This document shows positions 1 through 64,000 of a stretch of DNA of 64,000 bases, in pieces. The DNA comes from TPA_inf: Saccharomyces (lineage: Eukaryota): positions 512,001 through 576,000 of the forward strand of contig BK006938.2 in assembly GCA_000146045.2 (NCBI GenBank). The letters run 5' to 3'. Within the stretch, counting starts at the first letter, position 1. Every line of letters begins with the position of its first letter. The notes under the pieces are model-generated. The model was not told the DNA's origin and made no database searches. It saw only the letters and a list, made by a program, of their open reading frames with translations. Position numbers and translations under genes: made by a program.

Positions 1-109
1 AACCACTGTCTAGTGAAGCTGGAGAAAGATAACTACCCGGTGGGGACAAAACCTTAGCCAGTTCTCTATCCTCTGGAGAATTTTCATCCAAATTGACAGA
101 TTCGAACAT
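1..109 (-). CDS. LYS14: N-terminal fragment (first ~36 codons, MFESVNLDENSPEDRELAKVLSPPGSYLSPASLDSG) of the zinc-cluster transcriptional activator of lysine biosynthesis; the gene continues beyond the window start
   Basis: The reverse complement of 1..109 opens with ATG at 109 and an uninterrupted frame running to the window edge. The peptide matches my memory of the Lys14 N-terminus, and the position is consistent with LYS14 lying centromere-proximal of the Ty/tRNA cluster on chrIV. Confidence 0.5.
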   Translation of the reverse strand, partial: MFESVNLDENSPEDRELAKVLSPPGSYLSPASLDSG

Positions 110-1003
110 TATTGCCAGAAAACAGATCTTATACCAAAATGATGAGAGAAGGAAGAAACAGGGAGATAAGGACTAAAAAGGAAAATTTATCTAGCAACGT
201 TCACAGCAATTCCTGTAGCTACGTGATGACCTCTGCTGGGCTTTTCTTATTCGCCTAGACTGAAGTGATGCAGAACAATAAGCATTCTAATCGGCCTATG
301 GTTATGATTTTGAAATTCCTGAGGAAATTTTTCCACTGTCATTTCTTCCAATTGAGTCACGTCGCGTCCTCGTAGGCAATGATGTGCAACTTGAAGCGCG
401 GAATTCACGGCTAAGAAGGTGTCGTTTTATTCATACCGTGCTGTAACGCTGTTTGGTCATCGTTTCCTTGTGTTATCAAATAAGTGAGGCCCTGTCTCTG
501 TGATCTATACCAGCAGTCGCCTAATTTCGTAATACGTTATTGTAGACAACAATTTCTTGAAAAAGAGAGAATGTGTCTGGCTTGCAGGAAAAGAAGATGG
601 TGACATATGCTTAGACGAGATTGTACATTCTGCATAATATAGCGAGTCAGAGCACATGTTTAGACAATATCTGATTTAAATTTCAAAATTAGGGATGTAT
701 ATTCTAAATGTTTATGCGCTTAATACTATCGATGATTTCTGAATGGTTGCCTGTTTCAATGAATCCTTTAGAATAAAGAACATTTTTGAGCATTGTGTAA
801 TTTATTTAGCAAGGAGTAAAAGCCAAGCGTATATTATGGTGATTTTTTTTATCATGCTTTTGAGTAACGGGTAATGACATACATTAGTGACATATGCTAG
901 AAATTATCCTCAGATTTTAGAAGGCTACTTCAAAATGTTGATAATAACCATAAATAATATTATAATTTTTTTCTTCTTTTCCTTTTCAGGAGTAGGTAAA
1001 TAT

Positions 1004-1265
1004 TGAGGTAATTCTTGAGTTTCAATGTTGGTAAAAGACTATAGCATTGGGTATACAGAGTTTACTAGAACACCTCCTCAGGGATATAGGAATCTGCACA
1101 AGGGAATTGACATTTCAAACATTTCAAGTAATATTGTTATTTTTCTTTTCATTTTATGTGTTGTCAGTCATTAACCTATCATATTATCAATCACTGCATT
1201 CAGATTCCATTAGATTTGATGGCAGTTTCTCAATCTTTATGTGCTCTTCTTACACCATTGAGAAA
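1004..1265 (-). repeat. Diverged, truncated Ty1/Ty2 delta (LTR) fragment, interrupted at its distal end by insertion of the next delta
   Basis: Aligns by eye to a minus-oriented delta: tgaggtaattcttgag...ggtatacagagtttactagaacacctcctcagggatataggaatc versus canonical tgagataattgttggg...ggtatgtagatatactagaagttctcctcgaggatttaggaatc. It stops abruptly where a new delta start (tgagaaatgggtgaatgttgag) begins. Confidence 0.6.
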
Positions 1266-1590
1266 TGGGTGAATGTTGAGATAATTGTTGGGATTCCATT
1301 TTTGATAAAGGCTATAATATTAGGTATATAGGGTATACTAGAAGTTCTCCTCGAGGGTCTAGGAATCCCCATAATGGAATCTATATTTCTATATACCAAT
1401 ATTAAGATTATTCCTCATTCCGTTTTATATGTTTCATTATCCTATTACATTATCAATCCTTGCACTTCAGCTTCCTCTAACTTCGATGACAGCTTCTCAT
1501 AACTTATGTCATCATCTTAACACCGTATATGATAATATATTGATAGTATAACTATTAGTTGATAGACGATAGTGGATTTTTATTCTAACA
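1266..1590 (-). repeat. Solo delta LTR (~325 bp, minus orientation) inserted into an older delta
   Basis: Begins with the reverse complement of the delta 3-prime end (TGAGAAATGGGTGAATGTTGAGATAATTGTTGGGATTCC) and ends with tattctaaca, the reverse complement of TGTTAGAATA at the delta 5-prime end. Full-length LTR similarity to the Ty LTRs at 1689-2020 and 7317-7647. Confidence 0.75.
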
Positions 1591-1688
1591 ACCATATATA
1601 ATAATATACCAGTAACACGAATAGTACTTAATAGACGATATTTATATAATAGTGTCCTTCTTCCTAAGATTATATGATGCACAAGAAA
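1591..1688 (-). repeat. Short delta-like remnant (matches only the terminal ~50 nt of a delta) between the solo delta and the Ty insertion
   Basis: accatatataataatataccagtaacacgaatagtacttaatagacgata resembles caccgtatatgataatatactagtaacgtaaatactagttagtagatgata. It ends at the AGAAA target-site duplication. Confidence 0.35.
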
Positions 1689-2020
1689 TGTTGAGAATGT
1701 GGATTTTGAGATAATTGTTGGGATTCCATTTTTAATAAGGCAATAATATTAGGTATGTAGATATACTAGAAGTTCTCCTCGAGGATTTAGGAATCCATAA
1801 AAGGGAATCTGCAATTCTACACAATTCTATAAATATTATTATCATCATTTTATATGTTAATATTCATTGATCCTATTACATTATCAATCCTTGCGTTTCA
1901 GCTTCCACTAATTTAGATGACTATTTCTCATCATTTGCGTCATCTTCTAACACCGTATATGATAATATACTAGTAACGTAAATACTAGTTAGTAGATGAT
2001 AGTTGATTTTTATTCCAACA
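1689..2020 (-). repeat. Ty 3-prime LTR (delta)
   Basis: On the plus strand it reads tgttgagaatgtggattttgagataattgttgggattcc ... tagttgatttttattccaaca. It is followed internally by the polypurine-tract complement taccaccca, and has near-identity to 7317-7647. Confidence 0.85.
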
Positions 2021-2042
2021 TACCACCCATAATGTAATAGAT

Positions 2043-5000
2043 CTAATGAATCCATTTGTTAGTTAATAGTTTAAATGTTTTTATCGGAAGAGGTTTTGTC
2101 ATCACATCAGCAATGTTCTTCTTGGTCTCGATGTAGTATACGTATAAATTATTACCTGATACTTCATCTCTAAGTCTCATTGCCTTTGTGCCAAAAAATC
2201 TGTTTCTAAATTTCTCTTCATTTGTAGACTTAATTATACTGATCGTTGATCTACTATCAGTAAGTAAGCCTTTAATAATTGGTTTCTTGTTAAGTTCTTG
2301 CACAAGGTGACTGAGGTTATTCAATAGCGGTATAGCTTCACTGACTGCGTGTATTTCTGCTTCTGTAGTTGAAGTGCATGTTAACGAAGCCTTTGTCGAC
2401 TTTCCTCCAATCACTTTTCCGTTGAGTAGGAAAATGTTACCAATTTGTGACTTGTAATATGGTTGGTTACCATATGAAGCATCGCTTATTGCGACTAGTT
2501 TATTATCTGGCTTGGTAGGTTTGTTTTTGTGCCATATTAATTGTTTATCTCTAGTGTCCCACATGAATTGTATTAACTCATATGTCATGTCTAAAACTTG
2601 CCTAGAGGGGAATAGTATATGTTGAGCAAGTGTGTTGATGTAGTATAGTAAGTCAAATCTAAATTTATATCCAACATATGAAGCTAGACCAATCAACTTT
2701 TGCATTTCATGTACTTTCTCTTTATATTCATCTTCATCTATTTCTAGTTCATCCTGGTCTATATAATGACCTGGTTGACCTGGAGCTCTAAGTTTCTTTC
2801 CTTTTGGGTTCAAAGGTACGTTTAGTTTGGGTAATTTTTCTGTCAAGGATTTTTCCATACCTAATTTCATGTACTTGCTTCTTTGATATTTGATCTCTAA
2901 TCCAAGTATGTCGTACTGAATTTCGTTATCACCTTCACCCAGATTTATTATCTTTGTATCGTATTGTTTCTTGAGTGTTGTTATGATTTTCTTATTTGCA
3001 TTTAAGTCTTTGCTGAATAATATCATATCATCAACGAATAAGCAAATTGTTACTTGACTATTCTTAAATACGCATGACCATCCGCGAACTTCTTGCATGT
3101 CGCAACAATTTATTAAATATGATTTAATGGTTTCATACCAGTTTGCACCACTTTGTTTCAAACCATAGAGTGATTTTCTCAAACGTAGTAACTTATCATT
3201 CAAACCTAAATGTGGTGGAGGTCTTATGTATAATTCTTCTTTGATATCAGCATATAAGTAAGCAGAGGATATGTCCAGCTGTGTGATATAATAGTCATTG
3301 TCTAATGCGATTGACAATGACGTCATCAGTGCATAGTGATGTACGGTATTGGATTGCATATCAGAATCATATGTATCGGGGTGTTGAATGTCGCCTCTTG
3401 CAACAAATCTAGCTTTGTGTGTACCATCACGTTTTTTGTTAAATATAAACATTGAGTTTATTACTTTCTTAGGATCTATGTCATTTCTATCATAATATTT
3501 GTTTGTATCCCAAGTGTTCATTCTCAATAGTTGGTTAATTTCTTTATGATAAGCTTCAATATATCTGTCTTTTTCTTTGTTGTCTTCATTATATGTAATT
3601 GCTTCATCATATCTTAAGGTCGTTCGAACTGGTTTGATTGATTTTACTCCTTTTATTGCAGCAATTAGATTTATACGTTTCTTCGATCTTGGTGGTTCCA
3701 GACTTCTCATATTCTTATTATTCCATGTGTCTCGGGATACCTCAATTTCAGTTTCATTATCTTCTAATGATCTTTTCTTACTTTTGGTAGTAGTCAGAAC
3801 ATTAGAATCATCCATACCACCCAAACTGGAATTAGTCTGACGAGAGTGTATGTGTGGAATATCTTTTGAAACATCAGAAGTGTCCGTAGGAGATTTATTA
3901 GTTAAGTCAGGAAGTGGGAGGTCGTCAAGAATAGAATCAGCCGTAACATTTTTTGAGGATTTGTCAGGCATTATATTAGGAGTCGCATGGTCAGAAGATC
4001 GATATTCTGGCGGATCCGTATCAATGGAGGGTGTATTATCGCATGCAGCCTTTGTTTCTATGGAGATGATGGGAGTAGTGGATTCACTGTTGGACGAACG
4101 GTCATCTATTGAGGGCGTACTATTTGTAGTCCTGTATTTGATATTTGTATCACTATTTCGTTGAATATATGGTTCCTCCGTACCACCCAAACGTGTAGTT
4201 TTGATGTTTTCAAGTCCATAATTAACTCTATCCTGTGAGGTCAAATCAATCATATCATTGGGACTACCAGGTCGCTTTTGGTTTCGTGCAGTGAAGGTAG
4301 ACGAGTGTCTAGGTGAAGTAGTATCTGATTCAATGGTACCACCCATTTCGGTACTCTCTTTATTAATGATATGGGGTGTACGAGATCGTATAGTAGATGG
4401 AAGAATATTGTATTCAGATATGTCGGCATCAACTTCTTTTGGTGCACGTACTTTTTGGACTGGTTCCTTGTCTAATTGTAAAGGGTTTATTGATTGGGAC
4501 GAGAAGTCGTTCACTAGAGGATCAGAGTTTATTTCAATCTCCGATTGATAGTCATGATCAGATTCTGTATTTTGATCATATGACTGCTCTGTTTCATTTT
4601 TTTCAATAAAAGATTGGTTATGGGCTGTTAAACGATTGAGATCATCATCAAAGGTGAGTGTATCATAATTGAATTGGTCCAATTTGGATTGCTTGTCTTG
4701 TAATATAACGTAATTGGTAGTATCTACTGTCTTTTTTAATGATGGAAGATAGATAATATAGCCATAAGAGTTTCGTGACGGATGTAAGGCGTAACCTGGA
4801 ATGCCACGAGGATGTATTTTCGAGTCGGGATTATGGTTGTTAACTATAACCGGTTGACCGAAAGGTAGTATAGTAGTAATGTCCAGTCCAGCTAAACCTG
4901 CATGTTGTCTTGCAGATTTATCGTTTTTTGGTGAGACTAATGAATTTCTGATTATAGTAGAAAATTCGACTGCTGAGAACCATAGATGATTTGGTAGACC

Positions 5001-6083
5001 ACTGCAATGAAGCAGTGTGCGACAATCGTTTAATAAAGTACGATTTAATCGTTCAGCGACACCGTGTGCTCTAGAATCTGCCGTGGTTGTATAGCATGCA
5101 GTAATACCTCTGTTCGTAAAGAACTTATGAAGAGTTTTGTTAGTGTACTCGGAGCCACGATCCATCTGGATAACTAGAACGCGAGCATTGAATTGGTTCT
5201 TAATAAATGCTAATATCGATGTAAAAACATTGAGGATAGATTCTTCACGACGGTCGTGTAATGGGTACACCCATTGGAATCTGGTTTTCTCATCTGTAAA
5301 CGATATAAAGTAAGAAGGTGCACTTTTCGGTAAGTGATGTACAGGACCAAATATATCGGTATGCAAGTACTGAAAAGGCTCATATGATTCTTGGTACTTT
5401 AGTCGTGATCCTTTGACATGTCTATGTTTCGTGCTTTTGCCGATTAGACAGTCAGGACATTGATATGTGCTAGCGTTAGACCATTCAATATCCGATTCCT
5501 TCAAATATGTAACTGCATTCTTCTTAAGAGACTTCTGAATACTTCGGAAGTTAGCATGTCCAAGCATTCGATGTATTAACGGATATGGATATTTATTTAC
5601 GCTTTTGCTTTTGTTGACGTTGTTTATTGTTAGCTTTGAAATGTGCGAAGGAATTAGGTATTTTTTAGATAACCAGTAAAAGTCTCCATGTTTGACTATG
5701 GGAGCTAGTACTGTACCATCCGATCTTTCTAAAGTGTTTCTGGTAAAGCAGGCAGTAATATTTTGATTAGCCAGCTCACTCAAACTTAATAGATCATAGG
5801 CTATGTTTGGTGTGTGTAGTGCTTTTATTGATGTTTTGGTGCCGTTCTGAAAGTTGAAGTGAAGATTACCAATGGCATTTATAGGAATGTCTTGTTTTTG
5901 AGCATCGACTATGTTTATTTCAGAATTGGGTGTTGCATGGTGTAAATAATGGGCTGATCTGACAAGCGTTTGCGAAGCTCCTGAATCAATAAGAAGGTGA
6001 TCAGGTAGTTCGTCATTCGAGTCTATTGTGTGTGTTGGCTTAGATTCTTTCTGTTGCTGGCCTAAGACTAAGTTCGTTGTCAT
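2043..6083 (-). CDS. TYB: Ty2-type TYB Pol frame (protease, integrase, reverse transcriptase, RNase H). It is expressed only as a Gag-Pol fusion via +1 frameshift, so the true product joins TYA 7356..6064 to this frame
   Basis: Uninterrupted 1346-aa frame overlapping the TYA 3-prime end by 44 nt. It contains the retroviral-like protease region DSGAS, the integrase zinc-binding/DDE region and the RT YVDDM motif (FVDDMILFS). Confidence 0.85.
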
Positions 6084-7356
6084 CGCTTAAGTATTGTGAT
6101 GAAACGGTTGATTCATTAATGTGATCATTGTTCACCCTTGAGAATTTACTAGATGTAGCAATATTGTGAGCTTTTGCTGCTCTTGGTTTTGAACTATTTG
6201 TTCTCTGATAATTACGAGTTGTAACCTTTGTGTTAGTCGTGTTTGGAGATGTGCGAGAAACATTTTTGTATTCGCTGTGTTGTTTGTATTGGGACGGTTT
6301 ATTTAGATTCATGATTTTATTTTCGTCATATATTAATTGAATTTCAGCGAATAATTGGGAAAGTTTCATGTTCGTTTTGGTACGATATTGATTACGTAGG
6401 TATTTGAAGTCACCGGATAGACCTTTAAGTATTAGTTGACAGGCCAATCTGTCGCTAACATTGATATTGTTTTCTTTTAGCCTCTGAATGATCGTACTGA
6501 CTGTAATTTCAAATGTATCAGCAGATGTACTTCCGTCGTACTCAAGGTTGGCAAGAGCTATCCAATCCTTTAATTCTTGATTGTTAGTTTGCATTTTGGA
6601 CACACTTTTACAAAGGACTGTAAGGATGTCAGCATAATTAATTTCTAAAATTTGTTTTACCCATGTTGGCAATAAATGAAATGGGGCAAATGCTTGGAAG
6701 GTATTGTATATATACGCATGTTCTTCATAAGTCATTTGTCTTTTGATTTCACCCTGGTCATTTGGAATGATGTCACCGAGATTAGAGTTCTTCAAAAATC
6801 TGATGTAAAATTTAACCCATGTAGAAAAGTTTTCTTCTGATGTTAAAGTGTGTGGTGGTAAGACGTTATTTCCCACCTTTGTCTTAGCTTGAGGTATTTC
6901 AGAGTGTTGATTTTTTAAATCGATTGGATCAGGTGAGGAAGTACTCAGTGGTGGGATATACTGTGGCAACGGATAGTGTGGGTCCGGTTGATAATACGCA
7001 GGTGACGTTTGATAATGTGAACACGTCATCATAGATGGTTGTTGGTAATGTGCCCAGTTAGAGGCCATAGCTTTGTTTGGGGTCATCATGCCGTGCTGTT
7101 GGTACTGTCCATTCTGTGGAGGTGGTACTGAAGCAGGTTGAGGAGAGACATGATGATGGTTCTCTGGAACAGCTGATGTCCCAGGTGTTGTCTCTTGTTG
7201 AGAATTAACCTTAGTGGAATCTCTATCAAATTCCGGTAAATTGGAAGCTGAAACGGCTAACGGATCTTGATTTGATGGGACTTCCTTAGAAGTAACCGAA
7301 GCATAGGCGCTACCATGAAGATTGGGTGAATTTTGAGATAATTGTTGGGATTCCAT
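6040..7356 (-). CDS. TYA: Ty2-type TYA Gag capsid protein, 438 aa
   Basis: ORF-track 438-aa ORF. The start lies in the 5-prime LTR. The C-terminus ...[10 protein letters not shown] stops just after the CTTAGGC frameshift heptamer. Confidence 0.9.
6060..6066 (-). other. +1 programmed ribosomal frameshift heptamer CUU-AGG-C between TYA and TYB
   Basis: The minus strand reads CTTAGGC. The TYA frame continues LRPATERI-stop, and the +1 frame continues [11 protein letters not shown], matching the start of the TYB frame in the ORF track. Confidence 0.8.
7307..7316 (-). other. Ty primer-binding site TGGTAGCGCC, complementary to the 3-prime end of initiator tRNA-Met
   Basis: Plus-strand ggcgctacca sits directly internal to the 5-prime LTR. 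This is the established Ty1/Ty2 PBS sequence. Confidence 0.75.
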
Positions 7357-7647
7357 TTTTAATAAGGCAATAATATTAGGTATGTAGATATACTAGAAGT
7401 TCTCCTCCAGGATTTAGGAATCCATAAAAGGGAATCTGCAATTCTACACAATTCTATAAATATTATTATCATCATTTTATATGTTAATATTCATTGATCC
7501 TATTACATTATCAATCCTTGCGTTTCAGCTTCCACTAATTTAGATGACTATTTCTCATCATTTGCGTCATCTTCTAACACCGTATATGATAATATACTAG
7601 TAACGTAAATACTAGTTAGTAGATGATAGTTGATTTTTATTCCAACA
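7317..7647 (-). repeat. Ty 5-prime LTR (delta); the TYA ATG at 7356 lies inside it, as in Ty1/Ty2
   Basis: Direct repeat of 1689-2020. It abuts the PBS on its internal side and the AGAAA TSD on its external side. Confidence 0.85.
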
Positions 7648-7742
7648 AGAAAAATACAATCTTCGAAAGTCATCCTCCCTTGAATATTCTTTCTTACCTA
7701 AACGAATAAGAACAGAATCTGAAAACAGGCAAGTGATTTTAC

Positions 7743-7826
7743 GGAGGGTTGGCCGAGTGGTCTAAGGCGGCAGACTTAAGATCTGTTGGACGGTTGTCCG
7801 CGCGAGTTCGAACCTCGCATCCTTCA
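7743..7826 (+). tRNA. tRNA-Leu, anticodon UAA (type II, long variable arm)
   Basis: GGAGGGTTGGCCGAGTGGTCTAAGGCGGCAGACTTAAGATCTG...GAGTTCGAACCTCGCATCCTTCA. The acceptor stem GGAGGGT pairs with ATCCTTC. The anticodon loop CTTAAGA gives UAA. B-box GTTCGAACC, followed by a T-rich terminator. The Ty LTR ends 95 bp upstream. Confidence 0.85.
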
Positions 7827-7900
7827 ATAACTTATTTTTTTCCTCAATCTTCGATATTAGACATTTTTTTTTTCCTATGCCTCCCTTTTCCAAGTAATGT

Positions 7901-7922
7901 TTTTTTTTTTTTTTTTTTTTTT
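7901..7922. repeat. Poly(dT)22 homopolymer tract
   Basis: Uninterrupted run of 22 T at 7901-7922, about 75 bp downstream of the tRNA-Leu. Confidence 0.9.
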
Positions 7923-8182
7923 AGCTCCTCTCACAAAAGTACTGAGGACTGAAATGTAAAAACTAATAACACAATAGAAATAATCATATGATGATATAGA
8001 AAAGAAGAGAGGAGACAATCATAATATTATACGAACTCATGGCTTTCCTTATGGGAAATTCTACATTCTCGATAGTGACCCTGGTATATTCAATATACTT
8101 AGGAATAACTGTCTTTCATAACAATGGCGGCCATACGATTACCGTATTATCCACCTATTCTTGATATTAAACTGGAAATTCT

Positions 8183-8476
8183 GTGAATTTTGTGATAATT
8201 GTTGGAATTCCATTGTTAATAAAGGCTATAATATTAGGTATACAGGGTTTACTAGAAGTTCTCATCGAGGATTTAGGAATCCTCAAAATGGAATCTATAT
8301 TTCTACATGCTAATGTTACGATTATTCCTCATTTCGTTTTATATGTTTCATTATCCTATTACATTATCAATCCTTGCATTTCAGCTTCCTCTAACTTCGA
8401 AGCTTTCCATAACTTCTGTCATCATCTAATACCGTATATGATAATATATTGATAGTATGACCACTAGTTGATACAC
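8183..8476 (-). repeat. Delta LTR (minus orientation), truncated or interrupted near its end by a second delta
   Basis: gtgataattgttggaattccattgttaataaaggctataatattaggtatacagggtttactagaagttctcatcgaggatttaggaatcc ... ccgtatatgataatatattgatagtatgaccactagttgatacac. Delta-like throughout. Confidence 0.7.
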
Positions 8477-8808
8477 TGTTGGAATAAAAACCAACTATCA
8501 TCTACTAACTAGTATTTATGTTACTAGTATATTATCATATACGGTGTTAGAAGATGACACAAATGATGAGAAATAGTCATCTAAATTAGTGGAAACTGAA
8601 ACGCAAGGATTGATAATGTAATAGGATAATGAAACATATAAAACTGAATGAGGAATGATCGTAATATTAGCATGTAGAAATATAGATTCCATTATGGGGA
8701 TTCCTATATCCTGGAGGAGAACTTCTAGTATATCTACATACCTAATATTATTGCCTTATTAAAAATGGAATCCCAACAATTACATCAGAATCCGCACAAT
8801 TATCATAG
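8477..8808 (+). repeat. Delta LTR in plus orientation, nested in or adjacent to the minus-oriented delta
   Basis: Starts TGTTGGAATAAAAACCAACTATCATCTACTAACTAGTATTTATGTTACTAGTATATTATCATATACGG and continues to ...AATGGAATCCCAACAATTACATCAGAATCCGCACAATTATCA. The end point is uncertain to within ~15 bp. Confidence 0.7.
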
Positions 8809-8838
8809 ATGATAATGGATTTTTATTCCAACAATCAG
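8809..8838 (-). repeat. Terminal ~30 nt of a minus-oriented delta (tagatgataatggatttttattccaaca), plausibly the displaced end of the delta at 8183-8476
   Basis: Matches the ...tagtagatgatagttgatttttattccaaca end of the other minus-oriented LTRs. Confidence 0.5.
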
Positions 8839-8971
8839 CATGCCTTTTGTATTTCTGTAAAGAAGAGTAAACCATAACCTAAGTCAATATCAAATTTAGG
8901 ATTGATGAATTTTCTACTCAAAATGCTTTGTTCAAGAAGGTACGAAAGAAGGTTCCAATCGTCCATTTTAG

Positions 8972-9043
8972 GGTCCTATAGTGTAGTGGTTATCACTTTC
9001 GGTTTTGATCCGGACAACCCCGGTTCGAATCCGGGTAGGACCT
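8972..9043 (+). tRNA. tRNA-Gln, anticodon UUG
   Basis: GGTCCTATAGTGTAGTGGTTATCACTTTCGGTTTTGATCCGGACAACCCCGGTTCGAATCCGGGTAGGACCT. The acceptor GGTCCTA pairs with TAGGACC. Anticodon loop TTTTGAT. B-box GGTTCGAATCC, followed by a T-run. Confidence 0.85.
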
Positions 9044-9313
9044 TTTCTATTTTTTAACCCTCTTGTTTTATTTTTCTTTCTTGGCTTTGAATTGCACAGC
9101 CCCTCGCATTTTTTTTCGATACCCTGAAAAAAGGAAAAAGGCGAAGAAATAAGGGCAATTTCTATTTAAAAATTATACAAGCTCGATTTTTCATTTTCTC
9201 CTTCCCCTCTCGCCCCTCCCAGTTTTCAACTGTATTTAAATGTTTCTCAGTTATGTTGTGAATTAAAATAATCCTAATTGTCAACTAAAAAAGTCTAAGT
9301 TAGCAATACCAAA

Positions 9314-9469
9314 ATGAGGCATCATCAAAATATGCATTATGCCCCACAACAACAACCAGTCTATGTCCAACAGCCTCCTCCTCGGAGAGAATCCGGTGGT
9401 TGCTGTAGAACCTGTTGTCACTTCCTATGTTGTCTATGTTTAATTAACCTATGTTGTGACGTTTTTTAA
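9314..9469 (+). CDS. YDR034W-B: 51-aa Gln/Pro-rich N-terminus plus Cys-rich C-terminal CYSTM-module small protein (MRHHQNMHYAPQQQPVYVQQPPPRRESGGCCRTCCHFLCCLCLINLCCDVF)
   Basis: ATG at 9314, stop TAA at 9467-9469. It lies below the 60-aa ORF-track cutoff. CCxxCC...CC architecture is typical of CYSTM tail-anchored proteins. The position upstream of ARO3 matches my memory of YDR034W-B. Confidence 0.6.
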   Translation: MRHHQNMHYAPQQQPVYVQQPPPRRESGGCCRTCCHFLCCLCLINLCCDVF

Positions 9470-9662
9470 TTCTAATCGACAGCTAAAAATTAGTATGGAA
9501 AGAACATCATATTTAGCCGCTGAAAAAAAAGAAGCAGCTGCGTATCTTCTCAAATTTATGCGTACATAGTGACATATATTTAAAAGCTTCCTCACTTTCC
9601 TTTTTTATATTTTTTCATTGCTCAAGTATTAGTCACATCGGAAAGTATGCTTGCTGCATTAA

Positions 9663-10928
<1,266 letters not shown>

Positions 10929-11210
10929 CCTGTAAATGAGGGAAAAATGCAAATAATCTTGAATGATACTCAAAACTTTTGATTTATTGTAATTTCTTTC
11001 TGAACCATATTTATTACATTCAAACTTTTTTTTTTTTGCCTTTTATAAAAAAAAATACTTATAAGAAAAGAGAAAGAAAATGACAGTTTTCTATGTATCA
11101 TTAAATAAACATCCATATACAAATATAGCGTTATGTTTTACTTTTATTATTTACATGCATAGAAGTGTTGGCAAAATTCTTTACGAGCCACGGGGCTGCT
11201 ATTTCAGGTT

Positions 11211-12713
11211 TTATTTCCATCTTAAGCCATCGTTAACTTCTTCACATTTTCTTTCACAAACAATTTTACATAGCGATTGGATACCCAGTTTCCCTCTTCT
11301 AGAAGGAATCACATTGGCAAAGTGATTTAGTACTTCTCTTTCGGTAACTTTGGCGCCAGTGTCATCATTCGTTCTCTTTTCAATATACGCAGCGATTTCC
11401 TGTTCTGTAGGCAATTGGTATTTAGAATGGTAGGGATATTGAGTCCAAGTAACATTCGAGGTATTTCTTAGTAATGACATTGGTAGCGATGGTTTAGGAG
11501 ATGTGATAGATGTCAACTGAGATACAAATAACTGTTCCTTCTTTGTCCATGGATACGGGACCCTTTGTTTATCAATAAGTTTATGCTTTGTGGCTTCAGA
11601 GAATTCCACCAAAGAGTCCTGGTTCATGCACATGTTAGCTGCTGTGTATAAGTCTCTTTTGATAGCAGATTCTATGTGATCTCTGGAATTCTCTTGCACC
11701 AATCTCAAGGCGATTTGAAGAGAGGATGGTGACTTGGTTAACAATTTCGTTTTGATTTCTTGTGCGAAAGCCTTACCTTCCGCAGAACCTTCATATTGAC
11801 GTAAGTTATTCATTATGTCTTCAATAGTACCATTTTTAGACAAGTTAAAACAGGCTTCAATAACGTTTAATTTCTCGTTAGAATACTTGAAAACATAATC
11901 TTTTGGTAATGGTGATACGAATTCGTCGATGGATTCGTTAACCATCCCGAAGAAGTATGCAGATTGTGGATCGTTATTAAAAGGGGGGCTAATTTCACCT
12001 AATCTTTTCTGCAAAGCATCTAAATTTTCACTACTGACGTAATGAGACGCTAAGCCGAGCATATAAGCGTCTGCTCCTGTGACTACTTCTCCTGTAAGAC
12101 ATAGATACAGGGCCATTTGTGAGTTTGAGTTAGCCAATGTCACGATTCTAGGGAGAGCAAAAGTTGAGCCTACATCTGGAAAAAAACCAATGTCCATCTC
12201 GGGCATGGCCCATTTGGTGTTTTCTGTAGCAATTCTAAAGGGCGTGTGAATGGATAGACCAACGCCGCCACCCATGGTGATACCGTCCATGAAGGTAACA
12301 ATTGGTTTCAAGTAAGTTGCTATTTGAAAATTCAAAGAATATTCATCAGTAAAAAATTTGATGGACTTGGCAAATTCTTTGTTAAAATTGAATATTGCCA
12401 CAGTAGCTACATCACCACCAGCACAGAACGAACGTGGTCGGTTGGATGACTTTAAAATGACTAAGTTTGTAGTATCGCTCTTTGCATACTCGTTCAAAGT
12501 CTTGAACATGGATTCTGACATTTCGGCGTTCAAAGCATTGAGCTTTTTGGGCCTATTTAGCGTGATAACTCTAGCTGTATCTTGAACGGTAAATAGCACA
12601 GGTGGTGCGTCGGTGACATTTAGCTGGGGTTGAGTAGTCATGAATGTACGTGTGGTAGTTTTAAATCCGTATTTAGACGACAATTGGGCACATTTTAGCG
12701 TATTTCTGAGCAT
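11211..12713 (-). CDS. EHD3: Mitochondrial 3-hydroxyisobutyryl-CoA hydrolase (enoyl-CoA hydratase/isomerase family), 500 aa
   Basis: 500-aa ORF with crotonase-fold motifs (FCAGGDV, GITMGGG). The sequence is recognised. Confidence 0.85.
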
Positions 12714-13439
12714 TATTTGTGGTGGCTAAACAGAACCAAGTATTATATAAATGAGGATTCCCGTACACAGGCGCAGGAAACAAGCTGCTCTTATCTTCTC
12801 GGCTACCTCATCAATCATTTGGCTCCGAGGTTTAACACTTTTCTTTGCACTTGCCTCTCCAATTCCGAAGTTCCGAAGGGTGACCCGGATTGTGTTACTA
12901 AACAAGAGAAGATTGGTAGAAAACGCAATGGGTCAGTTTGGCTGGCTGAATCCTTGGAATCCTGTAAGGCTGCTTACTACAAATGGGTTAGGGACTGTTC
13001 TCTTCGGCATAATGTTTAAGTGTTAGTTTTGAGATATTACATGTTTAAGAATTCAAAAAACCTTTCTATTAACCCAGGAAACGATGCGGATAAGGCGAGC
13101 TTCTCCGACCCATGAGCACAATAGATCAAGTTCTGTTCTAGTTGTTGGTTAGTAGTTTATGGAATGCTAATGGCATTAGTGATGTAGGAATATTTTTGGT
13201 GTAGTGTATGGGTGTTGTGAAAATATTTGCCATTTGAATTTTTTTCGGCGCTTTTCTTTTTTTTTTTCTTTTTTTTTTAGCTTGAATTATCGATGAATGA
13301 TGAAATGACTCTTAATGAACTTCGAAGTTATATATACAGCCACTTTTTTGTTTAGAAAGAAAAGTATAATTATCTTACATACATTGATTTATTGCTCTGT
13401 CCTTCCTCCGAGAAATCCGTAATAAACTTCAATAGCATA

Positions 13440-15215
13440 ATGTCTCAACAAGATAATGTCAAAGCCGCCGCTGAAGGTGTTGCTAACCTACATCTCGACG
13501 AAGCTACCGGGGAAATGGTCTCCAAGTCTGAATTGAAGAAGCGTATCAAGCAAAGACAAGTCGAAGCTAAAAAGGCCGCCAAAAAGGCTGCCGCTCAACC
13601 AAAACCGGCTTCCAAAAAAAAAACAGATTTGTTCGCTGACCTGGATCCATCGCAATATTTCGAAACAAGATCTCGCCAAATTCAAGAATTGAGAAAGACT
13701 CACGAACCAAATCCATACCCACACAAGTTTCACGTTTCTATATCCAATCCTGAGTTCTTGGCCAAATATGCGCATTTGAAAAAAGGTGAAACCTTACCTG
13801 AAGAGAAGGTTTCAATTGCTGGTAGAATTCATGCCAAAAGAGAATCTGGCTCCAAATTGAAATTCTATGTTCTTCACGGTGATGGTGTTGAAGTTCAATT
13901 GATGTCCCAATTGCAGGACTACTGCGACCCAGACTCTTACGAAAAGGATCACGACCTTTTGAAAAGGGGTGATATCGTTGGTGTCGAGGGTTACGTCGGA
14001 AGAACTCAACCAAAGAAAGGTGGTGAAGGTGAAGTTTCCGTCTTCGTTAGCAGAGTGCAATTATTGACACCATGTTTGCACATGTTACCTGCCGACCACT
14101 TTGGTTTCAAAGACCAGGAAACCAGATACAGAAAGCGTTATTTGGATTTGATCATGAACAAAGACGCCAGAAACCGTTTTATTACCCGTTCTGAAATTAT
14201 CCGTTACATCAGAAGATTTTTGGACCAAAGAAAGTTTATTGAAGTAGAAACTCCAATGATGAACGTTATTGCTGGTGGTGCTACCGCTAAGCCATTTATT
14301 ACCCACCATAATGACCTTGATATGGACATGTACATGAGAATTGCTCCAGAATTGTTCTTGAAACAATTGGTTGTCGGTGGTTTGGATCGTGTTTACGAAA
14401 TTGGTAGACAATTCAGAAATGAAGGTATCGATATGACACATAATCCAGAATTCACCACTTGTGAGTTTTATCAAGCCTACGCTGATGTTTATGATTTGAT
14501 GGATATGACTGAATTGATGTTTTCAGAAATGGTCAAGGAGATCACTGGTTCTTATATTATCAAATACCATCCGGACCCTGCTGATCCAGCCAAAGAACTA
14601 GAATTGAACTTTTCTAGACCATGGAAGAGAATCAACATGATTGAAGAATTAGAAAAGGTATTCAACGTTAAGTTCCCATCTGGTGATCAATTACATACAG
14701 CTGAGACTGGTGAATTTTTGAAAAAGATTCTTGTCGACAACAAATTAGAATGTCCACCTCCACTAACTAATGCTCGTATGTTAGATAAGCTTGTCGGTGA
14801 ATTAGAAGATACATGTATCAACCCAACTTTCATTTTTGGCCACCCTCAAATGATGTCTCCATTAGCCAAGTACTCAAGAGATCAACCGGGTCTATGTGAG
14901 CGTTTCGAGGTCTTTGTAGCTACAAAGGAAATTTGTAATGCCTACACTGAATTGAACGATCCATTTGACCAAAGGGCACGTTTCGAAGAACAAGCTAGAC
15001 AAAAGGATCAAGGTGATGACGAAGCTCAATTAGTCGATGAAACCTTCTGTAATGCTCTAGAATACGGTTTACCACCAACTGGTGGTTGGGGTTGTGGTAT
15101 TGATAGACTGGCCATGTTCTTGACCGACTCCAACACCATTAGAGAAGTCTTATTGTTCCCAACTTTGAAGCCTGATGTTTTGAGAGAGGAAGTCAAAAAG
15201 GAAGAAGAAAATTAA
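13440..15215 (+). CDS. KRS1: Cytoplasmic lysyl-tRNA synthetase (class II) with lysine-rich N-terminal tRNA-binding extension, 591 aa
   Basis: [21 protein letters not shown]... start at the internal ATG 13440. Class II motifs (FRNEGID, GGGIDR). Confidence 0.9.
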
Positions 15216-15421
15216 GCTAAAAGATATTAGAACATATTGTATAATGTAAGTATTATTATTCTAAGATAGAGCTTGAATATGAAAACTCATTACCTAAATT
15301 TGTTTATGTTCGGTAGCCCTAAAGGAGCTTAATTAAAAATAAAAAAATCTAAACTATTACGTAAGGGGGAGAAGGGATAAGGGATGCAAAAGGAAAGGCA
15401 CTCAATAAATTGCCCTCCTTA

Positions 15422-18400
15422 TTAATGCTTGACACTGATATTAATTTCGCTTTGAAGGGTTGTGGATGTGCTATACGCTTCAAATGGATCGTGTTTACTG
15501 CTTCGCTCCAAATCGTTTTCCGAATTGTGAGCTCTCTGAGTTTTGAAATAGCGCCTCTTTCCACACTTGTAAAGTTCAGCACCTATCCAGAATGCAATTG
15601 TGAATGCAATGGCGAGACCCCATTCAGCACCAATTGGTTTATGCAAAAACACTTTATCATTAATAACCGGAATATAGACGACGGGGAAGGCTGACACAAA
15701 TCCAAAAATGATTGACCAGAACAAAAACTGGTTTCCCCAAATACTTCTGAAAAATTCCTTGACTGGGCTGTCAGTGTCTGGATGCATTCTGAAAAAAGAT
15801 CTTCTCATGTCAACCACTTCCCAAGCCAGAATCAAAGCGCACCACGTCATAGTTGCGAAAGCCGCAGAACGTGATCTATAAACATCACGACAACTGCTGT
15901 TATAGGTGCCATCACAATCGTGCCCCAATCTACCACTATTTATTCCATACAGTGATCCAGTAAATGAAGCCATACAGGACCCTGTCATTATAATCCCATA
16001 TGCAAATGTATCTATAATAACCTCCCATGTGAAAATACCAACCTCTGAATCATTAGGAGGTCTATCCATCAAATCTGGAGCAGCCTTTTCTAGACCTAGC
16101 CCCATAGCAGGAAAACAAGAGGTGACGACAATAATCCACAATACTTCCACTGGTGATAAGGGAAATACTGATTTTCCGTTCTCATCTCTGAATACTAAAC
16201 CAATGATCAAATACAAAGCCTGAGCAACATTTTCTGCCAATAATTGTAGGACAAACTTCTGAATGTTATCCGTCATCCTACGACCTTCTTCGACAGCATT
16301 CAAAATAGAAGCAAAATTGTCATCGCTTAGAACAATATCAGACGCTTCTTTGGAAACATCTGAACCATTAATACCCATTGCAATACCAACATTGGCCATT
16401 TTTAGAGATGGAGAATCGTTAACACCGTCACCTGTCATTGCGCAGAACTTCTTCCTACGGTGTAAAGCTTCGATCATTCTCACCTTAGTCTGCGGAGAGC
16501 AACGTGCAATAACTAAAGGTAAGACGGGCAAATCGTCCACTTCCTCCTCACTTAGTCCGTCAAACTGAGATCCGGTCATGACCATACTGTCAACAATCTC
16601 TTGGGAGTAATGGTACAAATTGGTGGGTAAGATGCCAACCTCCTGAGCGATAGCCTTTGCTGTACCCACAAAGTCCCCAGTTAACATATGAACGTTAATA
16701 CCAGCTTGGTGAAACTTCTTGACTGCACCGGCAGTCTCATTTCTGGGTGGATCGTAAATACCAATCAACCCTAGGAAAACTAAATCACTTTCTGCGGTGG
16801 CCCTGTTTGAAGTAATGTTTTTCAATTGATCGTCATTCACTTGATCTTTAGTGAAAGATTTGGAGGCAAAACCCAAGACTCTTAAACCCTCATTTGATAG
16901 ACTGTAAACATTTTTCCTTATCGTTTCGACATCACAATCGGTCAATGGTGTGATTTTTACACCATCCTTACCATACCAAGAACTGCAACAACTGATGATG
17001 CTTTCGAAAGCACCCTTGCCATAAATATTATATGTTTCGTTGTGATTGTTGTAGTAGACAGATGACATTCGCTTCACAGTTGAGTCGAATGGGAATTCAG
17101 CAATATGTTCGAATTGTGCACTGCCAGGCTTCTCATTGTGTTGTGAAAGAGAGGATTGGTCATTCTCATTACTTTGATTAGTCGATTTCTCACCGGTAAG
17201 GGCATTGTGAGGCAAGTCCATCTTAGTAGCAAACACTTGAATCGCAATTTCTGTTGGGTCACCATGAGCTTTCCAACAGTCAGTTGCGTCATCTTTGAAA
17301 ACAGTAGCAATGTTAGCCAAAGTGGCGGTTTCGAGCCATTTTTGAAATAGATCCATGTCAATATCTTCTGGTAAATCTTTTTCGTATAGGCGATCCTTGA
17401 AATTCTGGAGAATACCAACGTCACCATCCTCATTATGAGAATATTCGTAAGGTGAAAACCTTGGAATCAAACTCACGTTGCCCTCATTGGGATTAAAGGG
17501 GTCATCAGAATTCGAGATAGTTATGGTACCAAAGCGAGGGATCCAAATTTGCCTCGCTAACATTTTACCCTGTGTAAGAGTACCGGTCTTGTCAGAACAG
17601 ATATCGTTAACGGCACCTAAAGCTTCCAGAGAATCTAATTTTCTTACAATAACGTTTCTAGAAACCATAACAGCAGCCCCAACAGACATGGTGATGGTCA
17701 AGACAACGACTAATGAAGAGGGAATCATGGATAGGGCCACACAAATGGCATAGATAGCTACCCTTTTATCTACGTCAAACTTTTGAGAGGCCATGACGAT
17801 GATAGCAAAAAGTACGGCAATCCAGAAAAGCAATACCGCCAACTTAGACAGTTTCCTGTGCAGGGGCGTACCGACATTTGTACCTAAAAATGCACCAGTA
17901 ACTTTCTTTGTAGATATCCATGTATTCTGTAACCACGACTTACTAGGATCGCGGGAAATGAGACCTGAATCACCTTGTAGAGATTTTGCAATTTTACCAA
18001 TTTCACTATTCAAAGCTGTCTTGATGACAATACCCTTGGCTCTTCCCTTGACAACGGCGGATGAAGAAAATGCTAAATTCAAACGATCACCCACGGAGGT
18101 TTCTTCTTCTTTTCCAAACACTAAGTTGGCGTCTTTGGAGACAGGCAAAGATTCACCGGTCAGTAGTGATTCATCAGTATCAAAATTCTTAGTTTCAATT
18201 AAACGCAAATCAGCAGGAATAGTATCACCGACCTTCACCAGACAAATATCACCTGGAACCACATCTTTTGAGTTTATAGTCTCACTTTTCCCGTTCCTAA
18301 TAACATGAGCATTGGGAGAGCTCAAGTTTTTCAAAGAGTTCATTGTCTTGGTAGCCTTATATTCTTGAACTAGGCCAATGAGCACATTGACCGCGATAAC

Positions 18401-18697
18401 AAAAGAAATAACGCCACCAGTAATCCAGTCGCGCACAGCGAAAGAGATCGCCATGGATATTACCAAGACCATAATCATTGCATTACATACCTGATGGAGG
18501 ACCATTGCTTTATAGTCAATTTTGGTATCATCACCCAATGTGTTCTCTCCCACTGCTTTCAGTCTGCGGAGGGACTCATCTTGAGTAAGACCTTCAGTCA
18601 GACTTGTGCCTATAAATTCAGCGGCTTCTTCTGTAGTCAATGTGTGATAAGCATTGAATTCTTCATTATTGTTTTCTTTGACAGTTCCCTCGCTCAT
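15422..18697 (-). CDS. ENA5: P-type (type IID) Na+/Li+/K+ efflux ATPase, 1091 aa, distal copy of the tandem array; the C-terminal 38 aa differ from the other two copies
   Basis: DKTGTLT phosphorylation motif, TGDGVNDSP, 10 TM segments. One of three near-identical 1091-aa ORFs. Copy order ENA5-ENA2-ENA1 is from memory of S288C. Confidence 0.85.
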   Translation of the reverse strand: MSEGTVKENNNEEFNAYHTLTTEEAAEFIGTSLTEGLTQDESLRRLKAVGENTLGDDTKIDYKAMVLHQVCNAMIMVLVISMAISFAVRDWITGGVISFVIAVNVLIGLVQEYKATKTMNSLKNLSSPNAHVIRNGKSETINSKDVVPGDICLVKVGDTIPADLRLIETKNFDTDESLLTGESLPVSKDANLVFGKEEETSVGDRLNLAFSSSAVVKGRAKGIVIKTALNSEIGKIAKSLQGDSGLISRDPSKSWLQNTWISTKKVTGAFLGTNVGTPLHRKLSKLAVLLFWIAVLFAIIVMASQKFDVDKRVAIYAICVALSMIPSSLVVVLTITMSVGAAVMVSRNVIVRKLDSLEALGAVNDICSDKTGTLTQGKMLARQIWIPRFGTITISNSDDPFNPNEGNVSLIPRFSPYEYSHNEDGDVGILQNFKDRLYEKDLPEDIDMDLFQKWLETATLANIATVFKDDATDCWKAHGDPTEIAIQVFATKMDLPHNALTGEKSTNQSNENDQSSLSQHNEKPGSAQFEHIAEFPFDSTVKRMSSVYYNNHNETYNIYGKGAFESIISCCSSWYGKDGVKITPLTDCDVETIRKNVYSLSNEGLRVLGFASKSFTKDQVNDDQLKNITSNRATAESDLVFLGLIGIYDPPRNETAGAVKKFHQAGINVHMLTGDFVGTAKAIAQEVGILPTNLYHYSQEIVDSMVMTGSQFDGLSEEEVDDLPVLPLVIARCSPQTKVRMIEALHRRKKFCAMTGDGVNDSPSLKMANVGIAMGINGSDVSKEASDIVLSDDNFASILNAVEEGRRMTDNIQKFVLQLLAENVAQALYLIIGLVFRDENGKSVFPLSPVEVLWIIVVTSCFPAMGLGLEKAAPDLMDRPPNDSEVGIFTWEVIIDTFAYGIIMTGSCMASFTGSLYGINSGRLGHDCDGTYNSSCRDVYRSRSAAFATMTWCALILAWEVVDMRRSFFRMHPDTDSPVKEFFRSIWGNQFLFWSIIFGFVSAFPVVYIPVINDKVFLHKPIGAEWGLAIAFTIAFWIGAELYKCGKRRYFKTQRAHNSENDLERSSKHDPFEAYSTSTTLQSEINISVKH

Positions 18698-21600
18698 CGA
18701 AAATTTTCAATTATGTGTACAAAGATTTTTCCTCAGTGAGTACATACGTTATCTGATAAGCAAAATACGAATATGAATAACGTTGATTTGGTTAACGTAT
18801 TCTCGATGTAAAGGATGAAGGAAAATAAAATTCTTTCCTCTTTCTTTGCCTCGAGAGATAATATGGAGATTTAAAGAAGAAAACATCAGCCTCACAATTA
18901 CACCGCGCGGTGATATAAGGATTTTGATAAAAGAATATATGTGAGTTGAATTTGAACGTCCTGGAAGGAAAAGTCTTGACGAAATAAACGCATTAATTTT
19001 CTAATTCTACAAGAATTTAACTAATCCTGTATTGAAATTCATAATTTTAGTTAAGAACCCTGTCATACGCGTAACGTAACTGTATCTGTTTCATGATTTA
19101 CAACGGCAGCAATAAGAGTATAGCAGTAGTATTCCTCTAAGACATATTTGAACTAGAAAACATACTATTTAGGCTTGTTTATGTTCAGAACCTGTGAAAA
19201 GTTCGTTTATAGTAAATAAAAAAACAAATAACAAAATAAATGTAAATATCTAAATATATGAAATGAATAAGGAAAAAGATAGGGAGCACTTAATAGGCCC
19301 TGCCTATCATTGTTTAATACCAATATTAACTTCTGTATGGATTGTAGTAGAAGTACTATACGCTTCGAATGGATCGCGCTTATTGTTACTCTCCAAATCA
19401 TTCTCCGGGTTGTGCGCTCTCTGAGTTTTGAAATAGCGCCTCTTTCCACACTTGTAAAGTTCAGCACCTATCCAGAATGCAATTGTGAATGCAATGGCGA
19501 GACCCCATTCAGCACCAATTGGTTTATGCAAAAACACTTTATCATTAATAACCGGAATATAGACGACGGGGAAGGCTGACACAAATCCAAAAATGATTGA
19601 CCAGAACAAAAACTGGTTTCCCCAAATACTTCTGAAAAATTCCTTGACTGGGCTGTCAGTGTCTGGATGCATTCTGAAAAAGGATCTTCTCATGTCAACC
19701 ACTTCCCAAGCCAGAATCAAAGCGCACCACGTCATGGTTGCGAAAGCCGCAGAACGTGATCTATAAACATCACGACAACTGCTGTTATAGGTGCCATCAC
19801 AATCGTGCCCCAATCTACCACTATTTATTCCATACAGTGATCCAGTAAATGAAGCCATACAGGACCCTGTCATTATAATCCCATATGCAAATGTATCTAT
19901 AATAACCTCCCACGTGAAAATACCAACCTCTGAATCATGAGGAGGTCTATCCATCAAATCTGGAGCAGCCTTTTCTAGACCTAGCCCCATAGCAGGAAAA
20001 CAAGAGGTGACGACAATAATCCACAATACTTCCACTGGTGATAAGGGAAATACTGATTTTCCGTTCTCATCTCTGAATACTAAACCAATGATCAAATACA
20101 AAGCCTGAGCAACATTTTCTGCCAATAATTGTAGGACAAACTTCTGAATGTTATCCGTCATCCTACGACCTTCTTCGACAGCATTCAAAATAGAAGCAAA
20201 ATTGTCATCGCTTAGAACAATATCAGACGCTTCTTTGGAAACATCTGAACCATTAATACCCATTGCAATACCAACATTGGCCATTTTTAGAGATGGAGAA
20301 TCGTTAACACCGTCACCTGTCATTGCGCAGAACTTCTTCCTACGGTGTAAAGCTTCGATCATTCTCACCTTAGTCTGCGGAGAGCAACGTGCAATAACTA
20401 AAGGTAAGACGGGCAAATCGTCCACTTCCTCCTCACTTAGTCCGTCAAACTGAGATCCGGTCATGACCATACTGTCAACAATCTCTTGGGAGTAATGGTA
20501 CAAATTGGTGGGTAAGATGCCAACCTCCTGAGCGATAGCCTTTGCTGTACCCACAAAGTCCCCAGTTAACATATGAACGTTAATACCAGCTTGGTGAAAC
20601 TTCTTGACTGCACCGGCAGTCTCATTTCTGGGTGGATCGTAAATACCAATCAACCCTAGGAAAACTAAATCACTTTCTGCGGTGGCCCTGTTTGAAGTAA
20701 TGTTTTTCAATTGATCGTCATTCACTTGATCTTTAGTGAAAGATTTGGAGGCAAAACCCAAGACTCTTAAACCCTCATTTGATAGACTGTAAACATTTTT
20801 CCTTATCGTTTCGACATCACAATCGGTCAATGGTGTGATTTTTACACCATCCTTACCATACCAAGAACTGCAACAACTGATGATGCTTTCGAAAGCACCC
20901 TTGCCATAAATATTATATGTTTCGTTGTGATTGTTGTAGTAGACAGATGACATTCGCTTCACAGTTGAGTCGAATGGGAATTCAGCAATATGTTCGAATT
21001 GTGCACTGCCAGGCTTCTCATTGTGTTGTGAAAGAGAGGATTGGTCATTCTCATTACTTTGATTAGTCGATTTCTCACCGGTAAGGGCATTGTGAGGCAA
21101 GTCCATCTTAGTAGCAAACACTTGAATCGCAATTTCTGTTGGGTCACCATGAGCTTTCCAACAGTCAGTTGCGTCATCTTTGAAAACAGTAGCAATGTTA
21201 GCCAAAGTGGCGGTTTCGAGCCATTTTTGAAATAGATCCATGTCAATATCTTCTGGTAAATCTTTTTCGTATAGGCGATCCTTGAAATTCTGGAGAATAC
21301 CAACGTCACCATCCTCATTATGAGAATATTCGTAAGGTGAAAACCTTGGAATCAAACTCACGTTGCCCTCATTGGGATTAAAGGGGTCATCAGAATTCGA
21401 GATAGTTATGGTACCAAAGCGAGGGATCCAAATTTGCCTCGCTAACATTTTACCCTGTGTAAGAGTACCGGTCTTGTCAGAACAGATATCGTTAACGGCA
21501 CCTAAAGCTTCCAGAGAATCTAATTTTCTTACAATAACGTTTCTAGAAACCATAACAGCAGCCCCAACAGACATGGTGATGGTCAAGACAACGACTAATG

Positions 21601-24600
21601 AAGAGGGAATCATGGATAGGGCCACACAAATGGCATAGATAGCTACCCTTTTATCTACGTCAAACTTTTGAGAGGCCATGACGATGATAGCAAAAAGTAC
21701 GGCAATCCAGAAAAGCAATACCGCCAACTTAGACAGTTTCCTGTGCAGGGGCGTACCGACATTTGTACCTAAAAATGCACCAGTAACTTTCTTTGTAGAT
21801 ATCCATGTATTCTGTAACCACGACTTACTAGGATCGCGGGAAATGAGACCTGAATCACCTTGTAGAGATTTTGCAATTTTACCAATTTCACTATTCAAAG
21901 CTGTCTTGATGACAATACCCTTGGCTCTTCCCTTGACAACGGCGGATGAAGAAAATGCTAAATTCAAACGATCACCCACGGAGGTTTCTTCTTCTTTTCC
22001 AAACACTAAGTTGGCGTCTTTGGAGACAGGCAAAGATTCACCGGTCAGTAGTGATTCATCAGTATCAAAATTCTTAGTTTCAATTAAACGCAAATCAGCA
22101 GGAATAGTATCACCGACCTTCACCAGACAAATATCACCTGGAACCACATCTTTTGAGTTTATAGTCTCACTTTTCCCGTTCCTAATAACATGAGCATTGG
22201 GAGAGCTCAAGTTTTTCAAAGAGTTCATTGTCTTGGTAGCCTTATATTCTTGAACTAGGCCAATGAGCACATTGACCGCGATAACAAAAGAAATAACGCC
22301 ACCAGTAATCCAGTCGCGCACAGCGAAAGAGATCGCCATGGATATTACCAAGACCATAATCATTGCATTACATACCTGATGGAGGACCATTGCTTTATAG
22401 TCAATTTTGGTATCATCACCCAATGTGTTCTCTCCCACTGCTTTCAGTCTGCGGAGGGACTCATCTTGAGTAAGACCTTCAGTCAGACTTGTGCCTATAA
22501 ATTCAGCGGCTTCTTCTGTAGTCAATGTGTGATAAGCATTGAATTCTTCATTATTGTTTTCTTTGACAGTTCCCTCGCTCATCGAAAATTTTCAATTATG
22601 TGTACAAAGATTTTTCCTCAGTGAGTACATACGTTATCTGATAAGCAAAATACGAATATGAATAACGTTGATTTGGTTAACGTATTCTCGATGTAAAGGA
22701 TGAAGGAAAATAAAATTCTTTCCTCTTTCTTTGCCTCGAGAGATAATATGGAGATTTAAAGAAGAAAACATCAGCCTCACAATTACACCGCGCGGTGATA
22801 TAAGGATTTTGATAAAAGAATATATGTGAGTTGAATTTGAACGTCCTGGAAGGAAAAGTCTTGACGAAATAAACGCATTAATTTTCTAATTCTACAAGAA
22901 TTTAACTAATCCTGTATTGAAATTCATAATTTTAGTTAAGAACCCTGTCATACGCGTAACGTAACTGTATCTGTTTCATGATTTACAACGGCAGCAATAA
23001 GAGTATAGCAGTAGTATTCCTCTAAGACATATTTGAACTAGAAAACATACTATTTAGGCTTGTTTATGTTCAGAACCTGTGAAAAGTTCGTTTATAGTAA
23101 ATAAAAAAACAAATAACAAAATAAATGTAAATATCTAAATATATGAAATGAATAAGGAAAAAGATAGGGAGCACTTAATAGGCCCTGCCTATCATTGTTT
23201 AATACCAATATTAACTTCTGTATGGATTGTAGTAGAAGTACTATACGCTTCGAATGGATCGCGCTTATTGTTACTCTCCAAATCATTCTCCGGGTTGTGC
23301 GCTCTCTGAGTTTTGAAATAGCGCCTCTTTCCACACTTGTAAAGTTCAGCACCTATCCAGAATGCAATTGTGAATGCAATGGCGAGACCCCATTCAGCAC
23401 CAATTGGTTTATGCAAAAACACTTTATCATTAATAACCGGAATATAGACGACGGGGAAGGCTGACACAAATCCAAAAATGATTGACCAGAACAAAAACTG
23501 GTTTCCCCAAATGCTTCTGAAAAATTCCTTGACTGGGCTGTCAGTGTCTGGATGCATTCTGAAAAAGGATCTTCTCATGTCAACCACTTCCCAAGCCAGA
23601 ATCAAAGCGCACCACGTCATGGTTGCGAAAGCCGCAGAACGTGATCTATAAACATCACGACAACTGCTGTTATAGGTGCCATCACAATCGTGCCCCAATC
23701 TACCACTATTTATTCCATACAGTGATCCAGTAAATGAAGCCATACAGGACCCTGTCATTATAATCCCATATGCAAATGTATCTATAATAACCTCCCACGT
23801 GAAAATACCAACCTCTGAATCATGAGGAGGTCTATCCATCAAATCTGGAGCAGCCTTTTCTAGACCTAGCCCCATAGCAGGAAAACAAGAGGTGACGACA
23901 ATAATCCACAATACTTCCACTGGTGATAAGGGAAATACTGATTTTCCGTTCTCATCTCTGAATACTAAACCAATGATCAAATACAAAGCCTGAGCAACAT
24001 TTTCTGCCAATAATTGTAGGACAAACTTCTGAATGTTATCCGTCATCCTACGACCTTCTTCGACAGCATTCAAAATAGAAGCAAAATTGTCATCGCTTAG
24101 AACAATATCAGACGCTTCTTTGGAAACATCTGAACCATTAATACCCATTGCAATACCAACATTGGCCATTTTTAGAGATGGAGAATCGTTAACACCGTCA
24201 CCTGTCATTGTGCAGAACTTCTTCCTACGGTGTAAAGCTTCGATCATTCTCACCTTAGTCTGCGGAGAGCAACGTGCAATAACTAAAGGTAAGACGGGCA
24301 AATCGTCCACTTCCTCCTCACTTAGTCCGTCAAACTGAGATCCGGTCATGACCATACTGTCAACAATCTCTTGGGAGTAATGGTACAAATTGGTGGGTAA
24401 GATGCCAACCTCCTGAGCGATAGCCTTTGCTGTACCCACAAAGTCCCCAGTTAACATATGAACGTTAATACCAGCTTGGTGAAACTTCTTGACTGCACCG
24501 GCAGTCTCATTTCTGGGTGGATCGTAAATACCAATCAACCCTAGGAAAACTAAATCACTTTCTGCGGTGGCCCTGTTTGAAGTAATGTTTTTCAATTGAT

Positions 24601-26186
24601 CGTCATTCACTTGATCTTTAGTGAAAGATTTGGAGGCAAAACCCAAGACTCTTAAACCCTCATTTGATAGACTGTAAACATTTTTCCTTATCGTTTCGAC
24701 ATCACAATCGGTCAATGGTGTGATTTTTACACCATCCTTACCATACCAAGAACTGCAACAACTGATGATGCTTTCGAAAGCACCCTTGCCATAAATATTA
24801 TATGTTTCGTTGTGATTGTTGTAGTAGACAGATGACATTCGCTTCACAGTTGAGTCGAATGGGAATTCAGCAATATGTTCGAATTGTGCACTGCCAGGCT
24901 TCTCATTGTGTTGTGAAAGAGAGGATTGGTCATTCTCATTACTTTGATTAGTCGATTTCTCACCGGTAAGGGCATTGTGAGGCAAGTCCATCTTAGTAGC
25001 AAACACTTGAATCGCAATTTCTGTTGGGTCACCATGAGCTTTCCAACAGTCAGTTGCGTCATCTTTGAAAACAGTAGCAATGTTAGCCAAAGTGGCGGTT
25101 TCGAGCCATTTTTGAAATAGATCCATGTCAATATCTTCTGGTAAATCTTTTTCGTATAGGCGATCCTTGAAATTCTGGAGAATACCAACGTCACCATCCT
25201 CATTATGAGAATATTCGTAAGGTGAAAACCTTGGAATCAAACTCACGTTGCCCTCATTGGGATTAAAGGGGTCATCAGAATTCGAGATAGTTATGGTACC
25301 AAAGCGAGGGATCCAAATTTGCCTCGCTAACATTTTACCCTGTGTAAGAGTACCGGTCTTGTCAGAACAGATATCGTTAACGGCACCTAAAGCTTCCAGA
25401 GAATCTAATTTTCTTACAATAACGTTTCTAGAAACCATAACAGCAGCCCCAACAGACATGGTGATGGTCAAGACAACGACTAATGAAGAGGGAATCATGG
25501 ATAGGGCCACACAAATGGCATAGATAGCTACCCTTTTATCTACGTCAAACTTTTGAGAGGCCATGACGATGATAGCAAAAAGTACGGCAATCCAGAAAAG
25601 CAATACCGCCAACTTAGACAGTTTCCTGTGCAGGGGCGTACCGACATTTGTACCTAAAAATGCACCAGTAACTTTCTTTGTAGATATCCATGTATTCTGT
25701 AACCACGACTTACTAGGATCGCGGGAAATGAGACCTGAATCACCTTGTAGAGATTTTGCAATTTTACCAATTTCACTATTCAAAGCTGTCTTGATGACAA
25801 TACCCTTGGCTCTTCCCTTGACAACGGCGGATGAAGAAAATGCTAAATTCAAACGATCACCCACGGAGGTTTCTTCTTCTTTTCCAAACACTAAGTTGGC
25901 GTCTTTGGAGACAGGCAAAGATTCACCGGTCAGTAGTGATTCATCAGTATCAAAATTCTTAGTTTCAATTAAACGCAAATCAGCAGGAATAGTATCACCG
26001 ACCTTCACCAGACAAATATCACCTGGAACCACATCTTTTGAGTTTATAGTCTCACTTTTCCCGTTCCTAATAACATGAGCATTGGGAGAGCTCAAGTTTT
26101 TCAAAGAGTTCATTGTCTTGGTAGCCTTATATTCTTGAACTAGGCCAATGAGCACATTGACCGCGATAACAAAAGAAATAACGCCA
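15536..26186 (-). repeat. Core of a 3 x 3885-bp head-to-tail tandem repeat (ENA array); near-perfect identity between units within these bounds
   Basis: ORF starts at 18697, 22582 and 26467 and stops at 15422, 19307 and 23192 are each spaced exactly 3885 bp. The inter-gene spacers 18698-19306 and 22583-23191 read identically. Divergence appears only below ~15535 and above ~26186. Confidence 0.9.
19307..22582 (-). CDS. ENA2: P-type Na+/Li+ efflux ATPase, 1091 aa, middle copy
   Basis: Nearly identical to ENA5 except the C-terminal tail and a few substitutions (e.g. PPHDSE vs PPNDSE). Same 609-bp upstream spacer as ENA5. Confidence 0.85.
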   Translation of the reverse strand: MSEGTVKENNNEEFNAYHTLTTEEAAEFIGTSLTEGLTQDESLRRLKAVGENTLGDDTKIDYKAMVLHQVCNAMIMVLVISMAISFAVRDWITGGVISFVIAVNVLIGLVQEYKATKTMNSLKNLSSPNAHVIRNGKSETINSKDVVPGDICLVKVGDTIPADLRLIETKNFDTDESLLTGESLPVSKDANLVFGKEEETSVGDRLNLAFSSSAVVKGRAKGIVIKTALNSEIGKIAKSLQGDSGLISRDPSKSWLQNTWISTKKVTGAFLGTNVGTPLHRKLSKLAVLLFWIAVLFAIIVMASQKFDVDKRVAIYAICVALSMIPSSLVVVLTITMSVGAAVMVSRNVIVRKLDSLEALGAVNDICSDKTGTLTQGKMLARQIWIPRFGTITISNSDDPFNPNEGNVSLIPRFSPYEYSHNEDGDVGILQNFKDRLYEKDLPEDIDMDLFQKWLETATLANIATVFKDDATDCWKAHGDPTEIAIQVFATKMDLPHNALTGEKSTNQSNENDQSSLSQHNEKPGSAQFEHIAEFPFDSTVKRMSSVYYNNHNETYNIYGKGAFESIISCCSSWYGKDGVKITPLTDCDVETIRKNVYSLSNEGLRVLGFASKSFTKDQVNDDQLKNITSNRATAESDLVFLGLIGIYDPPRNETAGAVKKFHQAGINVHMLTGDFVGTAKAIAQEVGILPTNLYHYSQEIVDSMVMTGSQFDGLSEEEVDDLPVLPLVIARCSPQTKVRMIEALHRRKKFCAMTGDGVNDSPSLKMANVGIAMGINGSDVSKEASDIVLSDDNFASILNAVEEGRRMTDNIQKFVLQLLAENVAQALYLIIGLVFRDENGKSVFPLSPVEVLWIIVVTSCFPAMGLGLEKAAPDLMDRPPHDSEVGIFTWEVIIDTFAYGIIMTGSCMASFTGSLYGINSGRLGHDCDGTYNSSCRDVYRSRSAAFATMTWCALILAWEVVDMRRSFFRMHPDTDSPVKEFFRSIWGNQFLFWSIIFGFVSAFPVVYIPVINDKVFLHKPIGAEWGLAIAFTIAFWIGAELYKCGKRRYFKTQRAHNPENDLESNNKRDPFEAYSTSTTIHTEVNIGIKQ

Positions 26187-26467
26187 CCAGTAATCCAATC
26201 ATGCATGGCAAACGAGATTATCATGGATATTAGAAGGACCATGATCATGGCATTACATACCTGATGGAGGACCATTGCCTTGTAATCAATTTTAGTGTCA
26301 TCACCCAATGTGTTCTCACCCACTGTTTTCAATCTGTGGACGAACTCATCTTGGGTCAAACCTTCAGTTAGACTTGTGCCTATGAATTCAGCGGCTTCTT
26401 CTGCAGTCAGCGTGTGATAAGCATTGAATTCTGCATTATTGTTTTCCTTAGTAGTTCCTTCGCCCAT
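23192..26467 (-). CDS. ENA1: P-type Na+/Li+ efflux ATPase, 1091 aa, proximal copy with diverged N-terminal ~95 aa and a unique complex promoter
   Basis: Identical to ENA2 over most of its length (one A-to-T substitution seen, KKFCTMTGDG). The first ~280 nt are diverged (MGEGTTKENNNAEF... vs MSEGTVKENNNEEF...). The upstream region is unique. Confidence 0.85.
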   Translation of the reverse strand: MGEGTTKENNNAEFNAYHTLTAEEAAEFIGTSLTEGLTQDEFVHRLKTVGENTLGDDTKIDYKAMVLHQVCNAMIMVLLISMIISFAMHDWITGGVISFVIAVNVLIGLVQEYKATKTMNSLKNLSSPNAHVIRNGKSETINSKDVVPGDICLVKVGDTIPADLRLIETKNFDTDESLLTGESLPVSKDANLVFGKEEETSVGDRLNLAFSSSAVVKGRAKGIVIKTALNSEIGKIAKSLQGDSGLISRDPSKSWLQNTWISTKKVTGAFLGTNVGTPLHRKLSKLAVLLFWIAVLFAIIVMASQKFDVDKRVAIYAICVALSMIPSSLVVVLTITMSVGAAVMVSRNVIVRKLDSLEALGAVNDICSDKTGTLTQGKMLARQIWIPRFGTITISNSDDPFNPNEGNVSLIPRFSPYEYSHNEDGDVGILQNFKDRLYEKDLPEDIDMDLFQKWLETATLANIATVFKDDATDCWKAHGDPTEIAIQVFATKMDLPHNALTGEKSTNQSNENDQSSLSQHNEKPGSAQFEHIAEFPFDSTVKRMSSVYYNNHNETYNIYGKGAFESIISCCSSWYGKDGVKITPLTDCDVETIRKNVYSLSNEGLRVLGFASKSFTKDQVNDDQLKNITSNRATAESDLVFLGLIGIYDPPRNETAGAVKKFHQAGINVHMLTGDFVGTAKAIAQEVGILPTNLYHYSQEIVDSMVMTGSQFDGLSEEEVDDLPVLPLVIARCSPQTKVRMIEALHRRKKFCTMTGDGVNDSPSLKMANVGIAMGINGSDVSKEASDIVLSDDNFASILNAVEEGRRMTDNIQKFVLQLLAENVAQALYLIIGLVFRDENGKSVFPLSPVEVLWIIVVTSCFPAMGLGLEKAAPDLMDRPPHDSEVGIFTWEVIIDTFAYGIIMTGSCMASFTGSLYGINSGRLGHDCDGTYNSSCRDVYRSRSAAFATMTWCALILAWEVVDMRRSFFRMHPDTDSPVKEFFRSIWGNQFLFWSIIFGFVSAFPVVYIPVINDKVFLHKPIGAEWGLAIAFTIAFWIGAELYKCGKRRYFKTQRAHNPENDLESNNKRDPFEAYSTSTTIHTEVNIGIKQ

Positions 26468-26730
26468 CGAAAATTTTCAATTCTGTGTACGAAGTTTTTT
26501 CTTTAATTAGTAAATATACGTATTGTTGCCTCAAATAAATGTGAATTAAGTGTGAACAGTTCACTTGATGAAGATATCTGCTTTATTAAAGTTAATATTA
26601 GAATATAAATGATTAGACTATTACTAATGAGAAAAGAAAGATAGGAGAAATAGTAGAAATTAATAGTACTCTAAAAAGAAAGAACGGAATAAGAGGAAAA
26701 GACCTTTTATCTATTCAAATTGTTTCCCTT

Positions 26731-26733
<3 letters not shown>

Positions 26734-26764
<31 letters not shown>
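26734..26764. repeat. (TA)15 dinucleotide microsatellite in the ENA1 upstream region (about -270 to -300)
   Basis: tatatatatatatatatatatatatatatat read directly. Confidence 0.9.
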
Positions 26765-26767
<3 letters not shown>

Positions 26768-26968
26768 CCCTGTATATATCTATGTAAATGACGAAAACGC
26801 ATGACATTTTAAAACCTACCCCGGGTTTGACCACAACCCACCGTTCATCTAATATTAACCCGCACCCACCAAGGAAAGAGGCAATAATTCGGGAATACTG
26901 CTCTAAGACCTTGTTTTTTCTTCTGTCAGGTGAAAGTATATGACCAAAATCTACATCCCTGCCCTAAC

Positions 26969-27288
26969 AAACGTCATAGAAGTAGGAAATAAATGATGAG
27001 CCCCGCAAAATGACGCCGCACGGCGATGTTTAAGACCCTGTACTCACAATGTAACCACTTCGTGCAGAAGCTTCTGGGAGGAAAGGGTCCGTACATGAAT
27101 TATCACACCCACACCCCTCATTCAATCCTTCTACCGCGCATGGTAATCAATCATAACAGGAAGCGATAAGAAAGTTTACATTGCACAGCCACCCTCATTG
27201 CCTCTGTGATTGAAGATCTGGGAGTGGGGCTAAAGGTGCAACTTCCGTACAAGAGTGACGAGATAAAGGATTTTCCACGGAATGGCTG
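26969..27288 (-). promoter_or_regulatory. ENA1 upstream regulatory module. Positions are relative to the ENA1 ATG at 26467. CRE/Sko1-type TGACGTTT (26969-26976, about -505). AT-box plus GCGGGG Mig1-type site (27001-27012, about -540). GGACCCT (27084-27090) and CCCCTC (27114-27119, about -650) Nrg1/Mig-type C-rich sites. GTGGCTG and TGGCTG calcineurin/Crz1 CDRE-like motifs (27184-27193, about -722; 27283-27288, about -818)
   Basis: The motifs are seen directly in the sequence. Their distances from the ATG coincide with ENA1 promoter elements I remember from the literature (CRE ~-510, Mig1 sites ~-540 and ~-655, CDREs ~-725 and ~-815). The remembered positions are not verified. Confidence 0.5.
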
Positions 27289-27754
27289 ACAAAATTCGGG
27301 GCTTGTGTGAGTTCCACGTGCGGATGACTTAATAAGCTCAGTGATTGTACTTTTGACATGATTGATGAACGGCTAGAGATAGCCACCGAGTGGCTACTTA
27401 GTAATAACCAGCGTAGGAAACAATTACGGATTTTGTTATCGTTCACCGATAACCCTAAAATATTGACCACACTGGTAGTCATTAGAATTTAACCAAGAGG
27501 GTAGCTTAGTTCGACCGATAATCAATATTACTGAAGTCTTATCAAATTCTGACTCTTGCCATACCGTTTCTTATCGTCACTGTTTAATCCGGAAATTAGT
27601 CATGTATCCACACATCCTTTATTAACAGCAGAGAGATTGGGCAAGAATGTTAGCAAACTATGTACCAGGCGGGTAATACCTGTACATCTATTTTCTTTTG
27701 AAAAGGAAAAAATGCAAGAAAGGGCATGAAATGAAACTATTTGGTACAAATTAG

Positions 27755-28414
<660 letters not shown>

Positions 28415-28600
28415 AAAGATGATGGCAATCCTATAATTACGCTGGTTCTTGGGACCGAAAAGATTTCGTACTTGTAAATAAAATAGGTGAAGAAGAGGGG
28501 CAAAAAGTAGTAGATTAAATGGTTATACTGAATTTATAAGTAAGTTTAATTATATTTTTTAACTATATGATGAACAATTTTGTACTAATATTGCGGCCCG

Positions 28601-29203
28601 TTATGAGTATTGCTCTTGCCATAAAAGTGTGTTCACTGCTTTGTTTCCTGGTACTGCATACCGCTTAATATTGTTATCGCTCAATAAATTTAGTTTCTGG
28701 AAGCTTTCCAAGGACTTACCAGGTAGCGGGCCTGAGAATCTATTTTTTAGTCCATCGGCTACAAAAATCGGTAGTATATTTGTTCTTGGTAAGTAAGCTT
28801 TGCTAAAGGAAAGTGTCCTTTTTCTGTTTGTATTCTTCTTCGAATTCCACCTGAAATGTTGGACATTCAGGGATGTGTGTAACCGATACTTCTGGTCAGA
28901 GAGTTTGTATACAATATACTCCGCTAATCTGAAAATGGTAAAAAATAATATAAAAACATTCTTGGTAGCAGATATGGAATCTGAATTCATATTGAGAAAG
29001 TTTCGCTCAGTACTCCAACTACTTTCGAGCAGAGTAGTGGAATCAGATTCCATTATTGAGGCTTTCGTTCCGAATAATTGTATAACTGGGTTATAAAATA
29101 GTTGTTGGAAAATAGAAAAAATGAGGACCTTTAGAAACTTTAAACCTTGAAAAGTAGAAAGGGTAGAAATTTTAAGGCTTTGATTATATAATATTTGCTC
29201 CAT
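28601..29203 (-). CDS. YDR042C: Uncharacterised 200-aa protein
   Basis: 200-aa ORF convergent with RSM10. The position matches my memory of YDR042C. No recognisable domain. Confidence 0.6.
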   Translation of the reverse strand: MEQILYNQSLKISTLSTFQGLKFLKVLIFSIFQQLFYNPVIQLFGTKASIMESDSTTLLESSWSTERNFLNMNSDSISATKNVFILFFTIFRLAEYIVYKLSDQKYRLHTSLNVQHFRWNSKKNTNRKRTLSFSKAYLPRTNILPIFVADGLKNRFSGPLPGKSLESFQKLNLLSDNNIKRYAVPGNKAVNTLLWQEQYS

Positions 29204-29599
29204 GTTGTGAAAAGAAAAAGATTTTTTCTCTTAGAGACCTAGTCGTTTGTTAGCTGTTGTTGATTCGCTATTTTCAATAGTAAAGTTTCTAATAAAATGA
29301 CAAACATGAAGAAGATATAAGTGCGTGTTCTTCCAATATATAATATTTGTACTGCAGATACACAGATTCAAATTTTTCCCTGTTATCCGCCTTTCTTCTT
29401 GGAAATTGGTAACAGGATTTTGTGTCATTAGCAAAAATAATAGCCATTAGTAAGTACGCTTTGTTATCCCGACGCGAAACAGAAACAGAAATAAAGAAAA
29501 TGAAAGCTACTCTGATTTACGTTACCGCCATTGAAGATGGAGGATGAAGCACAATAAGAATAAGAAAAAAGAAAATCAGCAAGAATGACGCGAAAATAT

Positions 29600-29702
29600 A
29601 TTATCAGTGTTAAAAAGCTATTGTCAAAGTTTGTTTCCACCTATAAAGGATTCGGACGAAGAAATTCATGTTGTTGTTGTTATAGGATATCATCATATAT
29701 AT
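29600..29702 (-). ncRNA. SNR47: Candidate box C/D snoRNA (probably snR47): C box AUGAUGA near the 5-prime end, D box CUGA near the 3-prime end, with terminal AU-rich complementarity
   Basis: The minus strand reads aaaatatatATGATGAtatcctataacaacaacaacatgaatttcttcgtccgaatcctttataggtggaaacaaactttgacaatagctttttaacaCTGAtaatatatttt. The C/D arrangement and ~100-nt size fit. I recall SNR47 between YDR042C and NRG1, but this is unverified. Confidence 0.5.
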
Positions 29703-30673
29703 TTTCGATCACTCGCCAAGAGAATGTATAATAAGGAAAAAGATACCACGTTCTTCTGAACATGTTCAATATCCTTTCTCCTACTTTGCTCAGTACTTGA
29801 GCCCCATGCGTTTACATGATTTCAAAAGATATGGAGCTGAAGCCTTTTGTCTTGGCCGAGGATATGGCACCTTTTATATGACCGTATGGAAGACGTAGAG
29901 TGGATGAAAATTTTGTGAAAAAAAAAAGCTTATAGGAACAAAAACATCCTTACATCTTCGGGTATTTCTTCTAGGGTTGAAGTATAATAATTAACTATAC
30001 TATTGTTCGGAGACAGTTCTGATGCCTAGTAAAACGCTTGCAGCTCTAAAAAAATTTGTCTTATTTTTTTCTTCTTCAATGAGCTGTTACCATTGCTGTA
30101 AGAGATGCTCGAAAGGTAGTACCTTCAGTGAATTATCTGACGTACATCACGTGAACTGTTTTGCGTAGTAAATTGTTCAACGATAATATATCGTTGTTAG
30201 TGATCAAAAAGTAACTATGCAAACTGCAAATGTCAAAAAGCCACAGTTTCTAAAAGAAAAGCAATGAATGAAGAAGGTTTGGGGTTGTAAATGTTAATGC
30301 AGCGACGTCTGTTTTTTTGTTATGACAGGAAGTCAGGAGGTAGTCACAGTCTCGTATTAAGCAAAAGTGGTCTGTTTAGGTGGCATAATAGCCTTGTTGC
30401 AGCACTACTTGCTACCGAGGCGCAGCCTTACAACTAAAATGTCCAGACATGATCTTAAGCGGAAGGGAGGGGTTTTTGCTTCCGTTTTTTTGACATTAAA
30501 AGTTTTCTTAATGCCGCGCGTTTGAAAGGAAACTGATCTGAAAGTGATTTATGATGCCAAAAAAAAAAAAAAATCTTTTGAAGTACAATGTATGTATGCA
30601 TGAGTTTATAAAAAATGATGTAAAGTGCGGAATAGTAGTACTGCTAATGAGAAAAACACGGGTATACCGTCAA

Positions 30674-31369
30674 TTATTGTCCCTTTTTCAAATGTGTTCT
30701 ATAGTGTTGCAAGCAATTATCATGTCGACTGAATCGCTGCGTGCATCCCTTATACGGACAACAATGATTTTTTTCGCCCGTATGAATTCTATTATGCCTT
30801 GCTAAATGACCCGATGTAGTGAATCCTCTTGCGCAAATTTTGCAAATGTATTTGCGCCTTTGTTCAAGGTCTTCCTCATCTGATAACGTATTTCTTGGAT
30901 CTGTTCTTTGCTTCCGCGTTTTCAGAGAGTATCTACTATTTGCCATCTTATTATATGCATCATTAGAAACTATTCCGTTCTCAGGCTGTTGTATTATTGA
31001 TGAATTACAAGTTAGTTGTGATAGCGAGCTTTTTTCGGATGAATCTGAATTATATTGTACCGATGAATTGTCAAAAGAGACGCTTCTTGTTTGTAAATTA
31101 GGCGTTATTAAGTATTTTGGCTCCCACTTTTCAGAGCCATTTTCTGATTTGGTTTGGTATCGGAAATCAAAAGCAGTCTTATTTAATTTGTGTTTTAGTT
31201 CATTCTCTACCACATGAGAATTAGTTAGAACTGGTAGTAGCGTCTGATATTTTCTTTCCGGGCTTATTTCAACGTTTTCTTCATCTTGCATTCCATCAAA
31301 TGCGGAGATTCCCGGCAGTGCGGGCATAGTAGAAACATTGAGGTTACTATAGTTATATGGGTAAAACAT
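30674..31369 (-). CDS. NRG1: C2H2 zinc-finger transcriptional repressor (glucose/alkaline-pH regulated; represses ENA1 among other targets), 231 aa
   Basis: Two C-terminal C2H2 fingers (YICKICARGFTTSGHLARHNRIHTGEKNHCCPYKGCTQRFSRHDNCLQHYRTH). The start is taken at the internal ATG 31369 (MFYPYNYSNL...) from memory of the 231-aa protein. The ORF track extends to 31417. Confidence 0.8.
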   Translation of the reverse strand: MFYPYNYSNLNVSTMPALPGISAFDGMQDEENVEISPERKYQTLLPVLTNSHVVENELKHKLNKTAFDFRYQTKSENGSEKWEPKYLITPNLQTRSVSFDNSSVQYNSDSSEKSSLSQLTCNSSIIQQPENGIVSNDAYNKMANSRYSLKTRKQRTDPRNTLSDEEDLEQRRKYICKICARGFTTSGHLARHNRIHTGEKNHCCPYKGCTQRFSRHDNCLQHYRTHLKKGQ

Positions 31370-34300
31370 TGCCTGAAAGTTTGCGAAGGGTAGTAATATG
31401 CTGGTCGAGAGGAACAATCCAAGAAAGGTGAATGGTAGAAAAAGGCGCCGTAATGGTAGGAATTACAGTACAATAATACTTTGCAGAATCGTATACGATA
31501 TGATTTTTACTTTCAAAAGCTGCAGAATTCCCTTATAGCATCAAAAAACTGTAAACGAGGTGGAGTAATATAATTTCTTTTAGTTAAGAGATGGGAACCA
31601 AATTTTTTTTAATTTGGGTTTGGAAAGTTCTCTTCCTTATATATGAATAACGGAAAAGGAGCCTGCAGCCAGACTGTAGAAAGATGACACTGCCAAGAGA
31701 ATAATTAAAAGAAAAAACACCCCAAACACCCTGACCGGCGGCGAAGCCCCTCTGCGCGCTCAACGCGTTTCGTTTCACGCTTAAGGGTCCTCAAGAGGCC
31801 ATAGTCTTTTACCGATAAGAAAAATCTAGACCCAATGAATTTTTCCCTTCTTTTCCGGTGCGGCCTTTTCACTGCTAAACAGTAAAAAGCATTTCTTGGC
31901 TTTCCCTGAGGGTGTTGACCGCAACCAAGCCAATACTTCATTTTGCTTTTTCCTCTTTTAGAAAACAGAGTTTTCCCTGTCTCAAACGTTTCAAAGACAA
32001 ATATGCGGAAAATCAACTTATAAGTAGAAAAATACTAGCGATTTTTCTAGTTAGAATATTTAGGGGAACTATGCGAAGACAAACGGTGAAGTCAAAAGAA
32101 ACACACTGCCTCGATTAGAAAGGCTTATCTGCCACAGTTTAATTTTTTTTTAATTTTATTTCTTTTTTTTTTATTTAACTAGAATCTGGCTAAAAATAAG
32201 CAACGGTCCGTGTAGATTACTGTTTCGAACGAGGAACAACTGAAGGAAAAGTTTTTTATTTTCCGCGAAGTTCGTATATTTTAGTTTTCTTTTACTCCAA
32301 GGGTTCGTGACGTCGAATTCCTATCAGCTTTTTTTTGCGCTTGGCGTTCTAGGTCCCTGTGCCCGTCTGAAACTATTCGTACATAGCATTACTAGAGTAC
32401 ATAATATCGTCTACCATACATACGACGGGTAGCCAGATTTTGTGCCGGATTGTCGGGGAAAAGACGGCAAATGAGCTCATACGTAATGGTGCGATTTTGA
32501 TTCTTAGCTTTCTATTTCTGGAGAAAAGTACTCCAAGGTGGGGAAGGGGGGAGGCTGGGACTAGTTGTTATATGATGTAGCCTAAATGTAACGAGGCGTG
32601 GCTCTTTCATCTTATCTCAATGAATAAGTGTAAATTGCCTCGCCTGGTTTAATCTTTTCTCCACATGCAGTAATAGGTATAAAAGGAGTTGAAATTAAAA
32701 ATAATAATAAATAATGATATAAAAATTATAAGTTTCTCCTTTCGGAACTAAAAAATAATATTAATAATAATATATAAATATTATATCTTTTTTATAATAT
32801 AACATAGATACGAGTTTTTATGTTCCTTTGGCAATAGCTTTTCGTGACTTGTTTTAAATACAAGGCATATAGGCGCAGCTTCACCAAGATATTCTGGCTT
32901 AAACCAGCACTATGTATATTTTGGTGTTTGATACCGATATCGGCAGCTCGAAGCGTTTTTATGAACTGTAAAAATATGTCCTACATAGTTGTTTGGTAAT
33001 TTTTTGGTTTTTTAAGATTGTTTTATGAATAGGTGTTTTACCAGAAGGCTATCGCCAGGTAACTCTTTTAACTAAATCGAAAAGATTTATTTGACGTGTC
33101 ATATTGTAAAAACTAAATGGAAGACAGAAACTAACTTTGTCGACACCTATTTTAAACAAGTATCAAACGCGGGCTATAATTTTTATGAGAGCAATCAATG
33201 CAATGGAGTCTATTTCCGGTTAAATGGCACGATTGTGCGTAAAAACACGAGAAAGTGGAAGCATCTTTTTCTTAATGACGGATAATTACCCGAAACAGTG
33301 CAACTGCAAGTGCATACTCTTGAAGGACTTACATATTGAGAGGGAACACATTACTACCTTTCAAGAACACTCGCATTTACGGCGTACATATGGTTCCGCG
33401 GTAGACCCTAGGTTGAATTGAAAACCATGTTTTGAAGGAAAGCAAAGGCAGAATGAGAACATGGAGATGTAAATATTTTCCCAGTTAGGCATGACCCAAA
33501 ATCGCAATCCAGATGCAATTTATTATGACACGTAGACCTTTCCGTATCTAACGTAATAAACGATATCTATTTTCGAGGCGCTCGACATCTCGTATCTGGG
33601 ACAGAAAGTGAGGTAGATTATTCAAGAATACCTATTAAGAAAGGTAGAAGGTATTGCACCGATTCCTAGTATCAATTCTTTTCAAAACCACTTATTTTGC
33701 AAAACATGCGTCTAACCTGCCATTTCAGCAACGTAAATAATAATTACTTCCATATATATTCTTCTCCCCCAGTAGCAATTTTGACATGACAAATTTCAGC
33801 GATAGTTGCTTCGGCATTCGAAAATCGTAGAAGTATGTCTTAATGTAGAAGGTTGAGAACAACCGGATCTTGCGGTCATTTTTCTTTTCGAGGAAAGTGC
33901 AAGTCTGCCACTTTCCAGAAGGCATAGCCTTGCCCTTTTGTTGATATTTCTCCCCACCGTAATTGTTGCATTCGCGATCTTTTCAACAATACATTTTATC
34001 ATCAAGCCCGCAAATCCTCTGGAGTTTGTCCTCTCGTTCACTGTTGGGAAAAACAATACGCCTAATTCGTGATTAAGATTCTTCAAACCATTTCCTGCGG
34101 AGTTTTTACTGTGTGTTGAACGGTTCACAGCGTAAAAAAAAGTTACTATAGGCACGGTATTTTAATTTCAATTGTTTAGAAAGTGCCTTCACACCATTAG
34201 CCCCTGGGATTACCGTCATAGGCACTTTCTGCTGAGCTCCTGCGAGATTTCTGCGCTGAAAGAGTAAAAGAAATCTTTCACAGCGGCTCCGCGGGCCCTT

Positions 34301-34456
34301 CTACTTTTAAACGAGTCGCAGGAACAGAAGCCAAATTTCAAAGAACGCTACGCTTTCGCCTTTTCTGGTTCTCCCACCAATAACGCTCCAGCTTGAACAA
34401 AGCATAAGACTGCAACCAAAGCGCTGACGGACGATCCGAAGATAAAGCTTGCTTTG

Positions 34457-34468
34457 CCCATTGTTCTC
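34457..34468 (+). promoter_or_regulatory. Rox1 hypoxic-repressor consensus CCCATTGTTCTC, 175-185 bp upstream of HEM13
   Basis: Exact match to YYYATTGTTCTC read in the sequence. HEM13 is a classical Rox1-repressed hypoxic gene (established knowledge). Confidence 0.55.
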
Positions 34469-34641
34469 GTTTCGAAAGGCTATATAAGGACACGGATTTT
34501 CCTTTTTTTTTCCACCTATTGTCTTTCTTTGTTAAGCTTTTATTCTCCGGGTTTTCTTTTTTTGAGCATATCAAAAGCTTTCTTTTCGCAAATCAAACAT
34601 AGCAAACCGAACTCTTCGAACACAATTAAATACACATAAAG

Positions 34642-35628
34642 ATGCCTGCCCCTCAAGATCCAAGGAATCTTCCAATTAGACAACAAATGGAAGCTCTTAT
34701 CCGTCGCAAACAAGCTGAAATCACGCAAGGTTTGGAATCCATCGATACTGTTAAGTTCCACGCTGATACTTGGACCCGTGGTAACGATGGTGGTGGTGGT
34801 ACCTCTATGGTTATCCAAGACGGTACAACTTTCGAAAAAGGTGGTGTTAATGTCTCCGTTGTTTATGGTCAATTGAGCCCAGCGGCCGTTTCAGCCATGA
34901 AAGCTGATCATAAGAATCTGCGTCTACCAGAAGATCCAAAGACTGGTTTGCCAGTTACCGACGGTGTCAAGTTCTTCGCTTGTGGTTTAAGTATGGTCAT
35001 TCATCCCGTTAACCCACACGCTCCAACCACGCACTTAAACTACCGTTACTTCGAAACTTGGAACCAAGATGGGACCCCACAAACTTGGTGGTTTGGTGGT
35101 GGTGCTGATTTGACACCTTCTTACTTATACGAAGAAGACGGTCAATTATTCCACCAACTGCACAAGGATGCCTTGGACAAGCACGACACTGCTTTGTACC
35201 CACGTTTCAAGAAATGGTGTGATGAGTACTTCTACATTACCCACCGTAAGGAAACACGTGGTATTGGTGGTATATTCTTTGACGATTATGATGAACGTGA
35301 CCCACAAGAAATATTGAAGATGGTTGAAGACTGTTTCGATGCTTTCTTGCCATCCTACTTGACTATCGTCAAGAGAAGAAAAGATATGCCATATACAAAG
35401 GAAGAACAACAATGGCAGGCCATTAGACGTGGTAGATACGTTGAATTCAACTTAATCTACGATAGAGGTACCCAATTCGGTTTGAGAACCCCAGGCTCTA
35501 GAGTTGAGTCAATTTTGATGAGTTTGCCTGAACATGCTTCATGGTTATACAACCACCACCCTGCTCCTGGTTCCAGAGAAGCTAAATTACTAGAAGTTAC
35601 CACCAAACCAAGAGAGTGGGTTAAATAA
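34642..35628 (+). CDS. HEM13: Coproporphyrinogen III oxidase (oxygen-dependent), 328 aa
   Basis: [33 protein letters not shown]...; conserved CPO family sequence is recognised. Confidence 0.9.
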
Positions 35629-35977
35629 TTCAAGGTTCTTTAGCAGACCGATTTTATGATCTCAATGACAATGATGATTTAATTATTTCGACCACTTATT
35701 TATACATTTTTTTATCTATTTATTATACCTCCTTTACATAATTCTTCAAATTCAATTGATACAGGATCTCTATTCTTAAAAATATTAATTATTGCGTCCT
35801 ATTTATGATGCAAGTTCACAGTACGTGCAGGATCAAAAATTATATCAGTATCTATTGCTCTAAAAATATGGCAGCAGCCTTCATTCTCAATATGCGATCA
35901 TGCCTTCTAATCAAATTTTAAGATGTTTTTATTACTCTTTTTATTCTTAGAAAATTCATCTTATATTCAAGGACTTC

Positions 35978-36310
35978 TTAATTTTCCTTCCATCTATGAC
36001 CACAGTTTACACACTTATAAAAGGTAGTCATCGGCTCATCAGCTGACCTAATTTGTAGTTGGAAAAAGTAAGCACTCTCACCACCACAAGTATCATAATT
36101 GGGACATTGGGTTTTGGTTTGATCCACATTGTCCCAACCACCACCAAGAACATCATCAACTTCCTTTCTTGGAAGTTTCTTCCTATCATAGATTTCTATA
36201 CCCTCTATAGGAAACTCATATGGACATGAACGGCATGCTAATGTATATACACCACTATCGCCACTCGTTATCAGTAGCATATTGTTACACGAAGGACAAA
36301 ACGAAAGCAT
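35978..36310 (-). CDS. RPC11: RNA polymerase III subunit C11 (TFIIS-like zinc ribbon, RNA cleavage), 110 aa
   Basis: N-terminal CPSCNN...C zinc ribbon and C-terminal CxxC...CVNCGH ribbon; 110 aa. Confidence 0.85.
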   Translation of the reverse strand: MLSFCPSCNNMLLITSGDSGVYTLACRSCPYEFPIEGIEIYDRKKLPRKEVDDVLGGGWDNVDQTKTQCPNYDTCGGESAYFFQLQIRSADEPMTTFYKCVNCGHRWKEN

Positions 36311-36761
36311 CCTAAATTATGTATTTTACGTTTTACCAATGAATGCGAACTCTTTTGCTTATATAGCCATATAACGTATGCGTTTTCCAGAAAGAAGATT
36401 CTCGGTTATGCTTTTGGATAAAACTTTTCCTACTGTTCTTTTGAACTGGATTTGAATTTTATATCGATCATCTTGCCATGTAATAATAGATGTCCAAAAA
36501 TTTCATCTGCCATTTTTTTATTTTCCCGTTCGTTCACTTGCTCTAGTTTTTTTTTTTTTTTTTTTCAATACTCGGATTTGAAAATGTTAATGGGAGTGGC
36601 GCTAAAAACCTTCATCTGTAGTTGAATGCTATGACATGAGCAACACAAAATCATTTAGACAACGTTGAGTAAGGTGGTTCGGTCCGAACAACAGTTTCAT
36701 GCTTGTGTTACTTCGTTTATGAATATAATATACAAATATTTAAAATGCTATTTATTATGCA

Positions 36762-38576
36762 CTAACACCAAAATTTGTAGACTCTGACGAATATTGAAGA
36801 GTTCTTTAACCTTTCTTTATTTTCTTCGTCCTCCTGCCTCATTATTTCAGGGTCGTAAACTCTTCTATGAAAGTCCAAGTCGATCTTGTCCAGTGGGTTT
36901 AAAAAGGTAAAATCTCTTTTGTAAACCATGTATCCAACATACATGAATATCCATAGCGGGGCAGCCAGATAACTCTCGAAGAATGCCTGAGCATCACACT
37001 TTCCGCCATTTCCTATTGGAGACAGTGCGACCCAAAATTGGGCCATAAAGACAAGCATATTGAAAAAAACCCCATAGTATGAACCCCATATACCGGTATT
37101 GGCCTTATAGCCGACTTCATCAAGTGATCTTCCTTGGACTTTCATCGCTTTTCTGAATCGAATGTGTGAAAGCATAATGCCTGACCATGTGAAAAGTTCA
37201 CTCAAACCTGCAATGGCTGCCAACCATGTAAATGCTTGCTCTTCCTGTGGAGAACAGGCGACGAAGCCAACGACACCAACAAGAGAGCACACTACCAAGG
37301 CCCTTAAAGGTCTTCCCTCCCTATCAATATAGTTCAAAAATTTTGGAGCATAGCCCTGTTGAGCCAAGGAACACATTAATCTCGGTGCGGCATAAAGGGC
37401 AGAGTTCGCAACAGAGATGACTGATATCAAAATAACAGCATTAATGATATGGGGGATGACCCTAACCTTGTGAATAGAGGCTGCCAAGACATATGGTGAA
37501 GCGTGCGTTGCGGAGCCACCGGAACCCATCAATTGATCGTTATTGTGAGGAACATTGAACCCAATTAGAATCATTGTCAGCAAATAAATGATCAAAATAC
37601 GATATACACTTCTCTTCGCGGCTACAGGAGTGGATTTTCTAGGGTTAGACTGCTCATTGATGGAAAGAACAAATAATTCAATACCACCGAAGGAGAAATA
37701 TGCAGATACTAGAATATAACATATCCCTTTGAAACGAGTGGCACCGCTGCCTTCTGCAAATGAACCAGGGTCGCGCCAATATTTGCCGCCAATATAGCCG
37801 TCCACACCGGCTCCCCCACAATTGATGACGACTGATAAAATAATGAATCCTGCAACCATCAATATCTTACAGGAATTGAAGATAAATTCCGTTTCACCGT
37901 ATGCCTTAACACCAAAAAAGTGGATAAACAATAAAAACACATAGAAAATGACAATGAATACATCAGCATTAATTGTGTCATTCCAGTACTTGACGGTCAT
38001 GGAAGAAGTAATCAATTCCAACGGTAGCACAGTTAACCACTGAATGCAAAATAACCAAGTGGTCGCGAACCCAAACGACTTTGAAATAAAGATTGAATTG
38101 TATGCATTGAAGTTACCTGGAAGCGTCGGATAAGTGACACCCATCTCACCAGCCGCTTGGACCATAAAATACGTGACGAAGGACACCATAACGTAACCGA
38201 TGACTAAAGACCCCGGGCCTGCAAGACTCAAACCTTTGGCGTTGGCAACTAGAAGACCTGTTCCTATCCCTGTACCTAAAGACATCATTACAACATGTCT
38301 AGATTTCATTGACTTTTTTAAGTGGTTATTAGATTTCATCGATTTGGTACCATCCTCCAAGTCATTGTCTTCTTCTAAACGTTGGCTTTCGGCTCTTCTG
38401 AATGAGTCGACGAATCTGTGAACTAACCCATTGCGAGATTCCTCAGAATGTTCCTTAATCTCCGGAGTTAGTGAAGCTGTTGTTGATGTATTGAAGTTAT
38501 TATATAAAGCAGAGTCTGTTACTTCAAACTCTGCACTTTTTTCCATTTTGGAAGACGTTACTATAGGATCTGACAT
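36762..38576 (-). CDS. BAP3: Amino-acid permease of the APC/AAP family (branched-chain and other amino acids), 604 aa, 12 TM
   Basis: 604-aa ORF with AAP-family signature. The sequence and position are recognised. Confidence 0.85.
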
Positions 38577-38929
38577 TACCTTAGGGGAAAGAAAATATTA
38601 AGAAACAATATCTTACTTCGCCAATCCATCAATAGTAACCACGCTAATTACAACGTAGTTTTTAATGCCCGGTTTTTCCGATTTACCACAAGGAAACGCA
38701 AGAACAAACTACATACTGCCACTGAAATGAATTTCACTGCTAATATATCTATCCTTTAGCGAAAAAGACAAGATCAACAGAGGCGCCAGAAAAAGGCAAT
38801 TATGACTAAAAAAAAAACTGTGTAAACCTGGGGATGGTAGCTGAACTACTTGCAGTCGAAAATGACCGCATATTTTACTGTCATGCTTCTGTCAAGAAAA
38901 ACGAGCCTTGGATGAGAGCTTTCGTTGAT

Positions 38930-38995
38930 CGCGGCTCGAAGTTCAGGTAGAGAAATATAGCAGAGCTCTTTTCGCGGAGCCGCATGCACGGCTAC
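38930..38995 (-). promoter_or_regulatory. Candidate SPS-sensor/Stp1-Stp2 UAS-aa in the BAP3 promoter: CGGCTC (38934-38939), inverted GAGCCG (38979-38984) and the dyad GCCG-catgca-CGGC (38981-38994), about -360 to -420 from the BAP3 ATG
   Basis: The motifs are read directly. BAP3 is an SPS-induced permease, and I recall its UAS-aa near -400. Confidence 0.4.
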
Positions 38996-39859
38996 ATTAA
39001 AAGGTGTCCTTCCAGCTCAGCGATATGTGTCGGCCGGAAAAAAAAAGCACGCATCCGGCAAGCACACTAGTAAGTCTAATGCAGGATGAAGAAACGAAGA
39101 AGGTGCCATGAGAAGGAAAATAAAACTCAATGGGACGGAACGGCAGCATTTTTTAACAAATTATTTTGGATTCATCCGTAACAATATAACTTGGTACGGG
39201 AACGGCATGTTTTAAATGCACAGCGGTGCCTTGTTTCGCCGTGGATTGTTAAAGGCTCTTTTTCGGACGCCACATATTCCTATGCTGCACCAGCAATTGG
39301 TGTCTTCGGATCATACTACTTCGCACTAGTTTATATTCAAGGCTTTTAATGGAGCTTCGCTCTTAAAAGAAAAAACTTCTTTACTTCCATGCGCGCGTTT
39401 TTGGCGTACGTAGCACTGCGAAAGAGTGGGTGATATATAGAGAACATGTTGTAGTATACGTACGCGGGCAATTGTGGTGACAGTATCTCTTTCTGTTAGC
39501 AAGTAATATATCCTTGGCCTCAACCTGTCAATAGTGTTAGTTTATCCGCCATCTTGGCGCTATCATACACGATCTTTTTCAATGTTTCTCGTATATACAG
39601 GACAGGGTTCGGGGTTTTTGGCGGCAGGAGAGGAAAGCAAAAAAAAATGAGGCAAGAGTTTTAATTTTGCCAGCGAAATGTTCTGCCATTTTCATCTTTA
39701 CCGCTCGAATTAGTGATGTTCCAGACGAAGGTAACATAGAGTGATCGATAGGTTCTTCAATTCATCAAGCATTATCTCAGAATTGTGTTTGGTAAGCTCT
39801 CTTCGAGAAAAGGAAGAACAAAAAAAAAAAAAATAAAGCAAAGAACAGGTTATAACGCT

Positions 39860-40948
39860 ATGGGTAACTTTCCAGCTCCAAAAAACGATTTGATATTGAG
39901 AGCCGCAAAGGGTGAAAAAGTCGAGAGACCGCCATGCTGGATAATGCGCCAGGCAGGTCGTTACCTGCCGGAATATCACGAGGTGAAAAACAATCGTGAT
40001 TTCTTTCAAACTTGCAGGGATGCGGAAATTGCTTCTGAGATTACTATCCAGCCGGTAAGACGCTATAGAGGCCTCATTGATGCTGCTATTATTTTTAGTG
40101 ATATCTTAGTTATTCCGCAAGCCATGGGTATGAGGGTCGAGATGCTCGAAGGTAAAGGTCCACATTTCCCAGAACCTTTAAGAAATCCGGAAGACCTCCA
40201 AACGGTATTAGACTACAAGGTTGATGTTTTGAAAGAGTTAGATTGGGCTTTCAAGGCAATCACCATGACAAGGATCAAGTTGGATGGTGAGGTTCCCTTA
40301 TTTGGCTTTTGCGGGGGACCTTGGACTCTAATGGTTTATATGACGGAAGGCGGTGGATCCCGTCTTTTCAGATTTGCCAAACAATGGATTAACATGTATC
40401 CAGAGCTTTCTCACAAATTATTACAAAAAATCACTGATGTGGCCGTGGAGTTTCTGAGTCAGCAAGTCGTGGCGGGTGCTCAAATACTACAAGTTTTTGA
40501 AAGTTGGGGTGGTGAGCTTTCGTCTGTAGATTTTGATGAGTTTTCCCTACCATATTTAAGACAAATTGCCGAAAGAGTGCCTAAAAGATTGCAAGAATTA
40601 GGTATCATGGAACAGATTCCTATGATCGTTTTTGCGAAAGGGTCGTGGTATGCTTTGGACAAGCTATGCTGTTCAGGATTTGACGTTGTTTCGTTGGACT
40701 GGTCCTGGGACCCAAGAGAAGCGGTAAAAATAAACAAGAACCGTGTCACCTTGCAGGGCAACCTGGATCCTGGCGTCATGTATGGTTCTAAAGAGGTAAT
40801 AACAAAGAAAGTTAAACAGATGATTGAGGCTTTTGGAGGTGGGAAGTCCCGCTACATTGTTAATTTCGGTCACGGTACCCACCCTTTCATGGATCCAGAC
40901 GTCATCAAGTTTTTCTTGGAGGAGTGCCACAGAATTGGTTCGAAGTAA
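39860..40948 (+). CDS. HEM12: Uroporphyrinogen decarboxylase, 362 aa
   Basis: [39 protein letters not shown]... URO-D family signature. The start is the internal ATG 39860; the ORF-track ORF from 39785 runs through a poly(A) leader. Confidence 0.9.
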
Positions 40949-41253
40949 TGTGGAAATATTGATTCTTATAGTGTTATAAGTGATAATATACGTTTATGTA
41001 AATAATATCTTTTTCACAACGTTCAAAAGTGGCCTTTTTTCTTTTTTCGATATTCTGTATATTTATTACGATTTTTTTTTTTTTCAGATATTTATTTTTG
41101 CAGGTTCTCTGAATGGATGTAGTGACAAAATCTTAAATAGAAGAAAATAAAAGATGAAGGTATATGAAAATAAATGAGAATGCATATCACCTTTCCTTCG
41201 AAGAAAAAGGATTTTCAAAAGATCTGCACGCCTGTTGACAAGCTTCCAATAGC

Positions 41254-43152
41254 ATGAATTCACAAAAGGCGAGTAAAATGACTGGCTCACTAAAAAAGAA
41301 TGATCTTTATATTTTTGATTTGTCTGAGCAACTTCTGAATTCATTGAAATTGATGAGCTTTGACTCCACACTGCGAGAAGTTGAAGTAGAGAAGACATCT
41401 GATAATGATAGAAACAAGGAGTCTGGAGATCTCCAAATAGCAAGAAAGAAGGTCACATCAAATGTTATGCGTTGTAGTGTTTGTCAAATGAGCTTTGATT
41501 CCAGAAATGAACAAAAGGCCCACTACCAGACTGATTATCATTTGATGAATGTTAAGCGTAACCTTAGGGGGCTGGATATCCTATCCGTTGAGGAATTCGA
41601 TGCGCTGATTTCTAAGGAGCATGGTATCAAGTCTGAAGACGAAAATTCTGGCGGCGAGCAAACTTCAAGCGATCACGAAGAAAGTGAGGAAGCCAGCGAT
41701 CGGGACCCGGACCTACAAACTAATAATTATATGGAAACTATAATCGAAAATGATTTGCAGAAATTAGGGTTCCAAAAAGACGAGTCGGATGCTATTAGCC
41801 ATATTAATACCCAATCGCCCTACATTTATTTCAAATCGAAGTATCTTCAAAAGAATGAGGTCTTGGCGATTTATAAGTCTCTATTTAATAAAAGGAGTCT
41901 TTCCAACCCCAATGAAGCTTTGACTTTTTGGAATTCGCAAGAGAACCCAATGGCCATTTCAGCTCTGTTTATGGTGGGAGGTGGACATTTTGCGGGAGCA
42001 ATTGTTTCTCATCAAAGACTCAATGTCAAGGGGAACGCGCACAAGAAGGACGAAACCTTAATTGAGCAAGCGGTCAATTTCTTAGAGCACAAGACGTTTC
42101 ACAGGTATACTACCAGAAGGAAGCAAGGTGGTTCTCAGTCAGCAATGGACAATGCAAAGGGAAAAGCTAACTCTGCCGGTTCAGCACTTCGTAGGTACAA
42201 TGAAAGCGCTTTAAAAACAGATATACAGGGTGTGTTGAAGGACTGGGAACCTTATCTGTCAAAGTGTGATAATATTTTTATTCGAGCTCGCAATGTCAGT
42301 GATAAAAAAATTTTTACTGATAATACCGTTCTGAACAAGGGTGATGAAAGGATAAAGAGCTTCCCTTTTACCACGAACAGGCCCACTGTATTAGAATTGA
42401 AGAAGGCATGGTGCGAACTTTCCTACCTGAAAATATTACCTAAGCCTGAACCATTGGCAGTGAAAGAAACAGTACAAAAGTTAGAAGTGTCGAACAAAAA
42501 GGACGAATTTAAAGAAAAACAAGAACCGTTACTGGAAGAAATCCAAACAGAAGAAATAATTTCTCTGCTGAAGAAAGGAAGGGCACCGTTATTGATATCC
42601 TTCTTAAAAAAGAATAAGCTTGATGGAAACTTTCGGTTAAAGCCTGAGAGTAAATATTCCTTAACCCCTACCATGTTACATTATGCATCGCAGCAAGGGA
42701 TGAAACAGATGGCACTGATTTTGCTCTCAAATATTAAATGCGATCCAACGATCAAGAACAGACTAGGAAGGACTGCGTGGGATTTGAATAGAAACGACGA
42801 CGTGAGACACGCGTTTCAAATTGCAAGATACAATCTTGGAGAGTCTTTCACTAATTGGGACGAAACTCATATCGGTCAGCCATTGAGCAGAGAACAAGTT
42901 GATGAAATCAATGAAAAGAAAAAAGCAATAGAGAATGAAAAGGCAGAAAAACTGATTAAATTGGAATTAGAAGCCGCCAAGGAAAAACAAAGATTTGCTA
43001 AAGATGCAGAGAGGGGTCCAGGCAAAAAGTTAACCAATATTCCTTCAATTCAGCAACAAAATTTGAATTCTTTGACCGATGAACAGAGACGCAGATTGAT
43101 GAGAGAACAAAGGGCTAGAGCCGCAGAAGAAAGGATGAAAAAGAAATACTGA
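41254..43152 (+). CDS. VMS1: Cdc48-interacting ankyrin-repeat / zinc-finger protein (release-factor-like domain; ribosome quality control, mitochondrial stress), 632 aa
   Basis: N-terminal C2H2-like CSVCQMSF...HYQTDYH, internal ankyrin repeats and a C-terminal Arg-rich VIM-like [21 protein letters not shown]. The position matches YDR049W. Confidence 0.8.
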
Positions 43153-43725
43153 GGAATATCTCATATTCAAATTTTTAGGATTTTTCTTAGCATTTGCATA
43201 TATTTTCATAGACACAGTACTTACATTTAATAACAGTAATTGAAAAGCAATATTAAAATATAGAAGCCCAAATTTTATATTTCAAATGAATAAATGTTGT
43301 TTTTTTTGGCAATTTTTTGCTCTTCTATATAACAGTTGAAATTTGGATAAGAACATCTTCTCAACGCGAAAATGACGCCTCCAGTGAAAAAACATAAACT
43401 TTCAATGCAGTCTTCGGTACACTTATGAGTAACCCATATAGAGATCGTACACATTTTACAAGGATTTAGAGACAAAGTAATATTCTTCGTTGATATAGAG
43501 GTGTTCAATTGTTAAATGCTTTTCTTCTTTTTATTAGAAAAAGCGCCTTGCTTTTTGTTGTATCACTTGTAAATCTACCGTCCCTTACAAGAACATTCAC
43601 GAAATTTAAGTGGCTCAGAATGAAAAAGAAACAATATAAAAAAGCTTTCCGTAGTCATCAATTTATTTTACATAACACTAGATATAAAGAAAAGAAGATA
43701 ATATTTTTATATAATTATATTAATC

Positions 43726-44472
43726 TTAGTTTCTAGAGTTGATGATATCAACAAATTCTGGCTTCAAAGAAGCACCACCGACCAAGAAACCATCGACATC
43801 AGCCTTGTCCTTGAAGGTAACGGCGTTGCTACCGTTAGCGGAACCACCGTATAAGATTCTCAATTCGCTGGCAGCCTTGTCACCCAACTTGGAAGCCAAG
43901 AACTTTCTGATGGAAGCGTGAATATCTTGAGCATCTTCTGGAGTAGCAGCCAAACCGGTACCAATGGCCCAGACTGGTTCGTAAGCGACAACGACGTTAG
44001 TCCAGTCCTTAACTTCTTCCAAGACAGCGTTCAATTGTCTTTCAACAACATCCAAAGTCTTACCGGCCTTCTTTTCTTCCAAAGTTTCACCGATACACAA
44101 GATGACACCGACACCTTGACCTAAAGCGAACTTGGTCTTGTCAGCAATGAACTTGTCATCTTCGTGGAAGTAAGATCTTCTTTCGGAGTGACCCAAAATA
44201 ACCCACTTAGCACCAACATCCTTGATTTGGTCAACGGAGTTTTCACCGGTGAAAGCACCAGAAGCCTTCAAGTAGGCGTTTTGAGCACCGACAGTGACTT
44301 GTGGCTTCTTAACCAAAGAGACAGAGTAGTCTAAGTAGGTAGCTGGAGGACAGATAACAACTTCGACATTTTCTGGGATAGAAGCAGTGTTCAATCTTTC
44401 AACAATTTCCTTAATGGATTGTTTGGAACCGTTTAATTTAAAGTTACCACCGACAAAGAAAGTTCTAGCCAT
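43726..44472 (-). CDS. TPI1: Triose-phosphate isomerase, 248 aa
   Basis: [24 protein letters not shown]...[11 protein letters not shown]...; unmistakable TIM sequence. Confidence 0.95.
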
Positions 44473-44842
44473 TTTTAGTTTATGTATGTGTTTTTTGTAG
44501 TTATAGATTTAAGCAAGAAAAGAATACAAACAAAAAATTGAAAAAGATTGATTTAGAATTAAAAAGAAAAATATTTACGTAAGAAGGGAAAATAGTAAAT
44601 GTTGCAAGTTCACTAAACTCCTAAATTATGCTGCCCTTTATATTCCCTGTTACAGCAGCCGAGCCAAAGGTATATAGGCTCCTTTGCATTAGCATGCGTA
44701 ACAAACCACCTGTCAGTTTCAACCGAGGTGGTATCCGAGAGAATTGTGTGATTGCTTTAATTAATTTCGGAGAATCTCACATGCCACTGAAGATTAAAAA
44801 CTGGATGCCAGAAAAGGGGTGTCCAGGTGTAACATCAATAGA

Positions 44843-44892
44843 GGAAGCTGAAAAGTCTTAGAACGGGTAATCTTCCACCAACCTGATGGGTT
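44843..44892 (-). promoter_or_regulatory. Candidate glycolytic UAS of TPI1: Rap1-like site AACCCATCAGGT (44881-44892, minus strand) flanked by Gcr1 CTTCC motifs (44843-44847, 44872-44876); a TATATA element lies at about 44663-44670
   Basis: The motifs are read directly and lie about 370-420 bp upstream of the TPI1 ATG. A Rap1 site plus adjacent CT boxes is the established architecture of glycolytic promoters. Confidence 0.45.
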
Positions 44893-45055
44893 CCTAGATA
44901 TAATCTCGAAGGGAATAAGTAGGGTGATACCGCAGAAGTGTCTGAATGTATTAAGGTCCTCACAGTTTAAATCCCGCTCACACTAACGTAGGATTATTAT
45001 AACTCAAAAAAATGGCATTATTCTAAGTAAGTTAAATATCCGTAATCTTTAAACA

Positions 45056-46060
45056 CTATGTAGTTAGGTCTCCCTCACAATCAGTCCATTTGGGTAGCAC
45101 GGTCCTCAGGACGTATCTATTGATGGATTCGTCCAGTTCCATCACCATTACGCTCCCGTTAGGAACATTGGTAAACGATTCAAACTCTTCGTATGTCCAT
45201 CTAAACCATTTCATCAGGAATACTCTGGAATAAATACCATGTGTAACTAGGACAACAACATCTCTGGGTCTTCTCTCTTGCCTATCATGGAAGTGCCTGA
45301 ATAAAGTCTCTTGGAAACTGGCGACTCTGTCATATACATCTGCCGCACTTTCTCCATGAGGGAATCTGAAGAAGAAATGACCATACGTAGATCTCTTCTT
45401 CATAACGTCCTGCATGCTATTGATTTTTTGGAAATTACCAAAATCTTGTTCCCTTATTCTTGGCTCATCCTTAACCCGATATTGCAGATAACATTTTCCA
45501 GGCTTCCCTTCACAAATATTATCTTCATTATTTTCGTAAACACCACCAGTATTATTAAGTCCTCTCGGCCAAAATGCATGTTTCTGTTTACCATGTGGAT
45601 CATATCTCATATCTTCACATATACGAACACCACTGTTTAATTCATTATATTCATCGATGACGTCCAAAATACCTTTCAATGTTTCCCTTGCTCTTCTATA
45701 GGGTGATGTATAAAAAACTATGTTTGTGTCTTTTTCTCTACTCAGCCTGGTATAGTCCTTCAGCGGTAAAGTTCTCCTGCTACTTTCATCTTTAATATAC
45801 TTCTTAGCCAAATCCTCCACCAAGTTGTGATCGTCTACGTTTAAAACACGTAATAAGTCAATACCAGCTTGTCTAGCTTGGATTTGACCTGTTTTCGTTA
45901 AAGAAATCAGATGGTTAGGAATATAACCATTGACCTCCTTGTTTTTATTTGATTCGCTTTCCCCATGCCTTATTAGTACAATTAACCTAGGTCTGGCATT
46001 CGTAAAAGAACCGTGACTGCCAGCAACATCTTCACTAACATGAACATTCTCTTCACACAT
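45056..46060 (-). CDS. DET1: Histidine-phosphatase-superfamily acid phosphatase (decreased ergosterol transport), 334 aa
   Basis: RHGESESN phosphoglycerate-mutase-like catalytic motif. The sequence and position match YDR051C. Confidence 0.75.
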   Translation of the reverse strand: MCEENVHVSEDVAGSHGSFTNARPRLIVLIRHGESESNKNKEVNGYIPNHLISLTKTGQIQARQAGIDLLRVLNVDDHNLVEDLAKKYIKDESSRRTLPLKDYTRLSREKDTNIVFYTSPYRRARETLKGILDVIDEYNELNSGVRICEDMRYDPHGKQKHAFWPRGLNNTGGVYENNEDNICEGKPGKCYLQYRVKDEPRIREQDFGNFQKINSMQDVMKKRSTYGHFFFRFPHGESAADVYDRVASFQETLFRHFHDRQERRPRDVVVLVTHGIYSRVFLMKWFRWTYEEFESFTNVPNGSVMVMELDESINRYVLRTVLPKWTDCEGDLTT

Positions 46061-46510
46061 TTCTTTTACTAATACTCTGAGTTATTCAAATGGAATGCTG
46101 TAGCGTAAGTTCTTTTATGTTGAACCATGAATACGAGCTGCAATTAATGCAGTTGAGAACTAGCTTTTTTTTTTTCATGCCTCTCGGTCTCTGCAGGATA
46201 TCGGGTAAAAATGAAAACTGGGACATTAACCGCGGTGGGTACTCGATCATTATTTGTTCAGAATGAGTTATGATATGAACGGTAATTAATCTAGATGATA
46301 ATATATATATGTATATGTATATATATGCAATTGATAATATATGGACGAGTAAATAAGAGTTAAGTCAATAGCAAGAAAGTAACAAGGGTGAATGAGAAAG
46401 TGATTCAATAACATTGCCGTTGATAGCTTTTTTGTTCCGAGCAGCAATGGAAACGGAACAATACTATTTTGATTTTATCACTAAAAGCTACTGCACTTTA
46501 CGTCGTGTCC

Positions 46511-48625
46511 CTATATTTGAAATCTGAGATTTTCAATTAACGAGTCAATAGCCTCAAAATTTAAATCGTTTTCAGCGAAAGACAAATGCTTCTCAGAAAC
46601 TATGTGTTGTTCTAAAGATTCGTATTTTACACGACAATTTTCACAGTATCCGGAATTTTTTACCGTTTCTTTCTTCACCGGCTGTGCTGTCTGTGCTGTC
46701 TGTGCGTTAAAATGTAAGGTGACGTTTGTGGAAGTTGATTTCTTCGATGCTGTTGGAGATTCTGTGGTTGTTATCTTGATGTCATTATGAACTTTGGAGT
46801 CTGCGGAGACTGATTTGGTAGCTACCTTAGGGAAATTCTGGGGCTTTCTATTAGTTTCTAAGTGTACAGCACTATCTTTGCCCGTCTCTTTCGAAGGGGC
46901 TTCGTCTTTTTTCAAAGCATTAAAATCTAATCTGTGTCTATTTTCCTTTGATGTTTCAGCAGTAGTTGCTATAGTGGCTGTATAATTTTTGTTATTTCCA
47001 TTTGTCTGCTTTACTCCCAGCTTTCTATCAACCATTAGTCTACTTAATGACTTCATGTTCTTACTCATGACGCTTGCTCTTGTTGGGCCCAAACCATTGC
47101 CAAAAGAGGTTGCCACATCATTAGATTGATGTGCACCACTTGCTTTGATTTCAAATGCCTGACGTGACTTTGTTTTCAAAGTGCACAAATCATCCGGCAC
47201 TTCTTCAGTTTCTTGCCTTGCAAAAGTAGCTAATACTGGATGGTTTAGTTTTGGTGTGGCAGCCAGCTCTTTTCGCTGTGGGTACTTATTCGATTCTTCT
47301 GCTATAGATTGTTTATTTTCTTTTTCTTCTTTCAACGGAGGCTCTTTGGTTTCAGTTTCATTTAATAATATACTATTTTTTTCATCGGTTTGGTCAGCAT
47401 GTTCATTACGAACATCTTGAACTGCGCTATCATCCGTCTTCTTTAACTCGGTCTTCTCAAAATTTTTTGCCTTTTCTTGCATCCATTTTTTGAAGCTCTT
47501 GGTAGAATCGTTGCATGTGTGAGGTATGAATATTAGGTTTTTCGTTTGATCATTAACTGATGACGTATTCAGTAAGGTGTCGGCATGATATTGAAATAGA
47601 GCACGAAGTTGCAGTGCATATTTTTTGTTTGCTTTGTCTCTCGAGTATCTCTTTACTACGCGCTTATAAGAACTTTCGTCATAATTCCTATCCCCTATAA
47701 AAGGGCATCTTCCGAATGAACCTATTTTCAATATTGGGTAAGGTAGTTCGTCTAAGTTTGTTAGTTCTTGAGGTTTCCATTCCAAAGTTATTATGGGGGC
47801 CCAAGTTTGCCATAGGTCATAAAGGTATACATGAGGATATTTAAAGTAGTGAATATCGTCTCTTTTAGTTCTGGGGTCTCTATCCGTTGGTCCATATAAT
47901 TTTTCATTGTGTAGAAGATTGGACAATGTGGGCGCAGCTAAAGAAGCAGATTTAGTCTTGCTCAAATGATCCAAATCAACATCAAGATTTTTCAGAAATC
48001 TGGCAGCCTTTTCGTAACTCCAAACTTTCATGTAGTTTTTTTTAGCTCTCGATAAAATGTCGGTATCTTTTAGTAAATATATGTTCTCAACAGACCTTCT
48101 TGTGATAACTATTGTGACAGTAGTGTCAAAAAATTGAGTTATTTGCGCACCCAATGTAAGAAACCCTCTTTTCAATAAATCTCTGCGTTTGTCCATCTTG
48201 GACTTATTATATGTATTCATCTCTACATCATCAGTAATGTCAAAGTAAATGCGAGAATCTCTTTTCATTATCTTTTTCCAATTTGTTTGCCATTCCAGCA
48301 ATTCCTTAGGCGTAACCCTTGGCTCGACATTTTTCAGACCCGTACCTTTGCTGACTTGGACAGCGCCTTCAATAGACCTGGCCCTTTCTATTCTGGCCCT
48401 TTTCTTTTCATGCAAATGCTGCTGCTGTTGGAGCTCGAGGCGCTCAAGAGATCTTTTCTTCGGAAAGGATTCAGTGGTATTGTTATTGTTGCAATTATTG
48501 TCGTTAGAAAACACATTCAAGTGGCCCGCTGCTGTTGTTGATGCGGCAATTCCATTATTATGTTTCAAGTTGGTATCTGTTTCCTTTAACGGAGACCTTA
48601 TTATCATTTTCGTTGGAGAAACCAT
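46511..48625 (-). CDS. DBF4: Regulatory subunit of the Cdc7 S-phase kinase (DDK), 704 aa, with C-terminal CCHH zinc-finger motif
   Basis: 704-aa ORF, C-terminal CENCRVKYESLEQHIVSEKH. Recognised. Confidence 0.85.
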   Translation of the reverse strand: MVSPTKMIIRSPLKETDTNLKHNNGIAASTTAAGHLNVFSNDNNCNNNNTTESFPKKRSLERLELQQQQHLHEKKRARIERARSIEGAVQVSKGTGLKNVEPRVTPKELLEWQTNWKKIMKRDSRIYFDITDDVEMNTYNKSKMDKRRDLLKRGFLTLGAQITQFFDTTVTIVITRRSVENIYLLKDTDILSRAKKNYMKVWSYEKAARFLKNLDVDLDHLSKTKSASLAAPTLSNLLHNEKLYGPTDRDPRTKRDDIHYFKYPHVYLYDLWQTWAPIITLEWKPQELTNLDELPYPILKIGSFGRCPFIGDRNYDESSYKRVVKRYSRDKANKKYALQLRALFQYHADTLLNTSSVNDQTKNLIFIPHTCNDSTKSFKKWMQEKAKNFEKTELKKTDDSAVQDVRNEHADQTDEKNSILLNETETKEPPLKEEKENKQSIAEESNKYPQRKELAATPKLNHPVLATFARQETEEVPDDLCTLKTKSRQAFEIKASGAHQSNDVATSFGNGLGPTRASVMSKNMKSLSRLMVDRKLGVKQTNGNNKNYTATIATTAETSKENRHRLDFNALKKDEAPSKETGKDSAVHLETNRKPQNFPKVATKSVSADSKVHNDIKITTTESPTASKKSTSTNVTLHFNAQTAQTAQPVKKETVKNSGYCENCRVKYESLEQHIVSEKHLSFAENDLNFEAIDSLIENLRFQI

Positions 48626-49439
48626 TTTCTTCTTTCTTTTCTAAATATGAACCAAAAGCAGAATTCCAAATGCCTTTCAGATTCAAACCTTGAATTCTGA
48701 AGATAACTAGCCCTGCAAGCGAATTCAGATCTAAAGGAATCTACACCTGGCTGAGTATAGACTATGCAACTTGATTTTTGTTTTTCTTGGCCTGAGCCAT
48801 TACCGTTATTATTATCGTTATTTCTTTATTTTTTTCTTTTTCGCAAAGATCGACCTAAGACGCGTTTGCAAAAAAAAAACCATTTACTTACTGCGGGTAA
48901 AATATTAAAAGAAACTTAGGCGTTAGCCAAGAACCGATAAGAAAATAAAAATAAAAAAGGTAATGAGGAATTAGATGCAAAGAGATATAGATATAAACAC
49001 ACACACACAAATATATATTTATATACATATGTATGGTGATATATATTCAAAAAAAAAAAGTACAGTAACTTAGAAACTATTAGTGGGACGGATTTGGTTT
49101 TCTTATTTCTTTCTTTTTAAAAAACTTTCTTAATATACACGTTTGTGGTTATAAGGTGGTGTAAAGTAATGTAATGATATACACTTTTTTTCTCAATTCT
49201 TTACCTTCTTCTTTCGTACGGTGTACTGCGAGAAGTAAAATGGGATGATGAATTAATTTTTCTAAATTTTTCTTCGACACTTAGTTATTTTCTTCTTCCC
49301 CTGTCAATCTCAGATTATCATAGGGAAAAATGTAAAGTGCTTTATCGACAACGTATCGCGTATGTATAAATTGATTCATGTTTTGCGTTTGAGCTGAATA
49401 TGTTTTGTTAAATTTTGTCTTCTTTCTTACTGTTCTTTT

Positions 49440-50327
49440 TTATATTTTCTTTGAAACTCTTTCTACATCCTCCACATCTTCACTTTCATCTTCAGCCTTG
49501 TGGGGTTGTTTCCTATCCATGACGCTGTCGTTATCTATACTATCGTCGTCATCATCGTCATCATCTTCGAATTCGATTCTTTCGTCATCGTCGTCGTTGT
49601 CGTTATAGTTGTAAACGTCATCATCTTCAAAGGGGATATGGTTGTTTCCATCGTCGTAGTCGTCGTCTTGTAAAATGACGGACCCGTTCTCATCGTCGTC
49701 CAAATCACTATCATACCAAAAATTATCCGCCATATCCTTATTCGATTCTGGTTCATCTAGTTTACTTTGAGATATGTACGCCGATTCAGAAGTGGGCATT
49801 ATGAAACCTTTAGGGATATCTTGTTTCGATCTTTCCACTTCCATTTTGACTCTTTGCTTGTATTGTTCAGGGTTCTTTCTGTAATCAACAGCGGCATCGA
49901 CATTTGCTGGCGAGTTGATATTGGGGTCCTCTAATAGAGATACTATAGAGATCAACACACTTTCCACGGTCTGCACGGGGGACCACGTTTCAGCATCAGG
50001 TTCGTCGGTCATAGGATCCCCACTTTGATGTAAAATAGAAATACAAAGCCTGCCATCCCTGTAAACGTTTGGATGGTAGATAGCCGGCGTAAATCGAAAC
50101 TGTGGTGGAGAAAAGGGAAAGTCTTCCGGAAATCTCATTTGAGCTTTGAAAAACCCTCCATGATAAATGGAATCCTCATTTAGCACCATAACACCTATGT
50201 TCCAAGTGAAAATATTTGAATCATCCTCTAGTTCTATATGAAATGAGGGAATAGCTTTCTTAGGATCAGTAAGTTCTCTATATTGCCGTAACAGTAAGCT
50301 AGAAGCGGTGCTTTTGCGACTACTCAT
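49440..50327 (-). CDS. CDC34: Ubiquitin-conjugating enzyme E2 of the SCF pathway with long acidic C-terminal tail, 295 aa
   Basis: UBC fold with HPN motif and active-site Cys (HPNVYRDGRLCISIL), poly-Asp/Glu tail. Confidence 0.9.
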   Translation of the reverse strand: MSSRKSTASSLLLRQYRELTDPKKAIPSFHIELEDDSNIFTWNIGVMVLNEDSIYHGGFFKAQMRFPEDFPFSPPQFRFTPAIYHPNVYRDGRLCISILHQSGDPMTDEPDAETWSPVQTVESVLISIVSLLEDPNINSPANVDAAVDYRKNPEQYKQRVKMEVERSKQDIPKGFIMPTSESAYISQSKLDEPESNKDMADNFWYDSDLDDDENGSVILQDDDYDDGNNHIPFEDDDVYNYNDNDDDDERIEFEDDDDDDDDSIDNDSVMDRKQPHKAEDESEDVEDVERVSKKI

Positions 50328-51526
50328 ATTTACGTTGTATTGTTCTTTTTTCCTTGTTTGGTGTACTAAAAAATAACAGTCGCTATAAGTCCTAAACAGT
50401 AAAGGACAAAGATGTCAGCGGCAGAGAGTATAAAGGAGTACTATTCGACTGAAATAACAAACGCAAAGCTCCTATTATTTTGTAATAGTATGCTCTTTAT
50501 TGTCCTTCTTAACTTTAAGTTTCTGCTCTTGTTCTTTACAGATTCAAGAGGAAACCAAAAAAAAATCAAAGAAAAAGAATCGAATTTTTCCCAAAATGAA
50601 AGTGTAAGGAAAAAAAAAGAGGAGATAGAAAATCCGAAGAACCCCAAGGGACGGACAAACACAAGACGATGCTGCACGTGGTTAGTTTTGTAAGCGCAGG
50701 TTACGATAAAGAGCATAAACAAATCATTACTAAGAGCGGTATACAAGAATAAAGTGACAAACAGTTCTCCCTATTTAACGCACTTAACGTAGGTTCCATC
50801 ATTATGATGCTATTGCCACATCAAATCTCCTTTGGACTGAACCCGCATTAGTAATTGCCCGCTTTTCTTTTCTTCCGCGGGTGGGCCCCATAAATAGAAA
50901 AAAAAAGAAAGAAAGCGTTTAAATAAATAGAGTGAGCGGATTTCTATTATCTGAAAACCGGGTTATAATGCACGTGATATGCACGTGGGAGCTGGGCGGC
51001 TATTTTTTTCTTTTTCAAATGTATTTGAGTCGTTTAAAATAGCACTCCCCGTTGACCCGCCAACTCATTTTTGTTTTCTCTTTACGGAAAAGGCTTTAAA
51101 TTAAGGCCCGCATTTTCGGTATCCTTGAGGGAAAAAAACCAAAGAAACCCAAAAAAGACCACAAAGCTGGGATATCTTAATTAGTAGAGAGGGCTTTTAG
51201 TTTTAATAGTGTTACGAGTCTCTAAAAATAGCGTAGGCACACTGCCCTGATTCGGACTTTGATCAGAGTTTATTACTACAAAGAGTAATGTTGAATGATT
51301 GGGCTGGGTTTTCATAGCATTAACTCTAAGTAATATCATTCAACCGCTCAAGGTTCCTTACGAGCAAACCCATATATGCTCTACAGATAAACATATAAAT
51401 AGCGTGCATATTCTTCTCTATTCAACTCTTGCTCTGTATAGTTCAATAGAATCTTACAGTACATCACGCTGCAATAGATCTAATCCAAGAGAGAAGCAAA
51501 AAAAAAAAGCTCGCTATAAAAATATC

Positions 51527-52861
51527 ATGCAATTACATTCACTTATCGCTTCAACTGCGCTCTTAATAACGTCAGCTTTGGCTGCTACTTCCTCTTCTTC
51601 CAGCATACCCTCTTCCTGTACCATAAGCTCACATGCCACGGCCACAGCTCAGAGTGACTTAGATAAATATAGCCGCTGTGATACGTTAGTCGGGAACTTA
51701 ACTATTGGTGGTGGTTTGAAGACTGGTGCTTTGGCTAATGTTAAAGAAATCAACGGGTCTCTAACTATATTTAACGCTACAAATCTAACCTCATTCGCTG
51801 CTGATTCCTTGGAGTCCATCACAGATTCTTTGAACCTACAGAGTTTGACAATCTTGACTTCTGCTTCATTTGGGTCTTTACAGAGCGTTGATAGTATAAA
51901 ACTGATTACTCTACCCGCCATCTCCAGTTTTACTTCAAATATCAAATCTGCTAACAACATTTATATTTCCGACACTTCGTTACAATCTGTCGATGGATTC
52001 TCAGCCTTGAAAAAAGTTAACGTGTTCAACGTCAATAACAATAAGAAATTAACCTCGATCAAATCTCCAGTTGAAACAGTCAGCGATTCTTTACAATTTT
52101 CGTTCAACGGTAACCAGACTAAAATCACCTTCGATGACTTGGTTTGGGCAAACAATATCAGTTTGACCGATGTCCACTCTGTTTCCTTCGCTAACTTGCA
52201 AAAGATTAACTCTTCATTGGGTTTCATCAACAACTCCATCTCAAGTTTGAATTTCACTAAGCTAAACACCATTGGCCAAACCTTCAGTATCGTTTCCAAT
52301 GACTACTTGAAGAACTTGTCGTTCTCTAATTTGTCAACCATAGGTGGTGCTCTTGTCGTTGCTAACAACACTGGTTTACAAAAAATTGGTGGTCTCGACA
52401 ACCTAACAACCATTGGCGGTACTTTGGAAGTTGTTGGTAACTTCACCTCCTTGAACCTAGACTCTTTGAAGTCTGTCAAGGGTGGCGCAGATGTCGAATC
52501 AAAGTCAAGCAATTTCTCCTGTAATGCTTTGAAAGCTTTGCAAAAGAAAGGGGGTATCAAGGGTGAATCTTTTGTCTGCAAAAATGGTGCATCATCCACA
52601 TCTGTTAAACTATCGTCCACTTCCAAATCTCAATCAAGCCAAACTACTGCCAAGGTTTCCAAGTCATCTTCTAAGGCCGAGGAAAAGAAGTTCACTTCTG
52701 GCGATATCAAGGCTGCTGCTTCTGCCTCTAGTGTTTCTAGTTCTGGCGCTTCCAGCTCTAGCTCTAAGAGTTCCAAAGGCAATGCCGCTATCATGGCACC
52801 AATTGGCCAAACAACCCCTTTGGTCGGTCTTTTGACGGCAATCATCATGTCTATAATGTAA
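51527..52861 (+). CDS. PST1: GPI-anchored cell-wall/plasma-membrane glycoprotein of the Ecm33/Sps2 family, 444 aa, Ser-rich C-terminus with GPI signal
   Basis: Signal peptide MQLHSLIASTALLITSALA, leucine-rich receptor-L-like repeats, Ser-rich stalk and hydrophobic C-terminus. The start is the internal ATG 51527. Confidence 0.8.
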   Translation: MQLHSLIASTALLITSALAATSSSSSIPSSCTISSHATATAQSDLDKYSRCDTLVGNLTIGGGLKTGALANVKEINGSLTIFNATNLTSFAADSLESITDSLNLQSLTILTSASFGSLQSVDSIKLITLPAISSFTSNIKSANNIYISDTSLQSVDGFSALKKVNVFNVNNNKKLTSIKSPVETVSDSLQFSFNGNQTKITFDDLVWANNISLTDVHSVSFANLQKINSSLGFINNSISSLNFTKLNTIGQTFSIVSNDYLKNLSFSNLSTIGGALVVANNTGLQKIGGLDNLTTIGGTLEVVGNFTSLNLDSLKSVKGGADVESKSSNFSCNALKALQKKGGIKGESFVCKNGASSTSVKLSSTSKSQSSQTTAKVSKSSSKAEEKKFTSGDIKAAASASSVSSSGASSSSSKSSKGNAAIMAPIGQTTPLVGLLTAIIMSIM

Positions 52862-53022
52862 TGGAATGAAGAAATATTCTTCATTTTTGATAACTAGTAC
52901 CTGTCATTCACGACATGTGAACAAATAAAAACATTTATTTAAAAATTTTATGTATTCAAATATTTTCGGGAAAGAGATAAAAGTAACGACACTTAAAAAT
53001 TTAAAAAATCACAATACTTTAT

Positions 53023-53640
53023 TTACTCAGTCTTTTGATCAGCTCCGGCACCTCCTTGTTGTTGCTTCTTTGCTGAGCCCGCAACAAAATTGTAAATCAA
53101 TAGGCCTAAAAGTAACATTTTCCAGTTCTTTTGAAACCAAGACACCTCCTTAACCTCTTCATCTTCTTCGAATTGTGCAGTGCTTCCATCCTTATTCTTA
53201 CTAGCTTTTTTATCAGCATAAGTTTTGGTTTTCTTCTTTAATTTGGTGACTGGTGCAGTAGGTCCCGCTTCTGGATATCTGACTGTAGCAGTAATAGCAT
53301 CGTTAGTCTCGTCATATGATAACGACACTTGTTTGACCTCATTATCTTCATCTACATCCACAATTAAATCGTATTTTAGTGGTGTCCTCAGCTTCATGTA
53401 GCTAAAACATGGCATATCCAGCTTACCTTCAATCTGGGCATTCAAACAGTATTCTCCAGAAACTTCAACATCCTGTATATTAACGGTTGTTACTGTAACA
53501 TTCCCATCGGATGTACTATCAATCTCAAATGTTCCTAGGGGTATAGCGTCTTTCGCATCATCTGAATAGCTTAATTGTAAAATATCAGCACAGAAAACCA
53601 TGCTGGCCAATAAAATCACACGCAACAGCCGCACAAGCAT
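53023..53640 (-). CDS. EMC10: ER membrane protein complex subunit, 205 aa (signal peptide, C-terminal TM)
   Basis: MLVRLLRVILLASMVFCADILQLSYSD... The position matches YDR056C. The start is chosen at the internal ATG 53640 from the remembered 205-aa length. Confidence 0.6.
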   Translation of the reverse strand: MLVRLLRVILLASMVFCADILQLSYSDDAKDAIPLGTFEIDSTSDGNVTVTTVNIQDVEVSGEYCLNAQIEGKLDMPCFSYMKLRTPLKYDLIVDVDEDNEVKQVSLSYDETNDAITATVRYPEAGPTAPVTKLKKKTKTYADKKASKNKDGSTAQFEEDEEVKEVSWFQKNWKMLLLGLLIYNFVAGSAKKQQQGGAGADQKTE

Positions 53641-53926
53641 CTTTCCTTCAATGAGTATTGTACAGTTCTTGTTAGATAGTGTTGAATAGTACCACCTTGT
53701 TTTTTTACTCAAAGTGTCTTTTATATACTTCTAATTATTCCTATATTTGGTTGGGTTTTTAAGTTACCAATGCAAATACAGTGGTTAGAGACCCAGCGCA
53801 CGTATGCAAAAAAATACAGCGGAAATTTCAAGTAAAAATGTAGCTTCATAAAAAAGAAGCAGATTCCCTAAAATAAGCAATAGATCTTCACATATATCGT
53901 TATCATCCCCTTTCTTCCCTGTTTCA

Positions 53927-55555
53927 ATGCAAGCTAAAATTATATATGCTCTGAGCGCAATTTCTGCGTTGATTCCGTTAGGATCATCACTATTAGCACC
54001 TATAGAAGACCCCATAGTATCGAATAAGTACCTCATATCTTACATCGATGAGGACGACTGGAGTGATAGGATATTACAAAATCAGTCTGTCATGAACTCG
54101 GGATATATAGTGAATATGGGCGACGACCTTGAATGCTTTATTCAAAATGCAAGCACTCAATTGAATGATGTATTGGAAGACTCAAATGAGCATAGCAATA
54201 GTGAAAAGACAGCATTATTAACTAAAACCCTGAATCAAGGTGTTAAGACAATTTTCGATAAATTAAATGAACGGTGCATCTTCTACCAAGCCGGATTTTG
54301 GATTTACGAGTACTGTCCTGGCATAGAATTTGTTCAGTTCCATGGTAGAGTAAATACAAAAACTGGTGAAATAGTAAATCGAGATGAATCTTTGGTCTAC
54401 CGCCTGGGAAAACCAAAAGCAAATGTAGAAGAGAGAGAATTTGAACTACTTTATGACGATGTAGGATATTACATCAGCGAAATTATAGGGTCAGGTGATA
54501 TTTGCGATGTGACGGGGGCTGAAAGAATGGTTGAAATACAATATGTCTGTGGCGGCTCAAACTCTGGACCATCGACTATTCAATGGGTGAGAGAAACAAA
54601 AATTTGTGTTTATGAAGCCCAAGTTACCATACCTGAATTGTGCAATTTAGAATTACTAGCCAAAAATGAAGACCAAAAGAACGCCTCACCTATACTTTGC
54701 AGGATGCCCGCAAAATCAAAAATTGGTAGTAACTCTATTGATTTAATCACCAAATATGAACCGATTTTTTTAGGTTCTGGAATATACTTTCTAAGGCCCT
54801 TTAACACCGACGAAAGAGACAAATTAATGGTTACTGACAATGCCATGTCAAATTGGGATGAGATTACGGAAACATATTACCAGAAATTTGGAAATGCCAT
54901 AAACAAAATGCTTAGTTTGAGATTAGTATCGTTACCTAATGGACATATTCTCCAGCCTGGTGACTCATGTGTTTGGTTGGCGGAAGTGGTTGATATGAAA
55001 GATCGGTTTCAAACCACTTTATCGTTGAACATACTTAATTCACAGAGAGCAGAGATATTTTTCAACAAGACGTTTACATTTAATGAAGATAATGGAAACT
55101 TCCTATCATACAAAATTGGGGATCATGGCGAGTCAACTGAACTTGGTCAAATAACCCACTCAAACAAAGCAGATATAAATACCGCAGAAATTCGGTCAGA
55201 TGAATACTTAATTAACACTGATAATGAGCTATTCTTGAGGATTTCTAAGGAGATAGCAGAAGTGAAAGAATTATTAAACGAAATCGTAAGTCCACATGAA
55301 ATGGAAGTAATATTTGAAAACATGAGAAATCAACCGAATAATGATTTTGAACTGGCGTTGATGAACAAGTTGAAATCCTCATTAAATGATGATAACAAAG
55401 TTGAGCAGATAAACAACGCAAGGATGGATGATGATGAAAGCACTAGTCATACAACCAGAGACATCGGGGAAGCTGGATCACAAACGACAGGGAATACTGA
55501 ATCGGAGGTAACAAACGTAGCAGCTGGTGTTTTCATCGAACATGATGAGCTTTAA
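53927..55555 (+). CDS. YOS9: ER quality-control lectin (MRH domain) of the Hrd1 ERAD complex, 542 aa, C-terminal HDEL
   Basis: Signal peptide, MRH-domain cysteines, terminal ...EHDEL. Confidence 0.85.
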   Translation: MQAKIIYALSAISALIPLGSSLLAPIEDPIVSNKYLISYIDEDDWSDRILQNQSVMNSGYIVNMGDDLECFIQNASTQLNDVLEDSNEHSNSEKTALLTKTLNQGVKTIFDKLNERCIFYQAGFWIYEYCPGIEFVQFHGRVNTKTGEIVNRDESLVYRLGKPKANVEEREFELLYDDVGYYISEIIGSGDICDVTGAERMVEIQYVCGGSNSGPSTIQWVRETKICVYEAQVTIPELCNLELLAKNEDQKNASPILCRMPAKSKIGSNSIDLITKYEPIFLGSGIYFLRPFNTDERDKLMVTDNAMSNWDEITETYYQKFGNAINKMLSLRLVSLPNGHILQPGDSCVWLAEVVDMKDRFQTTLSLNILNSQRAEIFFNKTFTFNEDNGNFLSYKIGDHGESTELGQITHSNKADINTAEIRSDEYLINTDNELFLRISKEIAEVKELLNEIVSPHEMEVIFENMRNQPNNDFELALMNKLKSSLNDDNKVEQINNARMDDDESTSHTTRDIGEAGSQTTGNTESEVTNVAAGVFIEHDEL

Positions 55556-55722
55556 ACAAGGAGGAGTATAAACTTTTAATTTTTTTTTTTCACGTTTTGC
55601 CTTTTATATACCGATTAAATATTTATATTTCTGACTTTTTCTTTACCGACACCAACAGGTGTAGGCTCAAAACATAAAAAAAAAGAGTATTCTATAAACA
55701 GTTCTTACGAATAGAACAACTC

Positions 55723-56703
55723 TTAAAATCCTTTTCTTGCCAAGTCATCGGTTATCTTCAAGTAAAAATTCAGGATGTCAACCTTCTCTCCGACAGTAGT
55801 GGTACGAAAAAATTTACTCCAATCATCCTGTAACTTATTTTTCCAATTGATGACGTCCAGATGATCCATGTCCTTCAAAGTCCCCCTGTATTCACCCCAT
55901 TTACTACTATTTATGGTTACAAGGCCATCGTTGGGGCAACCTTTAGACCTTTCATAAACAATTTTCCAGGGAGTACAAAAGACATTGTACCACTTAGGCA
56001 CAAAGGAGCATCCATACGAAAAATAAGAGACTTTTGGACTATTTGGCGTAACCAAATTGAAATATTTCATATACGCAGTCGTGAGTTGGTAGAAACATAT
56101 TGGCAATATCTTTTGGCTAACTCTCAAGGCATTTAGATTTTCAAAAAGGTCGACTACGTAATCGGCCATTTCTGACCCTCTATGTGGAGTTGAAATAGTG
56201 GTTAGGCTCAATATATCGTAATTCCTATTTTTTATATTGCAAATTAGATATCGGCAGTCTAGTCCCCCCATTGAGTGTGCGATTAGATTTAACGAATGTC
56301 GCTTATCCTTCGACTCGATTTTCTTTACTTCTTTCTGTAACTGAGCATCCAAAGCCATTGCTCTTTCCTCGATGCTACCAAAACCTGGTACCTTAGTGGT
56401 GATAACAGTACATCCCTTAGATTGAAGAAATTTTTTAACGCCAATCCAATATTCAATCTCCAACAAATTTGTGTACTTGTTATCACTCTTATCTTCGTCA
56501 TCCTGCATGAAATTTTCTGCCATATTATGTACTATTGAATTGGAAATTAGGTTTGTCAGATGGAATACAGAAGGGATTAGAATTAATTTGTCAAATCCTG
56601 ATAAACCATGGCAAAATACAATAGGATTTTTTGGGGGCTTGTACGAATCAGGAACTTTGACGGAGTCTATTATTATATCATTAGCTTTATTATCATTTTT
56701 CAT
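55723..56703 (-). CDS. TGL2: Mitochondria-localised triacylglycerol lipase with bacterial-lipase-like GHSMG motif, 326 aa
   Basis: LIAHSMGGLD nucleophile-elbow motif; recognised. Confidence 0.8.
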   Translation of the reverse strand: MKNDNKANDIIIDSVKVPDSYKPPKNPIVFCHGLSGFDKLILIPSVFHLTNLISNSIVHNMAENFMQDDEDKSDNKYTNLLEIEYWIGVKKFLQSKGCTVITTKVPGFGSIEERAMALDAQLQKEVKKIESKDKRHSLNLIAHSMGGLDCRYLICNIKNRNYDILSLTTISTPHRGSEMADYVVDLFENLNALRVSQKILPICFYQLTTAYMKYFNLVTPNSPKVSYFSYGCSFVPKWYNVFCTPWKIVYERSKGCPNDGLVTINSSKWGEYRGTLKDMDHLDVINWKNKLQDDWSKFFRTTTVGEKVDILNFYLKITDDLARKGF

Positions 56704-56881
56704 TTTTTTTATGCTTTTCCTCCTTTAAAACAAGACGCTTTATTCTCTATATTCTTCCTTGTACATATTTTCAATAGCGGTTCATATTAGGCTCATTATG
56801 AGAAAAGGTTGGTGAGAAATTTAGCATATTTTAAACAATCATTTAGCTAGATGAATCAGAATGTTTTTCCGACAAATAGTA

Positions 56882-56953
56882 GCTCGCGTGGCGTAATGGC
56901 AACGCGTCTGACTTCTAATCAGAAGATTATGGGTTCGACCCCCATCGTGAGTG
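56882..56953 (+). tRNA. tRNA-Arg, anticodon UCU
   Basis: GCTCGCGTGGCGTAATGGCAACGCGTCTGACTTCTAATCAGAAGATTATGGGTTCGACCCCCATCGTGAGTG. The acceptor GCTCGCG pairs with CGTGAGT (with G-U pairs). Anticodon loop CTTCTAA. Confidence 0.85.
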
Positions 56954-56963
56954 CTTTGTTTCT

Positions 56964-57035
56964 TCCGTGATAGTTTAATGGTCAGAATGGGCGCTTGTCG
57001 CGTGCCAGATCGGGGTTCAATTCCCCGTCGCGGAG
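56964..57035 (+). tRNA. tRNA-Asp, anticodon GUC, 10 nt downstream of tRNA-Arg (dicistronic Pol III unit)
   Basis: TCCGTGATAGTTTAATGGTCAGAATGGGCGCTTGTCGCGTGCCAGATCGGGGTTCAATTCCCCGTCGCGGAG. Anticodon loop CTTGTCG. The T-run terminator follows only the second tRNA. Confidence 0.85.
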
Positions 57036-57233
57036 AATTTTTTTTAATTGATAGTAGCAGGTACAGGAGAAAGAGTAAATAATAGAAAGCAAGGTACGTG
57101 ATGGGAATTGATCAAACTAATATCGCTATACCTATAAGAATTTGCGTGTTTGTATACGTAAAGAATATATAATATATTGATGTGTGCGCTGAGGAAGGTA
57201 AGTCTACACAATTTATCCGTTAGCCCAAATTAA

Positions 57234-57647
<414 letters not shown>

Positions 57648-57723
57648 TCAAAAAAGAAACTCATGTTAGTAATCCTTTTTCTTTACAGATCAAGAAAAAT
57701 CATTCATTTTATTTTTAACATAC

Positions 57724-57770
57724 CTCCCTAAATCACTTAATTCCTTGGCAATACGCTTGGAGGAAGACAT
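57724..57770 (-). CDS. UBC5: Exon 1 of UBC5 (ATG at 57770; 47 nt, MSSSKRIAKELSDLG plus first two nt of the Arg codon)
   Basis: Followed on the minus strand by the intron: GTATGT donor (57723-57718), TACTAAC branch point (57671-57665) and a U-rich tract ending in AAG (57636-57634). Confidence 0.8.
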
Positions 57771-58639
57771 TTTTAGTTTAGTTGAGGGTGGTGAGCAGAA
57801 AATGACTTTTCAAGATGGTAGTCAATAAGCAGTCCTGACCTTGGAAAATAAAACTCCAACCATCTATTAAAATCCGGGATACAATTATTTTTTATAATTT
57901 TGGGTCGGCTATCTTTGGTACAAATGAGTAAGGCGGCAGCCGCTTTATTACCCGCTCGCAGTGGCAACTACCTCCACCACAGCCATGCTTCAAAAGCGCT
58001 TGCTACGAGAGTTTACACCGTACTAGCACTAGCAATACATCTAGATATCTAATTGAATTACGCACAATATAAGAAAAATCGGTTTATGAGCCTAATGAAT
58101 GAGTACCAAAATAAGTAGGCAAAAAGTACAGCCTCTCATGGAACAATGAACACAACCCTAGTATAATTCATCTGTACTTTGGGACTTTCTGTGTAAGTAA
58201 ACCAAGACATAATTTAATATATTTGAGAAATCTATCCTTATCCAATTGGTTGTTGCAGATGATTTCATATAAGCAAAAATGTTGGTATAACTTTCACCAC
58301 ATGCAATAGCAGATCTTTTGTATAACGCGTATTGCCCAACATAATCTAAGATCAGATCATTAATAAGAAAATCTCATTTCCAAAACCGATTGGACATATA
58401 CTGTTTAGTAATAACCGCCGATATGATGTTCTTCCGTTCTCTTGCCTCTGTATTCCGTTACCCGTTGCAGAATGAAAAATTTTTTCTTTTGGCGATGAGG
58501 TAAAAAATTATCAGAGATGCCAAAGTAATGGAGTTGCGAATAAGAAAGCATTATGTCGTACACATCGGAAGCGAAATTCTATAGTTTGATAAATTTCTAT
58601 AGATATTAAACCTCTCCAGTGTCTTTGTTGGTACAGTAA

Positions 58640-61726
<3,087 letters not shown>

Positions 61727-62163
61727 AAAATAATAATACATTAACTAAACACTTCGGTGTTGTAAATTAAATAAGGAAAACAGAATTTTGTACAATAAAA
61801 AACGGTCCAATACGAAACCTTGAAGCGAAAGACGCATATCAGAGTTTTGCTGATAACTCTACTTATGTCCGCTTTTCAACATTATTAGAGCGGGAGTAAA
61901 CGGAAAAAGAGTAATGCGGAAATAGAAACGGATTTTAGCTACAACTATGTCAGTTGAAATCGCCGAGATTGCTGACATCGTGAGACGAAACTAAAAACGA
62001 TGGAACCACGTGACTCCTATTAGAAATAAATAATCCAGAACTCATTTTTAACCATTTTGTTTATATAGGCACATTTGTAGCGACAATTTTCTGTTAGCTA
62101 ATTGCAGTAAGCAAAACAAATTTGTGAATACTTGATTAATATTCTGTGAAAGATTTTTTAATT

Positions 62164-63783
62164 ATGAGTACCAATAAGTTCGTTGTACGAATAACGAATG
62201 CGCTCTTCAAGTCATCACTGGCTAGCAACAGTCCACCTGTTTACCCTAAGAGGATTAGGCATTTCGAGATTTTACCCAACGAAAAATGGGTTATATGGGG
62301 ACCTGGAAAGGGCAAGTTCTTGGATGTACTGAATAACAAGTATATTTGTGAGCCCCCATTATCTTTGAGGTTTGGATTTTTGAAGGAAAGTTCGAACATC
62401 CTGCCGAGGATAGAGCAAGTGGCCTTCAAAGGGGTTATGCCAACGGCTCATTTAAGTGCTAGATATGAATACTTCAAAGATGACTACGATCAAACCTGCA
62501 AACAGTTTATATTTGATAAGGCAAGCGGATCAAATGCTGTTTCATATAAAGTTGAGACGAACAATCGGCAAATAAACATGGAGCTGTACAATGCATTAGT
62601 TGAAAATTTAAACCTCTCCAGTTTACAGGATAGGTGGGTAATGGGATTGAGTAATGGACAAATGAGGAGAGCAAGGTTAGCTCGTAGTATACTCAAGGAA
62701 CCGGATCTACTACTTATTGACGACCCATTTTTAGGGTTGGATCCAGCCGCAATAGCAACCATTTCACAATTTTTAGCCAAATATGATAGTATAGAAGTCA
62801 GTGGCGGATGTCCAATCGTCATTGGTTTGAGGTATCAAGATACCATTCCAGCATGGTGTACTCATATATGTTGCGTTGATGAGAAAAACGGTATATTGTT
62901 TGAAGGCCCAATCGAAAAACTTCAAAGTAAAATGGATGAAACCAGATCAAGGGCACTAAAAGAACTAGAGCAGCTCAAAAAAGCGTCTAATTCCAAAGAG
63001 GACATTTCCATTAACGATTTGATTTGTATACATCCTATGTATGGCAAGAAAGAGCACGAAATTATCAAAATGCCTCATCTTATAGAATTAGACGGGTTGA
63101 GCGTTTCATACAAAGGCGAAGCTGTTTTGGAAAATCTGCACTGGAAAGTTCAGCCGGGTTCGAAATGGCATATAAGAGGTGACAATGGGTCAGGTAAGTC
63201 GACCTTATTATCTTTGCTTACGGCGGAACATCCCCAATCGTGGAATTCGAGGGTGATAGATAATGGCGTCCCACGAAGAACAGGTAAAACAAACTACTTT
63301 GACCTAAACAGCAAAATAGGTATGTCATCACCCGAATTACACGCAATTTTTTTGAAGAATGCTGGAGGAAGGCTAAACATTCGGGAAAGTGTTGCAACTG
63401 GCTATCATGAGGCGTCCTCCAACAATTACCTACCCATATGGAAGCGCTTGGACAAAAATAGCCAAGAAATAGTGAATATGTATCTGAAATATTTTGGCCT
63501 GGACAAAGACGCCGATAGTGTTTTATTTGAACAGTTGTCCGTAAGTGACCAGAAACTAGTCCTTTTTGTCAGGTCTTTAATTAAGATGCCGCAAATATTG
63601 ATTCTCGATGAGGCATTTTCTGGAATGGAGGTAGAACCTATGATGCGTTGTCATGAATTTTTAGAGGAGTGGCCTGGAACAGTCCTTGTAGTGGCACACG
63701 TTGCCGAAGAGACACCAAAATGTGCCCATTACTTAAGGCTCATATCTCCTGGAGAGTATGAAATAGGCGATATGGAAAATTAA
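62164..63783 (+). CDS. YDR061W: Mitochondrial ABC-ATPase-like soluble protein (two degenerate nucleotide-binding domains, no TM domain), 539 aa
   Basis: Walker A GDNGSGKST and ABC signature-like LSNGQMRR/LSVSDQK. The start is taken at MSTNKFVVRI (62164), six codons into the ORF-track ORF, from the remembered 539-aa length. Confidence 0.65.
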   Translation: MSTNKFVVRITNALFKSSLASNSPPVYPKRIRHFEILPNEKWVIWGPGKGKFLDVLNNKYICEPPLSLRFGFLKESSNILPRIEQVAFKGVMPTAHLSARYEYFKDDYDQTCKQFIFDKASGSNAVSYKVETNNRQINMELYNALVENLNLSSLQDRWVMGLSNGQMRRARLARSILKEPDLLLIDDPFLGLDPAAIATISQFLAKYDSIEVSGGCPIVIGLRYQDTIPAWCTHICCVDEKNGILFEGPIEKLQSKMDETRSRALKELEQLKKASNSKEDISINDLICIHPMYGKKEHEIIKMPHLIELDGLSVSYKGEAVLENLHWKVQPGSKWHIRGDNGSGKSTLLSLLTAEHPQSWNSRVIDNGVPRRTGKTNYFDLNSKIGMSSPELHAIFLKNAGGRLNIRESVATGYHEASSNNYLPIWKRLDKNSQEIVNMYLKYFGLDKDADSVLFEQLSVSDQKLVLFVRSLIKMPQILILDEAFSGMEVEPMMRCHEFLEEWPGTVLVVAHVAEETPKCAHYLRLISPGEYEIGDMEN

Positions 63784-64000
63784 AGTTTTCTGTTGTGTGG
63801 CAGCAAGAGACAGAACCTCGATAATTTGACATACGTATATAATAGTACATGTACATAAAAAGCTACGCAAATATCGTATATCTGTTATACTACAAAACAA
63901 TTACTTCTATATCATAGCCAGTTAGCGGGAACGACTTCAGCTAAATGGACTATCCATGCTTTAGGCAGAGGCGAAGCGCGGTGATTGGGTGTAACATCAT

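Follow-up and report, generated by a model that had tools for sequence, protein, structure and literature searches.

The ENA locus of Saccharomyces cerevisiae is a classic case of adaptive copy-number variation and serves as a test bed for induced expansion and contraction of repeats. Strains carry 1-14 ENA copies, and every multicopy strain combines ENA6 and S. paradoxus types by recombination (PMC4417123). Introgressed, amplified ENA outperforms ENA6 in tolerance of Na+ and Li+ (PMC3116910), an S. paradoxus introgression spans ARO3 through ENA1 and a 3885-bp ENA deletion is present in strain M22 (both PMC2515631), and contraction and expansion of the array have been induced experimentally (PMC7826275; 10.1101/2024.09.10.612242). 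ENA6 itself is the single-copy ancestral S. cerevisiae allele, found in CEN.PK113-7D, in sake and West African strains, and in other lineages.

Two further systems invite comparison. Like ENA, the copper metallothionein gene CUP1 forms a head-to-tail array whose copy number varies among strains and tracks ion tolerance; both arrays shrink and grow when their units recombine, and both have been manipulated in the same experiments (PMC7826275; 10.1101/2024.09.10.612242). However, CUP1 has several independent types of repeat, which differ in their breakpoints (PMC4417123), whereas all multicopy ENA strains share one unit, and ENA, unlike CUP1, is built of introgressed foreign sequence and has chimeric end copies. 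ENA also resembles families that undergo concerted evolution (e.g., the rDNA): copies within a genome are much closer to one another than the same positions are in a less homogenized strain, hybrid breakpoints are varied, and the count is polymorphic at a fixed period. It departs from the usual form of that process in that the differences being erased were mostly imported by introgression rather than built up in place, and in that its amplification is recent.

The window analyzed here, 64,000 nt of contig BK006938.2 (positions 512,001 to 576,000), contains the PMR2/ENA locus of S. cerevisiae S288C chromosome IV, located between KRS1 and RSM10. It does not differ in any essential respect from the cluster already described at this locus: its 3885-bp unit corresponds to the M22 deletion and its recombinant ENA6/S. 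paradoxus makeup is that reported in PMC4417123, the one discrepancy being a repeat length of 3893 bp in Strope et al. (PMC4417123) versus 3885 bp here and in Doniger et al. (PMC2515631). The essentials are already known from Doniger 2008, Warringer 2011 and Strope 2015, and offer nothing new for the field.

An initial annotation, made from the sequence alone, had described three 1091-aa P-type ATPase genes spaced exactly 3885 bp apart. The predicted ORFs bear this out: start-to-start spacing is 3885 and 3885 bp, and the translations match Ena5p, Ena2p and Ena1p of S288C exactly (Table 1). Five Pfam domains of P-type ATPases were detected above cut-offs in ENA1 (PF00690, PF00122, PF13246, PF00702 and PF00689), giving a complete layout of N-terminal cation ATPase, E1-E2 actuator, P/N and C-terminal membrane domains. 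Each of the three copies has intact catalytic motifs (DKTGT with D369, TGES at 180, GDGxND at 756), and the top-ranking homologs are fungal proteins that carry the name P-type Na(+) transporter or ENA. The three genes are predicted on these grounds to encode plasma-membrane, Na+/Li+/K+-exporting P-type ATPases of type IID; efflux of Na+ and Li+ by ENA pumps is taken from the literature only (PMC3116910, PMC5765352). ENA6 shares with the window genes the RSM10-KRS1 position and a length of 1091 aa, but it is single copy, is 9.7% diverged from the S288C genes across the interior, and reportedly confers weaker Na+/Li+ tolerance (PMC3116910). Antisense ORFs of 101-171 aa recur in each unit and were discounted as frames that arise mechanically opposite a long coding sequence (CDS).

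Table 1. Features of the ENA array and its surroundings, in window coordinates
Feature	Position	Strand	Description
ENA5 (YDR038C) CDS	15422..18697	-	1091-aa ORF; exact match to NP_010323.3, Ena5p of S288C; KRS1-proximal
ENA2 (YDR039C) CDS	19307..22582	-	1091-aa ORF; exact match to S288C Ena2p; hybrid gene
ENA1 (YDR040C) CDS	23192..26467	-	1091-aa ORF; exact match to S288C Ena1p; RSM10-proximal
ENA5-ENA2 spacer	18698..19306	-	ENA2 3' flank and ENA5 promoter; 609 nt
ENA2-ENA1 spacer	22583..23191	-	ENA1 3' flank and ENA2 promoter; 609 nt
ENA1 diverged 5' edge	26198..26516	-	CDS 1-270 and 49 nt upstream; native ENA6-type
Recombination junction in ENA1	26184..26197	-	CDS 271-284; from ENA6-type to S. 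paradoxus-like mosaic
ENA1 promoter	26468..27802	-	found at ENA1 only; native S. cerevisiae; (TA)15 at 26734-26764
ENA5 diverged 3' tail	15296..15530	-	CDS 3168-3276 and 126 nt of 3' flank; third sequence type
S. paradoxus-like haplotype block	10650..26183	.	3' part of ARO3, EHD3, KRS1, and ENA array up to the ENA1 junction

We compared the three units in register by script, as the 3885-bp period lies beyond Tandem Repeats Finder. The register is ungapped throughout, with no indels, and the two spacers are 100% identical to each other. Only 6 sites vary among the three copies in the shared interior (15743, 15797, 15851, 16028, 16054 and 16441 in ENA5 window coordinates); for ENA1 against ENA5, the tally is 6 differences over 2876 interior sites, and CDS 285-2256 (1972 nt) is identical in all three genes. 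The A/T and N/H residue changes that had been picked out at the outset are both present (A753T, private to ENA1, and N882H, private to ENA5), as are silent changes, at CDS 2670, 2847 and 2901 in ENA5 and at CDS 2955 in ENA1. ENA2 equals ENA5 over CDS 1-2643 and ENA1 over CDS 3168-3276, and at the six interior sites it alternates, being ENA5-like at 2257, ENA1-like at 2644-2901, and ENA5-like again at 2955. The identical 1972-nt stretch and the complex interior mosaic common to all three would be explained if a single gene, already hybrid, had been triplicated very recently and its copies had not exchanged sequence since. We consider this highly improbable, because plain duplication produces sharp repeat-to-unique junctions, not homologous ends that are 15% and 28% diverged, and because of the alternation seen in ENA2 and the varying exchange points of other strains.

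Divergence is concentrated at the two outer edges of the array. ENA1 differs from ENA2/ENA5 at 41 sites within CDS 4-270 (window 26198-26464) and at 2 in the remaining 3006 nt (Fisher p = 1.5e-43; edge ~15% diverged), and diverged homology continues for 49 nt upstream of the CDS (26468-26516). At the opposite end, ENA5 has 30 differences in CDS 3168-3275 (window 15423-15530) versus 4 in the other 3167 nt (Fisher p = 2.7e-42), the diverged island extending to window 15296, 126 nt past the stop, for a total of 235 nt. The contrast between ends and interior drawn in the initial annotation is thus real, and divergence is not uniform. Its two diverged intervals (26187-26467 and 15300-15535) compare with measured limits of 26198-26464, plus upstream homology up to 26516, and of 15296-15530.

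To interpret these edges, we compared them with single-copy relatives; ENA6 and S. paradoxus ENA sequences were reached through members of the ENA1 90% cluster and through the neighbouring Ehd3 and Krs1 proteins. The first 270 nt of the ENA1 CDS differ at 2 positions from the single-copy ENA6 of locus L015 (99.3% identity), compared with 29 from S. paradoxus and 41 from ENA2/ENA5. Every site in CDS 4-243 that distinguishes ENA6 from S. paradoxus is ENA6-type in ENA1 (28/28). In the site table, the last ENA6-type site lies at CDS 270 and the first non-ENA6 site at CDS 285. The upstream DNA is ~1% diverged from ENA6 strains, and the ENA1 promoter is 99.2% identical to that of locus L017, while the S. 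paradoxus promoter aligns with it end to end at 79%. Since the promoter and first 270 nt are native and ENA6-type and the gene is S. paradoxus-like from CDS 285, the ENA1 5' edge is, judging from these alignments, the right-hand junction of the known interspecies introgression. Near-identity to allelic ENA6 and continuity with the native flank mark it as resident sequence rather than the end of a slowly diverged paralogue.

The S. paradoxus-like block extends over ~15.5 kb (~10,650-26,183) at ~99% identity to S. paradoxus CBS432, with the ENA array at its right edge. From 10,700 to 15,260, the window shows 0-4 mismatches per 150 nt to CBS432 versus 6-37 to S. cerevisiae YJM. Leftward of ~10,600 the pattern flips to S. 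cerevisiae-like, which places the left boundary inside ARO3 at ~10,560-10,700; the right boundary is sharp, within ENA1 at 26184-26197, and the flanks of the block are ~1% diverged from ENA6 strains. Over 1760 nt of the ENA interior the copies are 0.7-0.9% from CBS432 and 10.5% from ENA6, and distances to outgroups follow the species tree. The ENA1/ENA2 3' tail has 1 difference in 109 nt relative to CBS432; an ENA6 origin for it was rejected, given 6 differences from ENA6. CBS432, the sampled donor, fails to account for the whole block, however: the ENA5 tail, CDS 2685-2793, CDS ~900-970 and the spacer core are unmatched, and CDS 2076-2517 of the window copies matches ENA6, unlike the surrounding S. 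paradoxus-like sequence. In each copy, ~64-103 of ~350-380 informative sites match neither ENA6 nor CBS432, so a simple two-parent model is insufficient.

Together, these results are very probably best explained by recombination between the right end of an S. paradoxus block and resident ENA6, followed by unequal exchange. For this history, the segment anatomy, ancestry and copy-number series come from sequence, the link between dosage and tolerance and the contraction and expansion of arrays come from the literature, and the order of events is what we infer. A block introgressed from S. paradoxus would have recombined with the resident single-copy ENA6, such that ENA1 retained from ENA6 the promoter, native and stress-regulated, and the first 270 nt, beyond which the gene is S. 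paradoxus-like. ENA5 is the KRS1-proximal copy, whose promoter differs (the spacer provides it) and whose 3' tail is deeply diverged. ENA2 would be a recombinant, formed when ENA1 on one chromatid paired with ENA5 on the other and a crossover yielded a gene with the promoter and 5' end of ENA5, the 3' end of ENA1, and an identical spacer on each side. An ENA5-type 5' end joined to an ENA1-type 3' end between identical spacers is the product expected from unequal exchange. Repetition of such exchange within the 2.9 kb of near-identical interior would make the array gain or lose ENA2-type units, each exactly 3885 bp long, and so generate 1 to 14 copies among strains, while short conversion patches would shuffle the few variable sites. 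According to the dosage link in the literature, more copies mean more pump and higher Na+/Li+ tolerance. The single ENA copy at this locus in the CBS432 assembly counts against this explanation, and the duplication may have taken place either in S. paradoxus or once the block had entered S. cerevisiae.

Identical interiors with diverged ends had originally been read as the footprint of ongoing homogenization by unequal crossing-over and gene conversion. The part of this reading that holds is that exchange shapes the array; the part that does not is the ENA1 edge, which is an introgression junction and not a paralogue edge left unhomogenized. An old triplication in situ within S. cerevisiae, with homogenized interiors and with outer ends that slowly diverged for lack of a second homologous flank, is therefore unlikely. 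Homogenization is clear in the 6 interior differences between ENA1 and ENA5, as against 295 over the whole CDS between the two copies of locus L011, and the ENA5 tail, 26-28% from that of ENA1/2 with saturated synonymous sites, does resemble an old paralogous edge that was never converted. The ENA1 5' edge contradicts this history through its 99.3% identity to allelic ENA6 and its continuity with the native flank. The position of the interior, 0.7-0.9% from S. paradoxus and 10.5% from ENA6, also argues against it, as does the single copy at this locus in CBS432, in ENA6-type S. cerevisiae and in related species (S. mikatae, S. kudriavzevii, S. eubayanus and S. uvarum). That the three interiors are nearly identical owes at least as much to the recent amplification of a unit that was mosaic beforehand as to ongoing homogenization: all copies share the same complex mosaic of ENA6, S. 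paradoxus and third-type sequence. The lesson is that identical interiors with diverged ends can come from recombination between haplotypes of different species, and need not mean edges that escape concerted evolution; single-copy relatives tell the two apart.

The ENA5 3' tail belongs to neither parental type. It has 27-31 differences per 109 nt from the ENA1/2 tail, ENA6 and S. paradoxus alike, and is equidistant (21-28%) from all Saccharomyces species sampled, with synonymous sites so saturated that NG86 dS is undefined. The island is flanked on both sides by CBS432-identical sequence. Two patches common to all three copies, at CDS 2685-2793 and ~900-970, likewise match neither ENA6 nor CBS432, and these third-type patches, together with the tail island, are about equally far (20-28%) from every Saccharomyces species sampled. 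In the spacer, the first 108 nt past the stop are 98% identical to the CBS432 3' flank and homology to the ENA 5' flank covers the final 49 nt; for the core of ~450 nt (18747-19198), blastn at word size 7 found no homolog in any of the loci compared (the window, ENA6 loci, S. paradoxus CBS432, S. kudriavzevii and S. eubayanus). We tentatively suggest, as a possibility somewhat short of even, that the tail island, the two patches and the spacer core are unconverted remnants of a second ENA lineage, one that diverged close to the root of the genus. Such a lineage may have been an ancient paralogue of which this mosaic preserves the only remains, or a gene whose donor was not among the species sampled. 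If so, the tandem pair would be far older than the introgression, and single-copy states elsewhere would be secondary. In all, the deeply diverged third type occupies the ENA5 tail, the two interior patches and perhaps the spacer.

The copy-number instability and exchange anticipated in the initial annotation are both visible in other assemblies, which contain 1, 2, at least 3 or at least 5 copies at the same 3885-bp period. Two assemblies with at least 5 copies encode the exact S288C ENA1 and ENA2 proteins, and every extra unit is ENA2-type. Units in these arrays carry either A or G at CDS 2257, which indicates that exchange points differ, and in loci L001 and L002 the units are distinguished by CDS 2257 and 2955. 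Locus L017 has one copy, a hybrid that joins an ENA1-type 5' end to an ENA5-type tail, and L031 also has a hybrid tail. L011 has two copies at the same period, and the 295 differences between them are distributed patchily across the whole CDS. Ten chromosome-scale loci found through an S. paradoxus-type Krs1 have 1, 2 or at least 3 ENA copies and other hybrid ends; among these loci, which were chosen by Krs1 type and not by species, a multi-copy S. paradoxus ENA locus was not established.

These assemblies also bear on whether the three copies were misassembled or represent a collapsed count of a longer array, which we regard as improbable, though less so than an old triplication. Nanopore sequencing of S288C-lineage laboratory strains shows five paralogs (PMC7826275; 10.1101/2024.09.10.612242), the two assemblies with exact S288C ENA1 and ENA2 proteins hold at least 5 units, and the gene names skip from ENA2 to ENA5. 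Given the five copies reported in S288C-lineage strains, the three copies of this assembly may be untypical of some S288C stocks. Cultures are known to change their copy number, however, and the ENA2 of the window has a T at CDS 2955 that ENA2-type units of 5-copy arrays are without (PMC8759820 agrees); this T fits a genuinely different array better than simple collapse. The array as such is certain and no artefact of this assembly: the unit and its period recur in many independent long-read, chromosome-scale assemblies, and unitigs built from the short reads of separate sequencing runs are self-closing at exactly 3885 bp.

The array consists of three open reading frames, spaced 3885 and 3885 bp apart, whose products are exact matches to Ena5p, Ena2p and Ena1p of S. 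cerevisiae S288C. In all three proteins the Pfam P-type ATPase domain set is complete and the DKTGT, TGES and GDGxND motifs are intact. The register is held across the array in ungapped comparisons at offsets of 3885 and 7770, and the two 609-nt spacers are identical to each other. Genes for a class II lysyl-tRNA synthetase (KRS1) and mitochondrial ribosomal protein S10 (RSM10) flank the array on the left and right, respectively, the gene order already known for this locus. ORFs of 101-171 aa overlap the ENA coding sequences and recur at equal offsets in all units, most of them antisense and one on the same strand in another frame; they were not counted as genes, since a long coding sequence is taken to produce such ORFs mechanically.

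Features of the ENA array and its surroundings (window coordinates; CDS, coding position)
Feature	Position	Strand	Basis or remark
ENA5 ORF, 1091 aa	15422-18697	minus	ORF call
ENA2 ORF, 1091 aa	19307-22582	minus	ORF call
ENA1 ORF, 1091 aa	23192-26467	minus	ORF call
Spacers	18698-19306, 22583-23191
Spacer cores, ~450 nt	18747-19198, 22632-23083		promoter region of ENA5, ENA2
ARS consensus matches	19237, 23122	minus	one per spacer
Third-type patch, CDS 2685-2793	15905-16013, 19790-19898, 23675-23783		one per copy
Third-type patch, CDS ~900-970	17728-17798, 21613-21683, 25498-25568		one per copy
ENA6-type patch, CDS 2076-2517	16181-16622, 20066-20507, 23951-24392		one per copy
Overlapping ORFs, 101-171 aa	15906-16568, 17074-17433, 17793-18308		recur in all units
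ENA1 switch point	26184-26197		between CDS 270 and 285
(TA)15 microsatellite	26734-26764		ENA1 promoter
ARO3	9816-10928	plus
Left boundary of block	~10,560-10,700		inside ARO3

Only six positions of the shared interior vary among the three copies, giving two amino-acid changes (A753T in ENA1 and N882H in ENA5) and four silent ones. At the 5' edge, 41 of the first 270 coding nt set ENA1 apart from the other two copies, versus 2 differences from ENA2 in the remaining 3006 (edge contrast, Fisher p = 1.5e-43). At the 3' edge, 30 of the last 109 coding nt differ between ENA5 and ENA2, versus 4 of the 3167 that precede them (p = 2.7e-42). Weak homology extends 49 nt further upstream of ENA1 and also carries on into the 3' flank downstream of ENA5. 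The initial annotation had located both edges correctly to within a few bases, and the A/T and N/H residue changes it listed correspond to A753T and N882H.

We compared the array with the same interval fetched from other genomes of ENA6-type, S. paradoxus, multicopy and outgroup origin. Single ENA copies were present in two S. cerevisiae loci carrying the ancestral ENA6 allele (L014, L015), S. paradoxus CBS432 (L016, found via its Ehd3 protein), S. mikatae (L022), S. kudriavzevii (L012), S. eubayanus (L013), S. uvarum (L020), and a hybrid locus (L017). Another S. cerevisiae strain (L011) has two copies, and two other assemblies (L001, L002) have at least five.

The DNA upstream of ENA1 lies ~1% from the ENA6 strains and aligns with S. 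paradoxus at only 79%, the ENA1 and CBS432 promoters aligning from end to end at that level. Over CDS 1-270, ENA1 shows 2 differences from ENA6, versus 41 from ENA2/ENA5 and 29 from S. paradoxus, before its affinity switches. In the interior, compared over 1760 nt, the three copies diverge by 0.7-0.9% from S. paradoxus and by 10.5% from ENA6, with distances to the outgroups in line with the species tree. On the left side, KRS1, EHD3 and the 3' portion of ARO3 have 0-4 mismatches per 150 nt versus S. paradoxus and 6-37 versus S. cerevisiae YJM; sequence within ARO3 is CBS432-like to the right of the boundary and S. cerevisiae-like to its left, consistent with the 'recombinant ARO3' reported by Strope et al. 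2015 (PMC4417123). On these distances, the array forms the right end of an S. paradoxus-like block of ~15.5 kb, and the diverged ENA1 5' end is the junction between that block and resident S. cerevisiae DNA. Published work gives the same picture: Doniger et al. 2008 (PMC2515631) described an introgression spanning ARO3 to ENA1, Warringer et al. 2011 (PMC3116910) contrasted ancestral ENA6 with an S. paradoxus ENA that had been introgressed and amplified, and Strope et al. found all multicopy strains to be recombinants of ENA6 and S. paradoxus types, with ARO3 recombinant. Separately, the (TA)15 microsatellite probably varies in length, as the 200-nt bin around it contains 10-14 gap columns in comparisons with three other strains.

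Other segments of the unit have other affinities. Within CDS 2076-2517, ENA2 and ENA5 are of the ENA6 rather than the CBS432 type at 29 of 29 informative sites, and ENA1 has the identical 29 sites, broken only by a private change at CDS 2257. Since this patch is common to all three copies, the unit was already recombinant when it was amplified. A third sequence type, matching neither ENA6 nor CBS432, occupies two interior patches in every copy, each ~20% from ENA6, S. paradoxus, S. mikatae, S. kudriavzevii, S. eubayanus and S. uvarum alike. With ENA6-type, S. paradoxus-type and third-type segments side by side, each copy is a three-way mosaic, and the mosaic is common to the copies.

ENA1 and ENA2 have a common tail (CDS 3168-3276) of the CBS432 type, and the first 108 nt of the spacer are of that type too; the tail has 1 difference from CBS432 in 109 nt, and identity is 98% over a 228-nt match that takes in the flank. 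The ENA5 tail differs at 27-31 of 109 sites from the ENA1/ENA2 tail, ENA6 and CBS432, and with 126 nt of flank forms a third-type island that has CBS432-identical sequence on both sides. This island is 21-28% from each of six Saccharomyces species compared and gives no hint of an extended branch; synonymous sites within it are saturated and dN is 0.15. The initial annotation had interpreted both diverged ends as edges that homogenization could not reach. That explanation fails for the 5' edge, which is the introgression junction and owes its divergence to import; the 3' edge, an island from a third lineage, may well be an unconverted paralogous edge, formed in the donor lineage and not in S. 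cerevisiae. Recent amplification of one mosaic unit explains the near-identity of the interiors at least as well as long-running homogenization does. CBS432 itself is missing ~35 nt of ENA 3' flank present in every other sequence (L016:7419-7420). The gap falls at the very point at which the CBS432 flank stops matching the S288C spacer and begins to match the ENA5-KRS1 flank, as would fit a single ENA copy left by the collapse of an array.

ENA2 begins like ENA5, in both promoter and 5' end, but finishes with the 3' tail of ENA1, and has an identical spacer on either side. Pairing of ENA1 on one chromatid with ENA5 on the other would yield an ENA2-like product, and the structure of ENA2 is what would be expected of such unequal pairing. 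All additional units in L001 and L002 are ENA2-type and differ at CDS 2257 and 2955; therefore, their exchange points differ. Peterhof strains have likewise been reported to carry ENA1, three ENA2 and ENA5 (PMC8759820). L017 has a single gene whose 5' end is of the ENA1 type and whose tail is of the ENA5 type, which is the reciprocal kind of exchange product. Along ENA2 of the window, states alternate from ENA5-like (CDS 2257) to ENA1-like (2644-2901), ENA5-like (2955) and again ENA1-like (3168 onwards), a pattern that would need more than one exchange or recurrent mutation.

The two copies of L011 (L011:10001-17161; GCA_947370025.1) have a 3885-bp period and the same end types as the S288C array, and differ at 295 sites, with diverged blocks alternating with identical ones. 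This is a less homogenized state of the locus, and shows how the S288C copies looked before the ENA1 interior was overwritten. Ten further loci with an S. paradoxus-type KRS1 protein contain 1, 2 and at least 3 ENA copies; additional hybrid 5' ends occur among them, as does one hybrid tail. In separate sequencing runs, short-read unitigs join back to their own start after 3885 bp. Hybrid units, differing exchange points and this copy-number series indicate that unequal crossing-over and gene conversion operate at the locus, as first proposed, and the predicted copy-number instability is real, with a literature range of 1 to 14 copies (PMC4417123).

The count of three is the state of this assembly; nanopore sequencing found five ENA paralogs in S288C-lineage laboratory strains (PMC7826275; 10.1101/2024.09.10.612242). 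ENA2 of the window has a private T at CDS 2955, which speaks for an array that really is different and against a simple collapse (cf. PMC8759820).

The array, its unit length, copy-number range, chimeric ENA6/S. paradoxus make-up and phenotypic effect are all published, and the segment-level map (junction at CDS 271-284, island at 15296-15530, common interior patches) is a refinement rather than a discovery. The one point that might reward further study is the deep divergence of the third type. For the spacer cores, no homolog was detected in the ENA1 promoter, the ENA6 loci, CBS432, S. kudriavzevii, S. eubayanus or the rest of the window. The whole 64-kb window has only seven perfect matches to the 11-nt ARS consensus (WTTTAYRTTTW); two of them lie in the spacers, one in each, ~70 nt beyond the stop codon of ENA2 or ENA1.
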